Of a stretch of 64,000 bases of DNA, positions 1 to 64,000 are shown in pieces. Position numbers and translations under genes: made by a program. The notes beneath the pieces were generated by a model. That model saw only the letters and a list, made by a program, of their open reading frames with translations. It had not been told where the DNA came from and did no database searches. This DNA is from an uncultured Bacilli bacterium (lineage in GTDB: Bacteria > Bacillota_I > Bacilli_A > RFN20 > CAG-826). Where the stretch lies: positions 29,402-93,401 of the forward strand of contig CALVUF010000007.1 in the NCBI GenBank assembly GCA_944363525.1, in the 5' to 3' direction. Position 1 is the stretch's first letter, and each line of letters begins with the position of its first letter.

Positions 1-64
1 TGTGATTTCGTCGAAAAGCTCGTTCAATCCAATCGGCGTTAGACAGGCTCGTCGATTATCTAAA

Positions 65-856
65 TTAATCCTTTTTGCTTGTTGTTCTTAAATAGATGTC
101 GTAATAGGGGTACTTTTCTTTTTGCTTCTTATGCAAGCGATAAAACCTTTGTCTGAAAACGAATTTAGGCGTTATCTTCTTGATCGCGGCTTTAAGTTTT
201 TGCTTGAATCCGACTTTATTTGCCGGATCGCCGTTTTTCATCCAATTTCCGGCGCAATAATGGATTGAGTAACCGCCTTTCTTTGAGAAATCGAATATCG
301 ATTTGGGTGAGTCGAAATAGGTCATTGGGTATATGTCTATTCCGTTGCTTAGATGGGCTTCCTTGCCGTTAAGTCTGAAGTCTGGGTAGGCATCAAGGAA
401 ATACTTGGTCACCCATTCGTTGCTGACGCGGGTCTCTTTTGTCTTTTCATAGTCAGATTCCAGAAAGTGGAGCAAGTCTAAAACGTTTTTATTGCCCTTT
501 TCGGCTCCGAAGATAGCTATCTGCAGTGATGAATCGACGATATAGGAGAGGAAGAAATGTGAAGTAAGCAAATCGTCGAATGATTTTAAGGCTTCTACAT
601 CGGTGTCGATGTATACCCCTCCATAGGTATAAACCAAATAGAGACGATACCAATCGCTGATGAATCCATACTTCTTATTTCGTTTTAGATCCTCAACAAA
701 AGGGATGCCTTTGCCAAAATCTTTTAGATCGTCGTCTCCCCAGACTTTGATTTCCCAATCGGGCATCTTTTTCTTCCAACCTTCGACGAATTGTTTTTGG
801 TCGGCTGGCATTTCGTTATTGCCCAGCCATATGGCGTGGATTATTTTCGGTATCAT
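65..856 (-). CDS. Glycosyltransferase family 32 (DXD sugar-binding, capsule synthesis)
   Basis: MIPKIIHAIWLG N-terminus and SDWYRL...YGGVYIDTDVE (DXD) motif; ATG at 856 preceded by GGAG, preferred to the ORF-track start 880. Confidence 0.9.
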   Translation of the reverse strand: MIPKIIHAIWLGNNEMPADQKQFVEGWKKKMPDWEIKVWGDDDLKDFGKGIPFVEDLKRNKKYGFISDWYRLYLVYTYGGVYIDTDVEALKSFDDLLTSHFFLSYIVDSSLQIAIFGAEKGNKNVLDLLHFLESDYEKTKETRVSNEWVTKYFLDAYPDFRLNGKEAHLSNGIDIYPMTYFDSPKSIFDFSKKGGYSIHYCAGNWMKNGDPANKVGFKQKLKAAIKKITPKFVFRQRFYRLHKKQKEKYPYYDIYLRTTSKKD

Positions 857-1187
857 GATGGTCTCCGTTGACCGACACATTATGCATTTCCTATAGGACG
901 TATGGAATGCTGGGTCGAAAAAAGACGATGATAAAATTTCCCCATTGGTCCAATTATTGGAATATGGCTATCGATAAGTTGCCCTGGATGCGAAAGGTTG
1001 CTGGGCCCAGAAAATCGTATTTTGGTTGGGGGGATTTGAATGGTGACATACGGCAAGCCGAATAAGCGTGGGGCAATCTTCGTTATGAGGAGGGCGTGCC
1101 TTATCCGTTTCACCGTGCTATGATTGTCCGGCCCAAGGGCCATCCTTGGTTATAACGTCAATTTATATCTAACTGAATCAGAATCAA

Positions 1188-2198
1188 ATGAAGCGTCATT
1201 TCTTCGGAAGCATCTTGCTTCTGTTCCCGTTGTTCTCAGCCGGTTGCTCATCGGATAATTTCGTCATGATTTTCTCGGGGGCCGAGGATGAACGCAACGC
1301 CTACCTATACCAGCGTTTATACGAGCGATTCCCCAACTACGAAATCATCATTCAATCGGTTGGATCGGGAACCGTGTTCACCAAATTGGCCAATGAGGGC
1401 GTTCGTTCCGACTGCGACATCTTCTATGACCTTGATATAACCAATGCCGCCCAGTTGAATTCGATGGAAGACGATGGCCACAAGGTCTTGGCTAATCTTT
1501 CGTCCCTAGAATTCACCCCCCCCTCTTACGATTCGTCCGTAACGAGCCTGACCGGAATCGAGGATAACTTCCTAGTTAATTGCAAAACCGACCTTGTTTT
1601 CATCGTTAACCACGAAGTTTTGGAAGAAAACAACTTGCCGGTTCCGAGCAGTTTTGCTGATTTAACTAATCCCGTCTATCGGGGTTATATCCAAATGCCC
1701 AACCCACAATCCAGTGGGACGGGGTATGGTTTTTATAACGGCATGGCCTCCCTATATGGCAAGGAAGCCGCTCTTTCTTATTTCCGGGAGTTCGGACCAA
1801 ACGTCACCGAATTCACTTCCTCTGGCTCAGTTCCATTAAAATCCTTGGACCGGGGAGAGATCGGCATCGCTATTGGGATGCTTTGGCAGGGTTATCAATA
1901 CGAATTGAAGAATCCTGACCTGGAGGTGATCATCCCGGAAGAGGGGTGCCCTTATAACCTGTTTACCATGGGGATGGTCGATACCCATGAGTTACGTCCG
2001 GCGGCTTTTGACGTTTTCCGCTTCCTCGTCGAGGAACTCAATTACGATCAGACTCTCCGCTTCACCTCCGACGTTATTTATGAAAACCAAGGGGCTTCTC
2101 TTACCGAAGGATATCCGACCGATGTTAAGGAAATCCCGATGAAGGGGCTAAAGGACCCCGCCTACAAGAAGGACCTATTGGATTCCTGGGAGTTTTAA
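1188..2198 (+). CDS. ABC transporter substrate-binding lipoprotein (Fe3+/2-aminoethylphosphonate/polyamine-type family)
   Basis: Lipobox-like SAGC; MPNPQSSGTGY motif typical of this SBP class; first gene of an ABC operon. Confidence 0.85.
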   Translation: MKRHFFGSILLLFPLFSAGCSSDNFVMIFSGAEDERNAYLYQRLYERFPNYEIIIQSVGSGTVFTKLANEGVRSDCDIFYDLDITNAAQLNSMEDDGHKVLANLSSLEFTPPSYDSSVTSLTGIEDNFLVNCKTDLVFIVNHEVLEENNLPVPSSFADLTNPVYRGYIQMPNPQSSGTGYGFYNGMASLYGKEAALSYFREFGPNVTEFTSSGSVPLKSLDRGEIGIAIGMLWQGYQYELKNPDLEVIIPEEGCPYNLFTMGMVDTHELRPAAFDVFRFLVEELNYDQTLRFTSDVIYENQGASLTEGYPTDVKEIPMKGLKDPAYKKDLLDSWEF

Positions 2199-2200
2199 CT

Positions 2201-2956
2201 ATGGAAAGCATCGTCAAAGTCGAATCCTTGCTGAAGAAGTTTGGCAATAAGGTGGTATTGAATTCCGTCTCCTTCGATATCAAGCAAGGGGAATTCTTCT
2301 CAATCCTTGGCCCCTCGGGCTGCGGCAAGACCACTTTGCTCCGTTGCCTAATCGGCATCGAGCGTCCCGAAAGCGGATCCATCGCGAAAAACGGCGTCGA
2401 TATCACCAATGCCAATCCAAAGGATAGGGGGATGGGCATCGTCTTCCAAAATTACGCCCTCTTCCCGAACATGACGGTCTACCAAAACATCGCCTACGCC
2501 TTGAAAGCCCGGAAACTTGACAAGGAAACGATCGATCGGAAGGTTCGCCAAATCATCGACGACGTCGGCTTAAGCGACCATATCAACAAGAAACCCCGGC
2601 AACTATCCGGCGGCCAGCAGCAACGGGTCGCCATCGCCCGGACCTTGGTATTGAGGCCGGATCTCGTCTTGTTCGACGAACCGATGTCGGCCTTAGATAG
2701 CGACATCCGGATGCAATTACGGGCCTTGATCAAGCAAGTCCAGCAGAAGCGGGGCATCTCGATGGTTTACATCACCCATGACCAGGAAGAGGCTTTCTCT
2801 TTGTCCGACCGGATCATGGTCATGAACAACGGGAACATCTTGCAAATCGGGACGCCGAAGGAGATATACAACCATCCGGCGACTGATTTCGTTAAGAGTT
2901 TCGTCGTCAATAATTTGAATGAGAAGGTCCGCCTGATCAAGGAGAGCATCCAATGA
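2201..2956 (+). CDS. ABC transporter ATP-binding subunit (PotA/FbpC/PhnT-like, short C-terminus)
   Basis: Walker A GPSGCGKT, signature LSGGQQQR, Walker B LVLFDEP, H-loop ITHD. Confidence 0.95.
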   Translation: MESIVKVESLLKKFGNKVVLNSVSFDIKQGEFFSILGPSGCGKTTLLRCLIGIERPESGSIAKNGVDITNANPKDRGMGIVFQNYALFPNMTVYQNIAYALKARKLDKETIDRKVRQIIDDVGLSDHINKKPRQLSGGQQQRVAIARTLVLRPDLVLFDEPMSALDSDIRMQLRALIKQVQQKRGISMVYITHDQEEAFSLSDRIMVMNNGNILQIGTPKEIYNHPATDFVKSFVVNNLNEKVRLIKESIQ

Positions 2957-5532
2957 CTGCCAAAGCCGAGCTGCGCCATTTTGGCCAGCAATCGGGCCAT
3001 TTCCTTAAGAAGGAATGGGGCCGGCTGCTGATCGTGGTCCTGATGGCCGTCTTCGCCTTAGCCCCTTTATTGGCAATGCTTTTTTCTTTGTCGGCCGACG
3101 ATTTCGTCTACATGTTCGCCGACCATCGATTCTACCAATCGATCGGCTTCTCCTTGCTCTATAGTTCGGTCGCGGCCGTCGTCTCGGTGGGGCTGTCCTT
3201 ATTGATTGCCTTTTTGCTGGACCGTTCGCATCTAAAACATAAGAAGGTCTTCGTTTTGCTTTTGACCTTGCCGATGCTCGTTCCCTCGATTTCTATCGGC
3301 TTGGGTTTCCGGACCTTTTTAGGGACTTCCGGTTTCCTTGATCAGATAACTGGGTTGGAGACCTCGGCGACTGGTTTGGGGTCATTGATTCTATCTTCCA
3401 TCGTCTTATCCTTCCCGACTTCCTTTTTGATTGTCTACGACGCCTTCCATTATGAGGATAAGTCGGTTTATGACGCGGCCAGGACGCTCGGCATCTCGCC
3501 CATCAGCCAGTTCTTCTCCATCACCATCCCTTCCTTGAAAGGGGCCATCATCTCCTCTTTCTTCGCTTCTTTATCGCTGATCTTCTCCGACTATGGCTTA
3601 CCGATGGAGGTGGCCGGCACCATCCAAACCCTCCCGATCTATTTATATGAACAGGTCAACTCGACCTTCGAGTATGGTCGGGCAGCCATCGTCGGGCTGT
3701 TCTTGCTGTTGCCCGCCATCGCCTCTTTCATCGTCGATATCTTCGTTAAGGAAAGCGCCTCCGAGGAATCCTCCGCCGGCAATATGGAGAAGAGCAAACT
3801 ATTCGACGGGATTACTTTAGCCTCAATCATCGTCTTCTCCTTGTTGCTGTTTATCCCTCAACTCTCCTTCATCGCCTTGGCTTTTATTAAGTCTTTCCCC
3901 AACAATATGGCCTTCACCTGGGATAACTTCTCGGGCCTATTCAAATCCAGTTCGGGGCCGGGCATCAGCCGTTATGTCATCAATTCCTTGGAGATGTCGT
4001 TGCTGGTGGGGGCCATCGGGACGGCTTTGGCCTATCTGACCGCCTATTTCACCAGCCGGGTCCCGGGGAAACTCGGCAAGGGGATTCACTTTATCTCCGT
4101 TTCCTCGATTGCCATCCCCGGCATCGTCTTAGGGGTGGGCTATATCCTGATGTTCAAAGGGACCCATGGGTTCTTTTATGGGACGATGGCGATCTTGGTA
4201 GTGGTCAACGTCATCCACTTCTTCGGCTCCCCTTATCTGATGGCCAAGGATTCCTTATCGAAGATGAATAAGGAATATGAGAACGTCGGGTCGACGTTGG
4301 GCTTATCCAAGCCCCGGATCTTCTTCCGGGTCCTTATCCCCAACAGCATCCCCACCTTAATTGAGATGTTCTCCTATTTCTTTCTCAACTCGATGGTCAC
4401 CATCTCCGCCGTCTCTTTCCTATGCCGTTATGTCAATCAGCCTTTAGCGGTCCTGATCACCAATTATGAGAAGACTGGGAACTATGCGATGCAGGCGGTC
4501 ATCTCCTTCGTTATCTTCGGAATCAACGTGATAGCCAAATGCTTATTCACCGGGGTGTCCTCGGTCTTGGCCCGGTTAACGGGCAAGACCCCGCGGACCT
4601 CCCCATCCTTAAGCCGGATTGAGTTCAATTATTTAGCCTATCTTGAGGCCCATAGCCGGCTTCCTTATGACGAGCATCTTCTTTCAAATAATCTCAAAAT
4701 CTCGGTTTCGGCCTTAAGCCGGTTGACCAAGGATTTAGGGGAAAGGAACCTCTTGCAGATCGATAGCAACGGCAATGTCTCGATCACCGAAATGGGGTTA
4801 AAAGAACTGGAGCCCTATCGGGTTAAGCGGGCCATTATTTTGGCCGCTGGGTTTGGTTCTCGGATGGCCCCAGTTACCTTGGACACGCCGAAACCTTTGG
4901 TTAAGGTTCATGGCAAGCGGATCATCGAGCCTCTGCTGGATGCTTTATACGCCAAGGGGATAACCGATATCGTCTTGGTCCGGGGGTATAAGAAGGATCA
5001 GTTCGATTGCCTGAAGGAGAAGTATCCGACGATTACTTTCCTAGACAACACCGAATTCAACGTCACCAACAACATCTCCTCCTTGATGCGGTGCATCGAT
5101 TATGTTGATCGGTGCTACATCCTGGAAGCTGACCTTTTGATCTCCAATCCTAATCTAATTCGAAAATACGAGTATGAGACCAGTTATATGGGGGCGAAGG
5201 TGGTCGAGACCGATGACTGGTGCTTCGACGTCAAGAAAGGGCGGATTGTCAATTACCGGATGGGTGGGGATGATTGCTATCAGGCCTATGGTATCTCCTT
5301 CTGGAATGAGGAGGATTCGGAAAAGCTCCGGATCTATATCCCGAAACTCTATTACTCCCATGCTGGCAAGGAGAACTTCTGGGATGGGTGCATCTTCCGG
5401 GCGTATAAGAATAAGTTCAAGATCGCCCTCCATAGCTGCACCAAATCCGATATCGTGGAGATCGATAATTTCAGCGAATTGGTGGCCTTGGATGATTCTT
5501 ATGCCAATTATCCGCGGCACGAGGAGTACTGA
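2953..5532 (+). CDS. Fusion protein: double ABC permease + winged HTH + LicC/PntC-like cytidylyltransferase
   Basis: aa ~1-545 hydrophobic with two EAA-like loops (YDAARTLG, YENVGSTLG); aa ~550-620 MarR-like wHTH; then RAIILAAGFGSRMAPVTLDTPKPL NTP-transferase motif and terminal EIDNFSEL. Confidence 0.85.
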   Translation: MTAKAELRHFGQQSGHFLKKEWGRLLIVVLMAVFALAPLLAMLFSLSADDFVYMFADHRFYQSIGFSLLYSSVAAVVSVGLSLLIAFLLDRSHLKHKKVFVLLLTLPMLVPSISIGLGFRTFLGTSGFLDQITGLETSATGLGSLILSSIVLSFPTSFLIVYDAFHYEDKSVYDAARTLGISPISQFFSITIPSLKGAIISSFFASLSLIFSDYGLPMEVAGTIQTLPIYLYEQVNSTFEYGRAAIVGLFLLLPAIASFIVDIFVKESASEESSAGNMEKSKLFDGITLASIIVFSLLLFIPQLSFIALAFIKSFPNNMAFTWDNFSGLFKSSSGPGISRYVINSLEMSLLVGAIGTALAYLTAYFTSRVPGKLGKGIHFISVSSIAIPGIVLGVGYILMFKGTHGFFYGTMAILVVVNVIHFFGSPYLMAKDSLSKMNKEYENVGSTLGLSKPRIFFRVLIPNSIPTLIEMFSYFFLNSMVTISAVSFLCRYVNQPLAVLITNYEKTGNYAMQAVISFVIFGINVIAKCLFTGVSSVLARLTGKTPRTSPSLSRIEFNYLAYLEAHSRLPYDEHLLSNNLKISVSALSRLTKDLGERNLLQIDSNGNVSITEMGLKELEPYRVKRAIILAAGFGSRMAPVTLDTPKPLVKVHGKRIIEPLLDALYAKGITDIVLVRGYKKDQFDCLKEKYPTITFLDNTEFNVTNNISSLMRCIDYVDRCYILEADLLISNPNLIRKYEYETSYMGAKVVETDDWCFDVKKGRIVNYRMGGDDCYQAYGISFWNEEDSEKLRIYIPKLYYSHAGKENFWDGCIFRAYKNKFKIALHSCTKSDIVEIDNFSELVALDDSYANYPRHEEY

Positions 5533-5562
5533 TAAGTTTACTAAACAAAAGGAGGGCGCATT

Positions 5563-6444
5563 GTGAAAGGTTCAAAACAGGTTTTGTCGAATTCCGGGAA
5601 GGACTATTACCTCAGTGATGAGGAGATGGACAAGCTCCGAACCGTAGAACTGGAGATATTGGCGGATACCTATGCCGCTTGCCGGAAAAGGAATATCCCT
5701 CTTTATTTAACCTATGGCACATTACTGGGGGCGGTACGCCACCATGGTTATATCCCTTGGGACGATGATGTCGATATCGCCGCCCATTATTCTGATTTCC
5801 CCAAAATCATCGAAGCGGTCAAGGAAGAGTTTCCGGATAAATACGATTTTGCCGGCTTGCCCGTCAACTATAAGACCAACGCTTTTTATGGCTTGAAGAT
5901 CATGAAGAAAGGGACGGAAGCAATCGAAATGCCCTCAGAGAATTGCCCCCGTCCGTTAGGGATATTCATCGACATCTTTGCCATCTTTAAGGTATCGGAT
6001 AACCCGAAGAAGCGATTGAAAGATTTCAAACGATTTGATTTCTGGGTTCACGTTGGAGCTTTGGCTTTTGAATACCGGCACAAGCCGAAGGTGGTGTTTG
6101 AACTGAGCCCCGAATCGAAGAAGTATTATCGGATGCGTCGCCTCTTCGGCTTTATCTGCAATCCCTTTTACGTTCATTCCCGGAAGGCATTATTAAAGCT
6201 ATATACGAAATATGAGGATCAGGGCACAGGCTGCTATGCGGTTGATTATCTAGCGGGGATGAAGGGACAGACAATCGGCGAGAAAGAAATAACGTCTATC
6301 TCCGAATACGAGTTTGCTGGCCACAAGTTCACCTCGTTTGAGAATTACGACTTCATCCTGAAGCTCTTATACGGCCCGACCTATATGGAACTGCCGCCGG
6401 TGGAGCAGCGGGAACGGCATATGATGATCAAAATTAAGGCTTAA
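5563..6444 (+). CDS. licD: LicD family phosphotransferase
   Basis: GTLLGAVRHHGYIPWDDDVDI, IFIDIF and YGPTYMELPP motifs; SD AAGGAGG before GTG. Confidence 0.92.
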   Translation: MKGSKQVLSNSGKDYYLSDEEMDKLRTVELEILADTYAACRKRNIPLYLTYGTLLGAVRHHGYIPWDDDVDIAAHYSDFPKIIEAVKEEFPDKYDFAGLPVNYKTNAFYGLKIMKKGTEAIEMPSENCPRPLGIFIDIFAIFKVSDNPKKRLKDFKRFDFWVHVGALAFEYRHKPKVVFELSPESKKYYRMRRLFGFICNPFYVHSRKALLKLYTKYEDQGTGCYAVDYLAGMKGQTIGEKEITSISEYEFAGHKFTSFENYDFILKLLYGPTYMELPPVEQRERHMMIKIKA

Positions 6445-7300
6445 TCAAACGATCACCAAAGGATATTTCCGAGACGTAGTGGTGGGGTATCCGTTCTTCT
6501 TCCGGCGGATATTCCATATAGTTGCCGTATAGATACTTCAGCGTGGCATCCGGATTAGCTGGAGCCTTGGCTTGCCGACCTTCGAATTCCACGATTGATT
6601 CCCCTTCGAATAGTTCAGCCGGAGCAATCTGGAATATGACATCGCTGGCGTTAACCCAGCCAGTGGATTCAAAGGCGTGTTTCTTTATCGATTTGTTTCT
6701 TATCGCCGTGGCTTTTTCCCGGGAGCACCAAAAGAAAGCCGCTCGAGATAAAAATCTAGCAATCTTGCCGATAATCGGATGATTGGGTTTTATTCCGGGA
6801 ACGGGAAGGAATTGCTTCGGCAAGCATTTGGCGTTCAGCATGTATAAATAAGCTTTTCTAGTTAGATATTTGAACTTTTTGCTTGGGGAAGGGAAGCTGA
6901 CGACGGGGAATATATCGATGAATATCCCTTTGGCCATGTCACAACGTTGTTTGACGTATTCTTCGTAGATAGTTCCGTCTTTCATCAGCTTCGCGAAGCT
7001 TTGCCAGCAACGGGAATCTTTTTCCCGGCAATCGAGGTGAAAACCGTTCTCGTCTTGGTATTCGCCGATGAACCGATAATAGTCCTCGGCCGGCATACAG
7101 ACATCGAGGTCATCATCCCAAGGGATGAAACCTTTGTGTCGGACTGCGCCAAGCAATGTTCCCCATCCTAATTGGTATCGAAGATTATGTTTTTGACAAA
7201 AATCGACGAAATGGTCGAATATTTCTAATTGAATATCTTTCAGTTTTTCGCGTTGTTCTTCGGTTAGTTTCAAGCAGGGTTTGATTTGTATTTCACTCAT
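6434..7300 (-). CDS. licD: LicD family phosphotransferase (second copy, convergent)
   Basis: GTLLGAVRHKGFIPWDDDLDV, IFIDIFP and YGNYMEYPP motifs. Confidence 0.92.
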   Translation of the reverse strand: MSEIQIKPCLKLTEEQREKLKDIQLEIFDHFVDFCQKHNLRYQLGWGTLLGAVRHKGFIPWDDDLDVCMPAEDYYRFIGEYQDENGFHLDCREKDSRCWQSFAKLMKDGTIYEEYVKQRCDMAKGIFIDIFPVVSFPSPSKKFKYLTRKAYLYMLNAKCLPKQFLPVPGIKPNHPIIGKIARFLSRAAFFWCSREKATAIRNKSIKKHAFESTGWVNASDVIFQIAPAELFEGESIVEFEGRQAKAPANPDATLKYLYGNYMEYPPEEERIPHHYVSEISFGDRLIKP

Positions 7301-7340
7301 AGCAACCTCCGTTTGCCGTGCTTCGTTGTTGATGCGGGTA

Positions 7341-8219
7341 TCAAGGTTTCGTCGCCATTATTACCTTCTCTATGATGTTTTGGTCTACGTCTATGTCAAA
7401 TTTTCTGGCAATGAATTTACCGCAGCTCATCAATTCACCAAAATCGGTTTCCGTGAATACCTTAGGACTTGACGATTTTTTTGGGGGGAAGACGGCATAG
7501 GTAATGCCTGGCAAAAATGAATCTTTAAATTTTGGGTTCGTCCAAAGCAAAGTTTGAAAGAAACACTCGTCTGGTACGAGCTTATTTTTGAAGAAATTCA
7601 AAAATTCCGGATGGCTATGCAAATAGTCCAATATGTAGGTCACCGCTTCACGATTATAGGCGAACCATTGATAACCAAACCGGAACGCATGTTCCTTATA
7701 AAAACGCGAGATCAAGAACGGGAAAGTATGTTTTCGCCCCCCTGTTAGATATTTCCAAATATTCCTAAGAAAATACGCCGACCCTTTGCTGGCGCGCATG
7801 CATTGGAAATAGGGAACCTGATTTCGTTTGTTGAATAGCTTCGAACTCGGCATTAAGGTATTGAAGTTGGCGTTTCTATTTTCAGACAGCGTTTGATAAA
7901 GATCCGTTGATTTTTTGATCAGCAAGTCCTGGCCGCTGCAAAGCACATAAAAGAAGTAATTGCTTTTGGCTGACGCTTTCAGAAGTTGTATTGTAGCGAG
8001 TACTAAGGTAATGTCGCCCCAGTTGGTCAAAATTCTTTGGCTGTCGGGCAAAATCACAACGTTCCTCTTATTGAGCAACTTAAGTTCGCCAGAAGAAAAC
8101 TCAAATTTCTTGTCGAAGTGAATGTATATATCGAATAGGTCGTCTTGAAATTGATCGATGAATCTGCCTACTTGAAGAATACTTTTATGTGCAAGTATTA
8201 ATATTGCAATCTTTTCCAT
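7341..8219 (-). CDS. Glycosyltransferase family 14 (core-2/I-branching-like)
   Basis: IAILILAH, IYIHFD, WG, SGQD, QW, PDECFFQT and FIARKF motifs. Confidence 0.88.
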   Translation of the reverse strand: MEKIAILILAHKSILQVGRFIDQFQDDLFDIYIHFDKKFEFSSGELKLLNKRNVVILPDSQRILTNWGDITLVLATIQLLKASAKSNYFFYVLCSGQDLLIKKSTDLYQTLSENRNANFNTLMPSSKLFNKRNQVPYFQCMRASKGSAYFLRNIWKYLTGGRKHTFPFLISRFYKEHAFRFGYQWFAYNREAVTYILDYLHSHPEFLNFFKNKLVPDECFFQTLLWTNPKFKDSFLPGITYAVFPPKKSSSPKVFTETDFGELMSCGKFIARKFDIDVDQNIIEKVIMATKP

Positions 8220-8325
8220 TGACTAATTGTAAATATGACACTCTCTAAATTCAACATGCCGATGAATATTGATTTTTCCTAGAATTATGACTTTTGGATA
8301 TGGGGAATGTTATGATAATAAAGCT

Positions 8326-9168
8326 ATGAATTATTCTGTGCTTATGTCAGTCTATTCGAAAGAAAACCCTGGCTTTTTGAAAACCGCTTTGAATAGCATT
8401 TTAAATCAGACTTTGTCGACAAACGATTTTGTCATTGTTCGCGATGGTTCCTTGCCCGATTCCCTAAACGAAGTTTTGAACGAGGCAGTTAAAAAATATC
8501 CCGAGATTGTCCATGTTTATGGATACGAGAAAAATGAGGGCCTCGGGTATGCGTTGAATTTTGGATTGCCTTATTGCCGAAACGATATTGTGTTAAGGAT
8601 GGACTCCGATGATTTCTCGTTTCCGAATCGAGCCGAAATCCAGGTCGAAAAATTCGTTGAAGATGGGGTGGATTTGTCATCTTCTCAGATTTTATTGTTC
8701 GACTCGGATCCATATAAAAGTATTGGTGAACGGGTTGTGCCTTTGACTGCCGAAGAAATCAAACGTTTTTCTCAGTCCCGTTCGCCTTTCAATCATCCTT
8801 CGGTCATTTTCAGCAAAGCAAAAGTCATGGAAGCTGGTGGCTATAAACCACTCCTATATAAGGAAGATTATTTTCTGTGGATTAGGATGATTCAGAAAGG
8901 GTGCAAGGTGAATAACATCCCAGACCCCGTTGTAGCGATGAGAATTAATCCAGAAACTTTCTTCAAACGTAAGAACAAAAGTGTTTATCAGAGCGGCAAA
9001 TGGCTGAATCGTTATATGCTTAAAACCAAATACATAGGGCGTATAAGATATATAAAGAACGGCATGATTAATTTTATGCGATATCACCTACCAAATTGGC
9101 TTGTCTCGAAAATTACTAAAAGATATTGGAGCGGAAGCAAGGATCAATCGGATCCCAATCCCCAGTAA
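8326..9168 (+). CDS. Glycosyltransferase family 2 (AmsE-like)
   Basis: YSVLMSVY..E, RMDSDD, SPFNHPSV and EDYFLW motifs; ATG 8326 chosen from the adjacent -10 box. Confidence 0.9.
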   Translation: MNYSVLMSVYSKENPGFLKTALNSILNQTLSTNDFVIVRDGSLPDSLNEVLNEAVKKYPEIVHVYGYEKNEGLGYALNFGLPYCRNDIVLRMDSDDFSFPNRAEIQVEKFVEDGVDLSSSQILLFDSDPYKSIGERVVPLTAEEIKRFSQSRSPFNHPSVIFSKAKVMEAGGYKPLLYKEDYFLWIRMIQKGCKVNNIPDPVVAMRINPETFFKRKNKSVYQSGKWLNRYMLKTKYIGRIRYIKNGMINFMRYHLPNWLVSKITKRYWSGSKDQSDPNPQ

Positions 9169-9281
9169 TCGAGTCTTTATCAACCTTCGGAGGTAATGGC
9201 GGATCATCCCTACGTGCTTTGCAAACTTCGACTCTTCCCGAAACCCGCCATCGAACCTGGGGGAAGCGATTTGCTGTCAAA

Positions 9282-10577
9282 CTACTTTGGCAACGTTTGA
9301 ACGTCATCCGCCGCATTTAATTCTTTTTGGTTATTAACTTTGATTGAAGTGAGTAGATTCAGGAATTTTTGCGATTGCTCGTCTATGGAGAAGCATGTTT
9401 TAGCGGTTTCGAATTGACGTTGATACACTTTCGGGTCTTCTTTGCCGTTAAGTATATTGCTTATAAGTTTTTCCAGGTCCTCTTTCGAATCAGCAATGTA
9501 GCAAGACGACGTTTCCTCAAAAAATGAAATGCATCCGGAGTTCTTATTTCCATAGGCTATGACTGGTTTTCCGAATGCCAGCGAATCCCCAACTTTAGTT
9601 GATAAAGAGTATTCGGTATAGGGGAGATATTTATCGCTTAAGCTTTCTACGATCAATAGCGCACCGGCTTGTTCCATTGTTTTTAATACTTTCGCATAAG
9701 GAATAGCGGGGTGGAGACACAAGTTTCCAGTTTGGTCTTCTTTGCTAATATCTTTTGAATAAATATGGACTTTTATAGGACTGTTTAGATTTCCCAGGAT
9801 ATTGGCAACGTCTTTAAGTGAATCCAGTCTTCCGGCTTCAAGGTTTCCAAAGAAATACCAATCTTTAGTTAAATCAATGCCTTGGCACGGCTTTGGCTTG
9901 ATGTCAGAGGATATGTATATAACGGTACTGGGGCATTGGTATTTCTCTTGATACTTCATTTGTATCTTATTCGATTCAAAGATAAGGATTGGGTTGGTGT
10001 CCATGAACTTATCAACCGTTTGAAGATACTTTTTCATATAGAGTCTATTAAGCCATTGCCCTTTATGGTGCTCGCTGAAAACGTAGTCATCGTATACACA
10101 GCCGATTAGGGGAATCTGGTACTTTCTGGAGAAATGCAAAGCTATATCAAAAACAAAGAAATCAGGCGAAAAAACCATAAAAACATAGTCTGGTTTTAAA
10201 TCATCCACAAACTTTTCCAATTCTGGCGTATCCCAATACTTTTTGCGCCAAATCAATTTTCTAAGAAATCTATATAATGGTGTTTTATGTTTTGGCCTGT
10301 ATGTATTTATTGAGTTTTCGGCGCTGTCCGGCAAATCCTCCCATTTGAATGTTTGCCCGGTTTTAATGCTTCTCTTGAATCTTTTCTTCACCAACCGGAA
10401 ATCCGTGATTTGGAACAGGGTTGCGCAGTTTCCTTTTGAAGGGGTTCTGGCGTCTGAAAAGATCTGCGCCAAATTCTCCTTGTCAAATTGATGGAAATAC
10501 GAATCCATGGAACGAGATTGCTCGTTCTTGTTGTATGGCTGTGGGGCGACGATGAGTATTTTGGGCTTATTTTGCAT
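9282..10577 (-). CDS. Putative GT-B glycosyltransferase
   Basis: C-terminal LLIVES...YSLSTKVGDSLAFGKPVIAYG resembles a GT4-type donor-binding segment; polysaccharide locus context. Confidence 0.7.
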   Translation of the reverse strand: MQNKPKILIVAPQPYNKNEQSRSMDSYFHQFDKENLAQIFSDARTPSKGNCATLFQITDFRLVKKRFKRSIKTGQTFKWEDLPDSAENSINTYRPKHKTPLYRFLRKLIWRKKYWDTPELEKFVDDLKPDYVFMVFSPDFFVFDIALHFSRKYQIPLIGCVYDDYVFSEHHKGQWLNRLYMKKYLQTVDKFMDTNPILIFESNKIQMKYQEKYQCPSTVIYISSDIKPKPCQGIDLTKDWYFFGNLEAGRLDSLKDVANILGNLNSPIKVHIYSKDISKEDQTGNLCLHPAIPYAKVLKTMEQAGALLIVESLSDKYLPYTEYSLSTKVGDSLAFGKPVIAYGNKNSGCISFFEETSSCYIADSKEDLEKLISNILNGKEDPKVYQRQFETAKTCFSIDEQSQKFLNLLTSIKVNNQKELNAADDVQTLPK

Positions 10578-10630
10578 TTTCTTTCTTTGATTTTGACTTT
10601 TGGTGACTTGCTTTTATTAGTATAATAAAA

Positions 10631-11161
10631 ATGATGGTTTTACGAGACAAAATTCAAGGATTAAGGAATAAACCTGTAAGTTTGTCAAAACTTGCAGGAA
10701 AAGGAATTAAGCGTTTTTCGACGGTGCTTGCTGTGCTTTGCGTTGCGATCCTTGTTGTTTCTTTTGCAACGATGTTTAATTCGGTTGATGTTAGTTTTGG
10801 CAACGTTGGCATTGTTGGCACTTATGTCGCTTATATTAACGATGAGCGCTATCGTTCCGTTTCTTTCCATTCCAACAATGTTTGCTATATAACTAACTAC
10901 GCCGATATGGACGGGAATGTTTTTCCGGAGCCAACGACTGTTGGGCGGAGATGGAGACTTGCGTATGAGTCCAAGTTCTTCTCCTACCAATCAGATTTTT
11001 ACGTTACTTCGCCTTTTGTTGTTGCGTTAAATACTTTGGATGCTCCGGACGGCAGCGCAAGCATTGAGACCTTTTTCTTTATAAAGGACACCCCTTCATT
11101 GTACTCGCGCCCAACCGACTACGACCGTCCAGAAAAACAATTTAGGTACGCTAAGCAATGA
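10631..11161 (+). CDS. Hypothetical membrane-anchored protein
   Basis: 176-aa ORF with one hydrophobic helix; overlaps the next gene by 4 nt (ATGA). Confidence 0.6.
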   Translation: MMVLRDKIQGLRNKPVSLSKLAGKGIKRFSTVLAVLCVAILVVSFATMFNSVDVSFGNVGIVGTYVAYINDERYRSVSFHSNNVCYITNYADMDGNVFPEPTTVGRRWRLAYESKFFSYQSDFYVTSPFVVALNTLDAPDGSASIETFFFIKDTPSLYSRPTDYDRPEKQFRYAKQ

Positions 11162-12399
11162 CCATTTTGAAAAAAATAAATAAGGTTTCTGTAAGTTGTG
11201 CTCTTTATTATTTAGGAATTTTTGTTATTGGCCTGGGGTGTACAAACCTCTTTTCACTCCAAGGCTACTTGCTTCTAGTCGGGACTGTTATAGTGGCCGC
11301 TTCTGCTATTTTGGATGGCGGTTTGCAATTTAACCGAAAATATATCGTACTCGTTTTATTTTGCATTTCCTTTTTCGCATTCAGTTTTATTTCTGGCGAA
11401 GACCGAACGGTTAGAAACCTTCTCTACAACTTTTGTTACTATGTCTTTATGCCGGTTGTTTTATCTGCTGTCTTTTTTCAAAGATCGCACGATAGAAACG
11501 CAAAAAAGGCGACAATTTGGTCGATAGCTAGTGGCTTCGCTATTGGAGGTTGGCTTTTAATCGTTTCTACTTATTTATATGCTGGGAATGATTTTGACAG
11601 CGTTATCGTAAGTTTTTGGGATAATCACAGTATTTCAAGGACCGGTATTCAATTATATTTTGTTCCTCTGTTCGCTTTGTCGTTTTCTTGGTTCTTGAAT
11701 GTCAAGCGTTGTAATGGCCTACGATACTGGTTCGTTTTTGTTGCACTTATGCTATATGATGCATTTGTATTTTATTATTCGCTTGAAATCGGTAATCGTG
11801 CGATTTTTGTGTCGATCGCTGCCGTAATTGTTTTCTTTTTCCTGCTATTGGTTTCAAAGCTCCGCAGCAACAAAATTAAACTTGCCATTATTGTTATTTG
11901 CATTTTGATGATCCTCTTGATTGTCGGAATGACGCTAGGCATTTTGCCGATGCCTGATTTTTTAGCGAATATACCTGTGATAAAAAGATTTTTGGCAGGG
12001 GGATCTAATAGTCAACGGGTCAAGCTATATATGCAGTTCTTTGCCAATTTTTGGAGGTATCCTTTTGGCGGAACATATCATGTGATTGAAGACAGATATG
12101 TTCATAATTTTATTTTGGACATATATACTTTCGGTGGCATTATACCTTTCGCCTTGTTTCTTATTCTGCTTGTTTGGTATCTGTGTGGGCTTAAGTCCGC
12201 TGAAGCAAAATACACACTAGGTTATGACGGGCTTTTCCTATTTGTTGGCATTTTTACTATCGGCATGTTTGAGCCGCTTTTTGAAGCTAATGCATTTTAC
12301 ATTCCTATAGTTTGTTTGTTGTTTGAAGACATTTTTGCTCTCACCAAAGAACCCGTGAGTGTTCGTTCTATAAAAATCAAACGAAGCTATCGAATATAA
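11158..12399 (+). CDS. Putative polysaccharide polymerase (Wzy/O-antigen ligase-like)
   Basis: About 11-12 hydrophobic segments; SNSQR...PFGG...HNFILD pattern; located among glycosyltransferases. Confidence 0.75.
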   Translation: MTILKKINKVSVSCALYYLGIFVIGLGCTNLFSLQGYLLLVGTVIVAASAILDGGLQFNRKYIVLVLFCISFFAFSFISGEDRTVRNLLYNFCYYVFMPVVLSAVFFQRSHDRNAKKATIWSIASGFAIGGWLLIVSTYLYAGNDFDSVIVSFWDNHSISRTGIQLYFVPLFALSFSWFLNVKRCNGLRYWFVFVALMLYDAFVFYYSLEIGNRAIFVSIAAVIVFFFLLLVSKLRSNKIKLAIIVICILMILLIVGMTLGILPMPDFLANIPVIKRFLAGGSNSQRVKLYMQFFANFWRYPFGGTYHVIEDRYVHNFILDIYTFGGIIPFALFLILLVWYLCGLKSAEAKYTLGYDGLFLFVGIFTIGMFEPLFEANAFYIPIVCLLFEDIFALTKEPVSVRSIKIKRSYRI

Positions 12400-12417
12400 T
12401 TTAATTGGAGAAATTTA

Positions 12418-13551
12418 ATGCTTGTAATCTTGGTGACGAACAGCGTTCTTATTCATCAGTATTTTCTTTGCAAAGCCCTTGCAGAAGAACCAGACATTGA
12501 TTTTAAATTGATTGTTTCAGAGCCTCCAGCCAATTTGAATAATCAAAAGGCCAGACTTTTTGGTAATTCCTTGAATTTTAATTTTGATATTATTCGTTCG
12601 TATGATAGCAATGTCGAAAGAACTCGTGCGATAGAACTTATAAAGCAAGCCGATATATGTATCGTCGGCGCCGAAGATCACTCGTTGCTAAAGGGCGTTA
12701 AGCGCCCCTTTTTCCGTTATAGCGAACACTTCAATAAAAAGAACCACTGGTACTTGCATCCTAAAACATTTTTAAGGTCCCCTAAGATTTATTGCAGATA
12801 CCATAACGAGCAACAAGGCTCATATCTTCTATGCGCTTCCTACTACGCTAAACGTGATTTTAATTTGTGCGGTCTTTACCGTAATCATTGCCTTAAGTTT
12901 GGGTATTTTCCCCAAGGGAATATCGGGAATCATTTGCCTAGCAAAAAGTTCCCGATCAACAAACTGGACGAGCTTAAGATTGTCTTTGTGGGCCGGTCAA
13001 TCAATTGGAAACATCCAGATATTTCTTTTTATGCTTTAAGGAAGTTACGGTCACAAGGCGTTAATTGCACTTTGACTTTTGTGTCGCTTCCATCGAAACT
13101 TCGGGAACGGATTTTCAATAAGTATAAGCAGGAAATAGATGATGGATTGGTTAAGATATATGACGAACTTCCACCCAAAGACATTATGTCTATTTTCGCC
13201 GAGTCTCATCTGTTTATCTTCTCCAGTGATCAAGGCGAAGGATTTGGCGCCACGCTTTATGAGGCCATGACATCTAAGGTTGCCGTTATTGCCAACGCTA
13301 AAGCTGGCGCCACTAACCTTTTGGTAAAAGATGGAGAGAATGGCTTTGTTTATAAAACCAAGAGGCAGCTAGACAGGATTTTGGATAATATTGCCAAGAA
13401 TCCTTCAATGTTAGAGAAAGTGGCCAGTGGGGCAAAGAAGTTCACCGAAGAGAAATATAACGCCAAGGTTGCGGCTCATAATTTAGTTGAGTTCGTCAAG
13501 TCGGGGTATACCAAATCCTTCCCCGATGACGAACCGATTTCGAAACTTTGA
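12418..13551 (+). CDS. Glycosyltransferase family 4
   Basis: FVGR..WKH, EGFGATLYEAM (EX7E) and DGENGF motifs. Confidence 0.88.
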   Translation: MLVILVTNSVLIHQYFLCKALAEEPDIDFKLIVSEPPANLNNQKARLFGNSLNFNFDIIRSYDSNVERTRAIELIKQADICIVGAEDHSLLKGVKRPFFRYSEHFNKKNHWYLHPKTFLRSPKIYCRYHNEQQGSYLLCASYYAKRDFNLCGLYRNHCLKFGYFPQGNIGNHLPSKKFPINKLDELKIVFVGRSINWKHPDISFYALRKLRSQGVNCTLTFVSLPSKLRERIFNKYKQEIDDGLVKIYDELPPKDIMSIFAESHLFIFSSDQGEGFGATLYEAMTSKVAVIANAKAGATNLLVKDGENGFVYKTKRQLDRILDNIAKNPSMLEKVASGAKKFTEEKYNAKVAAHNLVEFVKSGYTKSFPDDEPISKL

Positions 13552-13553
13552 TT

Positions 13554-14732
13554 ATGAAAACAATTATTCAATTTAATGGAACTTTATTTGGATCGACCGG
13601 AGCGATCTTAAAGAACATAGCAAACGGTCTTTCGGCCGAATTCCGTTTTTATGACGTGACTCCCGATTCAACGTCCGAGCACGGGTTTTGCTTAACCGGG
13701 TCGTATTTGGGCCGCCAATGGCAAAAAGTGCTTTGCCAGATAAATGGAAGCGATGGTTTCCACTCAAAATTAACGACCAAATCCCTTCTGAGATGGCTAG
13801 ATGAAATAAAGCCGGACCTCTTTCATTTCCATAATATTCATGGCTATTACTGTAATCTGCCTCTGTTGGTTGGTTATGCAGTTAGTCATAAGATCCCAAT
13901 CGTTTATACGCTTCATGATGCCTGGACCTTTACTGGCCGCTGCGGATATTTTGATGTCGCCCACTGCGACAAATGGCTATTTGGATGCGGGCATTGCCCG
14001 GCCAAATGGCAATATCCCAAGGCTCGTTTATTCGATACCTCGGCCAAGCAATGGAAACTGAAAAGGGAAATCCTTACCGGTAAAGGCATTACTTTCATTG
14101 CCCCTTCTGAGTGGCTGGCCCGTTTCGCTAAGCAGTCCTATTTAGTCGATGAAGACATCCGGGTCATAAACAATGGTATCGATACCGGTATATTCAACGC
14201 CGATGGCGATTCCTATAAATTCGGTGAAGGGATGGACGATAAAAAGATCATCCTTTCGGTTGCCTACCCATTCGGTCCCAATAAAGGCTTGAATGACCTG
14301 AACGCCTTGCAAGGAAAGATCGACACTTCCAAGTACCAAATCGTGGCTGTTGGCGTTACCAATGAGGATAAGACAGTTCCTGGTATTCGCCGCATTGCCC
14401 CGACTAAAGATAAAAGCCTATTGGCTTCTTTATATCGTCGGGCAGACGCTTTTGCTTTCTTCACCCATCAGGACAATTACCCGACGGTGCTATTGGAGGC
14501 TTTATCCTGTGGTTGCCCAGTCATCACTTATGATGTTGGTGGATGCGGGGAAATAGTCGAAGACGGGCGGACTGGTTATCTAATTAAGGAAAACGATATT
14601 GACGGGGCGCTTAAGGCTTTAGACAAGATTGATTCGATCGATCGAAAAACCTGCCGGGAAGAGGGGCAAAATCACTCGATACCGGCGTTCGTGGAAGAAT
14701 ATCGGAAACTTTACGAAGAAAAGCTGAAGTGA
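13554..14732 (+). CDS. Glycosyltransferase family 4 (WcaC-like)
   Basis: HFHNIHG, TLHDAWTFTGRC...C..GC..CP Cys cluster, DNYPTVLLEALSCGCPV. Confidence 0.88.
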   Translation: MKTIIQFNGTLFGSTGAILKNIANGLSAEFRFYDVTPDSTSEHGFCLTGSYLGRQWQKVLCQINGSDGFHSKLTTKSLLRWLDEIKPDLFHFHNIHGYYCNLPLLVGYAVSHKIPIVYTLHDAWTFTGRCGYFDVAHCDKWLFGCGHCPAKWQYPKARLFDTSAKQWKLKREILTGKGITFIAPSEWLARFAKQSYLVDEDIRVINNGIDTGIFNADGDSYKFGEGMDDKKIILSVAYPFGPNKGLNDLNALQGKIDTSKYQIVAVGVTNEDKTVPGIRRIAPTKDKSLLASLYRRADAFAFFTHQDNYPTVLLEALSCGCPVITYDVGGCGEIVEDGRTGYLIKENDIDGALKALDKIDSIDRKTCREEGQNHSIPAFVEEYRKLYEEKLK

Positions 14733-15860
14733 TTACTTTCGCCACGTCGTCATATTAACGATATTGGCATAGCTTTGGATGATTCGGACCACTCTAATCG
14801 AAGTATTGGTTACTTGGTAAGCCTCTGACAATGGCAAAGGCTCGTGGTTGTTATGCATAGCAATCGCTAGTTCAGTAGCTTTTAGCACGTCCTCTTTGTC
14901 GATGCCGCCAACGACGATTGATCCGGCGTCCAAACCTTCGGGGCGTTCGGTGGAGGTTCTGATCAAGACCCCGGGGAATTGCTCGATGGCTGACTCCTCG
15001 GTAAGCGTGCCGGAGTCAGATAAGACGCATAAGGCATTCTTCTCTAACTTAACGTATTCGAATAAGCCAAAGGGTTTGAGGTTTTGGACTAGGGGATGGA
15101 ACTTGAAGTTCCGTTTCTCAATGAATTTCCGGCTTCGTGGATGGGTGGAATAGATAACCGGGACTTGATACTTCTCGGCGATGGCATTGATGCTCTCCAT
15201 CAATTCGAAGAAGTTCTTCTCGATATCGATGTTCTCTTCCCGGTGGGCGGATACCACGATGTATTTGTTCTTTTCTAGCCCTAACTGTTCAAGGACGTTG
15301 CTGTTATCGATCTTATCCTGATATTTATCCAATACCTCTTTCATCGGGGAACCGGTGACAAAGATGGTTTTGCCATCGATCCCTTCTTGAAGCAAATACC
15401 TCCTCGCATTCTCGGTATAGGGCAAGTTGATGTCGGCGATATGGTCAACGATGGTCCGATTGGTCATCTCGGCCACGTTCCAATCCCAGCAACGATTGCC
15501 CGCTTCCATATGGAAGATGGGGGTCTTCAACCGTTTGGCGGCGATGGCCGAGAGGGCACTGTTGGTGTCGCCCAATACTAAGACGGCATCCGGTTTCTCC
15601 TGTTGGATTAAGGCATAGGATTTGGCGATGACGTTGCCCATGGTTTCACCAAGGGTTGAGCCAGCGCAGTCGAGGTAATAATCGGGGGCCCTTAAGCCAA
15701 GTTCATCGAAGAAGACCTGGTTTAACTCATAGTCATAGTTCTGACCGGTATGGACCAGGATATGATCAAAGTACTTATCGCAGGCTTTGATGGTTTCGCA
15801 AAGACGGATGATCTCGGGTCTAGTGCCCAGAATCGTCATTAACTTCAGCTTATTGGCCAT
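14733..15860 (-). CDS. fnlC: UDP-sugar 2-epimerase FnlC (Cap5G/WbjD-type)
   Basis: GTRPEIIRL, HTGQNYD, LGDTNS, HMEAGNR, SDSGT and TERPEG motifs; third gene of the fnlABC cluster. Confidence 0.88.
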   Translation of the reverse strand: MANKLKLMTILGTRPEIIRLCETIKACDKYFDHILVHTGQNYDYELNQVFFDELGLRAPDYYLDCAGSTLGETMGNVIAKSYALIQQEKPDAVLVLGDTNSALSAIAAKRLKTPIFHMEAGNRCWDWNVAEMTNRTIVDHIADINLPYTENARRYLLQEGIDGKTIFVTGSPMKEVLDKYQDKIDNSNVLEQLGLEKNKYIVVSAHREENIDIEKNFFELMESINAIAEKYQVPVIYSTHPRSRKFIEKRNFKFHPLVQNLKPFGLFEYVKLEKNALCVLSDSGTLTEESAIEQFPGVLIRTSTERPEGLDAGSIVVGGIDKEDVLKATELAIAMHNNHEPLPLSEAYQVTNTSIRVVRIIQSYANIVNMTTWRK

Positions 15861-15866
15861 ATTGGT

Positions 15867-16976
15867 TTATACCTCCTCGTAGATGGTATCAGGTTTATTG
15901 GGGTCGAATAATTCCGAGGCCCACATAATGGTGACCGAATCCTCAGTCCCGATGTTGGTGATTGAATGGGTATAGCCACAGGGGATATCGACAACCATTA
16001 GGTTATCTCCCGAGCAGATATATTCGTATACCTTAGTATCACCGATTTTTCTAAACTTAATCGAGCAAGTCCCTTTGACGACTAAGAACTTCTCGTTCTT
16101 GGTATGGTGATAATGGTTGCCTTTGGTTATCCCGGGCTTGGATGCATTAACGCTTACTTGCCCATAGCCATCGGTCCGGTAAAACTCGGTGAATGATCCC
16201 CGGTAATCAACGTGGCTATTAAGCGGATAGGCAAAACCAGTTTCCTCCGGCAGGTAGGAAAGGTAGGTCGCATACAGTTTTTTAACGAACTCATCCCCTT
16301 GGCAGGGCAACATCAGGTTGGTCCGGGAGTCCTTAAACGATTGAATTAAATCCGCGATCTCCCCGATGGATTTGATATAGGATGGGGAAATCGAAAGAAT
16401 GGACTCGCTGCCGGATCCGTTGGATTCGATCAGTTTGACCAAGGTATCGCATATATCATCGATATAGATGAATTCCCTAGTTACCGAAGGATCGGTTACC
16501 TTAATTGGCAAATCGTGGGCGATGTTGTAGCAAAAGGTGGCCACTACCGAGTTGTAGTTCGGTCGGCACCATTTGCCGAACACATTCTGGAACCGATAGA
16601 CATAGACGGGATTGCCGGTTTCCTTTTGGAAGGAAAGAAGATAATCCTCAGCCATTTTCTTGGATTTGCCATAGTCATTGTCTAGGGTCGCTTGGGTGGA
16701 AGAAGCAAAAGCGATTGGCAGCTTTTTATTTGCTTTCCTGATCAATTCAATCAAGCGGTAAGTCAGATTGGCATTGCCGTCATAGAACTCTTTTGGATCC
16801 AAGGGGCGGTTTATCCCGGCGAGATGGATGCAAAAGTCGGCTTTAACAATGTAACCTTCCAATTGGTTTAGATTATCGATATCGATCGGCAAAACCTCAT
16901 ATTTGGCTTCCTTTAGACGGAGGCAGAGGTTCTTGCCGATGAAACCCTTCGACCCAGTGACGAGGATTTTATTCAT
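15867..16976 (-). CDS. fnlB: FnlB/CapF SDR reductase with C-terminal cupin
   Basis: TGSKGFIGKN, YGKSK, NVFGKWCRPNYNSVVATFC and KGNHYHHTKNEKF motifs. Confidence 0.92.
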   Translation of the reverse strand: MNKILVTGSKGFIGKNLCLRLKEAKYEVLPIDIDNLNQLEGYIVKADFCIHLAGINRPLDPKEFYDGNANLTYRLIELIRKANKKLPIAFASSTQATLDNDYGKSKKMAEDYLLSFQKETGNPVYVYRFQNVFGKWCRPNYNSVVATFCYNIAHDLPIKVTDPSVTREFIYIDDICDTLVKLIESNGSGSESILSISPSYIKSIGEIADLIQSFKDSRTNLMLPCQGDEFVKKLYATYLSYLPEETGFAYPLNSHVDYRGSFTEFYRTDGYGQVSVNASKPGITKGNHYHHTKNEKFLVVKGTCSIKFRKIGDTKVYEYICSGDNLMVVDIPCGYTHSITNIGTEDSVTIMWASELFDPNKPDTIYEEV

Positions 16977-17991
16977 GCTGCTTGACCGGCCCGCCGAAGA
17001 GTTCAAGCCGTTTGAGTAATTCCTTCATCCCCTCGACATCGAGGCGTCCGGTGTTATGGGAGGTATAGGAATCAGGGAGGACGGTCCGTTTCATCCCTTT
17101 CTCAACATATTTATCGTAGTTGAGGTCCCGGTTATCGGCATGGATGCAAAAGAAGTTGCCCATGTCTTCGGCCCGTAACATTTCTTCTTGGGTGACCAAG
17201 GTCTCATACAGTTTTTCCCCATGCCGGGTTCCGATGTATTCGATGCCGGTATGGGAGTTGGTCAGTTCGATGATGGCCTTGGCTAAAACATCGATGGTAG
17301 CCGCCGGGGCTTTCTGGACGAACAAATCACCTTGTTCGCCATGCTCAAAGGCATAGAGGACCAAATCGACCGCATCATCGAGGGTCATCATGAATCGGGT
17401 CATCTCGGGATTGGTGATGGTGATGGGCTTGTCTGCATGGATCTGTTGCAAGAATAGGGGAATGACCGATCCCCGGCTCGCCATGACGTTGCCATAACGG
17501 GTTAAGCAAAGGACGGTATCGCCTTCTAATAACTGCCTAGAACGGGCAACCACGTTCTTCTCCATCAAAGCCTTGGTCATGCCCATGGCATTGATCGGAT
17601 AGGCCGCCTTATCGGTCGAGAGGAAGATGGCTTTCTTAACGTGGTTTTGGACGCAGGCGGTGATGACGTTGTCAGAACCGATGACGTTCGTGCGGACCGC
17701 CTCCATGGGGTAGAACTCGCAGGAGGGGACTTGCTTTAAAGCTGCGGCCGAGAAGACGTAATCGACGCCGCGGAAGGCATAGTCGATGGAGGCGAGGTTG
17801 CGGACATCGCCGATATAGAATTTTAGTTTTTCGTTATCATAGGCCTTCCGCATGTCGTCTTGTTTCTTCTCGTCGCGGGAGAGGATGCGGATTTCCTTGA
17901 TGTCGGTATTGAGGAAACGATCGACCACGGCATGGCCGAAAGAGCCAGTGCCGCCGGTGATGAGGAGGACTTTGTCTTTGAGTATATTCAT
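16969..17991 (-). CDS. fnlA: UDP-GlcNAc 4,6-dehydratase/5-epimerase FnlA/CapE
   Basis: TGGTGSFG, SRDEKKQDDMR, AAALKQVPSCEFYP, STDKA.YPINAMG and RHGEKLYE motifs. Confidence 0.93.
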   Translation of the reverse strand: MNILKDKVLLITGGTGSFGHAVVDRFLNTDIKEIRILSRDEKKQDDMRKAYDNEKLKFYIGDVRNLASIDYAFRGVDYVFSAAALKQVPSCEFYPMEAVRTNVIGSDNVITACVQNHVKKAIFLSTDKAAYPINAMGMTKALMEKNVVARSRQLLEGDTVLCLTRYGNVMASRGSVIPLFLQQIHADKPITITNPEMTRFMMTLDDAVDLVLYAFEHGEQGDLFVQKAPAATIDVLAKAIIELTNSHTGIEYIGTRHGEKLYETLVTQEEMLRAEDMGNFFCIHADNRDLNYDKYVEKGMKRTVLPDSYTSHNTGRLDVEGMKELLKRLELFGGPVKQHE

Positions 17992-18090
17992 GTTGAGTTT
18001 GTTGCTCCTATTGGATTGGCGTTGATACTATACTCAATTATCAATCTAAAAGGAACATAAGGGGTTGGGCTAGCCTTGTTTAACCTAAAT

Positions 18091-19686
18091 TCAATGACGC
18101 GCTAGGCGTTTAAGGAAGCCGATGACTTTCTGCCGGTCCTGCTTCTCAATTCCAAAGAAGAGAGAGCATAACCCGTAGACCAAGACGACGAAGAAGGCGG
18201 AGATGAAGAAGAGGGCGATGTTCGGAAGCGGCAGGAAAAGGGTTAAGCATAGCCCGCCGGCACAGGTGAAGAGGAAAGGCAGTAAGTATGGCAAATAGAC
18301 CTTAAGGCAGAAGTTCTTGCTCGATACCCCAAGGTACTTGTTATAGAAAATATATTCGGCGACCGTGTCAATGAGCCGGGCGACGAATATTGAGACCGTC
18401 GCCCCGATCGATCCGTATAGCCAGGCAAAGAGGAAGCCTAACCCGACGTTGAGGATACCAACCAAAACCCTAGAGATTGCGCAGTATTTGATGCCTTTCT
18501 TTGAAGACATCAAGGCGGTATCTAATATGCAGGCTGGGACATAGGTTAACTGGTAAGAGGCGACTATCAAGATACCTAGATAGACATCTAAGTACTTGTC
18601 GGCCGGGATTTCAGTCGTGTCTAACCATAGCCTAAGGAATGGCAATCCGCAGGCGGTGAAGCCACAGAAGATAAGACCGATGAAGAACATCTGGATCCGG
18701 CCGATCCGAATAGCCAATCTTTCGATGGCGGCCGGGTCCTTGGTTGCTTCCTTGACTCGGAAGATCTTGGGCATGAAGAGTCCAGAGAAGACCCCGCCGA
18801 ACATATAGATATAGCCTTCCATCGTCGAGACAATGCCGAAGACGGCGATCTCGGTACTATTCGAGACGACCCCGAGGATGGAGGGCATGATGTTGAATAT
18901 CAATCGGGCCGCGATGGAGGCGACCGCGGCGAACAAGGAGTAGGAGATGATGTTTTTTAGGTAGGTCGAATCGCCTTTCTGCTTTAGATTGAACTTGATA
19001 TGTAGATGGAAATGGATATAGAGATAACGGACGAGGATGCCGGCTATACCGGTCAGGGCATTGGATAGGACTAAGCCATATATCCCCCAGCCGAGGATAA
19101 GCGATAACGCGGTGAATCCAACGTAGGAGACCTTAACCGCCAGGTCGACTGCCTTGAGGAAGATGAATTTCTCGTTGGAGTTGATGATCCCGGTCAAGAT
19201 GGTGGAAGGGAAGGAGATTAACGAGAAAGCCGCGACGATTAAGAAGACGCCTTTTAAGGTCTCTTTTTCGGTCACCGATAAGCCGGCGTACATATAATCG
19301 ATCAAGAAGAAAGCGGCCACGAAAATAACTAGGATAACCAGATCGATTAGAAGATATATCTTGGTTATGACACCAATGAACTTATCGGCGGCCGCCTCAT
19401 CGTGGGAAGCGCGGTATTTGGAAAGGAAGACGCTGGTGGTAGTGCTTAACCCGAAATCGATGAGGAAGAGGTTGATGATGCTGGTGGCTAAGGTATAGAC
19501 CCCATAATCAGAGGTGCCTAAAGTGGCGATGACCCAAGGGGTAAAGAATAGACCGAAGATGATGTTGATGCCCAAAGCCAAATAGCCAAGCAGCCCTCCC
19601 AATTTGATGTTGCGCCGGCTGTTCTTCTCGACCACTTCGTTATCGGTGGCCACCGTATCGATTTGTTCCTGCTGTTCTTCTGCCAA
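18091..19686 (-). CDS. Polysaccharide flippase (Wzx/MOP family)
   Basis: About 14 hydrophobic segments; TPWVIATLG..DYGVY...DFGL N-terminal pattern. Confidence 0.88.
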   Translation of the reverse strand: MAEEQQEQIDTVATDNEVVEKNSRRNIKLGGLLGYLALGINIIFGLFFTPWVIATLGTSDYGVYTLATSIINLFLIDFGLSTTTSVFLSKYRASHDEAAADKFIGVITKIYLLIDLVILVIFVAAFFLIDYMYAGLSVTEKETLKGVFLIVAAFSLISFPSTILTGIINSNEKFIFLKAVDLAVKVSYVGFTALSLILGWGIYGLVLSNALTGIAGILVRYLYIHFHLHIKFNLKQKGDSTYLKNIISYSLFAAVASIAARLIFNIMPSILGVVSNSTEIAVFGIVSTMEGYIYMFGGVFSGLFMPKIFRVKEATKDPAAIERLAIRIGRIQMFFIGLIFCGFTACGLPFLRLWLDTTEIPADKYLDVYLGILIVASYQLTYVPACILDTALMSSKKGIKYCAISRVLVGILNVGLGFLFAWLYGSIGATVSIFVARLIDTVAEYIFYNKYLGVSSKNFCLKVYLPYLLPFLFTCAGGLCLTLFLPLPNIALFFISAFFVVLVYGLCSLFFGIEKQDRQKVIGFLKRLARH

Positions 19687-19772
19687 CTTTTGTCTCCGGA
19701 TTAGAGCCTTTTTTAAAGACTGAAGGTGAGTTTATACACTTGTTGACCTTATGGCAATTGTTTGCTGGACGC

Positions 19773-19958
19773 TTATTCCTTGGGCCTGATGTTCAGGATC
19801 GCCCAATAGAAATAGCCTTTATCCAATAGATGCTCGGCGGTTTGCCTTTTGGCGTCATCTTTGTTTTGGGCGGTTACTTCCAATGATTCCGTCTTGGGTG
19901 TCCGGGTCATCTTATCCCGATACTCATAATCGACGGTCCAAACCATGGGGCTTTGCAT
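19773..19958 (-). CDS. Small hypothetical protein (61 aa)
   Basis: Protein-like composition; TACAAT -10 box 6 nt upstream of the ATG. Confidence 0.55.
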   Translation of the reverse strand: MQSPMVWTVDYEYRDKMTRTPKTESLEVTAQNKDDAKRQTAEHLLDKGYFYWAILNIRPKE

Positions 19959-20069
19959 GGCGTTATTGTACCGGTTTTCCGACCTTAATTGTCCCCAGAC
20001 TTCGTTTTAACGCACATTTGAAGAGTTCCCACTGCAAGGATAGCCATATGGCTATATAATTTCCTCGCT

Positions 20070-23000
20070 ATGCCAATCGATCAGCTCAATAATCCAACTT
20101 CTAGTGACAAGATCTACCTTGATATCGAATCCTCTAAGTCCATCTGCTACGTTAACTATCGGGCGGAGAAACTGATCAAGATTCGCCGTTCCTCGAGTAA
20201 GTCCAATATCTTTTCCTTTATCAAGCGGATCTCCATCAAGAACTTCACCGATAAGGATGTCTATAACGCCTATCTCCATTTCAATTTCCATTCGGATTCC
20301 ATCTCCATCGATGATGTCCCCCTTTCGTGCTTACAAGCCCACAAGATAACCACGGTCGATAGCTTTAACCTGATTCTTGATCCGAAGTTTTTATATGACC
20401 TATCGGAGGTCGAAGCCTTAACTGCTTCTATTTCATTGATTGGCGAGGACAACGAAACGATTGAATCCAAGAACATCGATATCCGCTTATTGCCCATTGC
20501 CCAATCGGCGGGCGAAGACTTTGTCCCCGAATCGATTGCCTCCTTTATCACGCCTAACGATGATGAGGTCCAAGAATTAGCTAACAAGGCTGCCTCCATC
20601 ATGGAGGATAAGTACCATACCTCCTCCTTCGTTGGTTACCAGACCCATGATCCCGAAACCGTCATGCATGAACTGGATGCTTTATATTTAGCCTTACAAC
20701 AATCCGGTATCCATTATTCCAATCCCCCGGCCTCTTTCGAAAAGACTTTCCAAAGAGTCCGGATGCCCAAAGACGTCATCAACGACAAGACCGCGACCTG
20801 TTTAGATTTCTCTTTGCTCTTTGCCTCGTTATGTGAAGCGGTAGGGCTAAATCCCTTACTTATCGTTTTGAATGACCATGCCTATAACGGGATATGGTTA
20901 GAGAACCTCCATTATCCGAATGCCATCTTTGATAACCTATCTGTTCTTTCTAACGATTGCTCCGATACCGATCGGCGGATGGTCTTAATTGATTCGACCA
21001 ATGCGGCCTCGGGGTCGGATATCAACTTCCAGGCGTCTTTATCGAAGGCGGCCGCCCTGCTGAACGTCGGCAAGTTCGATTACTGTCTTGATGTTAAGAC
21101 GGCTCGGGTAGATTACATCCTCCCTTTACCAACCCCTCATACGGTCAATGGCAAGACCGAGGTTAACTATGACGATACCATCGGGACTGAATACGATGTC
21201 CCGACCGTTGCTCCTTCCGCTGGTTCTTTGTCTTTAGAATCCAAAGGCAATAAGACCAAGTTCGATGTCTGGGAAGAAAACCTCTTAGACCTCGAGATGA
21301 GCAATAACCTCATCAACCATAAGATTGGGGCTTCCTCTGTTCAATTAGGCGCGGATGATGTCTTCGATTTCTATTCCCGAGCCAAAGACATCGATAAGTT
21401 AAGCGTTATTCCTGACAACGATCTAAAGGCCGAGGACCTTAAGCATTTCCTCGCCTTCCAGTTCTCCATCGAGGATAAGAAGCGCTTCAAAGGGGCCTTT
21501 GCTTCAAAAAGGGTCTATGCCTTCAATAAGAAGGGAGAGACTGAGGATACCCTTATTTCCTTAGCCCGGAAGGCCTCGACCCAAATCGAAGAAAGCGGGT
21601 GCAATCCCCTCTTCCTTACCTTAGGCATGGTCCATTGGTATGACAGCAATTTGTCGAAGCAGACGATTGCGGCCCCGATTATCTTGATCCCGGCCTCGAT
21701 GCCGAAAAGACGGTCCGGACCTTATTTCTCCTTAGAGCTGGACTTTGATTCGGCCCAGGTCAATGCCGCGGCCTTTGAATACTTCCGCCGGGCTTTCGAC
21801 CTCGACTTCTCCGAGCTTGACGGCTTCTTTGATTCCGACCGTTCCTCTGATGACTTAAAGAAACTATTCAATACCATTAGAGATAAGATTGCTTCTAAGG
21901 GTAACTGGATGGTCGATGATACGACGGTTACCTTATCGCTGTTCTCCTTTGCCCATTTCGTCATGTGGAATGACATGAAGACCCATCGGGATTTGTTTAT
22001 TCAAAACAAAGTCGTGGCTTCGATGGTCCATGGGAAGGAAGAGTACGATACCACCCCGAAGGAACTATATGAGAACAACCTGGACGACATCATTGCCCCG
22101 GATGATTTGGCGGTCCCCCTCAGCGCCGATTCCTCCCAACTATTGGCCATTAAGGCCTCGGATATGGGCCTATCCTTTGTCCTTGATGGTCCCCCGGGGA
22201 CCGGCAAGTCCCAAACCATTGCCAACATCATCGTCAACGCGATGTATAAGGGAAAGAAAGTATTGTTTGTCGCCGAGAAGGAAGTGGCCCTCGATGTCGT
22301 TAAGAACCGGTTGGATTCTTTATCCTTAGGTCGGTTCTGCTTGCAGATCCATTCGGCCAAAGCCAATAAGAAGGATGTCTTAGCTCAATTAGGGGAATCC
22401 TTAGCCACGGGACAAACTAGATCGGTTGAAGGGTTCAACGATGAGGCTAAGAAGCTAAAGGATGAACGGGATGCTTTGAACGCGACCCTAAAGGAGATCC
22501 ACGTTAAAGGCAATTACTTCGTCTCGCCTTATACGGCATTGATTAAGTACTTAGAGAATGAGTCCTCCAAAGGCAACTGCGAGGTTTCGTCCGACTATGC
22601 CAAGGCCATCGATGAAAAGAAGTATAACGAGGCCATCTCAACTATCGAGGATATCGTCGTCCTTGGCCATAACGTCAATGGGTATTATGGCAATCCCTTC
22701 ATCTATTATGGTTGCCGGGATTACTCATTGGATTTAAGAGAACAATTCCAAGAACGGCTTCCTTCTTTGATCGCCGCCTTGGAATCGTTCTCGACTGCTT
22801 ATAGCGCCCTCTCCAAGAAGATCGGCTTTGGGATGAAGCTATCGAAGAACAACGCTTACCGATTGGTTTATATCCTGAATCTCATTAAGGCTGATCCGAA
22901 ATTGTTCTTCCCCGATTTAATCGAAGGGGGAACCATCCTTAACGAGACGGTCAACATCAAGTCCTACTTCGATGGATTATTGGTCTTTCTAGCCTTAAAA

Positions 23001-25859
23001 GAAGAAGTGGGCAAGACCTTTGACTATGGGGTCTTGGACCTCGATGCCAGCGATTTGAAAAAGCATTTGGAGAATTCCTGGAATTACGGGTTCTTTGCCA
23101 AGCGTAAAGCCATCAAGCAAACCAAAAAGGCTTTAAAGCCCTTTGCTAAATTCAAGTTAAAGACCGGGGATTTGCAATCGATTCTCGATAAATTCATCCT
23201 TTTACGTCAAATGAAGGAGGATTTGGATAATCGGGCGGGGTATTGCACGATTATCTTCCCTGACGAGGATATGAAGACTTTGGCCGAGGCCCAGTTGGAT
23301 CAGGCCAAGATCAATAACAGTTTGGCCCTCTGCGATGCCATCCGTCATCTCGACGTCAGCGAGGATTCTGACTACAAAAAAGCCAACAAGGTCTTTGCCT
23401 CGATCATCAAATCGCCCGACAAACTATACGAAGAACGGATCGCCAATTTCCTTAACGCCGAAGCGGATCTCGTTAAAGCTAACAAAGAGTTGGAAGACCT
23501 CCATTTCGATATCGACGCCGCGGATGATTCCGATGTCTACTACGCCTATGCCTTAACCCAGATTAAGAACTCTTATCAAGGGTTAGAGAGACTGGGTGAG
23601 TGGTGCAAGCTTTTATCCTGCTTAGACAAAGCTGAGGCCGTCTTGCCCAAGTCTTTAATCGATAACTACAAAGGCGGCAAGGTAAGCCTATCTAAGCTTC
23701 GTTCCTCCTTCGATTGCGCCCTCTTCTACCGGATCGTCTCCTTATCGCTTAGCGAACTAGGACTTACTAACCTCTCTTCAGCTGAGACCGAACAACAGAT
23801 TGAGAAGTACAAGAAGACTTTAGCCGACTTCCAACGGTTAACGGTTGAGGAGACGGCAAGAAGGATTACCGCCTCCTTCCCTCGGACTGATGTTGAATAC
23901 GCCGAATCTTCTTTGGCTTATCAATTACGGAAGCTCATCAAGACCGCCGGGCGGGGCAAGACCCTTCGTTCGATCATCGATCAATATAGCGATGATATCT
24001 TTAGGCTCTGTCCCATCTTCTTGATGTCGCCTTTATCGGTCGCCCAATACCTTGATCCCAATAAGCATCATTTCGATATCGTCATCTTCGACGAAGCCTC
24101 CCAGATCCCAACCAGCGAAGCCATCGGGGCGATTGCTAGAGGCAACTCCTGCATCATCGCCGGCGATCAACAGCAAATGCCGCCGACTGATTTCTTTACC
24201 TCATCCTTGTCCTTCGCCGATCAGCCCAATGACGATGTCGTCGTCTACAGTGACCTCGAATCCCTCCTTGATGACGCGATAGCTTTGAACTTACCTCGTT
24301 ATCGTCTCTCTTGGCATTATCGGAGCCATCATGAGTCCCTCATTGCTTTCAGTAATAACCGTTTCTATGACAATACCCTTTGCACCTTCCCATCCCCTTC
24401 TAACCAGGAAAGTCAGGTTCATTTGGTTCGGGTCAATGGCCATTATGAGAAAGGCCGGGGCGTGAACCGGGAAGAAGCCAAAGCCATCGTCAATGAGGTT
24501 ATCAGACGTTGTAAGGACCCCGAACTCAGCAAGTTCTCGATCGGCATCGTCACCTTCAATAAGAAGCAGCAGGATCTCATCACCGATATGCTTGATTCCA
24601 AGTTCTTCTCCTCAACAAGCTTGAATCGGACGCCCGGCGGGGAAGAGATCTTCGTCAAGAACCTCGAGAACGTCCAAGGGGATGAACGGGATGTCATCCT
24701 CTTCTCCGTCTGCTTCGGTCCGGATAAGAAGACCAAGAAGATGAACCTGAACTTTGGACCGCTTAGCCGGGAAAAGGGCGAAAGACGGTTAAACGTTGCC
24801 GTATCAAGGGCTAAGGAGGAGATGGTCGTCTTCTGTTCGTGCCGGCCTGAGGACATCCGGGCCTACTCGGCGAAAAACAGCGGCGCCGAGTTCCTCCGTT
24901 CCTTCCTAATCTACGCCGAATCGGGGGTCCGTTCCTTGGCCAATCAATCGAGTTGGGACATCAAGCCCGAGGATTTATCAATCGCTTCCTTCCTGGCCTC
25001 TGATTTGCTTCGGGACGGTTATCAAGTCGATATCAATGTCGGGGCCAGTGAATTCAAGGTCGACATTGCCATCAAGGATCCCCTTGATCCTGACCATTAT
25101 GCCTTAGGGGTCTTAGTCGATGGGCCATCCTATGCCTCGCCTTCCTATACCTGCGATGACCGGAACGTGGTGGCCCCGACCGTCCTCAATAACCTTTCCT
25201 GGCGTTTGATGCGGGTTTGGTCGGTCGAGTACCTTGACCATCCGGGTTTAGTGGTTCGGAAAATCGAGAAAGAGTTAAGCGCGCCACGGTCAGCCACCGA
25301 GGTCAAGGAACAGGCGACCAAACCTGTCTCATTGGTTAAGGCGACTCCGGATAATCCCTACCCCCATAAGAAGGAATATCCAGCCGTTAACTATGCTCAT
25401 CTGGTTAATATCATTCGGGATTTGCCAGGGGCGATCGCCGGGGTGTTAGCCAATGAATCGCCTATCTCCATGACTCTTCTTAAGAAAAGGGTTCGCGATA
25501 TCTATTCCCTTAAACGGGTCGACAATAAGATGCTGTACCGTATTCAGACGATCCTTCGGCAACTATCAGCCTATGGCGAGGAATTCGATAACGAAATCTA
25601 TTGGTGGGCCTCTTCCTTAGATCCCGAATCCTATGACGCTTATCGCGTTGGCGGTGACCGGGAGATCGGAGACGTGTCTAGACAAGAGATACTGCTCGCC
25701 AAAGATGACATTGAATCGTTACAGGGCAAGATCAGCGATGACGATTTATGCCACGAGATATTGGAACTGCTCGGATTCAACGTTTTGTCCGAACGGAGCA
25801 AGACTCATATCGTTCGGGCGATCAATGGTGACTTGACGTCAAATGACGAGGGAATTTGA
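20070..25859 (+). CDS. DUF4011-SF1 helicase-Vsr-like nuclease protein with N-terminal transglutaminase-like domain (Hhe-like putative anti-phage protein)
   Basis: TCLDFSLLFAS...HA (transglutaminase-like); WEENLLDL (DUF4011); GPPGTGKS, IFDEASQ, GDQQQMPP, HYRS, VQGDERD, RRLNVAVSRA (SF1 helicase); KVDIAI...DG...WRLMRVWS (Vsr-like). Confidence 0.85.
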   Translation: MPIDQLNNPTSSDKIYLDIESSKSICYVNYRAEKLIKIRRSSSKSNIFSFIKRISIKNFTDKDVYNAYLHFNFHSDSISIDDVPLSCLQAHKITTVDSFNLILDPKFLYDLSEVEALTASISLIGEDNETIESKNIDIRLLPIAQSAGEDFVPESIASFITPNDDEVQELANKAASIMEDKYHTSSFVGYQTHDPETVMHELDALYLALQQSGIHYSNPPASFEKTFQRVRMPKDVINDKTATCLDFSLLFASLCEAVGLNPLLIVLNDHAYNGIWLENLHYPNAIFDNLSVLSNDCSDTDRRMVLIDSTNAASGSDINFQASLSKAAALLNVGKFDYCLDVKTARVDYILPLPTPHTVNGKTEVNYDDTIGTEYDVPTVAPSAGSLSLESKGNKTKFDVWEENLLDLEMSNNLINHKIGASSVQLGADDVFDFYSRAKDIDKLSVIPDNDLKAEDLKHFLAFQFSIEDKKRFKGAFASKRVYAFNKKGETEDTLISLARKASTQIEESGCNPLFLTLGMVHWYDSNLSKQTIAAPIILIPASMPKRRSGPYFSLELDFDSAQVNAAAFEYFRRAFDLDFSELDGFFDSDRSSDDLKKLFNTIRDKIASKGNWMVDDTTVTLSLFSFAHFVMWNDMKTHRDLFIQNKVVASMVHGKEEYDTTPKELYENNLDDIIAPDDLAVPLSADSSQLLAIKASDMGLSFVLDGPPGTGKSQTIANIIVNAMYKGKKVLFVAEKEVALDVVKNRLDSLSLGRFCLQIHSAKANKKDVLAQLGESLATGQTRSVEGFNDEAKKLKDERDALNATLKEIHVKGNYFVSPYTALIKYLENESSKGNCEVSSDYAKAIDEKKYNEAISTIEDIVVLGHNVNGYYGNPFIYYGCRDYSLDLREQFQERLPSLIAALESFSTAYSALSKKIGFGMKLSKNNAYRLVYILNLIKADPKLFFPDLIEGGTILNETVNIKSYFDGLLVFLALKEEVGKTFDYGVLDLDASDLKKHLENSWNYGFFAKRKAIKQTKKALKPFAKFKLKTGDLQSILDKFILLRQMKEDLDNRAGYCTIIFPDEDMKTLAEAQLDQAKINNSLALCDAIRHLDVSEDSDYKKANKVFASIIKSPDKLYEERIANFLNAEADLVKANKELEDLHFDIDAADDSDVYYAYALTQIKNSYQGLERLGEWCKLLSCLDKAEAVLPKSLIDNYKGGKVSLSKLRSSFDCALFYRIVSLSLSELGLTNLSSAETEQQIEKYKKTLADFQRLTVEETARRITASFPRTDVEYAESSLAYQLRKLIKTAGRGKTLRSIIDQYSDDIFRLCPIFLMSPLSVAQYLDPNKHHFDIVIFDEASQIPTSEAIGAIARGNSCIIAGDQQQMPPTDFFTSSLSFADQPNDDVVVYSDLESLLDDAIALNLPRYRLSWHYRSHHESLIAFSNNRFYDNTLCTFPSPSNQESQVHLVRVNGHYEKGRGVNREEAKAIVNEVIRRCKDPELSKFSIGIVTFNKKQQDLITDMLDSKFFSSTSLNRTPGGEEIFVKNLENVQGDERDVILFSVCFGPDKKTKKMNLNFGPLSREKGERRLNVAVSRAKEEMVVFCSCRPEDIRAYSAKNSGAEFLRSFLIYAESGVRSLANQSSWDIKPEDLSIASFLASDLLRDGYQVDINVGASEFKVDIAIKDPLDPDHYALGVLVDGPSYASPSYTCDDRNVVAPTVLNNLSWRLMRVWSVEYLDHPGLVVRKIEKELSAPRSATEVKEQATKPVSLVKATPDNPYPHKKEYPAVNYAHLVNIIRDLPGAIAGVLANESPISMTLLKKRVRDIYSLKRVDNKMLYRIQTILRQLSAYGEEFDNEIYWWASSLDPESYDAYRVGGDREIGDVSRQEILLAKDDIESLQGKISDDDLCHEILELLGFNVLSERSKTHIVRAINGDLTSNDEGI

Positions 25860-25898
25860 CCTTTGGTCTTGACCTGTGTACGATACCCACGTTTGCTT

Positions 25899-26531
25899 AT
25901 GGAAAACCAAGAAACCCCATATCAATTTAGAACGAGCCAAAAGATATATCTTCCCTTCAAAAGGTTCTGCGATATCTTCTGCTCCTTATTAGCCATTATC
26001 TTGTTGAGCTGGTTGCTTATATTCGCGGCCATCATCACCAAGTGCACCTCCAAAGGGCCGGTCCTCTTCAAGCAGAAGCGGATCGGCAAGGACGAAAGGC
26101 TTTTTACCGTCTATAAGTTCCGCTCGATGCGGATCGACGCCCCCCAAGTCGCGACTAGCGAGCTCGCCGTGGGCGAGCAAAAGGACTTGACCACCAAATG
26201 GGGCCGGATCATGCGGAAGACGTCAATCGATGAACTTCCCCAGTTGTTCAATATCCTCTTTGGCCAGATGTCTTTTGTTGGGCCCCGCCCGGGCCAGGAT
26301 AAAGACCACGAGATGGAATTATATGTCGCTAGGCATAATTCCAACCCTTCGGCCTATATGGTCCGTCCCGGCTTATCCGGCATGGCCCAGATATACATGC
26401 ACCGGGACCATGATCCGATCAAGAAGGCCGAATGGGATTCGAAGTATGTCCGCTCGGTCTCGGCTTGGACCGACATTAAGCTATTCGTTTTGTCCTTCTT
26501 CGTCTTGTTCGGCTATGACGCCGGAAGGTAA
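25899..26531 (+). CDS. Priming sugar transferase (bacterial sugar transferase family)
   Basis: KRFCDI, YKFRSM, RKTSIDELPQLFNI..G.MSFVGPRP and RPGLSG.AQ motifs. Confidence 0.92.
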   Translation: MENQETPYQFRTSQKIYLPFKRFCDIFCSLLAIILLSWLLIFAAIITKCTSKGPVLFKQKRIGKDERLFTVYKFRSMRIDAPQVATSELAVGEQKDLTTKWGRIMRKTSIDELPQLFNILFGQMSFVGPRPGQDKDHEMELYVARHNSNPSAYMVRPGLSGMAQIYMHRDHDPIKKAEWDSKYVRSVSAWTDIKLFVLSFFVLFGYDAGR

Positions 26532-26595
26532 TTCATTATCTTCTTCTTTTGTTCTATAATCCCCCCGTCACCAAGAAAGGAAACTTAGACACCCT

Positions 26596-27303
26596 ATGAT
26601 CAAATTAGTCTTGCTCCGGCACGGCCAATCGGAATGGAACCTCAAGAACCTTTTCACCGGCTGGACCGATGTCGAACTATCCGAAACCGGCGTCAAGGAA
26701 GCCCATGGGGCCGGCAAAGCCCTCAAGGAAAACGGCTATTCCTTCGACATCGCCTTCTCTTCGGTTCTTAAAAGAGCCAACCACACGATGGATTACGCTT
26801 TGGAAGAGATGGGGGAAACCAATATCCCGAAGTTCTATTCCTGGCGGTTGAACGAACGCCATTACGGGGCCCTCCAAGGGCTCAACAAAGCCGAATCGGC
26901 CAAGAAGTGGGGCGATGAGCAGGTCCACATCTGGCGTCGATCGGCCGATGTCCCGCCTCTAGCCTTAACCAAAGACGACGAAAGATGGCCGGGCAACCAG
27001 GAGAAGTACAAAGAACTGATCGCCAAAGGCGAGATGACGATCGATGATTGCCCCCTCACCGAGTGCCTCATCGACACCGCCAAACGGGTCAAGCCCTATT
27101 GGGATGAGAAGATCGCCCCCGAGATCAAAGCCGGCAAGAAAGTCTTGGTCGCCGCCCACGGGAACTCCCTCCGGGCCATTGTCATGATGCTCGAGAACCT
27201 GACCCCGGAACAGATCATCTCGGTCGAGATCCCGACGGGCAAACCCCTCGTCTACGAATTGGACGAAAAGACCCTCAAGGTCCTCAACAAGTACTACCTC
27301 TAA
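26596..27303 (+). CDS. gpmA: 2,3-bisphosphoglycerate-dependent phosphoglycerate mutase
   Basis: [35 protein letters not shown] and IPTG.PLVYE motifs. Confidence 0.97.
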
Positions 27304-27323
27304 TTAGGGATAAGCAAACATTT

Positions 27324-27347
27324 GGATGGGCACTGTCCCATCCTTTT
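27324..27347 (+). terminator. Rho-independent terminator of gpmA
   Basis: GGATGGG-CACTGT-CCCATCC followed by TTTT. Confidence 0.75.
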
Positions 27348-27363
27348 GTTTTATCATTTAGCT

Positions 27364-28278
27364 ATGGGAAGACGACGCCTAAGCGAGATCTTAATCAATC
27401 CTGGCTGGATTGGCTCGCTTTTATCTTTTCTTTGCGTTGCTTCTTTTACCTTAGGCATCTACTTCAACTACGCCTATTACGGGAATATCCCTCTATATGT
27501 CGTTTTGGCCTTACTGGACCTTCTATCCTTTGGTTACCTGGTCTACCTCATCGTCATCTTCTGCATCCATATTTACAAGACCCGGGTCTATCCTTGGCTA
27601 TATGACCATAAGCTGACGAAGCCTTTAGTTACTAACTACGCCTTGCAATCGGCGGTGTCGGCCGTTATCTCGGTCGCCATCAACGTCGGGTTCGCCGTCT
27701 TCAATATGGTTATCGCCCTTTTGAACGGTTCAATCTGGTATGGGGCTTTTGCCGCCTATTACTTTGTGCTTATTGGCTTACGGACCGCGACCGTCAGCAC
27801 TTACTATCGGGCGGCTAGAAAGCATTGGTTCGATAAGAAAGCCCTCGAACTGGCAAAGAAGAAGATATCCTTAGTTACCGGCTGCTTCCTATTCTTAATG
27901 GAAGCCTCGATGGCTTTCTTAATCGGCCATATGGTGAGCGATACCCCGCCGGTGGTTCAGTCAGTCGCCTTCGCCGTGGTCAACGCCATCTATGCTTTGT
28001 ATAAATTAATCGTCGCCATCGTCAACACGGTTTTATCTCGCTTAAGCGGCGATTCAATTGGCAAGACGTTAAAAGACATATCGCTAGCTGATACCTGTAT
28101 GTCCTTAATGAGCTTGACCGTGGTCCTGATCTCGACCTTTGGGGCCGAGCCTTATATCGCTATCAAAGCGATCGTCGGCTTCGGGGCTTGCTTGGTGGTC
28201 GGCTTCCTCTGCGTCTTAACGATCGTTCGGGAAGCGGTGGGGATATACCGGTTCCACGCTCAATCCAAGAACGGATGA
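27364..28278 (+). CDS. Hypothetical integral membrane protein
   Basis: About 8 hydrophobic segments; TATCAT -10 box 6 nt before ATG 27364. Confidence 0.75.
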   Translation: MGRRRLSEILINPGWIGSLLSFLCVASFTLGIYFNYAYYGNIPLYVVLALLDLLSFGYLVYLIVIFCIHIYKTRVYPWLYDHKLTKPLVTNYALQSAVSAVISVAINVGFAVFNMVIALLNGSIWYGAFAAYYFVLIGLRTATVSTYYRAARKHWFDKKALELAKKKISLVTGCFLFLMEASMAFLIGHMVSDTPPVVQSVAFAVVNAIYALYKLIVAIVNTVLSRLSGDSIGKTLKDISLADTCMSLMSLTVVLISTFGAEPYIAIKAIVGFGACLVVGFLCVLTIVREAVGIYRFHAQSKNG

Positions 28279-29456
28279 TCGAGGTGGAGGACAAAGTTAT
28301 GCTTGACCGGTTCGTTTGCGAACCCGTCAACTAGCGCTTTCTTAATGGTCTCGATGTCGGCTTTCTTATCTTCATAAGGAACCACCACGTCGAAGATGAC
28401 GTTGGTGTGGGTCTCGCCTTTGACTAACCGGAAATCATGGATCGATAAGGATGGGTCAAAGGAATGGAGGAGGGCGATGCACTTTTTCTTCGTCTCGTTG
28501 GTCTCCTTATCGTCTAAGACCACCGGATCCATATGGATGGTGATCTCGACCCCGAATCTTTCTTTTATCTCTTCTTCGATATTATCGATATGGTCATGGA
28601 TATCGACGATATCCTCGTGGCTATCGACCTCAGCATGAAGGGAGATGAACATCTTATTCGGCCCATAGGAATGGCAGATGACATCATGGACCCCTTTGAT
28701 CTCCGGATGGGCCATGACCGCGTCGATGATCTTTTTGGCATAGCCCTTATCGGTCGCCTCGCCGATTAAAGGAGACGAGGTCTCCTTGACCATCTTGATG
28801 CCCGAGACGGCGATGACGACCGAAAGGGCAATGCCTAAATAGCCGTCTAAGAAGCCAAGCGGATAGAATAAGGAGATTAAGGCTAAGATGGCGATGACCC
28901 CGGTCGAGATCGAATCGGTGAAGGAATCGGTCGCGGTGGCTTTTAGACTGGGGGAATCGATGGCTTTGCCTAAGCCTAAGTTCACATAGCCTTGGAATAT
29001 CTTTAAGAACACCGAGACGAACATGACGATGACGGCAAAGAGGTCATAGACGGCTTCTTCTTGGTTAATGATCTTCTCAACCGAGGTCATCAATAATTCT
29101 AAGCCAGCGGCGATGACGAAGACGGCGACCACTAAGCCGGCGATGTATTCGATTCTTTGATGGCCAAAGGGATGGTCGGCGTCAGCCGGTTTCTGGCTGA
29201 GTTTGAACCCGACTAAGGTGATGATTGAGGAGGCGGCGTCGGAGATGTTATTGACCGCATCGCCGATTAAAGCCATTGAGAAGATCCAGTGGTTATTGGC
29301 GGCCGAAACGAAGGCAGCCGTCAGCTTCAAGATGATGAGCAGGCAATTGGTGATGATCCCGAAGATGCCGCCTAAGCGTCCATGGGCGTACCTAACGTCC
29401 TCGTTATCGACTTGATCGTAATGCTTGATGAACAGTTTTCTTAATAGGGTGACCAT
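28260..29456 (-). CDS. Cation diffusion facilitator family transporter
   Basis: DAVNNISD, KPADADHPFGHQRIEY, DSFTD, HDVICHSYG and TIHMDP motifs. Confidence 0.93.
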   Translation of the reverse strand: MVTLLRKLFIKHYDQVDNEDVRYAHGRLGGIFGIITNCLLIILKLTAAFVSAANNHWIFSMALIGDAVNNISDAASSIITLVGFKLSQKPADADHPFGHQRIEYIAGLVVAVFVIAAGLELLMTSVEKIINQEEAVYDLFAVIVMFVSVFLKIFQGYVNLGLGKAIDSPSLKATATDSFTDSISTGVIAILALISLFYPLGFLDGYLGIALSVVIAVSGIKMVKETSSPLIGEATDKGYAKKIIDAVMAHPEIKGVHDVICHSYGPNKMFISLHAEVDSHEDIVDIHDHIDNIEEEIKERFGVEITIHMDPVVLDDKETNETKKKCIALLHSFDPSLSIHDFRLVKGETHTNVIFDVVVPYEDKKADIETIKKALVDGFANEPVKHNFVLHLDHPFLD

Positions 29457-29530
29457 AACGGGTAAAAGGTATAGCACCTTCGATTGGCGATTTCCACTAG
29501 ACCGCTGAAGATGGGATAATAAGATTCAAC

Positions 29531-30736
29531 ATGGGAAGCAACGTTAAGCATATCGTCGTGGTCGGGGCTGGGTATGTCGGTTTATCCAATGCCTTGGTCT
29601 TAGCTCGCCATAATGATGTCACTTTGGTCGATATCAACCCCCAGCGGATATCGCTATTGCAGCAAGGCCATTCCCCGATTGAGGAAGAGGATATCGAGGA
29701 GTATCTACCTTCCTCTAATTTATCTTTCGCCTTGGTTGATCCAGACGTTTATAAGGGTGCGGATATCGTCTTAATCGCCGTTCCGACCAATTACGATCCC
29801 GCCCTCCACCATTTTGATACCAACAATGTCGATGGGGTGGTGGAGGCGGTTCTCTCGGTCAATCCTTTGGCCCGGATTGTCATTAAGTCGACCGTTCCGG
29901 TCGGATATACCTTCGCCAAGGCTAAGCAATATCCTTCGTCTGAGATCTATTTCTCCCCTGAGTTCTTGCGAGAGGGCAAGGCCTTATACGATAACCTCCA
30001 TCCCTCTCGGATCATCGTTGGGGTCACCAGCCGAGACAATGAACGGTTAGCCTTCGCCGATGAGTTTATCAATTTGCTGAAGGCGGGCTCGGATGAAGAA
30101 GAGGTCGCTTCCTTCGTCATGGGCTCCTCGGAGGCCGAGGCGGTTAAGCTATTCGCCAATACCTATCTGGCCTTGCGGATCGCTTACTTCAATGAGCTCG
30201 ATTCCTATGCCGAGACCCAAGGGCTTAATACGAAAGAGATTATTGAGGGGGTCAGTTACGATCCGCGGATTGGGGATTATTACAACAACCCCTCTTTTGG
30301 CTACGGGGGTTATTGCTTACCCAAGGATACTAAGCAGCTTAAAGCCAACTTCGCTTCCGTCCCCAATAACCTCATCGGGGCCATCATTGAGTCGAACAAT
30401 ACCCGGAAGGACTTCATCGCCGAGCAGATAGCCAAGAAGGTTCAGGGAATTGATGATCCTCTTGTCGGCGTGTATCGCTTAACGATGAAAAGCCATTCCG
30501 ATAACTTCCGGGAATCCTCGGTCATCGGGATCATCAATCGGCTGGAGGATAAGCATATTCGCTTGGTTATCTATGAGCCGTTATTAAAAGACGGGGAATT
30601 TGAAGGGATAAAGGTCATCAATAACCTAAATGAATTCAAATCCCAATGCGATTTGGTCATCAGCAACCGAATGGATCAGGAATTGCAGGATATTTCCTCT
30701 AAGGTCTATACTCGGGATTTGTATCAAAGGGATTGA
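29531..30736 (+). CDS. ugd: UDP-glucose 6-dehydrogenase
   Basis: GAGYVG, IKSTVP, SPEFLREG, EAEAVKLFAN, GYGGYCLPKD and KVYTRD motifs. Confidence 0.96.
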   Translation: MGSNVKHIVVVGAGYVGLSNALVLARHNDVTLVDINPQRISLLQQGHSPIEEEDIEEYLPSSNLSFALVDPDVYKGADIVLIAVPTNYDPALHHFDTNNVDGVVEAVLSVNPLARIVIKSTVPVGYTFAKAKQYPSSEIYFSPEFLREGKALYDNLHPSRIIVGVTSRDNERLAFADEFINLLKAGSDEEEVASFVMGSSEAEAVKLFANTYLALRIAYFNELDSYAETQGLNTKEIIEGVSYDPRIGDYYNNPSFGYGGYCLPKDTKQLKANFASVPNNLIGAIIESNNTRKDFIAEQIAKKVQGIDDPLVGVYRLTMKSHSDNFRESSVIGIINRLEDKHIRLVIYEPLLKDGEFEGIKVINNLNEFKSQCDLVISNRMDQELQDISSKVYTRDLYQRD

Positions 30737-30780
30737 TTTCCCTTCCTTATTTGCAGGCTTTTTCCGTTGTTAGGTTGCGT

Positions 30781-30837
30781 TTGCCACATTCTGCTACGTT
30801 TGCTACAACCTGCTACAAATGCTACAAGTTGCTACAA
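30781..30837. repeat. Tandem array of TGCTACAA-like units, period 9-11 bp
   Basis: Exact units at 30801, 30811, 30820, 30830 and degenerate units at 30782, 30792; the last unit contains the TAG stop of the adjacent minus-strand gene. Confidence 0.85.
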
Positions 30838-32454
30838 AGTAGTTAAGGTTTCGGTTTGGACTTGGGATTTCTTGTTGCCAAAGGCGAGGCCGAGGAGATG
30901 GAACCGCTTGGTCCCTTTATTGCTTAACGATCGATAGGCGAGACTCTTCTTGGCTCGGTTCACGGCGGCTTGGGCGGCGGCTTTTAGTTGGTTATTGGAT
31001 ACCCTTCCTTTCCGGTATTTTATTTCCAATAGGTATGTTTCCTCTTGGCCTTCTGGGGCGAAGAGGATATCGGCCCATCGGTACCAGCCATACCGTTCAT
31101 ATTCGAGTTGGTAACCCGGTCCTAACGCGATCGATAAAAGAAGGTAGAGGTATTCATAGATATTGTCCCCTTCGAGGTTGAACCGCTTACAGGCTTCCTG
31201 GATCAGCTCTTTCAGTCCCTCTTCGATCCCTTGTCCGGATTGGAAAGCGGGACCAATTGAGATAGCTAAAGGTTCTTCCCCAATAGCTAAAGCGGCCAGT
31301 CTTTGCCTCAACTCGTTATTGGGTATTTGGGCTTGATAAAGGGAAGGGGTAACCTTGTTCCCAAAGGTCAGATACCCGAGGGTGAGCAGATAATAATCGA
31401 AGTCGCCCCGGCCTTGGCTTAGTTCGGGATAATTGATGTACCAACTGTAGCTATCGATGCAGGTTTGGTTTTGAAAAGCCTGGGCAAGGGCAAGGAGGAA
31501 ATTTGGTCGATTTCGGAAACGGTCGAATAACCTTCGTTCCCGTGGGGTGATGGTAACCCTTGGCCCGAGTTTCGAATATTCGATTACCTTTCCTGGATTT
31601 AGGAAGAATTGATCGCGGATTCGGTATCCGCCGGCATAGGAGGTTATTTCCTCTATTTGGCTGTCTTGGCCATGCTGCTTTAGATAGGCTTTGGCTTCTT
31701 CCTTGCTGAAGCCGAGGGCCAAGGAGGGGAGGGCCAGGCAATCAAGGAGCAGGTTATTGATCCCGGAACTGATGGTGGCGTTAAGAACGGGGACGGTCGC
31801 GGTTAAGACGGAAAGGCGCATTTGGCTATTGCCTTTGAGCACCCGGCCGAAGAACCCCATATTGAAGGAGGCGTATTCCTCATAGAAACCACGGAGAAAG
31901 GCGTTTTCAAAGGGAACGTCATAATCGTCGACTAAGAGGATGACGCCATTCTTATGGACTTCCTGCAGATAATCGACGAGGTCGGCTAGGCCGCGTCTTA
32001 CCCTCATCTCATCGATTGGTCCATTCATAAAGCGGTTCCGATTGTTCTGATAATATTCGTTTAGGGCTTCGTCATCGAATATCTCCGGGTGGCGGCGGTA
32101 CTCCTTTTTCAATAGTTCGGCTATTTCGGTTAGCGTCTCTTCTAAGGTCGCTCCTTTGATTGAGCCGAAGTCCAGCTTAATAACCGGAAAGGAGAAAGCG
32201 ATGTCCTTCATCTCTTCGTCCTGCCAAATATCGGTATCGGAGAACAAAGGGGTTTTATCCTCATGGGTCTGTTCGAAAAAGCATTGGAGCATCGAGAGGA
32301 AGGTCGATTTCCCAAAGCCTCGGGGCCGGCTGATGAGGTGGTATTGGCCGATTAAACTGAAGCGATCCAACAAGTAGGTCTTATCGATGAAGTTACCTTT
32401 GGCCTTTAACTCCGCGAAGTCGGAGCTGGGCAAACTATATTCATTTATTTGCAT
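30832..32454 (-). CDS. AAA-ATPase-like + PD-(D/E)XK nuclease protein
   Basis: FIDKT, Walker A SRPRGFGKS, Walker B LLVDDYD, IPNNE, C-terminal ADILF...LLEIK; ATG 32454 is 6 nt from a TATACT box. Confidence 0.85.
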   Translation of the reverse strand: MQINEYSLPSSDFAELKAKGNFIDKTYLLDRFSLIGQYHLISRPRGFGKSTFLSMLQCFFEQTHEDKTPLFSDTDIWQDEEMKDIAFSFPVIKLDFGSIKGATLEETLTEIAELLKKEYRRHPEIFDDEALNEYYQNNRNRFMNGPIDEMRVRRGLADLVDYLQEVHKNGVILLVDDYDVPFENAFLRGFYEEYASFNMGFFGRVLKGNSQMRLSVLTATVPVLNATISSGINNLLLDCLALPSLALGFSKEEAKAYLKQHGQDSQIEEITSYAGGYRIRDQFFLNPGKVIEYSKLGPRVTITPRERRLFDRFRNRPNFLLALAQAFQNQTCIDSYSWYINYPELSQGRGDFDYYLLTLGYLTFGNKVTPSLYQAQIPNNELRQRLAALAIGEEPLAISIGPAFQSGQGIEEGLKELIQEACKRFNLEGDNIYEYLYLLLSIALGPGYQLEYERYGWYRWADILFAPEGQEETYLLEIKYRKGRVSNNQLKAAAQAAVNRAKKSLAYRSLSNKGTKRFHLLGLAFGNKKSQVQTETLTTL

Positions 32455-32713
32455 GAACATAGTATAAGCACAACAAAGAAAGATATGTATAGGGTCAAAG
32501 CATTATGTAGTGAAAATATGTTAACTGCTGATTTAGGTGGTCTTCGATCAAGAGAATAAGCCGACGGGATTGAGAAAGAGCTTAAGCAATGGCCGGTCGC
32601 GATTCTAAAGCGGGGGAGACCAAATTAGTTAGATGGGTGGGCAACCGCCTAAATTACTGCAGCTAACAGAGATAGTATGCTCCCATATAGACAATAGGCG
32701 CGCCTGTAATTTA

Positions 32714-32789
32714 TCGGGATCGAATCCCGAGGATTACCGCAACAAAATGCCTAGGATTACCGCAACGGAAGACCTGGATGTAGCGAAAT
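32714..32789. repeat. Perfect hairpin followed by a GGATTACCGCAAC direct repeat
   Basis: TCGGGAT-CGA-ATCCCGA at 32714-32730; GGATTACCGCAAC at 32731 and 32754; degenerate third unit at 32776. Confidence 0.75.
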
Positions 32790-32813
32790 GATGCTTTGTT
32801 GGATGGGTTTTGG

Positions 32814-34136
32814 CTAATTCAGCAAGCCGGCTAGATAGACCGGGAGATAAAGGACCGATCCTTTCTCCTCGATATTCGCGGTGCTGAGGACGATGGATTG
32901 TTTGATGCCATAGTCCGGACTATCCAATAGATTGCTTAAGGCCACGTGCCGGGCATAGTCCTTGCCGGATTTGACCTCGATTGGGATGGCCTCACCATTA
33001 TGCTCGAGGAGGAAATCAACTTCCCCTCGGGTCTTGTCGTTATAGTAATAGCCGCCCTTACCTTTGTTTAGTTCTTGGGCGACGAAGTTCTCGAAGATGG
33101 CCCCATAGTTGATGCTTTTCTCTTTCTTCAACAGCTTCGTCCGGGTGCCGGTGGAGGAGAGCATATACGAAAGCAAGCCGACGTCATTGGCGAAGAGCTT
33201 AAGCAAGGCCCGGTCATGGTTTCGGGTCAAGGGGATGGTGGGGGTGACGGCGTTATAGATGGGGATGGCGATCTCGGCCTCGTTCAGCCAGTCGACGTAG
33301 TCCCCAAGCCGCCTTTGCCCCGACCTAGATAATGGCAAGGAGTTTAGGTTATAACGCTTGTTCTTCTTATCGATTTCTGAGGCCAAGTTGGCATAACTGC
33401 TGATGATGCCGACTTTGTCTTCGTTGGCTGCATATTTGACGATATCGCTGGAATACCCAGTTACGATGTCATGCTGAATTCCCGATACCGTAGTCAAGGA
33501 ATGATCAGTCACATATGAGGAAACGGCTTCCGGCATGCCTCCGATGACGAGGTATTCGTAAAGGTAATTCAAAAGCAACTGATGGATCGGCTCGTCGATG
33601 GGTTTTCGAGTGGCGATATTCTCTCGGAAGGATTCGAATAAGGAACGGTCAAATCCTTTGGCTAGGCAATATTCCTCAAAATTCAACGGGCCAAGATGAA
33701 ATTCGGTTAAATAGCCAACCGGATAGGAGGCGGTCTTTTGGATAGCCACCCCCAAAGCCGAACCGGAAAGGATATAGGAGTAACGGCCATCGATGGCCAG
33801 GGCTTTGATAAGGGTCAGGATGTCAAAGTCCTGGTAATCCTGAATCTCATCGATGAAGACGAGGGTCTCGCCGGGAAGCAGGGGCGCGTCGGCGCTGGCC
33901 TGCAGCCGTTGGAAAAAGGTTTCTTTTGAATGGCAGCCTTCGAAGATCGCGGCTCGTTCAGGATCGAGGATCCGGTTGTATTCGATGAAGGACTTAAAGC
34001 ATTGCTTGCCGATCTTCTCAATGGTGTGGGTTTTGCCGGTTTGGCGGGCCCCTTTAAGCAAGGCTGGCTTGCATTTATTCCGAGCCCAGGTCCGGAGGTC
34101 GTCTTCGATAAGACGGGTCAATTCTTGGCGTTCCAT
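32814..34136 (-). CDS. AAA_14 ATPase with DUF4143 C-terminal domain
   Basis: GARQTGKT, FIDEIQ, LSGS, GGMPE, GAIFENFV and EVDF...PIEVKS motifs. Confidence 0.9.
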   Translation of the reverse strand: MERQELTRLIEDDLRTWARNKCKPALLKGARQTGKTHTIEKIGKQCFKSFIEYNRILDPERAAIFEGCHSKETFFQRLQASADAPLLPGETLVFIDEIQDYQDFDILTLIKALAIDGRYSYILSGSALGVAIQKTASYPVGYLTEFHLGPLNFEEYCLAKGFDRSLFESFRENIATRKPIDEPIHQLLLNYLYEYLVIGGMPEAVSSYVTDHSLTTVSGIQHDIVTGYSSDIVKYAANEDKVGIISSYANLASEIDKKNKRYNLNSLPLSRSGQRRLGDYVDWLNEAEIAIPIYNAVTPTIPLTRNHDRALLKLFANDVGLLSYMLSSTGTRTKLLKKEKSINYGAIFENFVAQELNKGKGGYYYNDKTRGEVDFLLEHNGEAIPIEVKSGKDYARHVALSNLLDSPDYGIKQSIVLSTANIEEKGSVLYLPVYLAGLLN

Positions 34137-34142
34137 GACCAT

Positions 34143-34224
34143 ATATTACATTCAAAAGTTGGAAAAATGCAAAAATCTGTCACTTTTCCAATTTTAAAAA
34201 TGTCATTTTCGGTCATTTTTCCAA
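34143..34224 (-). promoter_or_regulatory. Promoter with a TTGGAAAA(A/G)TG box array upstream of the AAA_14 gene
   Basis: Two direct boxes 33 bp apart (34179-34191, 34212-34224) plus an inverted box (34159-34169) overlapping TTGCAT-N18-TAATAT. Confidence 0.7.
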
Positions 34225-34236
34225 CTTTGGTTCAAT

Positions 34237-34715
34237 TCAACCGTAGATTTTGATGCCGGTTTTGAATATTTCCTTAGCCAACTCGAAACTGGATAAGACG
34301 CTTTCATCCCGGAGGACGTCGACCCGTTTATGGAGCGTTTGCCGTATCTGTTCCATCAAACCGGTGAGTTCAAATCCTTTTAAGGAAGAGGAGACATAGA
34401 GGTCGACATCGCTGTCGGGCTTGGCATACCCTTTGGCATAGCTGCCGAATAGATAGCAGAAGTTTATTTGGTTGGAGTACTCGTCATTGAATAGCTTGTT
34501 CAAGCGGGTCTGATCTCCTCGATCGTCCAAAGCCCTTTCTCTTCGGTGATCTCGCAATGGTCTTCTAGTTTCCTGATGAAGGCCTCTCTTTTGATCGGAC
34601 TCCCATAATGGTCGTCGGTTTCATAACGGCGATAGGTCCTTAGGGGAATACCAATGGTGGTCGAGGCCGCTTCTTGGGTGAACTGGTACTTGTTCTTAGT
34701 TTCTAATAATGTCAT
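34237..34715 (-). pseudogene. Frameshifted XRE-HTH + minimal nucleotidyltransferase (MNT) fusion
   Basis: ORF 34500-34715 is an HTH (TQEAAS..IGIPLRTYRRYE); ORF 34237-34557 has LFGSYAKG..KPDSDVDL; span is 479 nt and one added base near 34510 gives a 159-aa protein. Confidence 0.8.
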
Positions 34716-34828
34716 TTGTTCTTTTCAAAGTTATAGCAGTTGGCCGCTAGAATTAATAAGGAAAGGACAAATTGGCCTATATCCTTATGGCCATGAGGAC
34801 AAAAAGGTCCTCAACTCGTCCTTCCTTC

Positions 34829-34960
34829 GGAGTGTAGTCAGTGTAGTAACCAGTGTAGTCGCAGTGTAGTTTTCCTACACTCGGACTACACTGGACACTA
34901 GAAAAACCGCTTATCATCGATGTTTTAGATCGTTAAAACTACACTCCATTCATTTGGAAC
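34829..34960. repeat. AGTGTAGT array block, copy 1
   Basis: AGTGTAGT at 34831, 34840, 34852, 34863; inverted units at 34874, 34885, 34938; core GAAAAACCGCTTATCATCGATGTTTT at 34901-34926. Confidence 0.9.
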
Positions 34961-35153
34961 AACGGAATTGATGGGTATTTGGATAGGTCTTAGTTTAGCG
35001 AGACTGCCATGATGGTTTTGGACAATCATTCGCAGTTGGTTTCATCTAGGCTGCTTTTAGGGCGGATTAATTGATTTTCGAAGAGTTTGTCGAAGTTTTC
35101 CACTGAAGGGCAAATCAAATCCCACTTCAGTAAGGCAAAAGCAAATTTATTGT

Positions 35154-35261
35154 GGAGTGTAGTTAGTGTAGTTTTCCTACACTCGGACTACACTCGGCAC
35201 TAGAAAAACCGCTTATTATCGATGTTTTGTGAGGACAAAACTACACTGTCTTTATTGGAAC
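35154..35261. repeat. AGTGTAGT array block, copy 2 (direct repeat of copy 1)
   Basis: Near-identical AGTGTAGTTTTCCTACACTCGGACTACACT...CACTAGAAAAACCGCTTAT.ATCGATGTTTT; two forward units rather than four. Confidence 0.9.
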
Positions 35262-35349
35262 GCTGGTTTCGTTTGCCTTGAAACGAGCGGTGGAATTGTC
35301 AGCGATGGTTTCGCTGCAATAACCAAGGAGCCGTGGATCGGCGCTACAG

Positions 35350-35494
35350 AAGTTGCTCTAATTTGCGCGAAGTTGCTCTAAGTTGCGTTAATTTGGAAAA
35401 AAGTTGCTCTAATTTGCGCTAAGTTGCTCTAAGTTGCGTTAAATTGGCAAAAAGTTGCTCTAAAATTTGCATTAGTTGCTCTAATTTGCTTTAA
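35350..35494 (+). repeat. AGTTGCTCTA 10-bp-period array with a 51-bp higher-order duplication, overlapping a promoter
   Basis: Exact units at 35351, 35371, 35402, 35422, 35453, 35474 with variant units between; TTGCAT-N17-TTTAAT and SD AAGGAGG lead into the gene. Confidence 0.92.
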
Positions 35495-35517
35495 TATAGC
35501 TAAGGAGGACATCCGTT

Positions 35518-36975
35518 ATGGAATCAGCTGACTTAGTTCAATTAGTAAAACATGTCCAAAAAATCCAAACTGAAACGCCTGATATTGAGGTTAAAGCCGC
35601 GAATGTTAATTGTCCAACCCGCCTGTATGACACCTTGTCTTCCTTTTCTAATCAAGACAACGGCGGAGTCATCATTTTCGGTCTTGATGAACAAAAGGGT
35701 TTTGCTGCCGTTGGGGTTTATGATCCAGCGGACCTTCAGAAAAAAGTTACCGGGCAATGCAACGAAATGCAGCCACCTGTGCGCCCGCTTTTTTCCTTCG
35801 CCGAGGTTGACGGGAAAACAATTGTCTCTGTCGAAATACCAGGAGTTGAGTTTTCCGAACGACCCGTTTTCTACCGAGGCGTTGGGCGCAACAAAGGTTC
35901 GTATATACGGGTTGGCGATTCCGATGAACATATGACTGAACTGGAAATCTATTCCTATATCAGCTTCATTAAGCATACTCACGATGATGCCAGATCCGTC
36001 CCTGGCGCTAATTTTTCAATGCTTAATCAACCTTTGTTGGACACTTTCTTGAACAAAGTCAAAATCGATCGTCCAAATTTGAGTAAAAACGTTTCCGATG
36101 ATCAAATTCTCAAGTTATACTCGATTGATGTCGACAACCGACCAAGTTTAGGAGCTTTATTGGCGTTTGGCATTTACCCCCAGTCGCTTTTTCCTCAGCT
36201 TTGTCTTACCGCGGTCGTAGTTCCTGGATTGGATATGGGCGATACCGGTGAATCCGGCGAACGCTTCGTGGATAACGAGAGAATTAACGGTTCGATTGGG
36301 GATATCGTCAAAGAAACGGTAAATTTTGTTGCTCGGAATTGTCGGACCATGACCATCTTCGATGACAAAGGGCAACGTACCGACCGACTCGAATACCCGC
36401 TTACGGCTGTTCGGGAAGCGGTGCTTAATGCCTTGATACATCGTGACTATAGCACTTTCAGCGAGAATATTCCCGTCACCTTGGAAATGTATCGAGACCG
36501 GATTGAAATTCGTAATCCTGGCGGCCTTTTTGGCCGATCGAGCCTCGAAGACCTAGGAACAGCTAGGCCGCTAAGCCGCAACGCTTTATTAATTAATATG
36601 CTTGAGCCGATTTCTATATCCGAAAACCGATATTCAGGCATTCCCACCATCCGGAAAGAGATACAAAATGTCGGTGGTAAGCCACCGGTGTTCATCTCTC
36701 GTAATGGTGAGTTCAAAGTCATAATCTATAGCCCGATGGTTTCCAAGGGGGATGAATCTACTAACGAACTTGAAGATCTGGCTAAGAGCTCTTACGACAT
36801 TCTAGAGTATTGCTCGACGCCTAGAAGCCGCGAGGAATTGATGAAATTCACCCATTTCAGCCGTTATTACTTAATGGAGAAAATTATCAATCCCTTGTTG
36901 GAAGCCGGTCTTTTGGCTATGACTAGGCCGGATACTCCTAAAAGCCGTTATCAGAAATACTACAAGGCCAAATAA
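35518..36975 (+). CDS. AlbA_2/Schlafen-like domain + HATPase_c_4 (RecG C-terminal-like) + wHTH protein
   Basis: E...IEVK, LSSFSN..GG.IIFG.D, EYP..AVREAVLNALIHRDY, IEIRNPGG, RN, and a C-terminal P..P.SR.QKY wHTH tail. Confidence 0.88.
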   Translation: MESADLVQLVKHVQKIQTETPDIEVKAANVNCPTRLYDTLSSFSNQDNGGVIIFGLDEQKGFAAVGVYDPADLQKKVTGQCNEMQPPVRPLFSFAEVDGKTIVSVEIPGVEFSERPVFYRGVGRNKGSYIRVGDSDEHMTELEIYSYISFIKHTHDDARSVPGANFSMLNQPLLDTFLNKVKIDRPNLSKNVSDDQILKLYSIDVDNRPSLGALLAFGIYPQSLFPQLCLTAVVVPGLDMGDTGESGERFVDNERINGSIGDIVKETVNFVARNCRTMTIFDDKGQRTDRLEYPLTAVREAVLNALIHRDYSTFSENIPVTLEMYRDRIEIRNPGGLFGRSSLEDLGTARPLSRNALLINMLEPISISENRYSGIPTIRKEIQNVGGKPPVFISRNGEFKVIIYSPMVSKGDESTNELEDLAKSSYDILEYCSTPRSREELMKFTHFSRYYLMEKIINPLLEAGLLAMTRPDTPKSRYQKYYKAK

Positions 36976-37015
36976 TCAGCCGAACATACGGAACAAATAG
37001 ACAAAAGCCTTAGTT

Positions 37016-37124
37016 AGTTGCTCTAACTTGCCATTAGTTGCGCTAAGTTGCTCTAAGTTGCGTTAATTTGGCAAAAAGTTGCGCTAATCTTGAAAATAGT
37101 TGCTCTAATTTGTTTTAACTTGCC
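37016..37124 (+). repeat. Downstream AGTTGCTCTA array (direct repeat of the upstream array)
   Basis: 37038-37118 matches 35414-35494 at 72 of 81 positions by manual alignment. Confidence 0.92.
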
Positions 37125-37165
37125 TTATTTCTCTGAGCTGACGGTTTGCATATCCACGAAGAAAA

Positions 37166-37187
37166 GCCTTGCCCGTTACGGCAAGGC
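37166..37187 (-). terminator. Hairpin terminator downstream of the lipoprotein gene
   Basis: GCCTTGCC-CGTTAC-GGCAAGGC, followed by TTTT on the minus strand. Confidence 0.7.
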
Positions 37188-37200
37188 CGGATGCAACTAA

Positions 37201-38769
37201 TTACTTAACGTCGTAATTGACCGTCCGGGGCCAATTCGCGGTTACCACATAATCCCCGACGTCGAGGTAGGTGACGGCAGAGTCGAAGGTGGTGTAGGAC
37301 AAGGGGTTGGGGTTGCTGACGGCGATCTGGGCTTCGACTTTCTGGTCGTTCCCGGTATAAACGCCGAAGGCCCCCGGGCCGGCGGTGCTTTCATAGATGA
37401 TGAGAACACCGTCGATCCCAAAGCTATAGGACATGATCGAGTTGGCTTTATAACCGGATCTGGTCTTGGTTTTGATCTCCCCGTCCACGTATTGAATGCC
37501 ATGGAGGAGTCCGTCATCGCCGGTATACATAAGCGAGTTTTCGGTCTTCGAGGGATAGACCCGATCGGCTTCATCTTGATAGATTCTTTGGCCATCGTGG
37601 TCATAGACGGTGAGGTGGAGTCCGTCGGAATAATAGAAGCAATCCATCGCCTTGACGTAGGTGGCGGAGATGGGCAAGACGATTTTGGGGTTCAGCTTGT
37701 CGTCGAAGATGGTATGGGTGAGTTGGTTGTAGAAGTTGCCGGAGGCCATTTCGATCATCGAGCTGAAGATCCTGGACCCGACGCCCCATTCGACGATCTT
37801 CCCATCTTTATCGATGATGACCGATTCCTCGGGACCGAGGGTCCGGTGGTCATTGATTTGCTGGATGGTGGTGATGGCGAGGTTGGGGTTCCCATCGGCG
37901 TCTTTCGCCATCATCTCCTGTTCGCCGATTAGGTAAGGCAATTCGATGGTATCATAATCCCCTTCCAGCATATTCAAGGCATAGGTCTCGAGGACGTACT
38001 TGACTCCGTTTTGGTAATAGGTGTAATCCCCTTCGTCTTCCGGCACGGCGTAGGAACGCTGGGCGAGGATGACCCCGCCGGCGATGAGGGTCGAGTCGGC
38101 GGTTAAGACGAAGGCGGGGATCCTAAAGGAGGAGACGATGTCCCCGCCCTTATCGGCGACCATCCAGAGCCCTTCAGCGTTGTAGATTCGGTAATCGGGC
38201 AAGCCGACGGCCTCCCCATCGGTGAAGCCGCCGAGTGGCTCATCCTCCCTCGCTTTCCCCGAATAGGTCTGGATCGGGGTGGAGGAAGTGTAGGTATATT
38301 CGATTTCGTTATTGGCTTGGTCGAAGATCCGAAGCTGGTTGTCCTCGGTCTCGAAGCTCGGGTTGACTGTCTCCGAATAACGGACCAATTCATTCCCGAA
38401 GCCATCGTAGATGACGGTGCCGTTCACATCGCTGAGGATGAGGAGGAAGCTGCAGAGGGAATGGGGATAGACGGCATAGGAGTCGGGGTCTTCGTTATCG
38501 GCGATCTCCCGCTTGGCCAAGACGGAGAAGAAACGGTAGTTCTCGCCATCTTGATAAACCTCAAGACCCGAGGTTTCATTCAGTTTGACGAAATTGTCAA
38601 ACCATAAGGGCCGGCTGACCGTATTGACCGTCGCGGCTTCATAGGTCACTTGGGGTTCATCGACATTGGCCTTGATGATGGCGGCGAGGTCATCGCTAAA
38701 ACCTAGGGGGTTGTTTGAGCAGGCGACTAAGGCGAGGAGGGGAAGGGTGAGGAGGATCTTTTGCTTCAT
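37201..38769 (-). CDS. Hypothetical lipoprotein (beta-rich)
   Basis: MKQKILLTLPLLALVAC signal peptide II; SD-like GAGG upstream; 522-aa ORF. Confidence 0.8.
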   Translation of the reverse strand: MKQKILLTLPLLALVACSNNPLGFSDDLAAIIKANVDEPQVTYEAATVNTVSRPLWFDNFVKLNETSGLEVYQDGENYRFFSVLAKREIADNEDPDSYAVYPHSLCSFLLILSDVNGTVIYDGFGNELVRYSETVNPSFETEDNQLRIFDQANNEIEYTYTSSTPIQTYSGKAREDEPLGGFTDGEAVGLPDYRIYNAEGLWMVADKGGDIVSSFRIPAFVLTADSTLIAGGVILAQRSYAVPEDEGDYTYYQNGVKYVLETYALNMLEGDYDTIELPYLIGEQEMMAKDADGNPNLAITTIQQINDHRTLGPEESVIIDKDGKIVEWGVGSRIFSSMIEMASGNFYNQLTHTIFDDKLNPKIVLPISATYVKAMDCFYYSDGLHLTVYDHDGQRIYQDEADRVYPSKTENSLMYTGDDGLLHGIQYVDGEIKTKTRSGYKANSIMSYSFGIDGVLIIYESTAGPGAFGVYTGNDQKVEAQIAVSNPNPLSYTTFDSAVTYLDVGDYVVTANWPRTVNYDVK

Positions 38770-38927
38770 AATGGTTGCCTCTATTGGGGGTTAAGCCCCG
38801 GTTTAAAGATATTGTAACCGAAGCAAGGGTTATCCTCTATTGCCGGTTTCGCTTGCAATACGCCGATTATCCCCCATAATGAGCCGCTGCTTTATAAGCA
38901 GCCCCCTTGTGGAGTATGATTCCGTCG

Positions 38928-40460
38928 ATGAAGAAACACCTCGCTTTTTTATTCTTGCCCCTGCTGACGATCGGGCTTACCAGCTGCAATATCTATGACC
39001 TTTTCAACAAGGGGAAAGGCTCTTCCTTCGTCCCGCCGCTTACTAGCGACGGCCAATACGTCCTTGAGGACCCGACCCCCTTTACCTATCGTGATCTTCA
39101 GCTTTCGGCCGGAATGGATGCTTTACCCTCGACCGGGGAATACGATGTCTTGGTCCTGCCGATCGAGATGAGCGACTTCCCGTTTGAAGATGGGGCCTTA
39201 GAGGATCTCGACATCGTCTTGAATTCGGAAGACGGGACCGATTATTGGGAATCCCTCTCGAGTTTCTATTACAAATCGAGCTATGGCCAGCTTAAGGTCA
39301 ACTTTGTCATCGCCGATGTTTACCAAACCGGATTGACCGCCCAGCAGGCCTATTCCCGTTATGGGACCAATACCGTCAATCCCGACAATGGCATCAGCCT
39401 CATCGATGCCGCCTTTAAGAACTATAAAGCCAACGGGGGTAAGGCCGCTAGTTTCGACGATGACTCCAATGGCTGGGTCGATGGGATCGTCGCCGTCTAT
39501 TCCTGCCCTGACTCCCAATCGTATGAATATCCTTTCTACGATGCGACCAACTTCTATTGGGCCTATACCTATTGGGCCCAGCAGACTCCTTCTTACGTCA
39601 GCCCGAACTTCAATCTCTACTTCTGGCTCTCAATCGACTTCATCTATACCGAGAAAGGCCAATTGGATGCCCATACCCTGATCCATGAATTCGGCCATAT
39701 GCTCGGGTTAGACGATTACTATCCTTCCTCGACTTCCAAGGCTCCCTATAACGCCTATTTCCCGGTCGGCTGGCTCGATATGATGGATGGGAACATCCTC
39801 GATCATGACGCCTTCTCGAAATTGGCCCTTGGCTGGATTAAGCCGACGGTCATCGCCGATGAGTGTACCGTCGAACTTAAACCGTTGCAGGATGGAGCTA
39901 ACGCCATCGCCTTGCCCAGCGGAGCCTACAATGGCTCGGCCTTCGATGAATACCTTATCTTCGAACTCTATACCCCGACTGGCCTTAATGAACTCGACAG
40001 CACCACCCAATATAATGGGCGTCCCCTCGGGTTCCAGTCCCCGGGGGTCAAGATCCTCCATGTCGATGCCAGGGTGATGGAAATCACCATCAATTCCTCG
40101 GGCCGGGGAAGCGCCGAATACTTAGAAGGGACAACCCTCGATCCGGAGTCGACTGCTTCCTACATGCGTTATTACCAAGTGGGGGCGACTAATTCGCAGA
40201 AGGTCAATTCCTATGCCAAGGATTCCTATTCCTTGGTCTCCTTAATCGACGCCTCCTCTCCTTCGGTCAACCCTTTCTACCGGCAAGGCTATGCCGATGA
40301 CGGGTCCTTGTTCCATGCCGGCGATTCCTTCTCGCTTAGCAAATATTCCGTCTACTTCCCCGAGGAGACGACCCTTAATAACGGGCAATCCCTCGATTAC
40401 GAAGTCCGCATCGATTACTGCGATTACGAAAAGGCGACCTTGACCTTCACCAAACGATGA
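38928..40460 (+). CDS. M6 (immune inhibitor A)-like zinc metalloprotease lipoprotein, paralog 1
   Basis: Lipobox LTSC; VLVLPIE..D; HTLIHEFGHMLGLDDYY; DMMD Met-turn; SKLALGW. Confidence 0.85.
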   Translation: MKKHLAFLFLPLLTIGLTSCNIYDLFNKGKGSSFVPPLTSDGQYVLEDPTPFTYRDLQLSAGMDALPSTGEYDVLVLPIEMSDFPFEDGALEDLDIVLNSEDGTDYWESLSSFYYKSSYGQLKVNFVIADVYQTGLTAQQAYSRYGTNTVNPDNGISLIDAAFKNYKANGGKAASFDDDSNGWVDGIVAVYSCPDSQSYEYPFYDATNFYWAYTYWAQQTPSYVSPNFNLYFWLSIDFIYTEKGQLDAHTLIHEFGHMLGLDDYYPSSTSKAPYNAYFPVGWLDMMDGNILDHDAFSKLALGWIKPTVIADECTVELKPLQDGANAIALPSGAYNGSAFDEYLIFELYTPTGLNELDSTTQYNGRPLGFQSPGVKILHVDARVMEITINSSGRGSAEYLEGTTLDPESTASYMRYYQVGATNSQKVNSYAKDSYSLVSLIDASSPSVNPFYRQGYADDGSLFHAGDSFSLSKYSVYFPEETTLNNGQSLDYEVRIDYCDYEKATLTFTKR

Positions 40461-42007
40461 AAAAGAACCTGTTGATATTAGGGTTGGGCTTAGTTTGCCT
40501 CGCCGCCTGCACTCCGCGGACGATCCACCATTCTTCCTCGGAGGAGAAGACCCCGTCCGAACCTAATTCCCCGGACTCGTCTTTGAATGTGACCACGCCT
40601 GAGGAATCGTCTTCCTCGAGCCTCGCTCCGGTCGATGTCTTCGAACCTCAATTGGTTTTGAAATATGGCTTCCAGGATCTGAACAATAGCCAGTATGCTG
40701 ACTCCTTGCCAACGACCGGCCAATACTCGATCTTGGTCCTGCCGATTGAATTCACCGATTATAAGTTCAGCGAATCGGAGTTAAGCGACCTTGATTCGAC
40801 CATCAATGCCGAGAATGGGACGGCTTATTGGGAATCGCTTTCGTCATATTATTACAAGTCATCCTATGGCCAGCTGGATTTGAATTTTGTGATGGCCGAT
40901 GTTTATGAGTCCGGGTATACCGCTAGAGGGGCGTATAACCAATTTGGCGCGAGTGGCCGCGATAACGGCATCACTCTTATCAACGCCGCGTTCAAGGAGT
41001 ATTCCGCCACCCACGACGTCGAACGGTTCGACACCGATAATAACGGCTGGATCGATGGGGTCATCGCCGTCTATTCCTGCCATGATTATTACTCGGGAAA
41101 CTTAAGTTATGATCAAACCGGTTTCTACTGGGCCTATACCTATTGGGCCCAGAATGAGCCAAACGGCCATTCCCCGACCGTCAACCTCTATTTCTGGCTC
41201 TCGATCGACTTTATCTACGAAGCCGGGGATGGCGATGCCCATACCCTGATCCACGAGTTCGGACATATGCTCGGCCTCGATGACCTTTATAGCGATTCCG
41301 CTAATGGGACGGCCTATGCCGGGGGGCTCGACATGATGGACCTCAACATCCTCGACCATGGGGCTTATGCCAAGATTTTGCTGGGCTGGCTCAAGCCTTA
41401 TGTCGTGACTGAGGAGGCGACGGTAGAGATCACCCCCTCGACCTCGACCCCCTCGGCCATCATCGTCCCCTCAGCCAGTTGGAACGGCAACGCCTTTGAC
41501 GAGTATATGGTCATCGAGCTTTATAGCCCGATCGGGCTAAACGAGCATGATAGTCTCTCCGCCTATCCGGGCCGGCCGCGCGGCTATTCGAAGCCCGGGG
41601 TCAAAATCAGCCATATCGACGCGAGGGTCATGGCCGTGACCTACGATGATCGGGGCTATATGGAAGACGCTTCCTATTATTACGGCGATTCGATCGACGC
41701 TAGTTCCGGCAACGTCTATTACACGGTCGGGGCCACCAATTGTCAGAAGGATTACTACCCGGCGGCCTCCTTTTATAACTTCAACACCCTAATCGACGCT
41801 TCCTCCCCTTCCCGGATCCCCTTTATTAACGGCGATTACGCCGATAACGACAGCCTATTCCACGCCGGCGATTGCTTTGATATCGATACTTACCGTAATT
41901 ACTTCCCGGATAAGGGGAGATTCAATAACGGGGAGCGGTTCCCTTACCTCATCGACATCCTCTCCGTCAGCGAAAAATCGGCCGTTATTCAAATCAAGGA
42001 GGCTTAA
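40457..42007 (+). CDS. M6-like zinc metalloprotease lipoprotein, paralog 2
   Basis: Lipobox LAAC; Ser-rich linker; HTLIHEFGHMLGLDDLY; DMMD; KILLGW. Confidence 0.85.
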   Translation: MKKNLLILGLGLVCLAACTPRTIHHSSSEEKTPSEPNSPDSSLNVTTPEESSSSSLAPVDVFEPQLVLKYGFQDLNNSQYADSLPTTGQYSILVLPIEFTDYKFSESELSDLDSTINAENGTAYWESLSSYYYKSSYGQLDLNFVMADVYESGYTARGAYNQFGASGRDNGITLINAAFKEYSATHDVERFDTDNNGWIDGVIAVYSCHDYYSGNLSYDQTGFYWAYTYWAQNEPNGHSPTVNLYFWLSIDFIYEAGDGDAHTLIHEFGHMLGLDDLYSDSANGTAYAGGLDMMDLNILDHGAYAKILLGWLKPYVVTEEATVEITPSTSTPSAIIVPSASWNGNAFDEYMVIELYSPIGLNEHDSLSAYPGRPRGYSKPGVKISHIDARVMAVTYDDRGYMEDASYYYGDSIDASSGNVYYTVGATNCQKDYYPAASFYNFNTLIDASSPSRIPFINGDYADNDSLFHAGDCFDIDTYRNYFPDKGRFNNGERFPYLIDILSVSEKSAVIQIKEA

Positions 42008-42009
42008 CC

Positions 42010-43551
42010 ATGAAGAAAACGCCCTTGCTTTTATCCTTATTGCTGCTAGTCGGCTGCAAATCCACATCGAGCAGCAGCAGTTCCACATCGAGCAGCAGCA
42101 GCTCGCCGATCGAATTGAATGGCTTTCATAAAGCCGAATCGATCAATGAGAACATGACCTTGTTCGACGTCTATTCCTCCCAATCGACCCCGAACCTTCC
42201 CTCGATCGGGGAATACGATATCTTGGTCCTGCCGATCGAGATCGAGGGTTATCCTTTTGCCGATGAGGATTTGCAGACGATAGAGATCGCCACCACCGGC
42301 AGCGCCGAGCAGACCGGTTATTGGGAAACTCTCCCCTCCTATTACGAGAAATCCAGTTACGGGGCTTTGCGGATCAATTGCGAGGTCGCCCCGGTCGTCA
42401 AGATCGACAAGACCCCGCAAGAACTGCTCGATTCGACCAGCGACCCGGCCTCTTATTGCCTGAATGAGGGGCTGAACCAATATAAAGGGGACGTCAAGAA
42501 GTTCGACCATAACGGGGACGGGTTGATCGACGCCACGATTATGATTTATTCCTGCCCGGACGCCGGCCATTCGCGGGAAATCGCCTCCATCGACCCCTAC
42601 GCCGATTATTTTTGGGCTTATACCTATTTCAACGGCGAGGCTTTGCCCGACGCCGATCCCGACGATCCGGTCGGCTTCTATTATTTCTGGTCCTCCCTCG
42701 ATTTCTTCCAAGATGCCGGGGAAGGGAAAATCGATTGCCATACCATCATCCATGAGTTCGGGCATATCCTCGGGGCCGACGATTATTACGATGCCGATTT
42801 CGCCGTCAACGGCTACGACAATCCGGCCGGGGGATCGATCATGATGGATTGCAACGTCGGCGACATGGACATGGCCACCAAATTGCTTTATGGCTGGAGC
42901 AAGCCTTATGTGGTGAGCGAGGATTCCACCCTCACCATCAAGCCCTCCGAGAGCAGCGGGGATTGCATCCTCATCGCCGATCATTGGAATGGGACCGGGT
43001 TCGACGAATTCCTTTTGCTCGAGCTATATACCCCGACCGGGCTTAACGAGCTTGACTCCAAGCAAGCCTATCCCGATTTGGGGGCGACCCTGCCGAGCGA
43101 GGCCGGGGTTAAGCTTTGGCACGTCGATAACCGGCTGGTGTATGGCCCGGGGTTCTTGAATGGGATGAACTTCCAAGACGTCGCCTATTTGACCGATGAG
43201 GAAACCGCTTCCGGAGAATACGAGAAGTATAGCCAAATCGACGGGAGGTTTTATACCAATTGCTTAGCCATCGCCGCCTCCAATTCCGATTACGCCCGAT
43301 GCGTATCCTTGCTTGGCCAAGATATCTTCTCCTTGCAGCTTATCCAAGCCGGCGGGGAGTATACTTTCGATCGGACTGACGTCAACACCGCGAACGCCGA
43401 CCTTTTCCATACCGGCGATACCTTCGATATGGATGAGAGCGAGTTCTTTCCTTCCGGCAAGCTGAACAATGGGGCGAGCCTGCCCGTTTCCATCAGCTTC
43501 GATTCGGTTAGCGGAAAGGAAGCGAAGATAACCATCACCTACCATGAGTAA
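42010..43551 (+). CDS. M6-like zinc metalloprotease lipoprotein, paralog 3
   Basis: Lipobox LVGC; poly-Ser linker; HTIIHEFGHILGADDYY; IMMD; KLLYGW. Confidence 0.85.
   Translation: MKKTPLLLSLLLLVGCKSTSSSSSSTSSSSSSPIELNGFHKAESINENMTLFDVYSSQSTPNLPSIGEYDILVLPIEIEGYPFADEDLQTIEIATTGSAEQTGYWETLPSYYEKSSYGALRINCEVAPVVKIDKTPQELLDSTSDPASYCLNEGLNQYKGDVKKFDHNGDGLIDATIMIYSCPDAGHSREIASIDPYADYFWAYTYFNGEALPDADPDDPVGFYYFWSSLDFFQDAGEGKIDCHTIIHEFGHILGADDYYDADFAVNGYDNPAGGSIMMDCNVGDMDMATKLLYGWSKPYVVSEDSTLTIKPSESSGDCILIADHWNGTGFDEFLLLELYTPTGLNELDSKQAYPDLGATLPSEAGVKLWHVDNRLVYGPGFLNGMNFQDVAYLTDEETASGEYEKYSQIDGRFYTNCLAIAASNSDYARCVSLLGQDIFSLQLIQAGGEYTFDRTDVNTANADLFHTGDTFDMDESEFFPSGKLNNGASLPVSISFDSVSGKEAKITITYHE
42061..42102 (+). 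repeat. 21-bp tandem duplication encoding a poly-Ser linker
   Basis: TCCACATCGAGCAGCAGCAG(T/C) x2. Confidence 0.85.
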
Positions 43552-44020
43552 GAAGAAGCGCGATTCCTCGGTGTTGTTGGAGAATAGGAAAGCCCATTTC
43601 CTCTATTTTCTTAGCGACTTCATGACCGCCGGGCTCGTTTTGACCGGGACTGAGATCAAGTCGCTAAGGGCCCGGAACGCCTCGCTTTCCGATTCTTATG
43701 TCTATATCAAAAACGGCGAGGCCTATATCGCCAATATGCATATCGCCCCCTATAAGGACGGGACGGTGTATAACGTCGATCACCTTCGGGACCGGAAGCT
43801 GCTCCTCACTAAGCAAGAGATTCGCAAGCTCGACTCCCATTTGAAGGGCAGCTCGACCACCTGCGTCCCGACCAAGGTGTTTCTTAAAAACGGCTACGCC
43901 AAGGTCGAGATCGCTTTAGCCAAGGGCAAGCAAGCCCATGATAAGCGGGACTCGATCAAGAAGCGGGATGACGAACGGGCCATCAAGGCGGCCGAGAAAG
44001 AAGGACGGAAATATGATTGA
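43544..44020 (+). CDS. smpB: SsrA-binding protein
   Basis: NRKA, AGLVLTGTEIKSLR, RKLLL and AKGK..HDKR motifs. Confidence 0.97.
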   Translation: MSKKKRDSSVLLENRKAHFLYFLSDFMTAGLVLTGTEIKSLRARNASLSDSYVYIKNGEAYIANMHIAPYKDGTVYNVDHLRDRKLLLTKQEIRKLDSHLKGSSTTCVPTKVFLKNGYAKVEIALAKGKQAHDKRDSIKKRDDERAIKAAEKEGRKYD

Positions 44021-45146
44021 TTTGCAGGGTTTCAAAAACGAATCCGGCGATTTCGACAAGGCTTTGCGGAAATCCTCCCTTTTGCCCAAATGCCCGGTTA
44101 TTTTAGTATCCGGCAGCTCTGGCAAATCCTTGACCATCGCTTATTTAAGCGGCATTTTGCAGGCTTTAGGCAAGAAGGTTGGGGCTTATTATAATTGCTT
44201 CGATGACAATGAGGACGATATCCGGGTCAACGGGGAAAGAGGGGTCATTGACCTCGACTATCTTTCTTTGGCTAAGAAGTATTCGTTATCGAAAGAGCAA
44301 GCGAAGTTCTTATTGGCTTTATCGGCCTATAAAGATTGCGACTATATCCTCGTTGAAGAACCGATCGGCGGGGTCTCCTCCCCCATCTATAGCGAACTCC
44401 TTGAGCCGACCTTGACTATCCTGACTTCGGTTGGCTTAGACCATGTGGAGGAATTAGGGACTACTGAAAGCAGCATCGCCTTAGACTGCGCCGCCCTGTC
44501 GGTCCCCGATTCGACTTTGCTTTCCTTTGAGCTGAACGAGCTCAACGAACCGCCGGTGAAGGAATATTGCCTCGACAACAAAGTGAAGTGGGTCAAAGCC
44601 AATACCCCTTTCCATCCCCATTACGAAGGGGAGGAACTGGTGTTCGATATCCATGCTTACCCAGGAATTCGGATCAATACCCCAGTGGCAATCGAGATGC
44701 TTGACGTCGCCTTAGCCATCGAGGCGGTCAATCAACTGGGGCTATCCTTGGATAAGGAGACCTTGCAAAAAGGGATCGGTAAGATCTCTTTGCCTAACCA
44801 CCACGAGGCGAAGGGCCGTTACCTCTTCGACTGCGCGTCCTCCCCCGAGATGATCGCTGGCTTGAGCAAGAGTTATCCTTCTTTGGCTTTAGGTGAGCCC
44901 TTGTCGGTCGTTTATGCCGCGAAAAAAGGGAGCAACGTCGCCTCGATCCTCCCCTTATTGGACAATGCCTTCGATAAGGTCTATCTGACCGGTATCCCGG
45001 GCGATGATTGCTTCTGGGGTGAAGACGATTTCTTCCTCTTCACCGCCGACCATCCGTTTATCAATGATCTCGCCTCGATTGAGGGGAAGGTTTTATTCCT
45101 CGGGGATATAAGGTTCTTAGCCTATGCCAAAGAACGAGTTGAATGA
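44013..45146 (+). CDS. Degenerate FolC/Mur-ligase-fold protein
   Basis: VSGSSGKS P-loop and TSVGLDH..ELG follow the FolC layout; other FolC motifs are altered. Confidence 0.7.
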   Translation: MIDLQGFKNESGDFDKALRKSSLLPKCPVILVSGSSGKSLTIAYLSGILQALGKKVGAYYNCFDDNEDDIRVNGERGVIDLDYLSLAKKYSLSKEQAKFLLALSAYKDCDYILVEEPIGGVSSPIYSELLEPTLTILTSVGLDHVEELGTTESSIALDCAALSVPDSTLLSFELNELNEPPVKEYCLDNKVKWVKANTPFHPHYEGEELVFDIHAYPGIRINTPVAIEMLDVALAIEAVNQLGLSLDKETLQKGIGKISLPNHHEAKGRYLFDCASSPEMIAGLSKSYPSLALGEPLSVVYAAKKGSNVASILPLLDNAFDKVYLTGIPGDDCFWGEDDFFLFTADHPFINDLASIEGKVLFLGDIRFLAYAKERVE

Positions 45147-45306
45147 ACCGGAGGTCGACGAGAGCCTTTTGACCCCGGAGCAGAAAGAGGAGCTTAATTC
45201 CCATCCTTCCCGGAAGGGTTTCTTCATCTTTTGTGGGGTGCTGGTCCTTCTCATCGTCGTGTGCCTTATCGTCATCTTTGCTTTGGGTGGGCCTACAGGG
45301 GATTGA
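45124..45306 (+). CDS. Small single-pass membrane protein
   Basis: Acidic N-terminus plus one hydrophobic helix; overlaps the upstream stop; start may be TTG at 45139. Confidence 0.6.
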   Translation: MPKNELNEPEVDESLLTPEQKEELNSHPSRKGFFIFCGVLVLLIVVCLIVIFALGGPTGD

Positions 45307-45429
45307 ACATAAAACCTCTTTTCGCTTAGGGCCATCCCCATTAGTCGGAAAAGTTTGGACAATGTCCAAGGAAACGGGGTTGAGGAATGGCTATAGGCGA
45401 GTAGACTATTGCCGGTTGGAGGGCCGGCT

Positions 45430-45558
45430 ATGGACGAAGAAGCTTATTCGAAGAAGATGAGCGTTGAGGACATGGAAGCCTATTTGTCCCTCGCCCTCTG
45501 CTCGACTGATAAGGAAATAAACGAAGCCTTGGCGAAAGCCAGCGAAGACAACAAGTAA
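45430..45558 (+). CDS. Small hypothetical protein (42 aa, MDEEAYSKKMSVEDMEAYLSLALC...)
   Basis: GGAGG SD upstream and a terminator directly after the TAA; below the ORF-track length cutoff. Confidence 0.45.
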   Translation: MDEEAYSKKMSVEDMEAYLSLALCSTDKEINEALAKASEDNK

Positions 45559-45580
45559 GACGGCCGGTGGGCCGTTTTTT
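45558..45580 (+). terminator. Rho-independent terminator
   Basis: ACGGCC-GGTG-GGCCGT followed by TTTTT. Confidence 0.7.
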
Positions 45581-45661
45581 GTTGGTGGGGCTGGATTCGC
45601 TTCGGCGTTTTTCGACTAATTGGGGATGGGCTTACCTTTGGCTCGTTATCGGATAACGCCA

Positions 45662-45988
45662 TCAATAGTATTCGTAATGGAAGTCATCAACCAAGCGATA
45701 TTTATTCGCGTATGGCTTTAAGGCTTCCCTACTCATGGCTGAGAACTGGATGAGATCCTGCTTGAATTGCTGCTTTTCCTCTTTCGTTCTAAAGCCGACG
45801 CCAGTGAATTCGCGCTCGTTGTTGATGTATTGGCTATCGAATTCGCGCGATACCTTTCACATTAGGTCATCGAGTTCTTTGTTGCCTCTAAGTTCCTCCG
45901 GCAAGCCGACGTCCTCTACAATCCCGTCTTCCCCATATATCCAAACCGGTTCGCAACTGTATTCCAATAGCAATCTGATTGTTCGCAT
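45662..45988 (-). pseudogene. 108-codon gene interrupted by one in-frame TGA
   Basis: SD AAGGAGG; MRTIRLLLEYSCEPVWIYGEDG...ELDDLM*KVSREFDSQYINNEREF...YEYY*; TGA at 45857-45859. Confidence 0.7.
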
Positions 45989-46225
45989 TTTTCAATCCTC
46001 CTTGAATTTTCCTGGTTTAGTCGGATTTGCTCTTAAATATAGCGCTTGTTTGAAATAACCTCTGGTTTTTGGCAATATTTAATCAATCTTCTTTCACCAT
46101 CTGCCCACTTAACCAAGAAAGGAGAATCGAAAAATGACGGAAGATCAAGCTGCCGTTGACTCTACGATACTGACCAGCGACCTTAGGCGCAAGACGGTTT
46201 TCAAATCTTATACAGGAGTTTTCAA

Positions 46226-46738
46226 ATGCGGATGCGGAATGGTTATGGATTGTTAATCTTTTGCGCATTGAATGCGCTGCCGCTAGTTGGCTGCGACACA
46301 AATTATACTTCCCCTGCTAGGCATGAGTATGTTTATTCTCCCGAAGAATACTCTAGCCAGGAAGAGTGGAAGGATTGCCGAGTGACTTTCGATTTGGTTC
46401 TCCGCGGCGATCCGGTTCTGAGGTATTGGGACCTTCCGTCGGAAACACGGGATCAAAGGCAAATCGAATGGTTGGGGCTTGAGGATAATCAGGCCGGCGA
46501 CGTTGGCATGGCTTATGAAGGAGCGAATTTTCAGGAATGCCTAATCATTACTTTTCATGATCCTGGCCCGCAGCTCGATGGACCCTATATCATGCACGAT
46601 GTGCAGGTCCGTTCGATGCAATTTTATGGGCTTAATGGCAATCATATGGCCATCAATCTTATTGGCGAACACGGTGACGATGGGATAACTATTGAGGGGC
46701 TTATCCCCGACGTCACTTTGGAATTCCAGGCCGTTTAA
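46226..46738 (+). CDS. Hypothetical lipoprotein
   Basis: AGGAG SD; signal peptide ending LVGC. Confidence 0.7.
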   Translation: MRMRNGYGLLIFCALNALPLVGCDTNYTSPARHEYVYSPEEYSSQEEWKDCRVTFDLVLRGDPVLRYWDLPSETRDQRQIEWLGLEDNQAGDVGMAYEGANFQECLIITFHDPGPQLDGPYIMHDVQVRSMQFYGLNGNHMAINLIGEHGDDGITIEGLIPDVTLEFQAV

Positions 46739-46813
46739 TATTCCCTTTGGCCTTAGAGCGCTGTGAAAATCCCGTTTTGCCCCTACTAGCTTTAGGGGTG
46801 GTATAATCTGTTT

Positions 46814-48454
46814 ATGGAAACGAAGCGCTCATTTCATGACAAGGTCATTTACCAAATCTATCCCCGTTCTTTCTGCGATTCCAATGGCGATGGGATCGGG
46901 GACATAGAAGGGATCATCTCCAAATTGGATTACCTAAAGGATCTGGGGATCGATTGCCTTTGGCTTTCCCCGATCTACAAGTCGCCCCTCATGGATATGG
47001 GGTATGACGTGGCCGATTATTATTCGATCCATCCCGATTACGGGACAATGGAGGACTTCGACCGACTTTTGGAGGAGGCGGACAAAAGGGGACTTAAAAT
47101 CATCATGGACCTGGTGGTTAACCACACCTCCGATCAGCACGAATGGTTCAAGGCCAGCCGGGATCCCGCTTCCCCATATCGGGATTACTATATTTGGCGG
47201 AAGGGGAAGAAAGAGGGGGTCCCTCCCAATAACTGGACCTCGATGTTCACCGGGCCGGCTTGGACTTACGATCAAGAAAGTGGCGAATGGTATCTCCATC
47301 TTTATTCCGCCGAGCAGCCCGACCTCAATTTCCATAATGAGCGAGTGGTGGAGGAGGTCGAGAGAATCCTTCGTTTCTATTTGGACAAAGGGGTGTATGG
47401 TTTCCGTTGCGACGTCATCAACCAATGCTATAAGGAGTCGTTAAAAGACGGCAAAGGGCTCTCGCCCTCCGGAAGAGGGATGGAGCATTACCTTTGCTCG
47501 GAAGGGAACCATAAACTATTACGTCGATTCTATGACGATGTCTTCTCCCATTACGACTGCGTCGTCATCGGGGAGACTTATGCCATCGATGTTGAGAACG
47601 GGAAACGTTATCTGGATAACCACGAGCTCGACATGTTCTTCCAGTTCGACACCGCCAATTGCGATAACCTCCTTGTCCCGGTGTTCAAGAGGAAGTTCAA
47701 GCCCCGTTATCTTCGGGACGAGATCTATAAATGGCAGACTGGGGTGCCCTGGATGGCCAATTATCTTGAGAACCATGACCAACCCCGTTCAATCAACCAT
47801 TATGGGGACCCAGTGAAGTTCCCGAAGGCCTCGGCTAAGGCGCTTGCAGTCCTGAACCTCACTCTTAGGGGAACTCCCTTCATCTACCAGGGGGAGGAAA
47901 TTGGGATGACCAATCTGTCCCTGCAAGACCCAGAGCAAAGCCAAGACGTCAGTTGCCGGCAGGTCAATGAGATATTGAAGAAGCTGCCCTTTACTAAGAA
48001 GACTCGTTACAAACTGGCCAATCGGGTCAACCGGGACCATGCCCGGACCCCGATGCAGTGGAATGACGCGGTTTCGGCTGGTTTCTCCATTAATGAGAAG
48101 ACCTGGCTCCCGGTCAATCCGAACTATAAGGTCATCAACGTGGCCGCCGAGTCCCTTGATCAGGGCTCGGTCCTAAGTTTCTATAAAGCCTTGCTGCAAC
48201 TCCGGAAAAAAGACGAGGCTTTTGTCTATGGCGACTTCCGGCCGATCATGGTCCATGGGGATTTGATCGCCTATCAACGGGTCTATCAGCAGGAACGCCG
48301 TTTCATCTTGATCAACTTGACCGGGAAGGACGTCAAAATCCCCCGACATCTGATCCTCGATGGGGCGAAGCTATTGCTGTCATCGCTCCCGGTCCAAGGG
48401 TATCGGATGGGGTTCCTCTCTCCCTTTGAAGCCGATATCTTCGAGATAAAGTGA
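46814..48454 (+). CDS. GH13 alpha-glucosidase / oligo-1,6-glucosidase
   Basis: YQIYPRSF.DSNGDGIGD, DLVVNHTSDQH, QPDLN, GFRCDV, IGE and ENHD motifs. Confidence 0.93.
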   Translation: METKRSFHDKVIYQIYPRSFCDSNGDGIGDIEGIISKLDYLKDLGIDCLWLSPIYKSPLMDMGYDVADYYSIHPDYGTMEDFDRLLEEADKRGLKIIMDLVVNHTSDQHEWFKASRDPASPYRDYYIWRKGKKEGVPPNNWTSMFTGPAWTYDQESGEWYLHLYSAEQPDLNFHNERVVEEVERILRFYLDKGVYGFRCDVINQCYKESLKDGKGLSPSGRGMEHYLCSEGNHKLLRRFYDDVFSHYDCVVIGETYAIDVENGKRYLDNHELDMFFQFDTANCDNLLVPVFKRKFKPRYLRDEIYKWQTGVPWMANYLENHDQPRSINHYGDPVKFPKASAKALAVLNLTLRGTPFIYQGEEIGMTNLSLQDPEQSQDVSCRQVNEILKKLPFTKKTRYKLANRVNRDHARTPMQWNDAVSAGFSINEKTWLPVNPNYKVINVAAESLDQGSVLSFYKALLQLRKKDEAFVYGDFRPIMVHGDLIAYQRVYQQERRFILINLTGKDVKIPRHLILDGAKLLLSSLPVQGYRMGFLSPFEADIFEIK

Positions 48455-48515
48455 TAAACAGTGATAAAGAGTGATGAAAAATTCCTGAAAAAAGGCATCG
48501 AATGGACGGTTTTTC
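48443..48515. repeat. GTGATAAA 10-bp-period array plus an inverted copy of the AAAAACCG...TCGATG core motif
   Basis: Units at 48451, 48461, 48471 (degenerate at 48443); minus-strand GAAAAACCGTCCATTCGATGCCTTTTTT at 48488-48515. Confidence 0.7.
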
Positions 48516-48567
48516 GTTCCTCAGCCGATTAATAGGAAGGAGAATAGATAACTTACGAGTATTGCCT

Positions 48568-49522
48568 ATGATCGATATCGTTGATTTTTCTAATTGCCCC
48601 CCTAAGTGACCGCGATCTTTCTTATGAAGGACGGTCCGGACCAAAACGAGGGATTGTTTATCGAGGGACGAAATGGATTCTCAAATTCCCTAAAAGAGGG
48701 CCTTTGATGAGAGAGGTGAATGGTCTTTCGTATGTGACGTCCCCTTTATGCGAGTTCATTGGAAGCCACGTTTTCTCGATATTGGGATACGAAGTCCAAG
48801 AAACCGTTATGGGCGTCTGCTTTGCTGACCACAAGATGATTCCTGTTTGTGCCTGCAAAGATTTTATCGGCGATGATACGAACGAATAACTGATCCACTA
48901 CACCGCCTTGCGGAATGATACCAATGATGTCGTGGCGGAACGCAATGACCGAAGGTTTTTCCCGGCTTCGAATTTAAAAGAAGTCATTTTCCAATTGGGC
49001 AATAATAAGGTCCTAAAGAATTTGCCTGGCGCGAAAGAGCGGTTTTGGGACGAAGCGGTCATTGACCTGCTTATCGATAACGACAGCCGCCATGATGGCG
49101 ATTGGGGCGTATTGAAATTCCGGAAAGAGAATACCTACCGAATGGCCCCGATATACGACAATGGGAATTCTTTTTACGGCAAACATACGGACTCGAAAAT
49201 TGCTTCGATTTTGAGTGACGAAGAGAAGTTAATGGCGAGTTCTCTTAATGGGTTTACCGCTTACGAAAATGATAATGGCGAACGGATTCGCAACGATGCT
49301 TTCTTGGGAATCGACAACCCGGATTTGCAAGCGGCCATCGTTAGCGTTTATAAGAAATGGGTCGATAGCGAGCCGATGATTAAGGATTTCATTATGTCCA
49401 TCCCGAGCGAAAGCCACGGACTATTGATCATGAGCGATTTGCGTAAGCGCTTTTACATTGAATCGATGGAGCTTCGCTTCAAACACTTATTGGAACCCCA
49501 GTATCAGAAGATAGTTGGCTGA
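48568..49522 (+). pseudogene. HipA/CtkA-like kinase pseudogene
   Basis: WILKFPK, EFIGSH, DLLIDN.SRH.GDWG and APIYDNG motifs; +1 frameshift in the C6 run at 48597-48602 and in-frame TAA at 48887-48889. Confidence 0.82.
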
Positions 49523-49612
49523 TTCTGTGATCGTCATTTAAGCCCTTGGAGTCTCCTTTTCTCCCTAATGTCAGCCTTCTTTTCAACGCCGGAAAATCTC
49601 GGGTTCAGGATT

Positions 49613-49739
49613 TTGGAAAAATAGCCAAAATGGGCCTCCGAAGTATTGGAAAAATAGGCGAAACGGCCCCAAAATCTATTGGAAAAATAGCCGCATCCTT
49701 GTTAAATCGGATAAAAAGACGGCTAAACATCGATATTTT
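49613..49739 (+). repeat. TTGGAAAAATAG x3 at 33-bp spacing, followed by the core motif
   Basis: Units at 49613, 49646, 49679; AAAAAGACGGCTAAACATCGATATTTT at 49713-49739. Confidence 0.85.
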
Positions 49740-49788
49740 CTTTAACAATCGCCCCTTCTAAGTTTTGATGACGCCCTCAAGAGAGCGA

Positions 49789-50316
49789 TTATTGGAATTT
49801 TGCCTGATAAAACGCGAGGGCCGCCAGGGTCTTCCCGTCTTTGATGAGCCCGTCTTTTACCATTGTCTTTAAATCCGTCATCTTGATGAATCGATAATCG
49901 AGGCTCTCCCCTTCATCGAGGCGACGCTCCCCGGGCGTTAAACCTTGGGCAAGGTAAATATGGATTACCTCATCGGTATAGGCGCAGGAGGGGTACATAT
50001 CGCCAAGGTGGACCCATTGGGAGGCCTGATAGCCGGTCTCCTCGGATAGTTCCCTTTTGGCGGTTTCCATCGGGTCTTCTTTTGGATCGGCTTTGCCGGC
50101 CGGAATTTCGTATATGTCATCGCCATAGGGATAACGGAATTGCTTTTCCATCAAGACCCGTCCTTCCTCGTCGATGGCTAAGATGGCGGAGGCTTCGCAA
50201 TGGCGAATCACTTCTCTAATGGCTTTATGGCCGTTCTCTAATTCGACCTCGTCGACATAGAGGTGGAGCAACTTGCCGGAGAAGACATTCTTCGATTTGA
50301 GGGTCTTTTCTTTCAT
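49789..50316 (-). CDS. nudF: NUDIX hydrolase (ADP-ribose pyrophosphatase-like)
   Basis: QFRYP, EIPAGK.D..E.P...AKREL.EETG Nudix box, terminal IKDGKT. Confidence 0.88.
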   Translation of the reverse strand: MKEKTLKSKNVFSGKLLHLYVDEVELENGHKAIREVIRHCEASAILAIDEEGRVLMEKQFRYPYGDDIYEIPAGKADPKEDPMETAKRELSEETGYQASQWVHLGDMYPSCAYTDEVIHIYLAQGLTPGERRLDEGESLDYRFIKMTDLKTMVKDGLIKDGKTLAALAFYQAKFQ

Positions 50317-51062
50317 GTTTGAATTGTAAACCAAGATTGGGAATAGCAGGATTTAGTTTGCTTTTCCTCTGCCTCAATCTACGATCTTATGCTTCCATTT
50401 TTATTTGCTTTTTTGATTGTTACAAATATAAAAGCTCGATGAAATCCACTTTTCTAAAATTATTAGCCGTAATAAAACTACGGAACCGTAAGATATTTAC
50501 ATTTAAATGGCGGGGGATCACAAAATAGCCGTTATCAACACCAGTATCTTTTTCCTGATTGATTATTTTGGCAATAACTCGGGGTACTTCGATTCGCTTT
50601 TGAATCTATGAGTTTTTAAGACGTTATTGATAGGACCGTGGAAAACCACCGCCCAGCAAACCCATTAATCCCGCCTAATCACGTCATAAAGATTGCCTTG
50701 GCTCCCCTTTCAGACTTTCCCGTAGATGGCGTACCCCGCCGAATCTTAGGTCTTGTTATTCTTATTAGCCGATACAAGGAGGCGTGGCGTTCCTAATTCG
50801 CCGACTTGACTTTGATTTGGCATATTTTGCCGCCTCCATTGATATTTTTGAATATGGTCCGACATTGATTTTCATCAATCTTTAATTCCGTTTTTCGGGT
50901 CATTTCCATAAATCTAATGTTCAAAAAAATATACTTTCCCGATTTTATCGAATCTTTTTTAATCGATTTTCCTATAAAACAACCGATACTTTTGTTTTAA
51001 ATCTGTTGCTTTTGGTTTCCTTTGCCCGCGCGTGTATGATTGTCGGTGCTGGAGGGAGGCAT

Positions 51063-51545
51063 ATGGAAACACATCGCACCGATAACCTTAATTGGGAAGA
51101 ATACTTCATGGGCATCGCCGAGCTTTCGGCGGCTCGAAGCAAGGATCCCTCGACCCAAGTGGGAGCCTGCATCGTCGATTCGGCCAATAAGGTCGTCTCC
51201 ATCGGCTATAACGGAATGCCGCGCGGCGTCGATGACGATTCCATCCCTTGGGGGCATGGGGAAGGGCTCGACTCCAAATACCTTTACGTCTGCCATGCCG
51301 AATTCAACGCCATCCTTAATACCCGCGATGGCTCGGCCTTGAATGGATGCCGGATCTACGTCACCTTGTTCCCCTGCAACGAATGCGCCAAAGCCATCGT
51401 CCAGGTCGGGATCAAGGAAGTCATCTACAAAGACGACAAGTACCACGACCACCTCGAGGAGCAAGCCTCCCGCCGGATCCTCGACATGGCTGGGGTTAAA
51501 TACCGTCCCTACGTCGGGCGCGAGGTGAAGTTCGATGTTCGTTAA
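51063..51545 (+). CDS. dCMP deaminase
   Basis: [26 protein letters not shown] and FPCNECAK motifs; GGAGG SD. Confidence 0.93.
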
Positions 51546-51756
51546 GCGCAACGCCTTCTATCGGATCGTCGTCATCTCGATCTGCTTTCTTTTAGTCGGG
51601 ATCTCGTTGTTCATCCCCCTTGCCGGCCAAATCGAGGAAAACCCGGTTCTTTTCTATTCGGTCTTAGGGGTGTTTCTATTTTTGTATGTCGCCTGCTGCG
51701 TTGGCAATGAGCTATATATCCACTTCCATTACAAGGGGAAAGACAAGGATGAGTGA
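51535..51756 (+). CDS. Small two-helix membrane protein
   Basis: Two hydrophobic helices; overlaps both neighbouring genes. Confidence 0.7.
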
Positions 51757-52579
51757 GGTTATCCTTGAGGTTAACGATTTGACCTTTGGCTATACTAGCG
51801 ACGGTCAAAAAGCCCTCGATGGGCTCTCTTTTTCGATTAATAAGGGAAGTCAGGTCGCCATCATCGGCCATAACGGGTCGGGCAAGTCGACCTTAGCCAA
51901 AGCCATCATGGGTTTATTGGGATTCGATTATAACGGGACCATCAAGTTATTTGGCCAAGTGGTCGATAAGAAGAGCAAGCCGGCCCTCCGTTCGCATTTA
52001 GGCATTGTCTTTCAGAATCCCGATAACCAATTCGTCGGCAGCACCGTCGCCGATGACATCGCCTTTGGATTGGAAAATAAGCAAGTTCCTTCTTCCGAGA
52101 TGGAAGGTATCATCGAGGAATATGCTGGTTTAGCTGGGATGAAGGAGTTTCTCGACCGGGAACCGACTTCCTTATCCGGCGGACAGAAGCAACGGGTCGC
52201 CATCGCCGGGGTCTTGGCCATGCAGCCGGACCTTGTCATCCTCGATGAGGCGACCGCCATGCTCGATCCGAAGGGGAAGAAAGAGATTGCCGCTTTGATC
52301 GAGAAGGTCAAGCAAGCCAAACCTGAATTGACTATTCTCTCCATCACCCATGACATCGAGGAGGCTAAATTAGCCGATGAGGTGCTGGTCCTTAACGAAG
52401 GGAAACTGATCCTTAAAGGGACCCCGGAGGAAGTATTCGCCTCCGAGACCATCCTCGCCGATTCCCATCTCGATATCCCTTTCGCCCTTTCCTTATCCCA
52501 TGAGCTCAATAAACTGGGGGTTAAGGTAACTCCGACCCTTGATGAAAAAGAATTGATGGGGGAAATGCTATGCCGATAG
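51749..52579 (+). CDS. ecfA1: ECF transporter ATPase A1
   Basis: GHNGSGKST, FQNPDNQFVG and LSGGQKQRVAIAG motifs. Confidence 0.93.
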   Translation: MSEVILEVNDLTFGYTSDGQKALDGLSFSINKGSQVAIIGHNGSGKSTLAKAIMGLLGFDYNGTIKLFGQVVDKKSKPALRSHLGIVFQNPDNQFVGSTVADDIAFGLENKQVPSSEMEGIIEEYAGLAGMKEFLDREPTSLSGGQKQRVAIAGVLAMQPDLVILDEATAMLDPKGKKEIAALIEKVKQAKPELTILSITHDIEEAKLADEVLVLNEGKLILKGTPEEVFASETILADSHLDIPFALSLSHELNKLGVKVTPTLDEKELMGEMLCR

Positions 52580-53424
52580 ATTTTTCCTCCGTCTGCTATA
52601 CCTATTCGCCGAAGACCCCGTTGCAATACGAGGCTTTGAAGGACATCAACCTCCATATCGATGACGGGGAGTTCGTGGCCCTGGTGGGGCGGACGGGATG
52701 CGGAAAGTCGACTTTGGTGAGCCATATCAACGCTTTGCTCGTCCCTTCGAAAGGGAAGGTCAAAGTCGATGAGTTCGTCTCCTCTTCCGACAAGAAGAAG
52801 CGGAGCAAGAAGATCAGCCCCTTGCGGAAACTAGTGGGGCTGGTGTTCCAGTTCCCCGAGTATCAGCTGTTCGAGGAGACGGTTTTGAAAGACGTCAGCT
52901 TCGGGCCGAAGAATTTCGGGCGGAGCAAAGAAGAGGCGCTTGAGGATGCCAAAGAGGCGTTGTCGCTAGTAGGGCTTGGCGAATCCTTTTATGACCGTTC
53001 GCCTTTTGAACTAAGCGGAGGCGAGAAGCGAAGGGTCGCCATCGCTGGGATCCTGGCCATCCACCCTAAATACTTAGTGGTCGATGAGCCGACGGCGGGA
53101 CTCGATCCTTTAGGGGCAAAAGAGATGATGGACCTCTTCGATGAGATCCATGCTAAGGGGACGACCATCATCCTCGTCACCCATGATATGTCCTTGGTCT
53201 TGAAGCATGCCGATAAGGTGTTCGTCATGAGTGAGGGCCAAATCGCTAAGACCTGCAGCCCGATCGAATTGTTCAAAGGGGACATCACCCAATATTCTTT
53301 GCAAATCCCGCCTTTCTTTGAATTCGCCAAGCAATTGAAAGCCCAAGGGATGGATATTTGCCTTGATGATTGCGTCGATATCCCTTCTTTAGCCAAGGAA
53401 ATCGCGAGGTGCCAAAATGGCTAG
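52570..53424 (+). CDS. ecfA2: ECF transporter ATPase A2
   Basis: GRTGCGKST, FQFPEYQLFEETV and SPFELSGG motifs. Confidence 0.93.
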   Translation: MPIDFSSVCYTYSPKTPLQYEALKDINLHIDDGEFVALVGRTGCGKSTLVSHINALLVPSKGKVKVDEFVSSSDKKKRSKKISPLRKLVGLVFQFPEYQLFEETVLKDVSFGPKNFGRSKEEALEDAKEALSLVGLGESFYDRSPFELSGGEKRRVAIAGILAIHPKYLVVDEPTAGLDPLGAKEMMDLFDEIHAKGTTIILVTHDMSLVLKHADKVFVMSEGQIAKTCSPIELFKGDITQYSLQIPPFFEFAKQLKAQGMDICLDDCVDIPSLAKEIARCQNG

Positions 53425-54280
53425 TTTCGCGATTGGGCGTTATGTCCCTTATGATTCTTTTCTCCATAAGATGGATCCGCGGGCCAAGTTGGCGGCGACG
53501 ATTTTCTTAATGGTCGCCGTCTTCCTCAATTACCCGACCTGGTCGATGCGGGCCCTGATGGGCGGGGTCCTCTTCCTCTTCCTTTGCGTTTTACTTTATT
53601 GCTCAAGGATGAGCCTAAGATCGATCCTTGGTTCCCTCCGTTCCCTCTGGTTCATGATCTTGTTTTTGCTGCTCATTTACATCCTGGTCCCCAATGGGAA
53701 GGAGCCGACTTTAGGCATCGCCTGGTCGACCGGGAGTTGGACGGTGTATTGGGATGCTTTCGCCGAGGCCTTCCGGATCATGATGCGGCTGGTCATGATG
53801 ATTATGCTGACGATGGTTTTGACCGCGACCACCAAACCCTTGGATTTGACTTATGCCATCGAATGGTATTTGACTCCCTTGAAGATATTCCGCTTCCCGG
53901 CCGCCGAGATCGCGATGATCCTTTCCATCGCCTTGCGCTTCATCCCGACCTTATTGGAGGATGCCGACCGGGTCATGAAGGCCCAAGCCTCCCGGGGCGT
54001 CGACTTCAAGCATGGGCGGCTTCTCTCCCGGATCACTGGGGTCACTTCCTTGATTATCCCCCTTTTCGTCTCCTCCTTCATCCGGAGCGAGGAACTGGCC
54101 GATGCGATGGAGTGCCGGGGCTATGATCCCGAGGCCAATCGGACCCGTTATCGGAAACTTCATTTCGGATTCGGGGCTTGGATGGGGCTAGTTGTCTCGG
54201 TCTTGGTGATGGCTGGCTATATCACCGTCTCGGCGATGAACCTCGATTTCTTTGCTCTTTTGGGAGTGACGGCCTTATGA
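53417..54280 (+). CDS. ecfT: ECF transporter transmembrane component T
   Basis: HKMDPRAK, ALRFIPTL, AQASRG and AMECRGY motifs. Confidence 0.93.
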   Translation: MASFAIGRYVPYDSFLHKMDPRAKLAATIFLMVAVFLNYPTWSMRALMGGVLFLFLCVLLYCSRMSLRSILGSLRSLWFMILFLLLIYILVPNGKEPTLGIAWSTGSWTVYWDAFAEAFRIMMRLVMMIMLTMVLTATTKPLDLTYAIEWYLTPLKIFRFPAAEIAMILSIALRFIPTLLEDADRVMKAQASRGVDFKHGRLLSRITGVTSLIIPLFVSSFIRSEELADAMECRGYDPEANRTRYRKLHFGFGAWMGLVVSVLVMAGYITVSAMNLDFFALLGVTAL

Positions 54281-55032
54281 AGGTGCTGGGTTACCTTTCC
54301 TTTTTAGGACGAGCCTATTATGGGTTTCAGCGGCAGCCGAATAAGGTGACGGTCCAAGGGACGGTCGAGCAGGTCCTTTCTTCTTTGTTGGGGCAAGAGA
54401 CTTTGATCAAGGGGTGCGGCCGGACCGATGCCGGGGTCAATGCCGCCTCCTATCCTTTTGCCTTTAGGGTTGAACGAAGGGTGAATTTGACCAGGCTCTG
54501 CTCTTTGCTTAATCGGCGGCTCCCGTCTGATATTTCTTGCTCGTCCTTGCTTTATGTCGATGATAGCTTCGATCCCCGTCATAGCAGCGTTAGCAAAACC
54601 TATATCTACCGTTTCTCAATCAAGAAGAAACAGGCTTTGCGATCGGATATGGTGGCATATCTAGGCGACTACGATTTCGATTTGGCGGCTTTCAAGTCGG
54701 CTTTGCGGATTTTCAAAGGGGAGCATGATTTCTCGAATTTTACGGCCAAAAAGGAAGATATCGATGGTTTTATCCGGGTTTTGCAGCTGATTGAAGTGAT
54801 TTATGATGAAGAAGAAGGGCTGGGACAGGTCATTTTCCGATCCAACGGGTTCATGACCTATCAGATCCGTCTGATGGTCGGTTATGCCTTTCGGGTCGGC
54901 TTTCACCGTTCTACAATAGACGAGTTAGCCGCGGCTTTGGAAAAGAAGCCCCGGTGCGTCACCCATTATAAAGCCCAAGCCTGCGGTTTAACCTTGGAGG
55001 AGGTCACTTATGAGCGCATCCCGTTATTATGA
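54277..55032 (+). CDS. truA: tRNA pseudouridine(38-40) synthase
   Basis: GFQRQ, TVQG, GRTDAGV and GEHDFSNF motifs; conserved position after ecfT. Confidence 0.93.
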   Translation: MKVLGYLSFLGRAYYGFQRQPNKVTVQGTVEQVLSSLLGQETLIKGCGRTDAGVNAASYPFAFRVERRVNLTRLCSLLNRRLPSDISCSSLLYVDDSFDPRHSSVSKTYIYRFSIKKKQALRSDMVAYLGDYDFDLAAFKSALRIFKGEHDFSNFTAKKEDIDGFIRVLQLIEVIYDEEEGLGQVIFRSNGFMTYQIRLMVGYAFRVGFHRSTIDELAAALEKKPRCVTHYKAQACGLTLEEVTYERIPLL

Positions 55033-55843
55033 TTTCTGCTACCACACCCACACGAAGCGGTGCGGCCATGCCTATGGGGAGGATGAGGAATACGTCATCG
55101 CCGCGATCAAGAAAGGGATCAAGCGACTCGGCTTCTCCGACCACTGCATCTTTCCGGGGATGAAGGAGCCAGGGCAAAGAGGGAGCTTTGATATGCTTCC
55201 GGGCTACATCGACTCGGTCTTGACCTTGAAGGAAAAATATAAGGATCAGATTGAGATCTTTTTAGGCTTCGAAGCCGAATACCATGGGGGCAAGGACGTC
55301 CGTTACCTCTTTGATTTATTGAAAGGCCCTTTCGATTACTTCATCCAAGGCCAGCATAGCGGACGCAAAGGCGATAAGAGCGATTACTATGGCTCCTACG
55401 ATACCCATACTGCCAATTCGCGTTACGTTGAAGATGTCATCGCCGGCATGAACAGCGGGCTCTACGCCTACCTCGCCCATCCGGATCTATACTTGCAATG
55501 GAATAAGGAATGGAACCAAGAGACCATCGACATGGCCTATACGATCCTCAAAGAGGCCAAGCGGCTCAACATGCCGGTCGAGCTCAACTGCGGCTTCCTC
55601 CGCCGGGATAAGGTCCATCCGCCGGTCGATGACCTCCAATGGATGCATTACCCATATCCCAAGTTCTGGGAGATCGTGAAAGAGGTCGGCAACACCGTCA
55701 CCTTCGGGATCGACGCCCATTCCCCGAGCGACTTCGATCATGAGTCGGCCGATCAAGTCCTCTCAATCGCCGATAGGTGCGGCCTCACCGTCGTTGAGCC
55801 GGATATCCTTCTCCCGAAGAAAGTACTCGGTTATTTAAAGTAA
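55010..55843 (+). CDS. PHP-family phosphatase (histidinol-phosphatase-like)
   Basis: HTHT.RCGHA, GFSDH, AHPD and GIDAHSP motifs. Confidence 0.88.
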   Translation: MSASRYYDFCYHTHTKRCGHAYGEDEEYVIAAIKKGIKRLGFSDHCIFPGMKEPGQRGSFDMLPGYIDSVLTLKEKYKDQIEIFLGFEAEYHGGKDVRYLFDLLKGPFDYFIQGQHSGRKGDKSDYYGSYDTHTANSRYVEDVIAGMNSGLYAYLAHPDLYLQWNKEWNQETIDMAYTILKEAKRLNMPVELNCGFLRRDKVHPPVDDLQWMHYPYPKFWEIVKEVGNTVTFGIDAHSPSDFDHESADQVLSIADRCGLTVVEPDILLPKKVLGYLK

Positions 55844-55903
55844 AGCGAAGCCCTGGGCATTATTCCGAATTAATCAGGGATTTTGCTTTTATAATCAGAT
55901 TTT

Positions 55904-56018
55904 CAAAAAACTTCGGGGAAAAAATTTGAAAACTAGCAAAAAATTCCCCCGAAAAAATTGAAATTTATCAAAAAATTTCGGGGAAAAATTTTGCAAAAAA
56001 GACATGTTGCTATATAAT
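55904..56018 (+). promoter_or_regulatory. 32-33-bp-period box array and promoter upstream of the second AAA_14 gene
   Basis: TTCGGGGAA at 55912 and 55977, inverted-type TTCCCCCGAA at 55944, all in A-tract context; TTGCAA(55991)-N16-TATAAT(56013). Confidence 0.72.
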
Positions 56019-56024
56019 TTGGCC

Positions 56025-57359
56025 ATGTTTAAAAGAAAAATTACCAAAGATATCGAGCGGTGGGCCAACGACAATTCCCTAAAGAAGAAAGCCTTGGTCA
56101 TCAAGGGCCTTCGACAGGTTGGGAAGACCACGACCATAATGGATTATTGTCGTTCCCATTATTCCGAGATTGTCTATATTAATTTCCTTGACGATCCGGA
56201 TAAGAAAGAACTTTTTGAGGGGAATTTGACCGCTGATAGTTTACTTTCTCGGCTGCGGCTCGTTTTCCCTTCGCTTCTTTTCGCTCCCGGCAAGACCGTC
56301 CTTTTCTTCGATGAGGTGCAAGAATGCCCCCGGGCCCGTTACGCGGCCAAGCCTCTGATGTTGGATGGACGTTTTGACCTCATTGAAAGCGGTTCGCTTT
56401 TGGGCCTCCGTGGGTATAATCGGCGGCCGGCCGATATTCCCGTCGGCTTCGAGCATTGTCTTACAATGACTCCGATGGATTTCGAAGAATTTCTTTGGGC
56501 CAAGGGGGTAGGAAAAGATGTAATCGAGCAAGCAAGGCAAGCGTTCTTGTCTCTAAAACCCTTGGATCGTTTTTTGAACGACGTTTTTCTTAAATACTTC
56601 CGAGAATATGCCATCGTGGGCGGGATGCCGGAAGCGGTGACCGCCTATTTAACGCAGGGGATAGTTGGTGCGCAATCGGTGCAAAATGACATTCTCGAGT
56701 CCTATAAAGACGATTATGGTAAACATCTCAATGAGGCGGGGGATAGGAGTTTAGACCGGACTCTCCTTGGACGGATATTGGATGTCTATTCCTCTATTCC
56801 CAGCCAACTAAGCAAGGAAAACAAAAAATTCGCCTATTCCCAAGTTGGGAAAGATGGTTCGGCGCGTAAATACCTCGATGCAATACTTTGGCTCGAAGAA
56901 TATGGATTGATCAGTCGTTGCTTCAATCTAAAATCATTGCAGAGGCCCTTATCCGGTCAAATCGATGATTCAATTTTCAAGATTTTCTTCAACGACACAG
57001 GTTTATTTATGCGCAGCCTTGGGCTAGAGTCAGCCGCCGATTTGCTTAATGGGAATATTGGTATTTACAAAGGGTCGATATACGAAAACCTCATTGCCGA
57101 TTCGCTGATCAAACATTTCAAAGATCTTTATTATTATCGAAAGAACGACTCATTGGAGATCGATTTCGTGACTTCTTGCCAATCGGAAATCACTTTATTG
57201 GAAGTCAAGACCAACGATGGTCGGGCGAAGTCGCTTAAGGAAGTGCTGACCAATAAAGCGAAGTATAATGTCACGTGCAATTACAAACTTTATAATGGTA
57301 ATGTCGTTGACGGCGATCCAATAAAGCAAATCCCCTTGTACATGGTGATGTTTCTTTGA
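56025..57359 (+). CDS. AAA_14 ATPase with DUF4143 C-terminal domain (second)
   Basis: GLRQVGKT, FFDEVQ, SGSLLG, GGMPE, GSIYEN and EIDF...LEVK motifs. Confidence 0.9.
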   Translation: MFKRKITKDIERWANDNSLKKKALVIKGLRQVGKTTTIMDYCRSHYSEIVYINFLDDPDKKELFEGNLTADSLLSRLRLVFPSLLFAPGKTVLFFDEVQECPRARYAAKPLMLDGRFDLIESGSLLGLRGYNRRPADIPVGFEHCLTMTPMDFEEFLWAKGVGKDVIEQARQAFLSLKPLDRFLNDVFLKYFREYAIVGGMPEAVTAYLTQGIVGAQSVQNDILESYKDDYGKHLNEAGDRSLDRTLLGRILDVYSSIPSQLSKENKKFAYSQVGKDGSARKYLDAILWLEEYGLISRCFNLKSLQRPLSGQIDDSIFKIFFNDTGLFMRSLGLESAADLLNGNIGIYKGSIYENLIADSLIKHFKDLYYYRKNDSLEIDFVTSCQSEITLLEVKTNDGRAKSLKEVLTNKAKYNVTCNYKLYNGNVVDGDPIKQIPLYMVMFL

Positions 57360-57465
57360 TTCGACTTTTCGGCGCTAGGTAAAATCTTTGGAGTGACGTC
57401 CAACGCATCTTGAATTTCGGGGGGGGGATTTTATATCCTTTTATTTATCCATAGGGAGAAAATGC

Positions 57466-59994
57466 ATGAAAATGAAACCCCGTCGCACCCCGTTTTACCT
57501 TTTAGCCGGAATTTTGGGCTTGGCCCTTTCCGGCTGCTCGGCTATCCCGACCGAAACCCCAGTCGACTTAGCCCCTGAGATCATCGCCTTGAACGCCTCA
57601 ACCGATGACGAGGGCAAGACCACCTACACCATCACCTTCAAGGACGGGACGACCACCACCTTTACCGTCGAAAACGGCGTTGACGGGGACCCGGGGGCGG
57701 CGGGGAATGGAATCGCCTCGATCGAGAAAACCAAGACCGAGGGGCTCGTCGACACCTACACCATCACCTTCACCGACGGGACCTCGACCACCTTCACCGT
57801 CACCAACGGTTCCTCGGGGACCGTTGCCCCGGCCACCTATTCGCTTAGCTTCGACGTCAATGGGGGAACGATGCCGGCCGATTTCCTCGCCTCCGATTAC
57901 CAGTCGATCGAAAAAGGGACCTCGGTCGAGCTTCCTCTCCCGACCCGGGACGGCGGGGCTTTCCTTGGGTGGTACACCGGCGTTCTCCCCACCGACGGCG
58001 TCTTCTCTTCCTCGACCCCGGTCACCCGGGACCTATCCCTCATCGCCAAATGGGTCAACTTGGCCGACCCGACCTGGGAGAGCACGCTATCGCGTCTGCA
58101 AGAAAGCGCAAAGTCGTTCTTATACACCCCCTCCGCCTCCTATATCGGGGGCGAAGTGGTCGCGGAATATAACGAGGCCATCCTGACCTATGTCGGCCGG
58201 ATCGGCTTTTGCTTCGACCAGGAAGAATTCGACTTGGTGGCCGAGGACCTGGATTGGTATTACGCGATCCCGGCCTCCGATTCGATCAAGTCGATGTTCA
58301 AGTCCAACGCCTCGAGCGCTTATGACCAGTTCAGCGGCTATGAGCAATTGGTCGTTGAATTCCAAGACGAGTACGACGCCTTGTATGGGAAAATCGACGC
58401 CATGGAGACGGTTAAGGACGCGGTGAACCTCGACCATGAATTCTCCATTTTACGGAATAAGGTGGAGGATCGTCTGTTCGTCTTGCGATTGCCGGTCATC
58501 GTCGACAAGGCGCTAGAGAATTTCGAATGGATCTATTCGCAGGAGCTCTCCTTCCTCGAGGAACTGGGGATCGATTCCTATATCGAGGAAATCGAGCGAT
58601 ACAAACAAGCCCTTTATCAGGCGAGCAGCGAAGACGATTATAATGTCCGTTGCGACGATTTGGAGGACTATGCCCGCGACCTCTTCGATGGGGGAAAGGC
58701 CTTCGAGGGGCTAAAGGAAGAAGTCCGTTCGAGGTTGCAATCAGAGCTAGACGGCTTCGATTACCGGTCGGACTTAGCCGATAAATACGAGTATTCCCAT
58801 TTATTCGACCGAGTCAACAAGTATCTCGAGTTGGTCGGCAACGCCAATGATATCAATGACGTCTACGACAGCTTCGTGAACTTCCATAGCAGTTTGGAAG
58901 AGCTCGTGAACACGCAAGAGCAATATCTTGCCGGCGAGAAAGAACAAGTTATCGCCTTGGCCTACATCGACGAGAAAATCGCCGAATTGAAAAACCTGGC
59001 TTCCGAGCTTAGCTACGATTTGACGATGAACGACTCCTTTTCCATCTTGAATACTCTCCGCGTCAAAATCGAGGAATCCTATTATCCGGGGGATTTCGAG
59101 GCGAACTACAAGTGGCAAATCGACGACGCCTTCATGTCGGTGAAAGCCGAGATCGAGACGGCGACCGCCGAAGACGCGGAGGCGCTTCTAGCGGAGAAGA
59201 AGACCGAGGCCTTGAATGAGGTCGACGCCTCGTTCGCCGCGCTTCAAGCCTATGCCGAGGAGAAGGAATACGCCGAGTTCAACGATTTGTACGGCTACTT
59301 GATCGACGATTTCCGCTCTTCGATCGAGAATGCTCCCGGTTTATACGATTTGTATAACAACCTCTATCTCATTGAGAAACAGATCGCCGAATGTTACCGC
59401 TCGATCGACTTCGAGACCGCGCCTAGGCTAACTGTCGTCGCGGTCGATCCGGTCATGGAGCCGTTTCCGATCACTTCCTTTTCGTTTTTCGAAGTAAGGG
59501 AAGGGGAATATTTCAACATAACCGACCGTTTTGGATCAGGCACCTTAGAATTCGCCGGTTATTACGCCGATCCGGAATTCACAAAGCTATTGTCCGATGA
59601 GCCGGAAATCAAAGCCGATTTCTCGATCTATGCGCCGGGAGAGACCCTCTACGCCAAATTCGTGATCGTCGACTACTATCAAGCGGCCGGCCAATTCACC
59701 ACTTGGTATTTTGACATCTTCCAAGTGTTTTTGACCGATGTGTCCGTCGACGATTTCAAAGCTCGGGCGGAGGGAGTCGTCGACGAGGCCAGTTACAATG
59801 AATACATCGCTTATTGCGAGGAGTTCGTCGCGCCGCGGTTCGTCGAGTGGGCCCGCCAGACGCTAGCCCAATACGAAAGCGACCCGGATAAAGCCGAATT
59901 GGTGGCTCAGGCCGAAGCGATGCTTGAGACCTGCGATGATTTCGACGACATAAAAGCGGTCAACGAAATCATCAATCAGATCGTCGATATGTGA
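57466..59994 (+). CDS. Large acidic surface lipoprotein with Listeria-Bacteroides (InlB B/Flg_new-like) repeat
   Basis: Lipobox LSGC; TYTITF.DG.TTTFTV.NG x2 around a short Gly-X-Y linker; FDVNGG...LP.PTR.G..FLGWY...LIAKW. Confidence 0.8.
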   Translation: MKMKPRRTPFYLLAGILGLALSGCSAIPTETPVDLAPEIIALNASTDDEGKTTYTITFKDGTTTTFTVENGVDGDPGAAGNGIASIEKTKTEGLVDTYTITFTDGTSTTFTVTNGSSGTVAPATYSLSFDVNGGTMPADFLASDYQSIEKGTSVELPLPTRDGGAFLGWYTGVLPTDGVFSSSTPVTRDLSLIAKWVNLADPTWESTLSRLQESAKSFLYTPSASYIGGEVVAEYNEAILTYVGRIGFCFDQEEFDLVAEDLDWYYAIPASDSIKSMFKSNASSAYDQFSGYEQLVVEFQDEYDALYGKIDAMETVKDAVNLDHEFSILRNKVEDRLFVLRLPVIVDKALENFEWIYSQELSFLEELGIDSYIEEIERYKQALYQASSEDDYNVRCDDLEDYARDLFDGGKAFEGLKEEVRSRLQSELDGFDYRSDLADKYEYSHLFDRVNKYLELVGNANDINDVYDSFVNFHSSLEELVNTQEQYLAGEKEQVIALAYIDEKIAELKNLASELSYDLTMNDSFSILNTLRVKIEESYYPGDFEANYKWQIDDAFMSVKAEIETATAEDAEALLAEKKTEALNEVDASFAALQAYAEEKEYAEFNDLYGYLIDDFRSSIENAPGLYDLYNNLYLIEKQIAECYRSIDFETAPRLTVVAVDPVMEPFPITSFSFFEVREGEYFNITDRFGSGTLEFAGYYADPEFTKLLSDEPEIKADFSIYAPGETLYAKFVIVDYYQAAGQFTTWYFDIFQVFLTDVSVDDFKARAEGVVDEASYNEYIAYCEEFVAPRFVEWARQTLAQYESDPDKAELVAQAEAMLETCDDFDDIKAVNEIINQIVDM

Positions 59995-60004
59995 GGCGGA
60001 GAAT

Positions 60005-63000
60005 ATGCGCAAGAAACCGTTTTTCCTGGGCTTAAGCCTCCTCGGCTTGGCCCTTGGGTCCTGCCACCCCGCCCTCCCGTCCTCTTCCTCCTCTTCCCCC
60101 GGCTCCTCGAGCGAGACCTCGAAGGTCGAGACCTCCTCATCGGACAGCGAGCCGGTGAGCGTCGTCTCTAACGAATTGATCTCGGAAAGCGACGGGGTCC
60201 GGACGTATAAAATCGTCTTCTCCGACGGGACCGAGACCATCTACTCGGTCAAAGACGGGGCCGACGGGGCCAAAGGCCCGGACGGGACCTATATCGTCGA
60301 GGTCAAGAAGACCGGGAGCGAAGGCAACGTCGACACCTACACCATCTATTTGACCAACGGGACCACCTTCACCTTCACCGTGACCAATGGGGCCGTTTTC
60401 CCTGTCGATAAGGCGACCGTGAGTTTCGACGCCAACGGGGGAAAGGCGGCGATCGATTCCCTTGTTGTCGAGAAAGGGGACGCGATCGAGCTTCCTCTCC
60501 CTTCGCGCCAGGGCTATTCCTTCCTCGGCTGGTATGATGATGCCCGCGCCAGCGCGAATGTCTATACCAACGCCGCCCCGATCATAAGCGATTTGACTTT
60601 GGTGGCCCGCTGGGAACCGAATTACGAGGATTGGGATTTCGATCAAGCCCACTTCTTCGCCGAGTTGCAACACTCTTTCTCCGCCTATTACATAAGCCAG
60701 GGACAGATCGTGGAAAACTCTGCTCGGTTCGCTTCTTTCCTCGACAAAATGGAGTTCGCCTCCAATAACCTCGAATGCCAGGCGATCGCCGATGAATTCC
60801 ATGCTTGGCTGGAGGCTTTGCCCTCAGATGAAGAGGAGAAGGCGAGCGCCTTGGCTTTCTTTGCCTCTTTCTTTTCCAAGATAGAGGAAAATAGCGAGCT
60901 TACCGCCATTTACGCGGAAAGGATCGACGTTTTGGTGTCGAACATAAATGAGGCGACGACGATCGGGGAATTGAAGGCGGCTTGCGAGGCGTTGGGAGCC
61001 GCGAGCCGTGCTATCGACAATCTTATCGATGCCAATTTGACCTTCGATGCGGGGCGCGCGTTCTACGATGCCCTCAAGGAGGCTTTCGCCTCTTTGCTTA
61101 ACACCTGCGCCGACTTGCCGCTTCAATTCCATCTGAGCGAGACTTTCTCTGCCATCGAACGCGTCTTGGATTCTGGTGATTTCGAAGCCGGCCGGGTCAT
61201 CGATAGCCTTCATAACGAATTCGAGCGAAGCGTCTATTCGCTTGCCGACTTCGCCCAGAAGTTGGGCAATTACCTTTGCGATTTCTTGCAACGCTATGCG
61301 ATCGCGGAAGTCCCGGAGACCGAGGAGATCATAATGCCCTTCCTCGAGCAGTACCGGGACGTCTATTGTAATACTTTGGAGCAGCTGCAAGCCCATATCA
61401 ATGGATTGACCGAGGAATTCCCCTCGGTTTTGGCCGAGGTCGAGCAAGCGGTGGGGGATTATCGCGATTCGCAAAAGACGGTGACGATTTGCTCGAGCTA
61501 TCCCTTCGCCCCCTCCTACGGGAATTCCATCGATTTGACCCTCGGTCCCGATGAAACGGCCGATGTCTTCAAATTTGCCCAGGAATTCCCCGGCTATCAG
61601 GCGCGCGGCCTATATCTCGATCCCGAACTTACCCAGGCGTATAAGGAAGGCGAGATGACGATCGACCAAACCGCTCCCTCTATTTTATACGTCGGCTACG
61701 ATTTGGTTTCCGAAGACGAGGCCTATTCCTCCGTCAAGAATTTCGGCTATGACTATTTCCCGTCGCTCGCTGATAATGGGCTTATCGAACCGACGGTCGA
61801 TAGCTATTACGGGCAAGGCGTTTCGGCGGCTTGCGACGGATTGTTCCAAGCAGCGATGGAAAACGTCTCGATCCTCGAATCCTCTTTCAATGAATACTAC
61901 GACGTTTTCCTTGAGGAGTCGCTCAATCGCCCATACATCGACGCTAGCGCCAAACTAGCCGAATTCCAAGGCTACATCGAAGAGCTTCGCCTCTATTACG
62001 ATTCCGCTTCCTCGGATCTCGATTCCTTCAAGCAGCTTTACGCCTCCTTGATGCTTACTATCAACGAGCTTGAAGCCCTTTTCCGCTCGGAAGGCGATTC
62101 CTCCATCCAAAAAGAGGAGCTCATTCGCAATTTCGAGGAGCAATGGGAGCATGCCGTGCGCGATAACGGCTGCGACTTAAGCGGCCATTTCCAGTCGCTT
62201 CATGACCTTTTGCTGCTTTGCTACCAAAAGGCGCCCGACGAATGGACGATCGGCGAGCTTGAGATGATCGCGAAAGACTTGCTCGAGAAAATCACCTACA
62301 ACGCCATCAGCTACCGCAACGCCTTTGATTCCTTCATTTATACGGTCAGCGACGTGATGAACAATCTCTATCCCGAAGGCTACCTCGACCCCTCCTGGTC
62401 GACGGCTTTGCTCGAGTCCTTGGAAGGGAAAAAGGAATCGGGGACGTTTACCCCGGAGGAAATGCTCTCGGCGTTTTTCGAGGCCTCGGAATCCTTGCTC
62501 GTCTATTACGAGGAGGAAGTCCTGCCTTGCTTCGCCGGATTCGTGATCGGGGTGTCGAGGGTGTTCCCCAGCAAAGTGATTTCGCTTTTGTCGGGGATGT
62601 CAATGGCCATCCGGTTGCCGGCTGAAGGCGATTTGGCGGACTTTCCGGAATACGCGATCCCGGGATTCAAGATCTCGGGCATCTACGCCGATCCGTTGCT
62701 TAGCGAGCAAATAAGCGACGACTCGACTTACGAGCTTGGCTATTTCCCCGGCTCGGCGATCTATCTTTCCTATGAGCTGGTCGATTACGAAGCGGCCGTC
62801 CCCTATCTAAGGGAATTCGTCGTCTCGACGTTCGCCAGCGATATTTTCGATGGTGTCGTCGCCCCGGAAGAGGTCGACGAGATGGTGGCAATCATCGATG
62901 CGATCGACTCGCAGGAGGATTGTTTGGCCGCCCTCGAATCCCTCGATTCCTTCCTCGTCTCGGTAATCGGGCGGATGCTCGTGTTCCAATATCGGGGCTA

Positions 63001-63157
63001 TGTCAAGGAAGCCGGCTACGATTTCGGCTACTCGGTCGACGAGGATGAGCTCGAAGGCTATCTAAGCCGGGTCGAAGAAAGCACGACGGTCGAGGAGATA
63101 TACCAGGCGATGATGGACTTCTTTTCATGGATTTACGGCATTTACCCGGGCATGTGA
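60005..63157 (+). CDS. Large acidic surface lipoprotein, paralog of the upstream gene
   Basis: Lipobox LGSC; Ser-rich linker; same TY.I...G repeats and DGADGAKGPDG linker; FDANGG...FLGWY...LVARW; further degenerate B-repeats. Confidence 0.8.
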   Translation: MRKKPFFLGLSLLGLALGSCHPALPSSSSSSPGSSSETSKVETSSSDSEPVSVVSNELISESDGVRTYKIVFSDGTETIYSVKDGADGAKGPDGTYIVEVKKTGSEGNVDTYTIYLTNGTTFTFTVTNGAVFPVDKATVSFDANGGKAAIDSLVVEKGDAIELPLPSRQGYSFLGWYDDARASANVYTNAAPIISDLTLVARWEPNYEDWDFDQAHFFAELQHSFSAYYISQGQIVENSARFASFLDKMEFASNNLECQAIADEFHAWLEALPSDEEEKASALAFFASFFSKIEENSELTAIYAERIDVLVSNINEATTIGELKAACEALGAASRAIDNLIDANLTFDAGRAFYDALKEAFASLLNTCADLPLQFHLSETFSAIERVLDSGDFEAGRVIDSLHNEFERSVYSLADFAQKLGNYLCDFLQRYAIAEVPETEEIIMPFLEQYRDVYCNTLEQLQAHINGLTEEFPSVLAEVEQAVGDYRDSQKTVTICSSYPFAPSYGNSIDLTLGPDETADVFKFAQEFPGYQARGLYLDPELTQAYKEGEMTIDQTAPSILYVGYDLVSEDEAYSSVKNFGYDYFPSLADNGLIEPTVDSYYGQGVSAACDGLFQAAMENVSILESSFNEYYDVFLEESLNRPYIDASAKLAEFQGYIEELRLYYDSASSDLDSFKQLYASLMLTINELEALFRSEGDSSIQKEELIRNFEEQWEHAVRDNGCDLSGHFQSLHDLLLLCYQKAPDEWTIGELEMIAKDLLEKITYNAISYRNAFDSFIYTVSDVMNNLYPEGYLDPSWSTALLESLEGKKESGTFTPEEMLSAFFEASESLLVYYEEEVLPCFAGFVIGVSRVFPSKVISLLSGMSMAIRLPAEGDLADFPEYAIPGFKISGIYADPLLSEQISDDSTYELGYFPGSAIYLSYELVDYEAAVPYLREFVVSTFASDIFDGVVAPEEVDEMVAIIDAIDSQEDCLAALESLDSFLVSVIGRMLVFQYRGYVKEAGYDFGYSVDEDELEGYLSRVEESTTVEEIYQAMMDFFSWIYGIYPGM

Positions 63158-63258
63158 GCGATACCCAGCCGCTTCCCCTTGCCCCCGACAAAGACGAATT
63201 CCCTCTTTAGGGAGAAAGGTTGCGGTGCTATATTTACGCACGGAAATAGGAGTTTCTT

Positions 63259-63966
63259 ATGGGAAGACATTTTGAAGTCAGGGCCGCGGCCATGGCGGCG
63301 ACCGCCAAAGCTAAGTCGGCCATCTACATGCGGGCCTCGAAGGAGATCTACGCCGCCGCCAAATCCGGCGAGCCCGATCCGAACTCGAACTTAGCGCTTC
63401 GAAGCGCCATCGAAAAATACCGGAAGCTGTGCCCGAAAGACGTTATCGACCGGGCGATCGAGAAAGCCAAAGGTGGCGATACGGTCGCTTACATCCCTGG
63501 CCGTTACGAATTCATGGGGCCGGGCGGCAGCAATATTATCGTCGATACCCTTACCGACAATGTCAACCGGGCCTTAGTTACCGTTCGGACCATCTGCACC
63601 CGTAAGGGAGCGAAGATGGCCTCGGTCGCCTATAACTTCGAGCATCTCGGCGTCTTGAACTTCAAAGGCGTTGAGGAAAGCGCGGTCGAGGAATGCTTAG
63701 TGCTCGGCGACGTCGATGTCCGTTCGGTCACCGTCGATGACGCCGGCGAGATCGAAGCCCGTGTCGCCACTTCCGACTTGGAGAAAGCCAAGGAATTGCT
63801 CAAAGACCTCGGGGTCACCGATTACGATCGGGCCGAGACTACGATGTATCCGAACGAATGGATCGAGGTCGATGATGAAGCCAAGGCCAAGCTCAAAGCC
63901 ATGCTCGAGGAGCTCGACGAGGCCGAGGACGTTCAAGCCGTCTATACCAACGTCGACAACATCTAA
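63259..63966 (+). CDS. YebC/PmpR family protein
   Basis: GEPDPNSNLALR, YEFMGPGG, TLTDNVNR and EDVQAVYTN motifs. Confidence 0.93.
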   Translation: MGRHFEVRAAAMAATAKAKSAIYMRASKEIYAAAKSGEPDPNSNLALRSAIEKYRKLCPKDVIDRAIEKAKGGDTVAYIPGRYEFMGPGGSNIIVDTLTDNVNRALVTVRTICTRKGAKMASVAYNFEHLGVLNFKGVEESAVEECLVLGDVDVRSVTVDDAGEIEARVATSDLEKAKELLKDLGVTDYDRAETTMYPNEWIEVDDEAKAKLKAMLEELDEAEDVQAVYTNVDNI

Positions 63967-64000
63967 TCGTCTTTTGCATCAATCAGGGTCAGCGGGGCTG

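Follow-up and report, generated by a model that had tools for sequence, protein, structure and literature searches.

The Lic pathway of Streptococcus pneumoniae and Haemophilus influenzae comprises the choline permease LicB, the kinase LicA, the cytidylyltransferase LicC and the LicD transferases. In the Pnt pathway, PntC has been described as a cytidylyltransferase of 2-aminoethylphosphonate (AEP); what defines its genes, in the passages of the source drawn on here, is that they are linked or fused to those for PEP mutase and AEP biosynthesis, the fusion partner being Ppm or an aminotransferase (Rice et al., 2019; PMC6697681). On the side of uptake, AfuABC is a sugar-phosphate importer according to excerpts of PMC4546632, and AfuA and VcA0625 are sugar-phosphate binders. 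The locus considered here, from an uncultured gut bacterium of the Bacilli, joins a transporter of this general kind to a LicC-type domain. It is considered probable that it represents a variant of the Lic and Pnt pathways lacking a kinase, in which an amine head group already bearing phosphate or phosphonate is imported, activated on the transporter itself and transferred by LicD to a Wzx/Wzy glycan.

A permease continuous with a LicC-type domain

Within the window, the whole 64,000-nucleotide stretch of DNA that was analysed, five open reading frames occupy positions 1188-7300. The first encodes a 336-aa solute-binding lipoprotein of the SBP_bac_6 family, organophosph(on)ate-binder subfamily (1188..2198, + strand), and is followed after 2 nt by the gene of a 251-aa ABC ATPase that consists of the nucleotide-binding domain only (ABC_tran; 2201..2956, +). 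The latter overlaps by 4 nt the gene of an 859-aa fused protein, a single uninterrupted frame according to the ORF call and Pfam (2953..5532, +). Residues 1-552 of this protein form a double permease with two BPD_transp_1 stretches (2953..4608, +), residues 553-622 a winged helix-turn-helix (wHTH) linker (4609..4818, +) and residues 623-859 a LicC-type cytidylyltransferase domain matching NTP_transferase and LicC structure 1JYK (4819..5532, +). After a further 30 nt, the operon ends on the + strand with a 293-aa LicD-family phosphotransferase, LicD1 (5563..6444), and a 288-aa second member, LicD2, converges on it from the - strand (6434..7300), their 3' ends overlapping by 11 nt. The operon, the in-frame continuation of its permease into a wHTH and an NTP-transferase, and the two LicD genes had been proposed in a sequence-only reading, and ORF positions, the single frame and Pfam LicD matches in both transferases bear them out at the same coordinates.

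The permease part contains 12 predicted helices between residues 25 and 533 in a hydropathy scan, and its K/R-rich loops share a side with both EAA loops. Its N- and C-termini are predicted to lie inside, which places the enzyme domain in the cytoplasm.

The fusion is conserved among relatives. A database search found both permease and NTP_transferase domains (PF00528 and PF00483) in each of the best 120 of 726 matches, all of them 848-875 aa long. At 22 species-level loci with the permease, 18 carry a single frame of 847-890 aa, two are split, one is cut by the contig end and one has the permease only. In the two split loci (L070 and L071), the gene of a 535-aa permease overlaps the separate gene downstream, which encodes a 300-aa wHTH-LicC protein; the existence of both fused and split states indicates that importer and enzyme functions are linked, in the manner of a Rosetta stone. 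Rather than being rare, the fusion belongs to one tight family that is widespread in gut and rumen metagenomes, and several carriers are rumen MAGs, judging by the titles of their records. No printed description of an importer-LicC fusion was found in the literature.

That two genes were joined by a sequencing error or in a chimeric contig can practically be dismissed, although the assembly that contains the window consists of nine contigs and the split form is known from L070 and L071. The single frame recurs in 18 species genomes that are independent of one another and in at least 120 clusters of proteins. Junction integrity at 4560-4830 was a check set beforehand: contigs from four other runs of four studies span this interval with zero indels, and the substitutions listed for the linker affect the third base of codons in this frame. 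An artefact was rejected on the shared frame of the relatives, the species loci and these junction contigs.

The winged-helix linker, the enzyme domain and the missing kinase

In the window's own sequence the wHTH is not convincing, its only Pfam match being HVO_A0261_N at 19 bits, under the cut-off. The earlier assignment is nevertheless backed by a profile of 21 homologous linkers, which matches wHTH regulators in the PDB, namely CggR (best E 4e-6), ScaR, MarR and BirA. MarR_2 is matched by 16 of the 21 homologues and HTH_24 by 14, and in the AlphaFold model (pLDDT 91.5) the linker has the order H-H-H-beta-beta-H, with three helices and a beta wing.

In the enzyme domain, NTP_transferase is matched from residues 627-684 onward. 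The domain aligns with S. pneumoniae LicC (1JYK) over its full length (phmmer, E 9.6e-26), whereas Tde-PntC (6PD1) is matched in its N-terminal part only (E 5.5e-14). Likewise, the enzyme model superposes on 1JYK with a TM-score of 0.91 and an rmsd of 2.0 A over 228 columns, against an rmsd of 3.5-6 A on PntC. The equivalents of Spn-LicC D107, W136, W191, D192 and E216 are kept in the window's domain, and D105 is replaced by Glu, Y190 by Phe, Y85 by Thr and R129 by Lys. Across 19 distinct fused domains, the metal and catalytic acidic residues and the equivalents of Trp136 and Trp191 are kept throughout; position 105 is Glu in all 19, whereas at position 192 13 domains have Asp and six have Glu.

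A wHTH between permease and enzyme might also suggest that the C-terminal part is a sensor or regulator, either a membrane-tethered transcription factor or a substitute for an ATPase-regulatory domain. Its nucleotidyltransferase fold would then serve as a sensor of CTP or substrate that gates transport or transcription. The fold of the linker is bona fide, the ATPase has no C-terminal regulatory domain, and two proteins that combine an enzyme with a wHTH, BirA and archaeal riboflavin kinase, are among the PDB matches of the linker profile. However, the catalytic signature AAGFGSRM and the equivalents of the LicC metal ligands are kept in all fused members examined, and wHTH-LicC also exists in Clostridia as a free-standing protein with LicD and kinases as neighbours, where it is most simply read as an enzyme. 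A purely regulatory part is therefore held to be very improbable, while regulation could coexist with catalysis.

The kinase-free reading depends on the genome as a whole. The sequence-only reading had noted neither a kinase nor a PEP mutase in the window; a search of the host's own genome, which is 94.9% complete, yielded neither a PEP mutase nor a BCCT transporter, and no match to Choline_kinase or APH that exceeded the cut-off. A choline kinase linked to the module just beyond the window, which would have spoken against the proposal, is likewise not among the matches above cut-off, and the incompleteness of the genome leaves room for a kinase in the missing part. The sole kinase-like match is a 267-aa APH-fold ORF on another contig, unlinked to the module, at 22.6 and 21.5 bits, under both Pfam cut-offs. 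The same pattern extends to relatives: 17 of 22 related genomes have no choline kinase above cut-off, and of the five that do, one has it near the locus. Conversely, where a full-length LicC-like gene is unfused, all eight class relatives have a choline kinase above cut-off, six of them within about 3 kb; in L034, kinase, LicC and BCCT lie side by side.

Apart from the fused domain, the genome's identified members of NTP_transf_3 and CTP_transf_like are limited to GlmU, GlgC, CoaD and NadD. With no other head-group cytidylyltransferase identified, no candidate besides the fused domain was found for making the donor of the two LicD proteins. A further weak CTP_transf_like match, a 335-aa frame, reaches 20.8 bits.

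The importer and its substrate

The binding protein matches SBP_bac_6 at 57.8 bits, and its N-terminus, ...LFSAGC, resembles a lipobox. The solved structures nearest to its AlphaFold model (pLDDT 91.5) are AfuA, VcA0625 and P5PA, a pyridoxal-phosphate (PLP) binder, with TM-scores of 0.71-0.79. Judged by this model, the protein groups structurally with organophosphate binders and retains their phosphate-binding motifs: those of AfuA Ser37 and Thr150 are present as GSGT (59-62) and QSSGTGY, and Trp233, Gln234 and Asn257 stand where AfuA has the sugar triad His205, Asp206 and Glu229. The ATPase matches ABC_tran at 128 bits and is without the C-terminal regulatory domain seen in its nearest families (PhnT2/PotA/MalK-type). 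As rough odds, phosphocholine would be the leading substrate candidate, somewhat short of an even chance, followed at a distance by AEP, then closely by phosphoethanolamine, with other compounds last.

A substrate that is specifically AEP would make the module a scavenging Pnt pathway, composed of an importer like PhnS2T2U2/AepSTU, an activator like PntC and a phosphonyl transferase like LicD; a bacterium unable to make C-P bonds would then display phosphonoglycans. As a sub-variant of the favoured reading, and as a share of all readings together, this is unlikely. The top NCBIfam matches of all three transporter parts are nonetheless those of the putative AEP transporter PhnS2/T2/U2. Each score lies far under its equivalog cut-off: 116 bits against 392 for the binding protein; 343.6 against 457.7 for the ATPase, in a match confined to positions 3-241 of a model with 353; and 325.5 against 593 for the permease, over residues 25-543 (ThiP, 57 bits). 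The specificity residues of the binding protein, moreover, differ from their counterparts in the two aligned PhnS2-like proteins from Proteobacteria. A phosphonate requires no kinase, and AEP could reach the pathway only by import, since no PEP mutase or AEP biosynthesis was found in the genome; as no phosphonatase above cut-off was found either, AEP taken up would not be broken down via PhnX, nor would the cell make its own. Rumen ciliates are AEP-rich, and the rumen MAGs among the carriers fit this substrate.

The enzyme pocket bears on the same question from both sides. In the passages drawn on here, Glu104 of Tde-PntC contacts the AEP amine (PMC6697681), and the fused domains have Glu at the equivalent position 105 in 19 of 19 cases, with Glu at 192 in six. 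However, the structure is closer to LicC than to PntC. In a Ppm-linked homologue from the class, position 105 is His instead of Glu, so the pocket positions do not decide the substrate; by its residues, the pocket resembles neither LicC nor PntC clearly. Outside importers, the nearest relatives of the domain (54-59% identity) are either fused to choline/ethanolamine-kinase-family domains or lie next to them, which points to a phosphate ester. Free or kinase-fused wHTH-LicC units occur in Clostridia and Bacilli, for instance in Massilicoli timonensis (L011) and as an 895-aa protein in L058.

LicD, the glycan locus and comparison with known systems

By the Pfam matches of its neighbours, the module is enclosed in a Wzx/Wzy-type polysaccharide locus (65..19686). 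This contains glycosyltransferases (65-880; 7341-8219, Branch; 8269-9168, GT2; 9282-10577; 12418-14732), a Wzy_C-like protein under the cut-off at 24 bits (11158-12399), UDP-sugar modifying enzymes (14733-17991) and a Polysacc_synt flippase (18091-19686). LicD1 and LicD2, about 32% identical to each other, match Pfam LicD at 105.3 and 129.2 bits, and the genome has no further LicD genes. LicD was found in 14 of 18 fusion genomes, the figure for the sample of the class being 63 of 301; the four fusion genomes in which it was not found are MAGs whose completeness is not known. Of 27 genomes sampled from the window's own family, LicD is present in 15, and only two have a P0001 match at E <= 1e-20, one the fusion (G176) and the other an unfused LicC-like gene (G124), indicating that LicD does not need the module.

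The genome contains no PBP transpeptidase and no Mur ligase, and judging from its gene content the host is probably wall-less and Mollicutes-like. This apparent absence of peptidoglycan synthesis points to a capsule-like glycan or a glycolipid as target, not teichoic acid. Lipid salvage in a wall-less host, with the head group going to membrane lipids or glycolipids rather than polysaccharide, would yield for example a phosphocholine-glycolipid like Mycoplasma fermentans GGPL, made by a LicD-family enzyme of the Mf1 type. The only NCBIfam match of both LicD proteins is indeed Mf1, the diacylglycerol cholinephosphotransferase, but at 72.9 and 92.2 bits they fall far under its cut-off of 225. 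LicD lies outside the 9-kb flanks at 13 of 22 related loci; on the other hand, the module itself sits within a Wzx/Wzy glycosyltransferase locus, and LicD adjoins Wzx and glycosyltransferases in L053, L058, L070 and L011. The lipid alternative is thus considered improbable. Decoration of a surface polysaccharide, as originally suggested, is supported by the surrounding locus and weakened by the presence of LicD within the flanks at only nine of the 22 loci.

In the favoured, kinase-free pathway, the binding-protein-dependent ABC importer would first take in a small amine head group already carrying phosphate or phosphonate. The cytoplasmic wHTH and LicC-type C-terminus of the permease would then use CTP to turn the imported compound into its CMP or CDP conjugate, and the two LicD proteins would attach the head group to repeat units of the Wzx/Wzy polysaccharide whose genes surround theirs, or to a glycolipid. 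The substrate, the enzyme activity, the acceptor and any coupling of transport to activation (channelling) are what we infer here. For the initial scavenging proposal, the split form, the kinase pattern, the binding protein and the topology argue in favour of uptake of a pre-phosphorylated or phosphonate group, activation without a kinase and LicD transfer. If so, ready-made head groups from the surroundings would decorate surface sugars without the usual kinase.

With the Lic pathway the module shares a LicC-type enzyme (E 9.6e-26, TM 0.91), two LicD proteins beside glycan genes and the proposed logic of CTP plus head group followed by transfer. It differs in that no LicA-type kinase or BCCT choline transporter was found, uptake being assigned to an ABC importer; in that the enzyme is joined covalently to the permease through a winged helix and has Glu, not Asp, at residue 105; and in that the host is apparently without a cell wall, hence without teichoic acid. 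The free or kinase-fused wHTH-LicC proteins are alike as units, with 47-59% identity in the enzyme domain and LicD and Wzx adjoining, but where they are fused the partner is an NTP-transferase/choline-kinase protein, their neighbours include Amidohydro_3 and octopine-DH/OCD, and many have Ala at 105, whereas the fused importer form has Glu, an importer as partner and no kinase present.

Among importers, AfuABC and P5PA resemble the present system in binding-protein structure, phosphate-binding Ser/Thr motifs and the double-permease type; compared with AfuABC, as far as the excerpted source describes it, the sugar triad is here Trp/Gln/Asn, the permease bears an enzyme and the ATPase is shortened to its nucleotide-binding domain. 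PhnSTUV, PhnS2T2U2 and AepSTU have in common with it the top NCBIfam matches of all three parts and the Pfam family PF13343, to which the 2AEP binders PhnS, AepX and AepS also belong (in the portion of PMC8316502 used). Their catabolic phnW/phnX neighbours are absent here, and the proposed coupling would be anabolic activation, not catabolism. Relative to the Pnt pathway, insofar as the excerpts of PMC6697681 define it, the module has a LicC-like enzyme with Glu at the Tde-PntC Glu104 position, is likewise kinase-free and has LicD-like and glycan genes nearby; its fusion partner, in place of Ppm or an aminotransferase, is the permease.

The importer operon and its fused permease

The architecture proposed in the sequence-only reading, an ABC importer whose permease continues into a winged helix and a LicC-type cytidylyltransferase and is accompanied by LicD genes, was borne out by the ORF list together with the Pfam and NCBIfam scans. 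Genes for a binding protein (SBP; 1188-2198, +), an ABC ATPase (2201-2956, +) and the 859-aa fused protein, which is a single open frame (2953-5532, +), form a tightly packed operon on the plus strand. The first LicD gene (5563-6444, +) begins 30 nt after the fused gene, and a second (6434-7300, -) converges on it. With an SBP, an ABC ATPase and two BPD_transp_1 membrane domains in one operon, the system qualifies as a type I binding-protein-dependent ABC importer. The ATPase consists of the nucleotide-binding domain only: of the 353 positions in the PhnT2 model it covers 3-241, and the C-terminal regulatory domain usual for importers of the PotA/MalK/PhnT type is missing. The stretches retrieved from its aligned orthologues span the same core of ~250 residues.

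The module is surrounded by a Wzx/Wzy-type polysaccharide locus (65-19686) comprising glycosyltransferases, a Wzy-like protein, UDP-sugar modifying enzymes and a flippase. A GC-rich foreign island is ruled out, as the operon has a GC content of 0.49-0.52, the same as the window mean of 0.486; the low-GC part corresponds to the neighbouring glycosyltransferase genes. Scanning for promoters and terminators returned no more sites than were found in shuffled sequence. Separately, the gene at 65-880 (-) encodes a glycosyltransferase with a DXD sugar-binding region and, in Pfam, weakly matches the catalytic glycosyltransferase domain of TcdA/TcdB (25.2 bits), with which it has the fold in common only, without the toxin architecture. 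Next to the polysaccharide locus lies a gene (20070-25859, +) for a 1929-aa protein with DUF4011, AAA_11/AAA_12 helicase and MTES_1575 nuclease domains.

Residues 25-543 of the fused protein match the double-permease model PhnU2 (325.5 bits, cut-off 593.25). Hydropathy scanning gave 12 membrane helices and placed the two termini, like the two EAA loops, on the K/R-rich side, so that the last 326 residues are predicted to be cytoplasmic. The following segment, residues 553-622, is a winged helix whose sequence in the window itself stays below the Pfam cut-offs. A profile built from 21 homologues of this linker matched wHTH regulators in the PDB (E 4e-6), MarR_2 was matched by 16 of the 21, and the modelled topology of three helices and a wing is the one expected. 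By profile and fold, the linker is a winged helix-turn-helix of MarR/HTH_24-like type with putative DNA-binding ability. A predicted complex of two ATPase copies with the wHTH-LicC part scored 0.00 and was uninformative on docking.

Residues 623-859 match LicC of Streptococcus pneumoniae (Spn-LicC, 1JYK) end to end (E 9.6e-26), with Pfam scores of 40.6 bits for NTP_transferase and 36.7 bits for NTP_transf_3. The G-x-G-x-R signature is present, AAGFGSRM being aligned with AAGLGTRL of 1JYK. The AlphaFold model (pLDDT 91.5, pTM 0.88) superposes on 1JYK with a TM score of 0.91 and an rmsd of 2.0 A, and in the structural ranking 1JYK is followed by PntC, the cytidylyltransferase for 2-aminoethylphosphonate (AEP). 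D727, E836 and D838 align to Spn D107, E216 and D218, the acidic/metal-binding residues as numbered in PMC6697681, and are kept in all 19 distinct fused domains.

Reality and spread of the fusion

The fused frame noted in the sequence-only reading proved genuine and conserved. Contigs from four other runs belonging to four studies cover the junction (4560-4830) without insertions or deletions, and the junction substitutions listed fall at third codon positions of the frame. Scanning species-representative genomes with the permease part yielded 22 loci, 18 of which carry permease, wHTH and LicC in a single frame of 847-890 aa. Of the others, one (L069) is interrupted by a contig end, one (L072) has the permease only, in a genome without LicD, and two (L070 and L071) have the split form, in which the gene for a 535-aa permease overlaps a downstream gene for a 300-aa wHTH-LicC protein. 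SBP, ATPase and permease follow one another in this order throughout (22/22). In a collection of 5.8 billion proteins, the best 120 of 726 relatives are all 848-875 aa long, contain both Pfam domains and are 52-100% identical.

Carriers are labelled as Bacilli, Anaeroplasma/Mollicutes, Erysipelotrichaceae, Christensenellaceae and Ruminococcaceae MAGs, and their habitats as rumen, horse, human and other guts. Of 300 genomes sampled from the window's class, three contain the complete fusion: the window's own and two others, which identical coordinates show to be among the 22 loci as well. The junction fragment as query found few fused clusters among 50%-identity representatives, indicating a single tight family rather than many independent fusions. 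The fusion is not rare, being widespread in gut and rumen metagenomes within this one family. The literature search found no description of the fusion or of a bacterial phosphocholine importer, with subscription journals and supplements as places that could contain one. In their source databases the relatives are labelled 'iron(III) transport system permease' or 'ABC transporter permease subunit'.

Contigs of relatives 94-97% identical to the window in three sequencing runs (X5, X9 and X10) track it through the fused gene, and all switch to the same different sequence directly after its stop (5530-5700). This shared divergence suggests that the LicD side varies between strains and that the importer-LicC operon is retained. 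X10 derives from RNA, and its contig of the fused gene is 94% identical, which is not proof of transcription.

Kinase, head group and acceptor

The absence of a LicA-type kinase and of PEP mutase, noted at first for the window, extends to the 94.9%-complete genome (1.57 Mb, 9 contigs). No Choline_kinase or APH match above cut-off, no match to PEP mutase (PF13714), no BCCT transporter and no phosphonatase above cut-off were found in it; choline-binding repeat proteins, which would have favoured phosphocholine, were not found either. The sole kinase match, below cut-off at 22.6 and 21.5 bits, is to a 267-aa ORF that lies unlinked on a different contig and that, in NCBIfam, scores best (34 bits) against thiamine-kinase-like models. 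The other NTP_transf_3 and CTP_transf_like genes of the genome are GlmU, GlgC, CoaD and NadD, plus one further weak match.

Choline kinase above cut-off is likewise absent from 17 of the 22 related genomes, and only one of the five possessing it has it near the locus, within a separate 895-aa protein. Among unfused full-length LicC-like relatives of the class, choline kinase above cut-off is present in 8/8 and lies within ~3 kb in 6/8. Locus L034 has an NTP-transferase/choline-kinase protein, LicC and a BCCT transporter adjacent to each other. The wHTH-LicC unit has two alternative partners, a kinase-containing protein or an importer, which fits the importer replacing the kinase as supplier of the phospho-substrate.

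Further arrangements were observed around these genes. Frames of 895 aa in L058 (12460-15147, -) and L028 run in the order wHTH, NTP-transferase, APH/choline-kinase fold, wHTH and LicC, and this protein adjoins the importer-LicC fusion, an OCD/mu-crystallin gene and Amidohydro_3. A distinct conserved cluster surrounds a free wHTH-LicC with Ala at position 105 (Spn-LicC numbering, as for the pocket positions below). In Massilicoli timonensis (L011:3621-12281) it contains GT4, LicD, Wzx, an octopine-dehydrogenase-like gene, wHTH-LicC, Amidohydro_3 and an NTP-transferase/choline-kinase fusion, while L005, L006, L008, L009, L012 and L013 share the free wHTH-LicC and Amidohydro_3, plus the kinase fusion where the contig extends far enough. 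Its product may be an unusual, possibly opine-like, amine head group. Elsewhere, a second, free LicC paralogue with Glu at 105 and 36-37% identity to the fused domain sits directly beside the importer operon (L053:6322-7068, L054:3629-4330, L055:6406-7116 and L064:11560-12252), and the respective genomes (G302, G303, G304 and G313) gave no choline kinase above cut-off. In these loci, one importer may feed two head groups.

The binding protein narrows the class of ligand. Its AlphaFold model (pLDDT 91.5) is nearest to P5PA, which binds pyridoxal phosphate, and to the hexose-phosphate binders AfuA and VcA0625; iron and thiamine binders rank lower. In AfuA, phosphate is coordinated by Ser37 and Thr150, and the sugar by His205, Asp206 and Glu229 (PMC4546632). 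By HMMER alignment to these residues, both phosphate motifs are retained in the SBP (GSGT at 59-62, and SSGT), while Trp233, Gln234 and Asn257 stand at the positions of the sugar triad. S176, G177 and T178 are invariant in 25/25 aligned SBPs. The Trp-Gln and Tyr-Asn-Leu-Phe/Tyr motifs are common to the closer orthologues and differ in two aligned PhnS2-like proteobacterial proteins. The 2AEP binders PhnS, AepX and AepS are placed in the SBP's own Pfam family (PMC8316502). The evidence favours a small organophosph(on)ate ligand, one end of which is not a sugar and may be cationic, without naming the compound.

The enzyme pocket was compared across the 19 distinct importer-fused domains by alignment to Spn-LicC. 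Rice et al. (PMC6697681) set Asp105 and Asp192 in Spn-LicC against Glu104 and Glu196 in the AEP cytidylyltransferase Tde-PntC, 6PD1. Position 105 is Glu in all 19 fused domains (E725 in the window), as in Tde-PntC, and position 192 is Asp in 13, the window's among them, and the PntC-like Glu in six; in four kinase-linked LicC genes of the class, Asp occupies the two positions, as in Spn-LicC. Assigning substrates by this pair of residues was dropped: the 300-genome class sample held two PEP-mutase genomes with one readable neighbouring LicC-like domain, and its His at 105 indicates that the rule is not general. Equivalents of Trp136 and Trp191 are retained in 19/19; position 190 is Phe in ten (including the window), Tyr in seven and Leu in two, and Tyr85 of Spn-LicC is Thr in the window domain. 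D105 and D192 are the pocket residues that the paper names; the aromatic box is in part a presumed set, and a literature search for its residues returned nothing usable.

Phosphocholine is favoured by the overall closeness to LicC, the aromatic residues of both SBP and enzyme, and the association of its closest relatives with kinase-family partners, whereas Glu105 and the PhnS2/T2/U2-like transporter favour AEP or phosphoethanolamine. On balance, phosphocholine is a tentative first choice with somewhat less than an even chance; AEP is rather unlikely, phosphoethanolamine slightly more so, and some other head group the least probable. The substrate, like the activity, the acceptor and any channelling, is something we infer.

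Both LicD proteins score far above the Pfam cut-off of 22.6 (105.3 and 129.2 bits), with a weak PDB match to FKRP, and are the genome's only ones. LicD is present in 14 of 18 fusion genomes, compared with 63 of 301 genomes sampled from the class; the 9-kb flanks contain it in just 9/22 loci, and 15 of 27 genomes of the window's own family have it, mostly without an importer-LicC module. The association is genuine, not obligate. As the 94.9%-complete genome of 1.57 Mb yielded neither PBP transpeptidase (PF00905) nor Mur ligase (PF08245), its owner is probably a wall-less, Mollicutes-like bacterium, despite the large Wzx/Wzy locus, and the acceptor is probably a capsule-like Wzx/Wzy glycan or a glycolipid, not teichoic acid.

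Implications and comparison with known systems

Phosphocholine and phosphonate decorations shape the encounter of bacteria with host immunity through C-reactive protein, natural antibodies and adhesion. To our knowledge, the explanations to date are choline uptake followed by a kinase step, and C-P synthesis de novo. A widespread gut and rumen family importing the finished head group and activating it on the transporter would add a third route, and would explain how reduced, probably wall-less bacteria afford surface decorations. In its fullest form, the tethered cytidylyltransferase would catch the substrate released by the permease (vectorial cytidylylation), the surface would be coated with ready-made head groups without kinase or C-P synthesis, and the wHTH would be a substrate-responsive regulator of the locus; that all of this holds jointly appears unlikely. 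If it did, wall-less and other gut bacteria could coat a capsule-like glycan with phosphocholine or phosphonate obtained ready-made from host, diet or protozoa; enzyme-fused ABC import would then follow a new logic, and host-mimicking surfaces in the gut would be reached by a new route. The iron(III) and ABC permease labels of the relatives conceal this probable surface-modification pathway in metagenome surveys. As far as we know, it is unusual for a binding-protein-dependent ABC importer to carry a downstream metabolic enzyme on its membrane subunit, so the family is a natural test case for substrate channelling.

The module probably operates in a Lic-like (or Pnt-like) manner, in which ABC uptake of a finished phospho(no) compound would replace the transporter and kinase (or C-P synthesis), and the activating enzyme would be tethered to the permease. 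With LicC of the Lic pathway, the fused domain has the fold, signature and metal/acidic residues in common; however, the pathway context of kinase and choline transporter is different, with no kinase above cut-off and no BCCT transporter in the 94.9%-complete genome. PntC is defined by linkage or fusion to PEP mutase/AEP biosynthesis, whereas this genome has no PF13714 match. Compared with PhnS2T2U2, all three components fall below the equivalog cut-offs (SBP 116 vs 392.75, ATPase 343.6 vs 457.7 and permease 325.5 vs 593.25 bits). With AfuABC, the phosphate-coordinating Ser37/Thr150 motifs are shared, but the sugar-coordinating triad is not.
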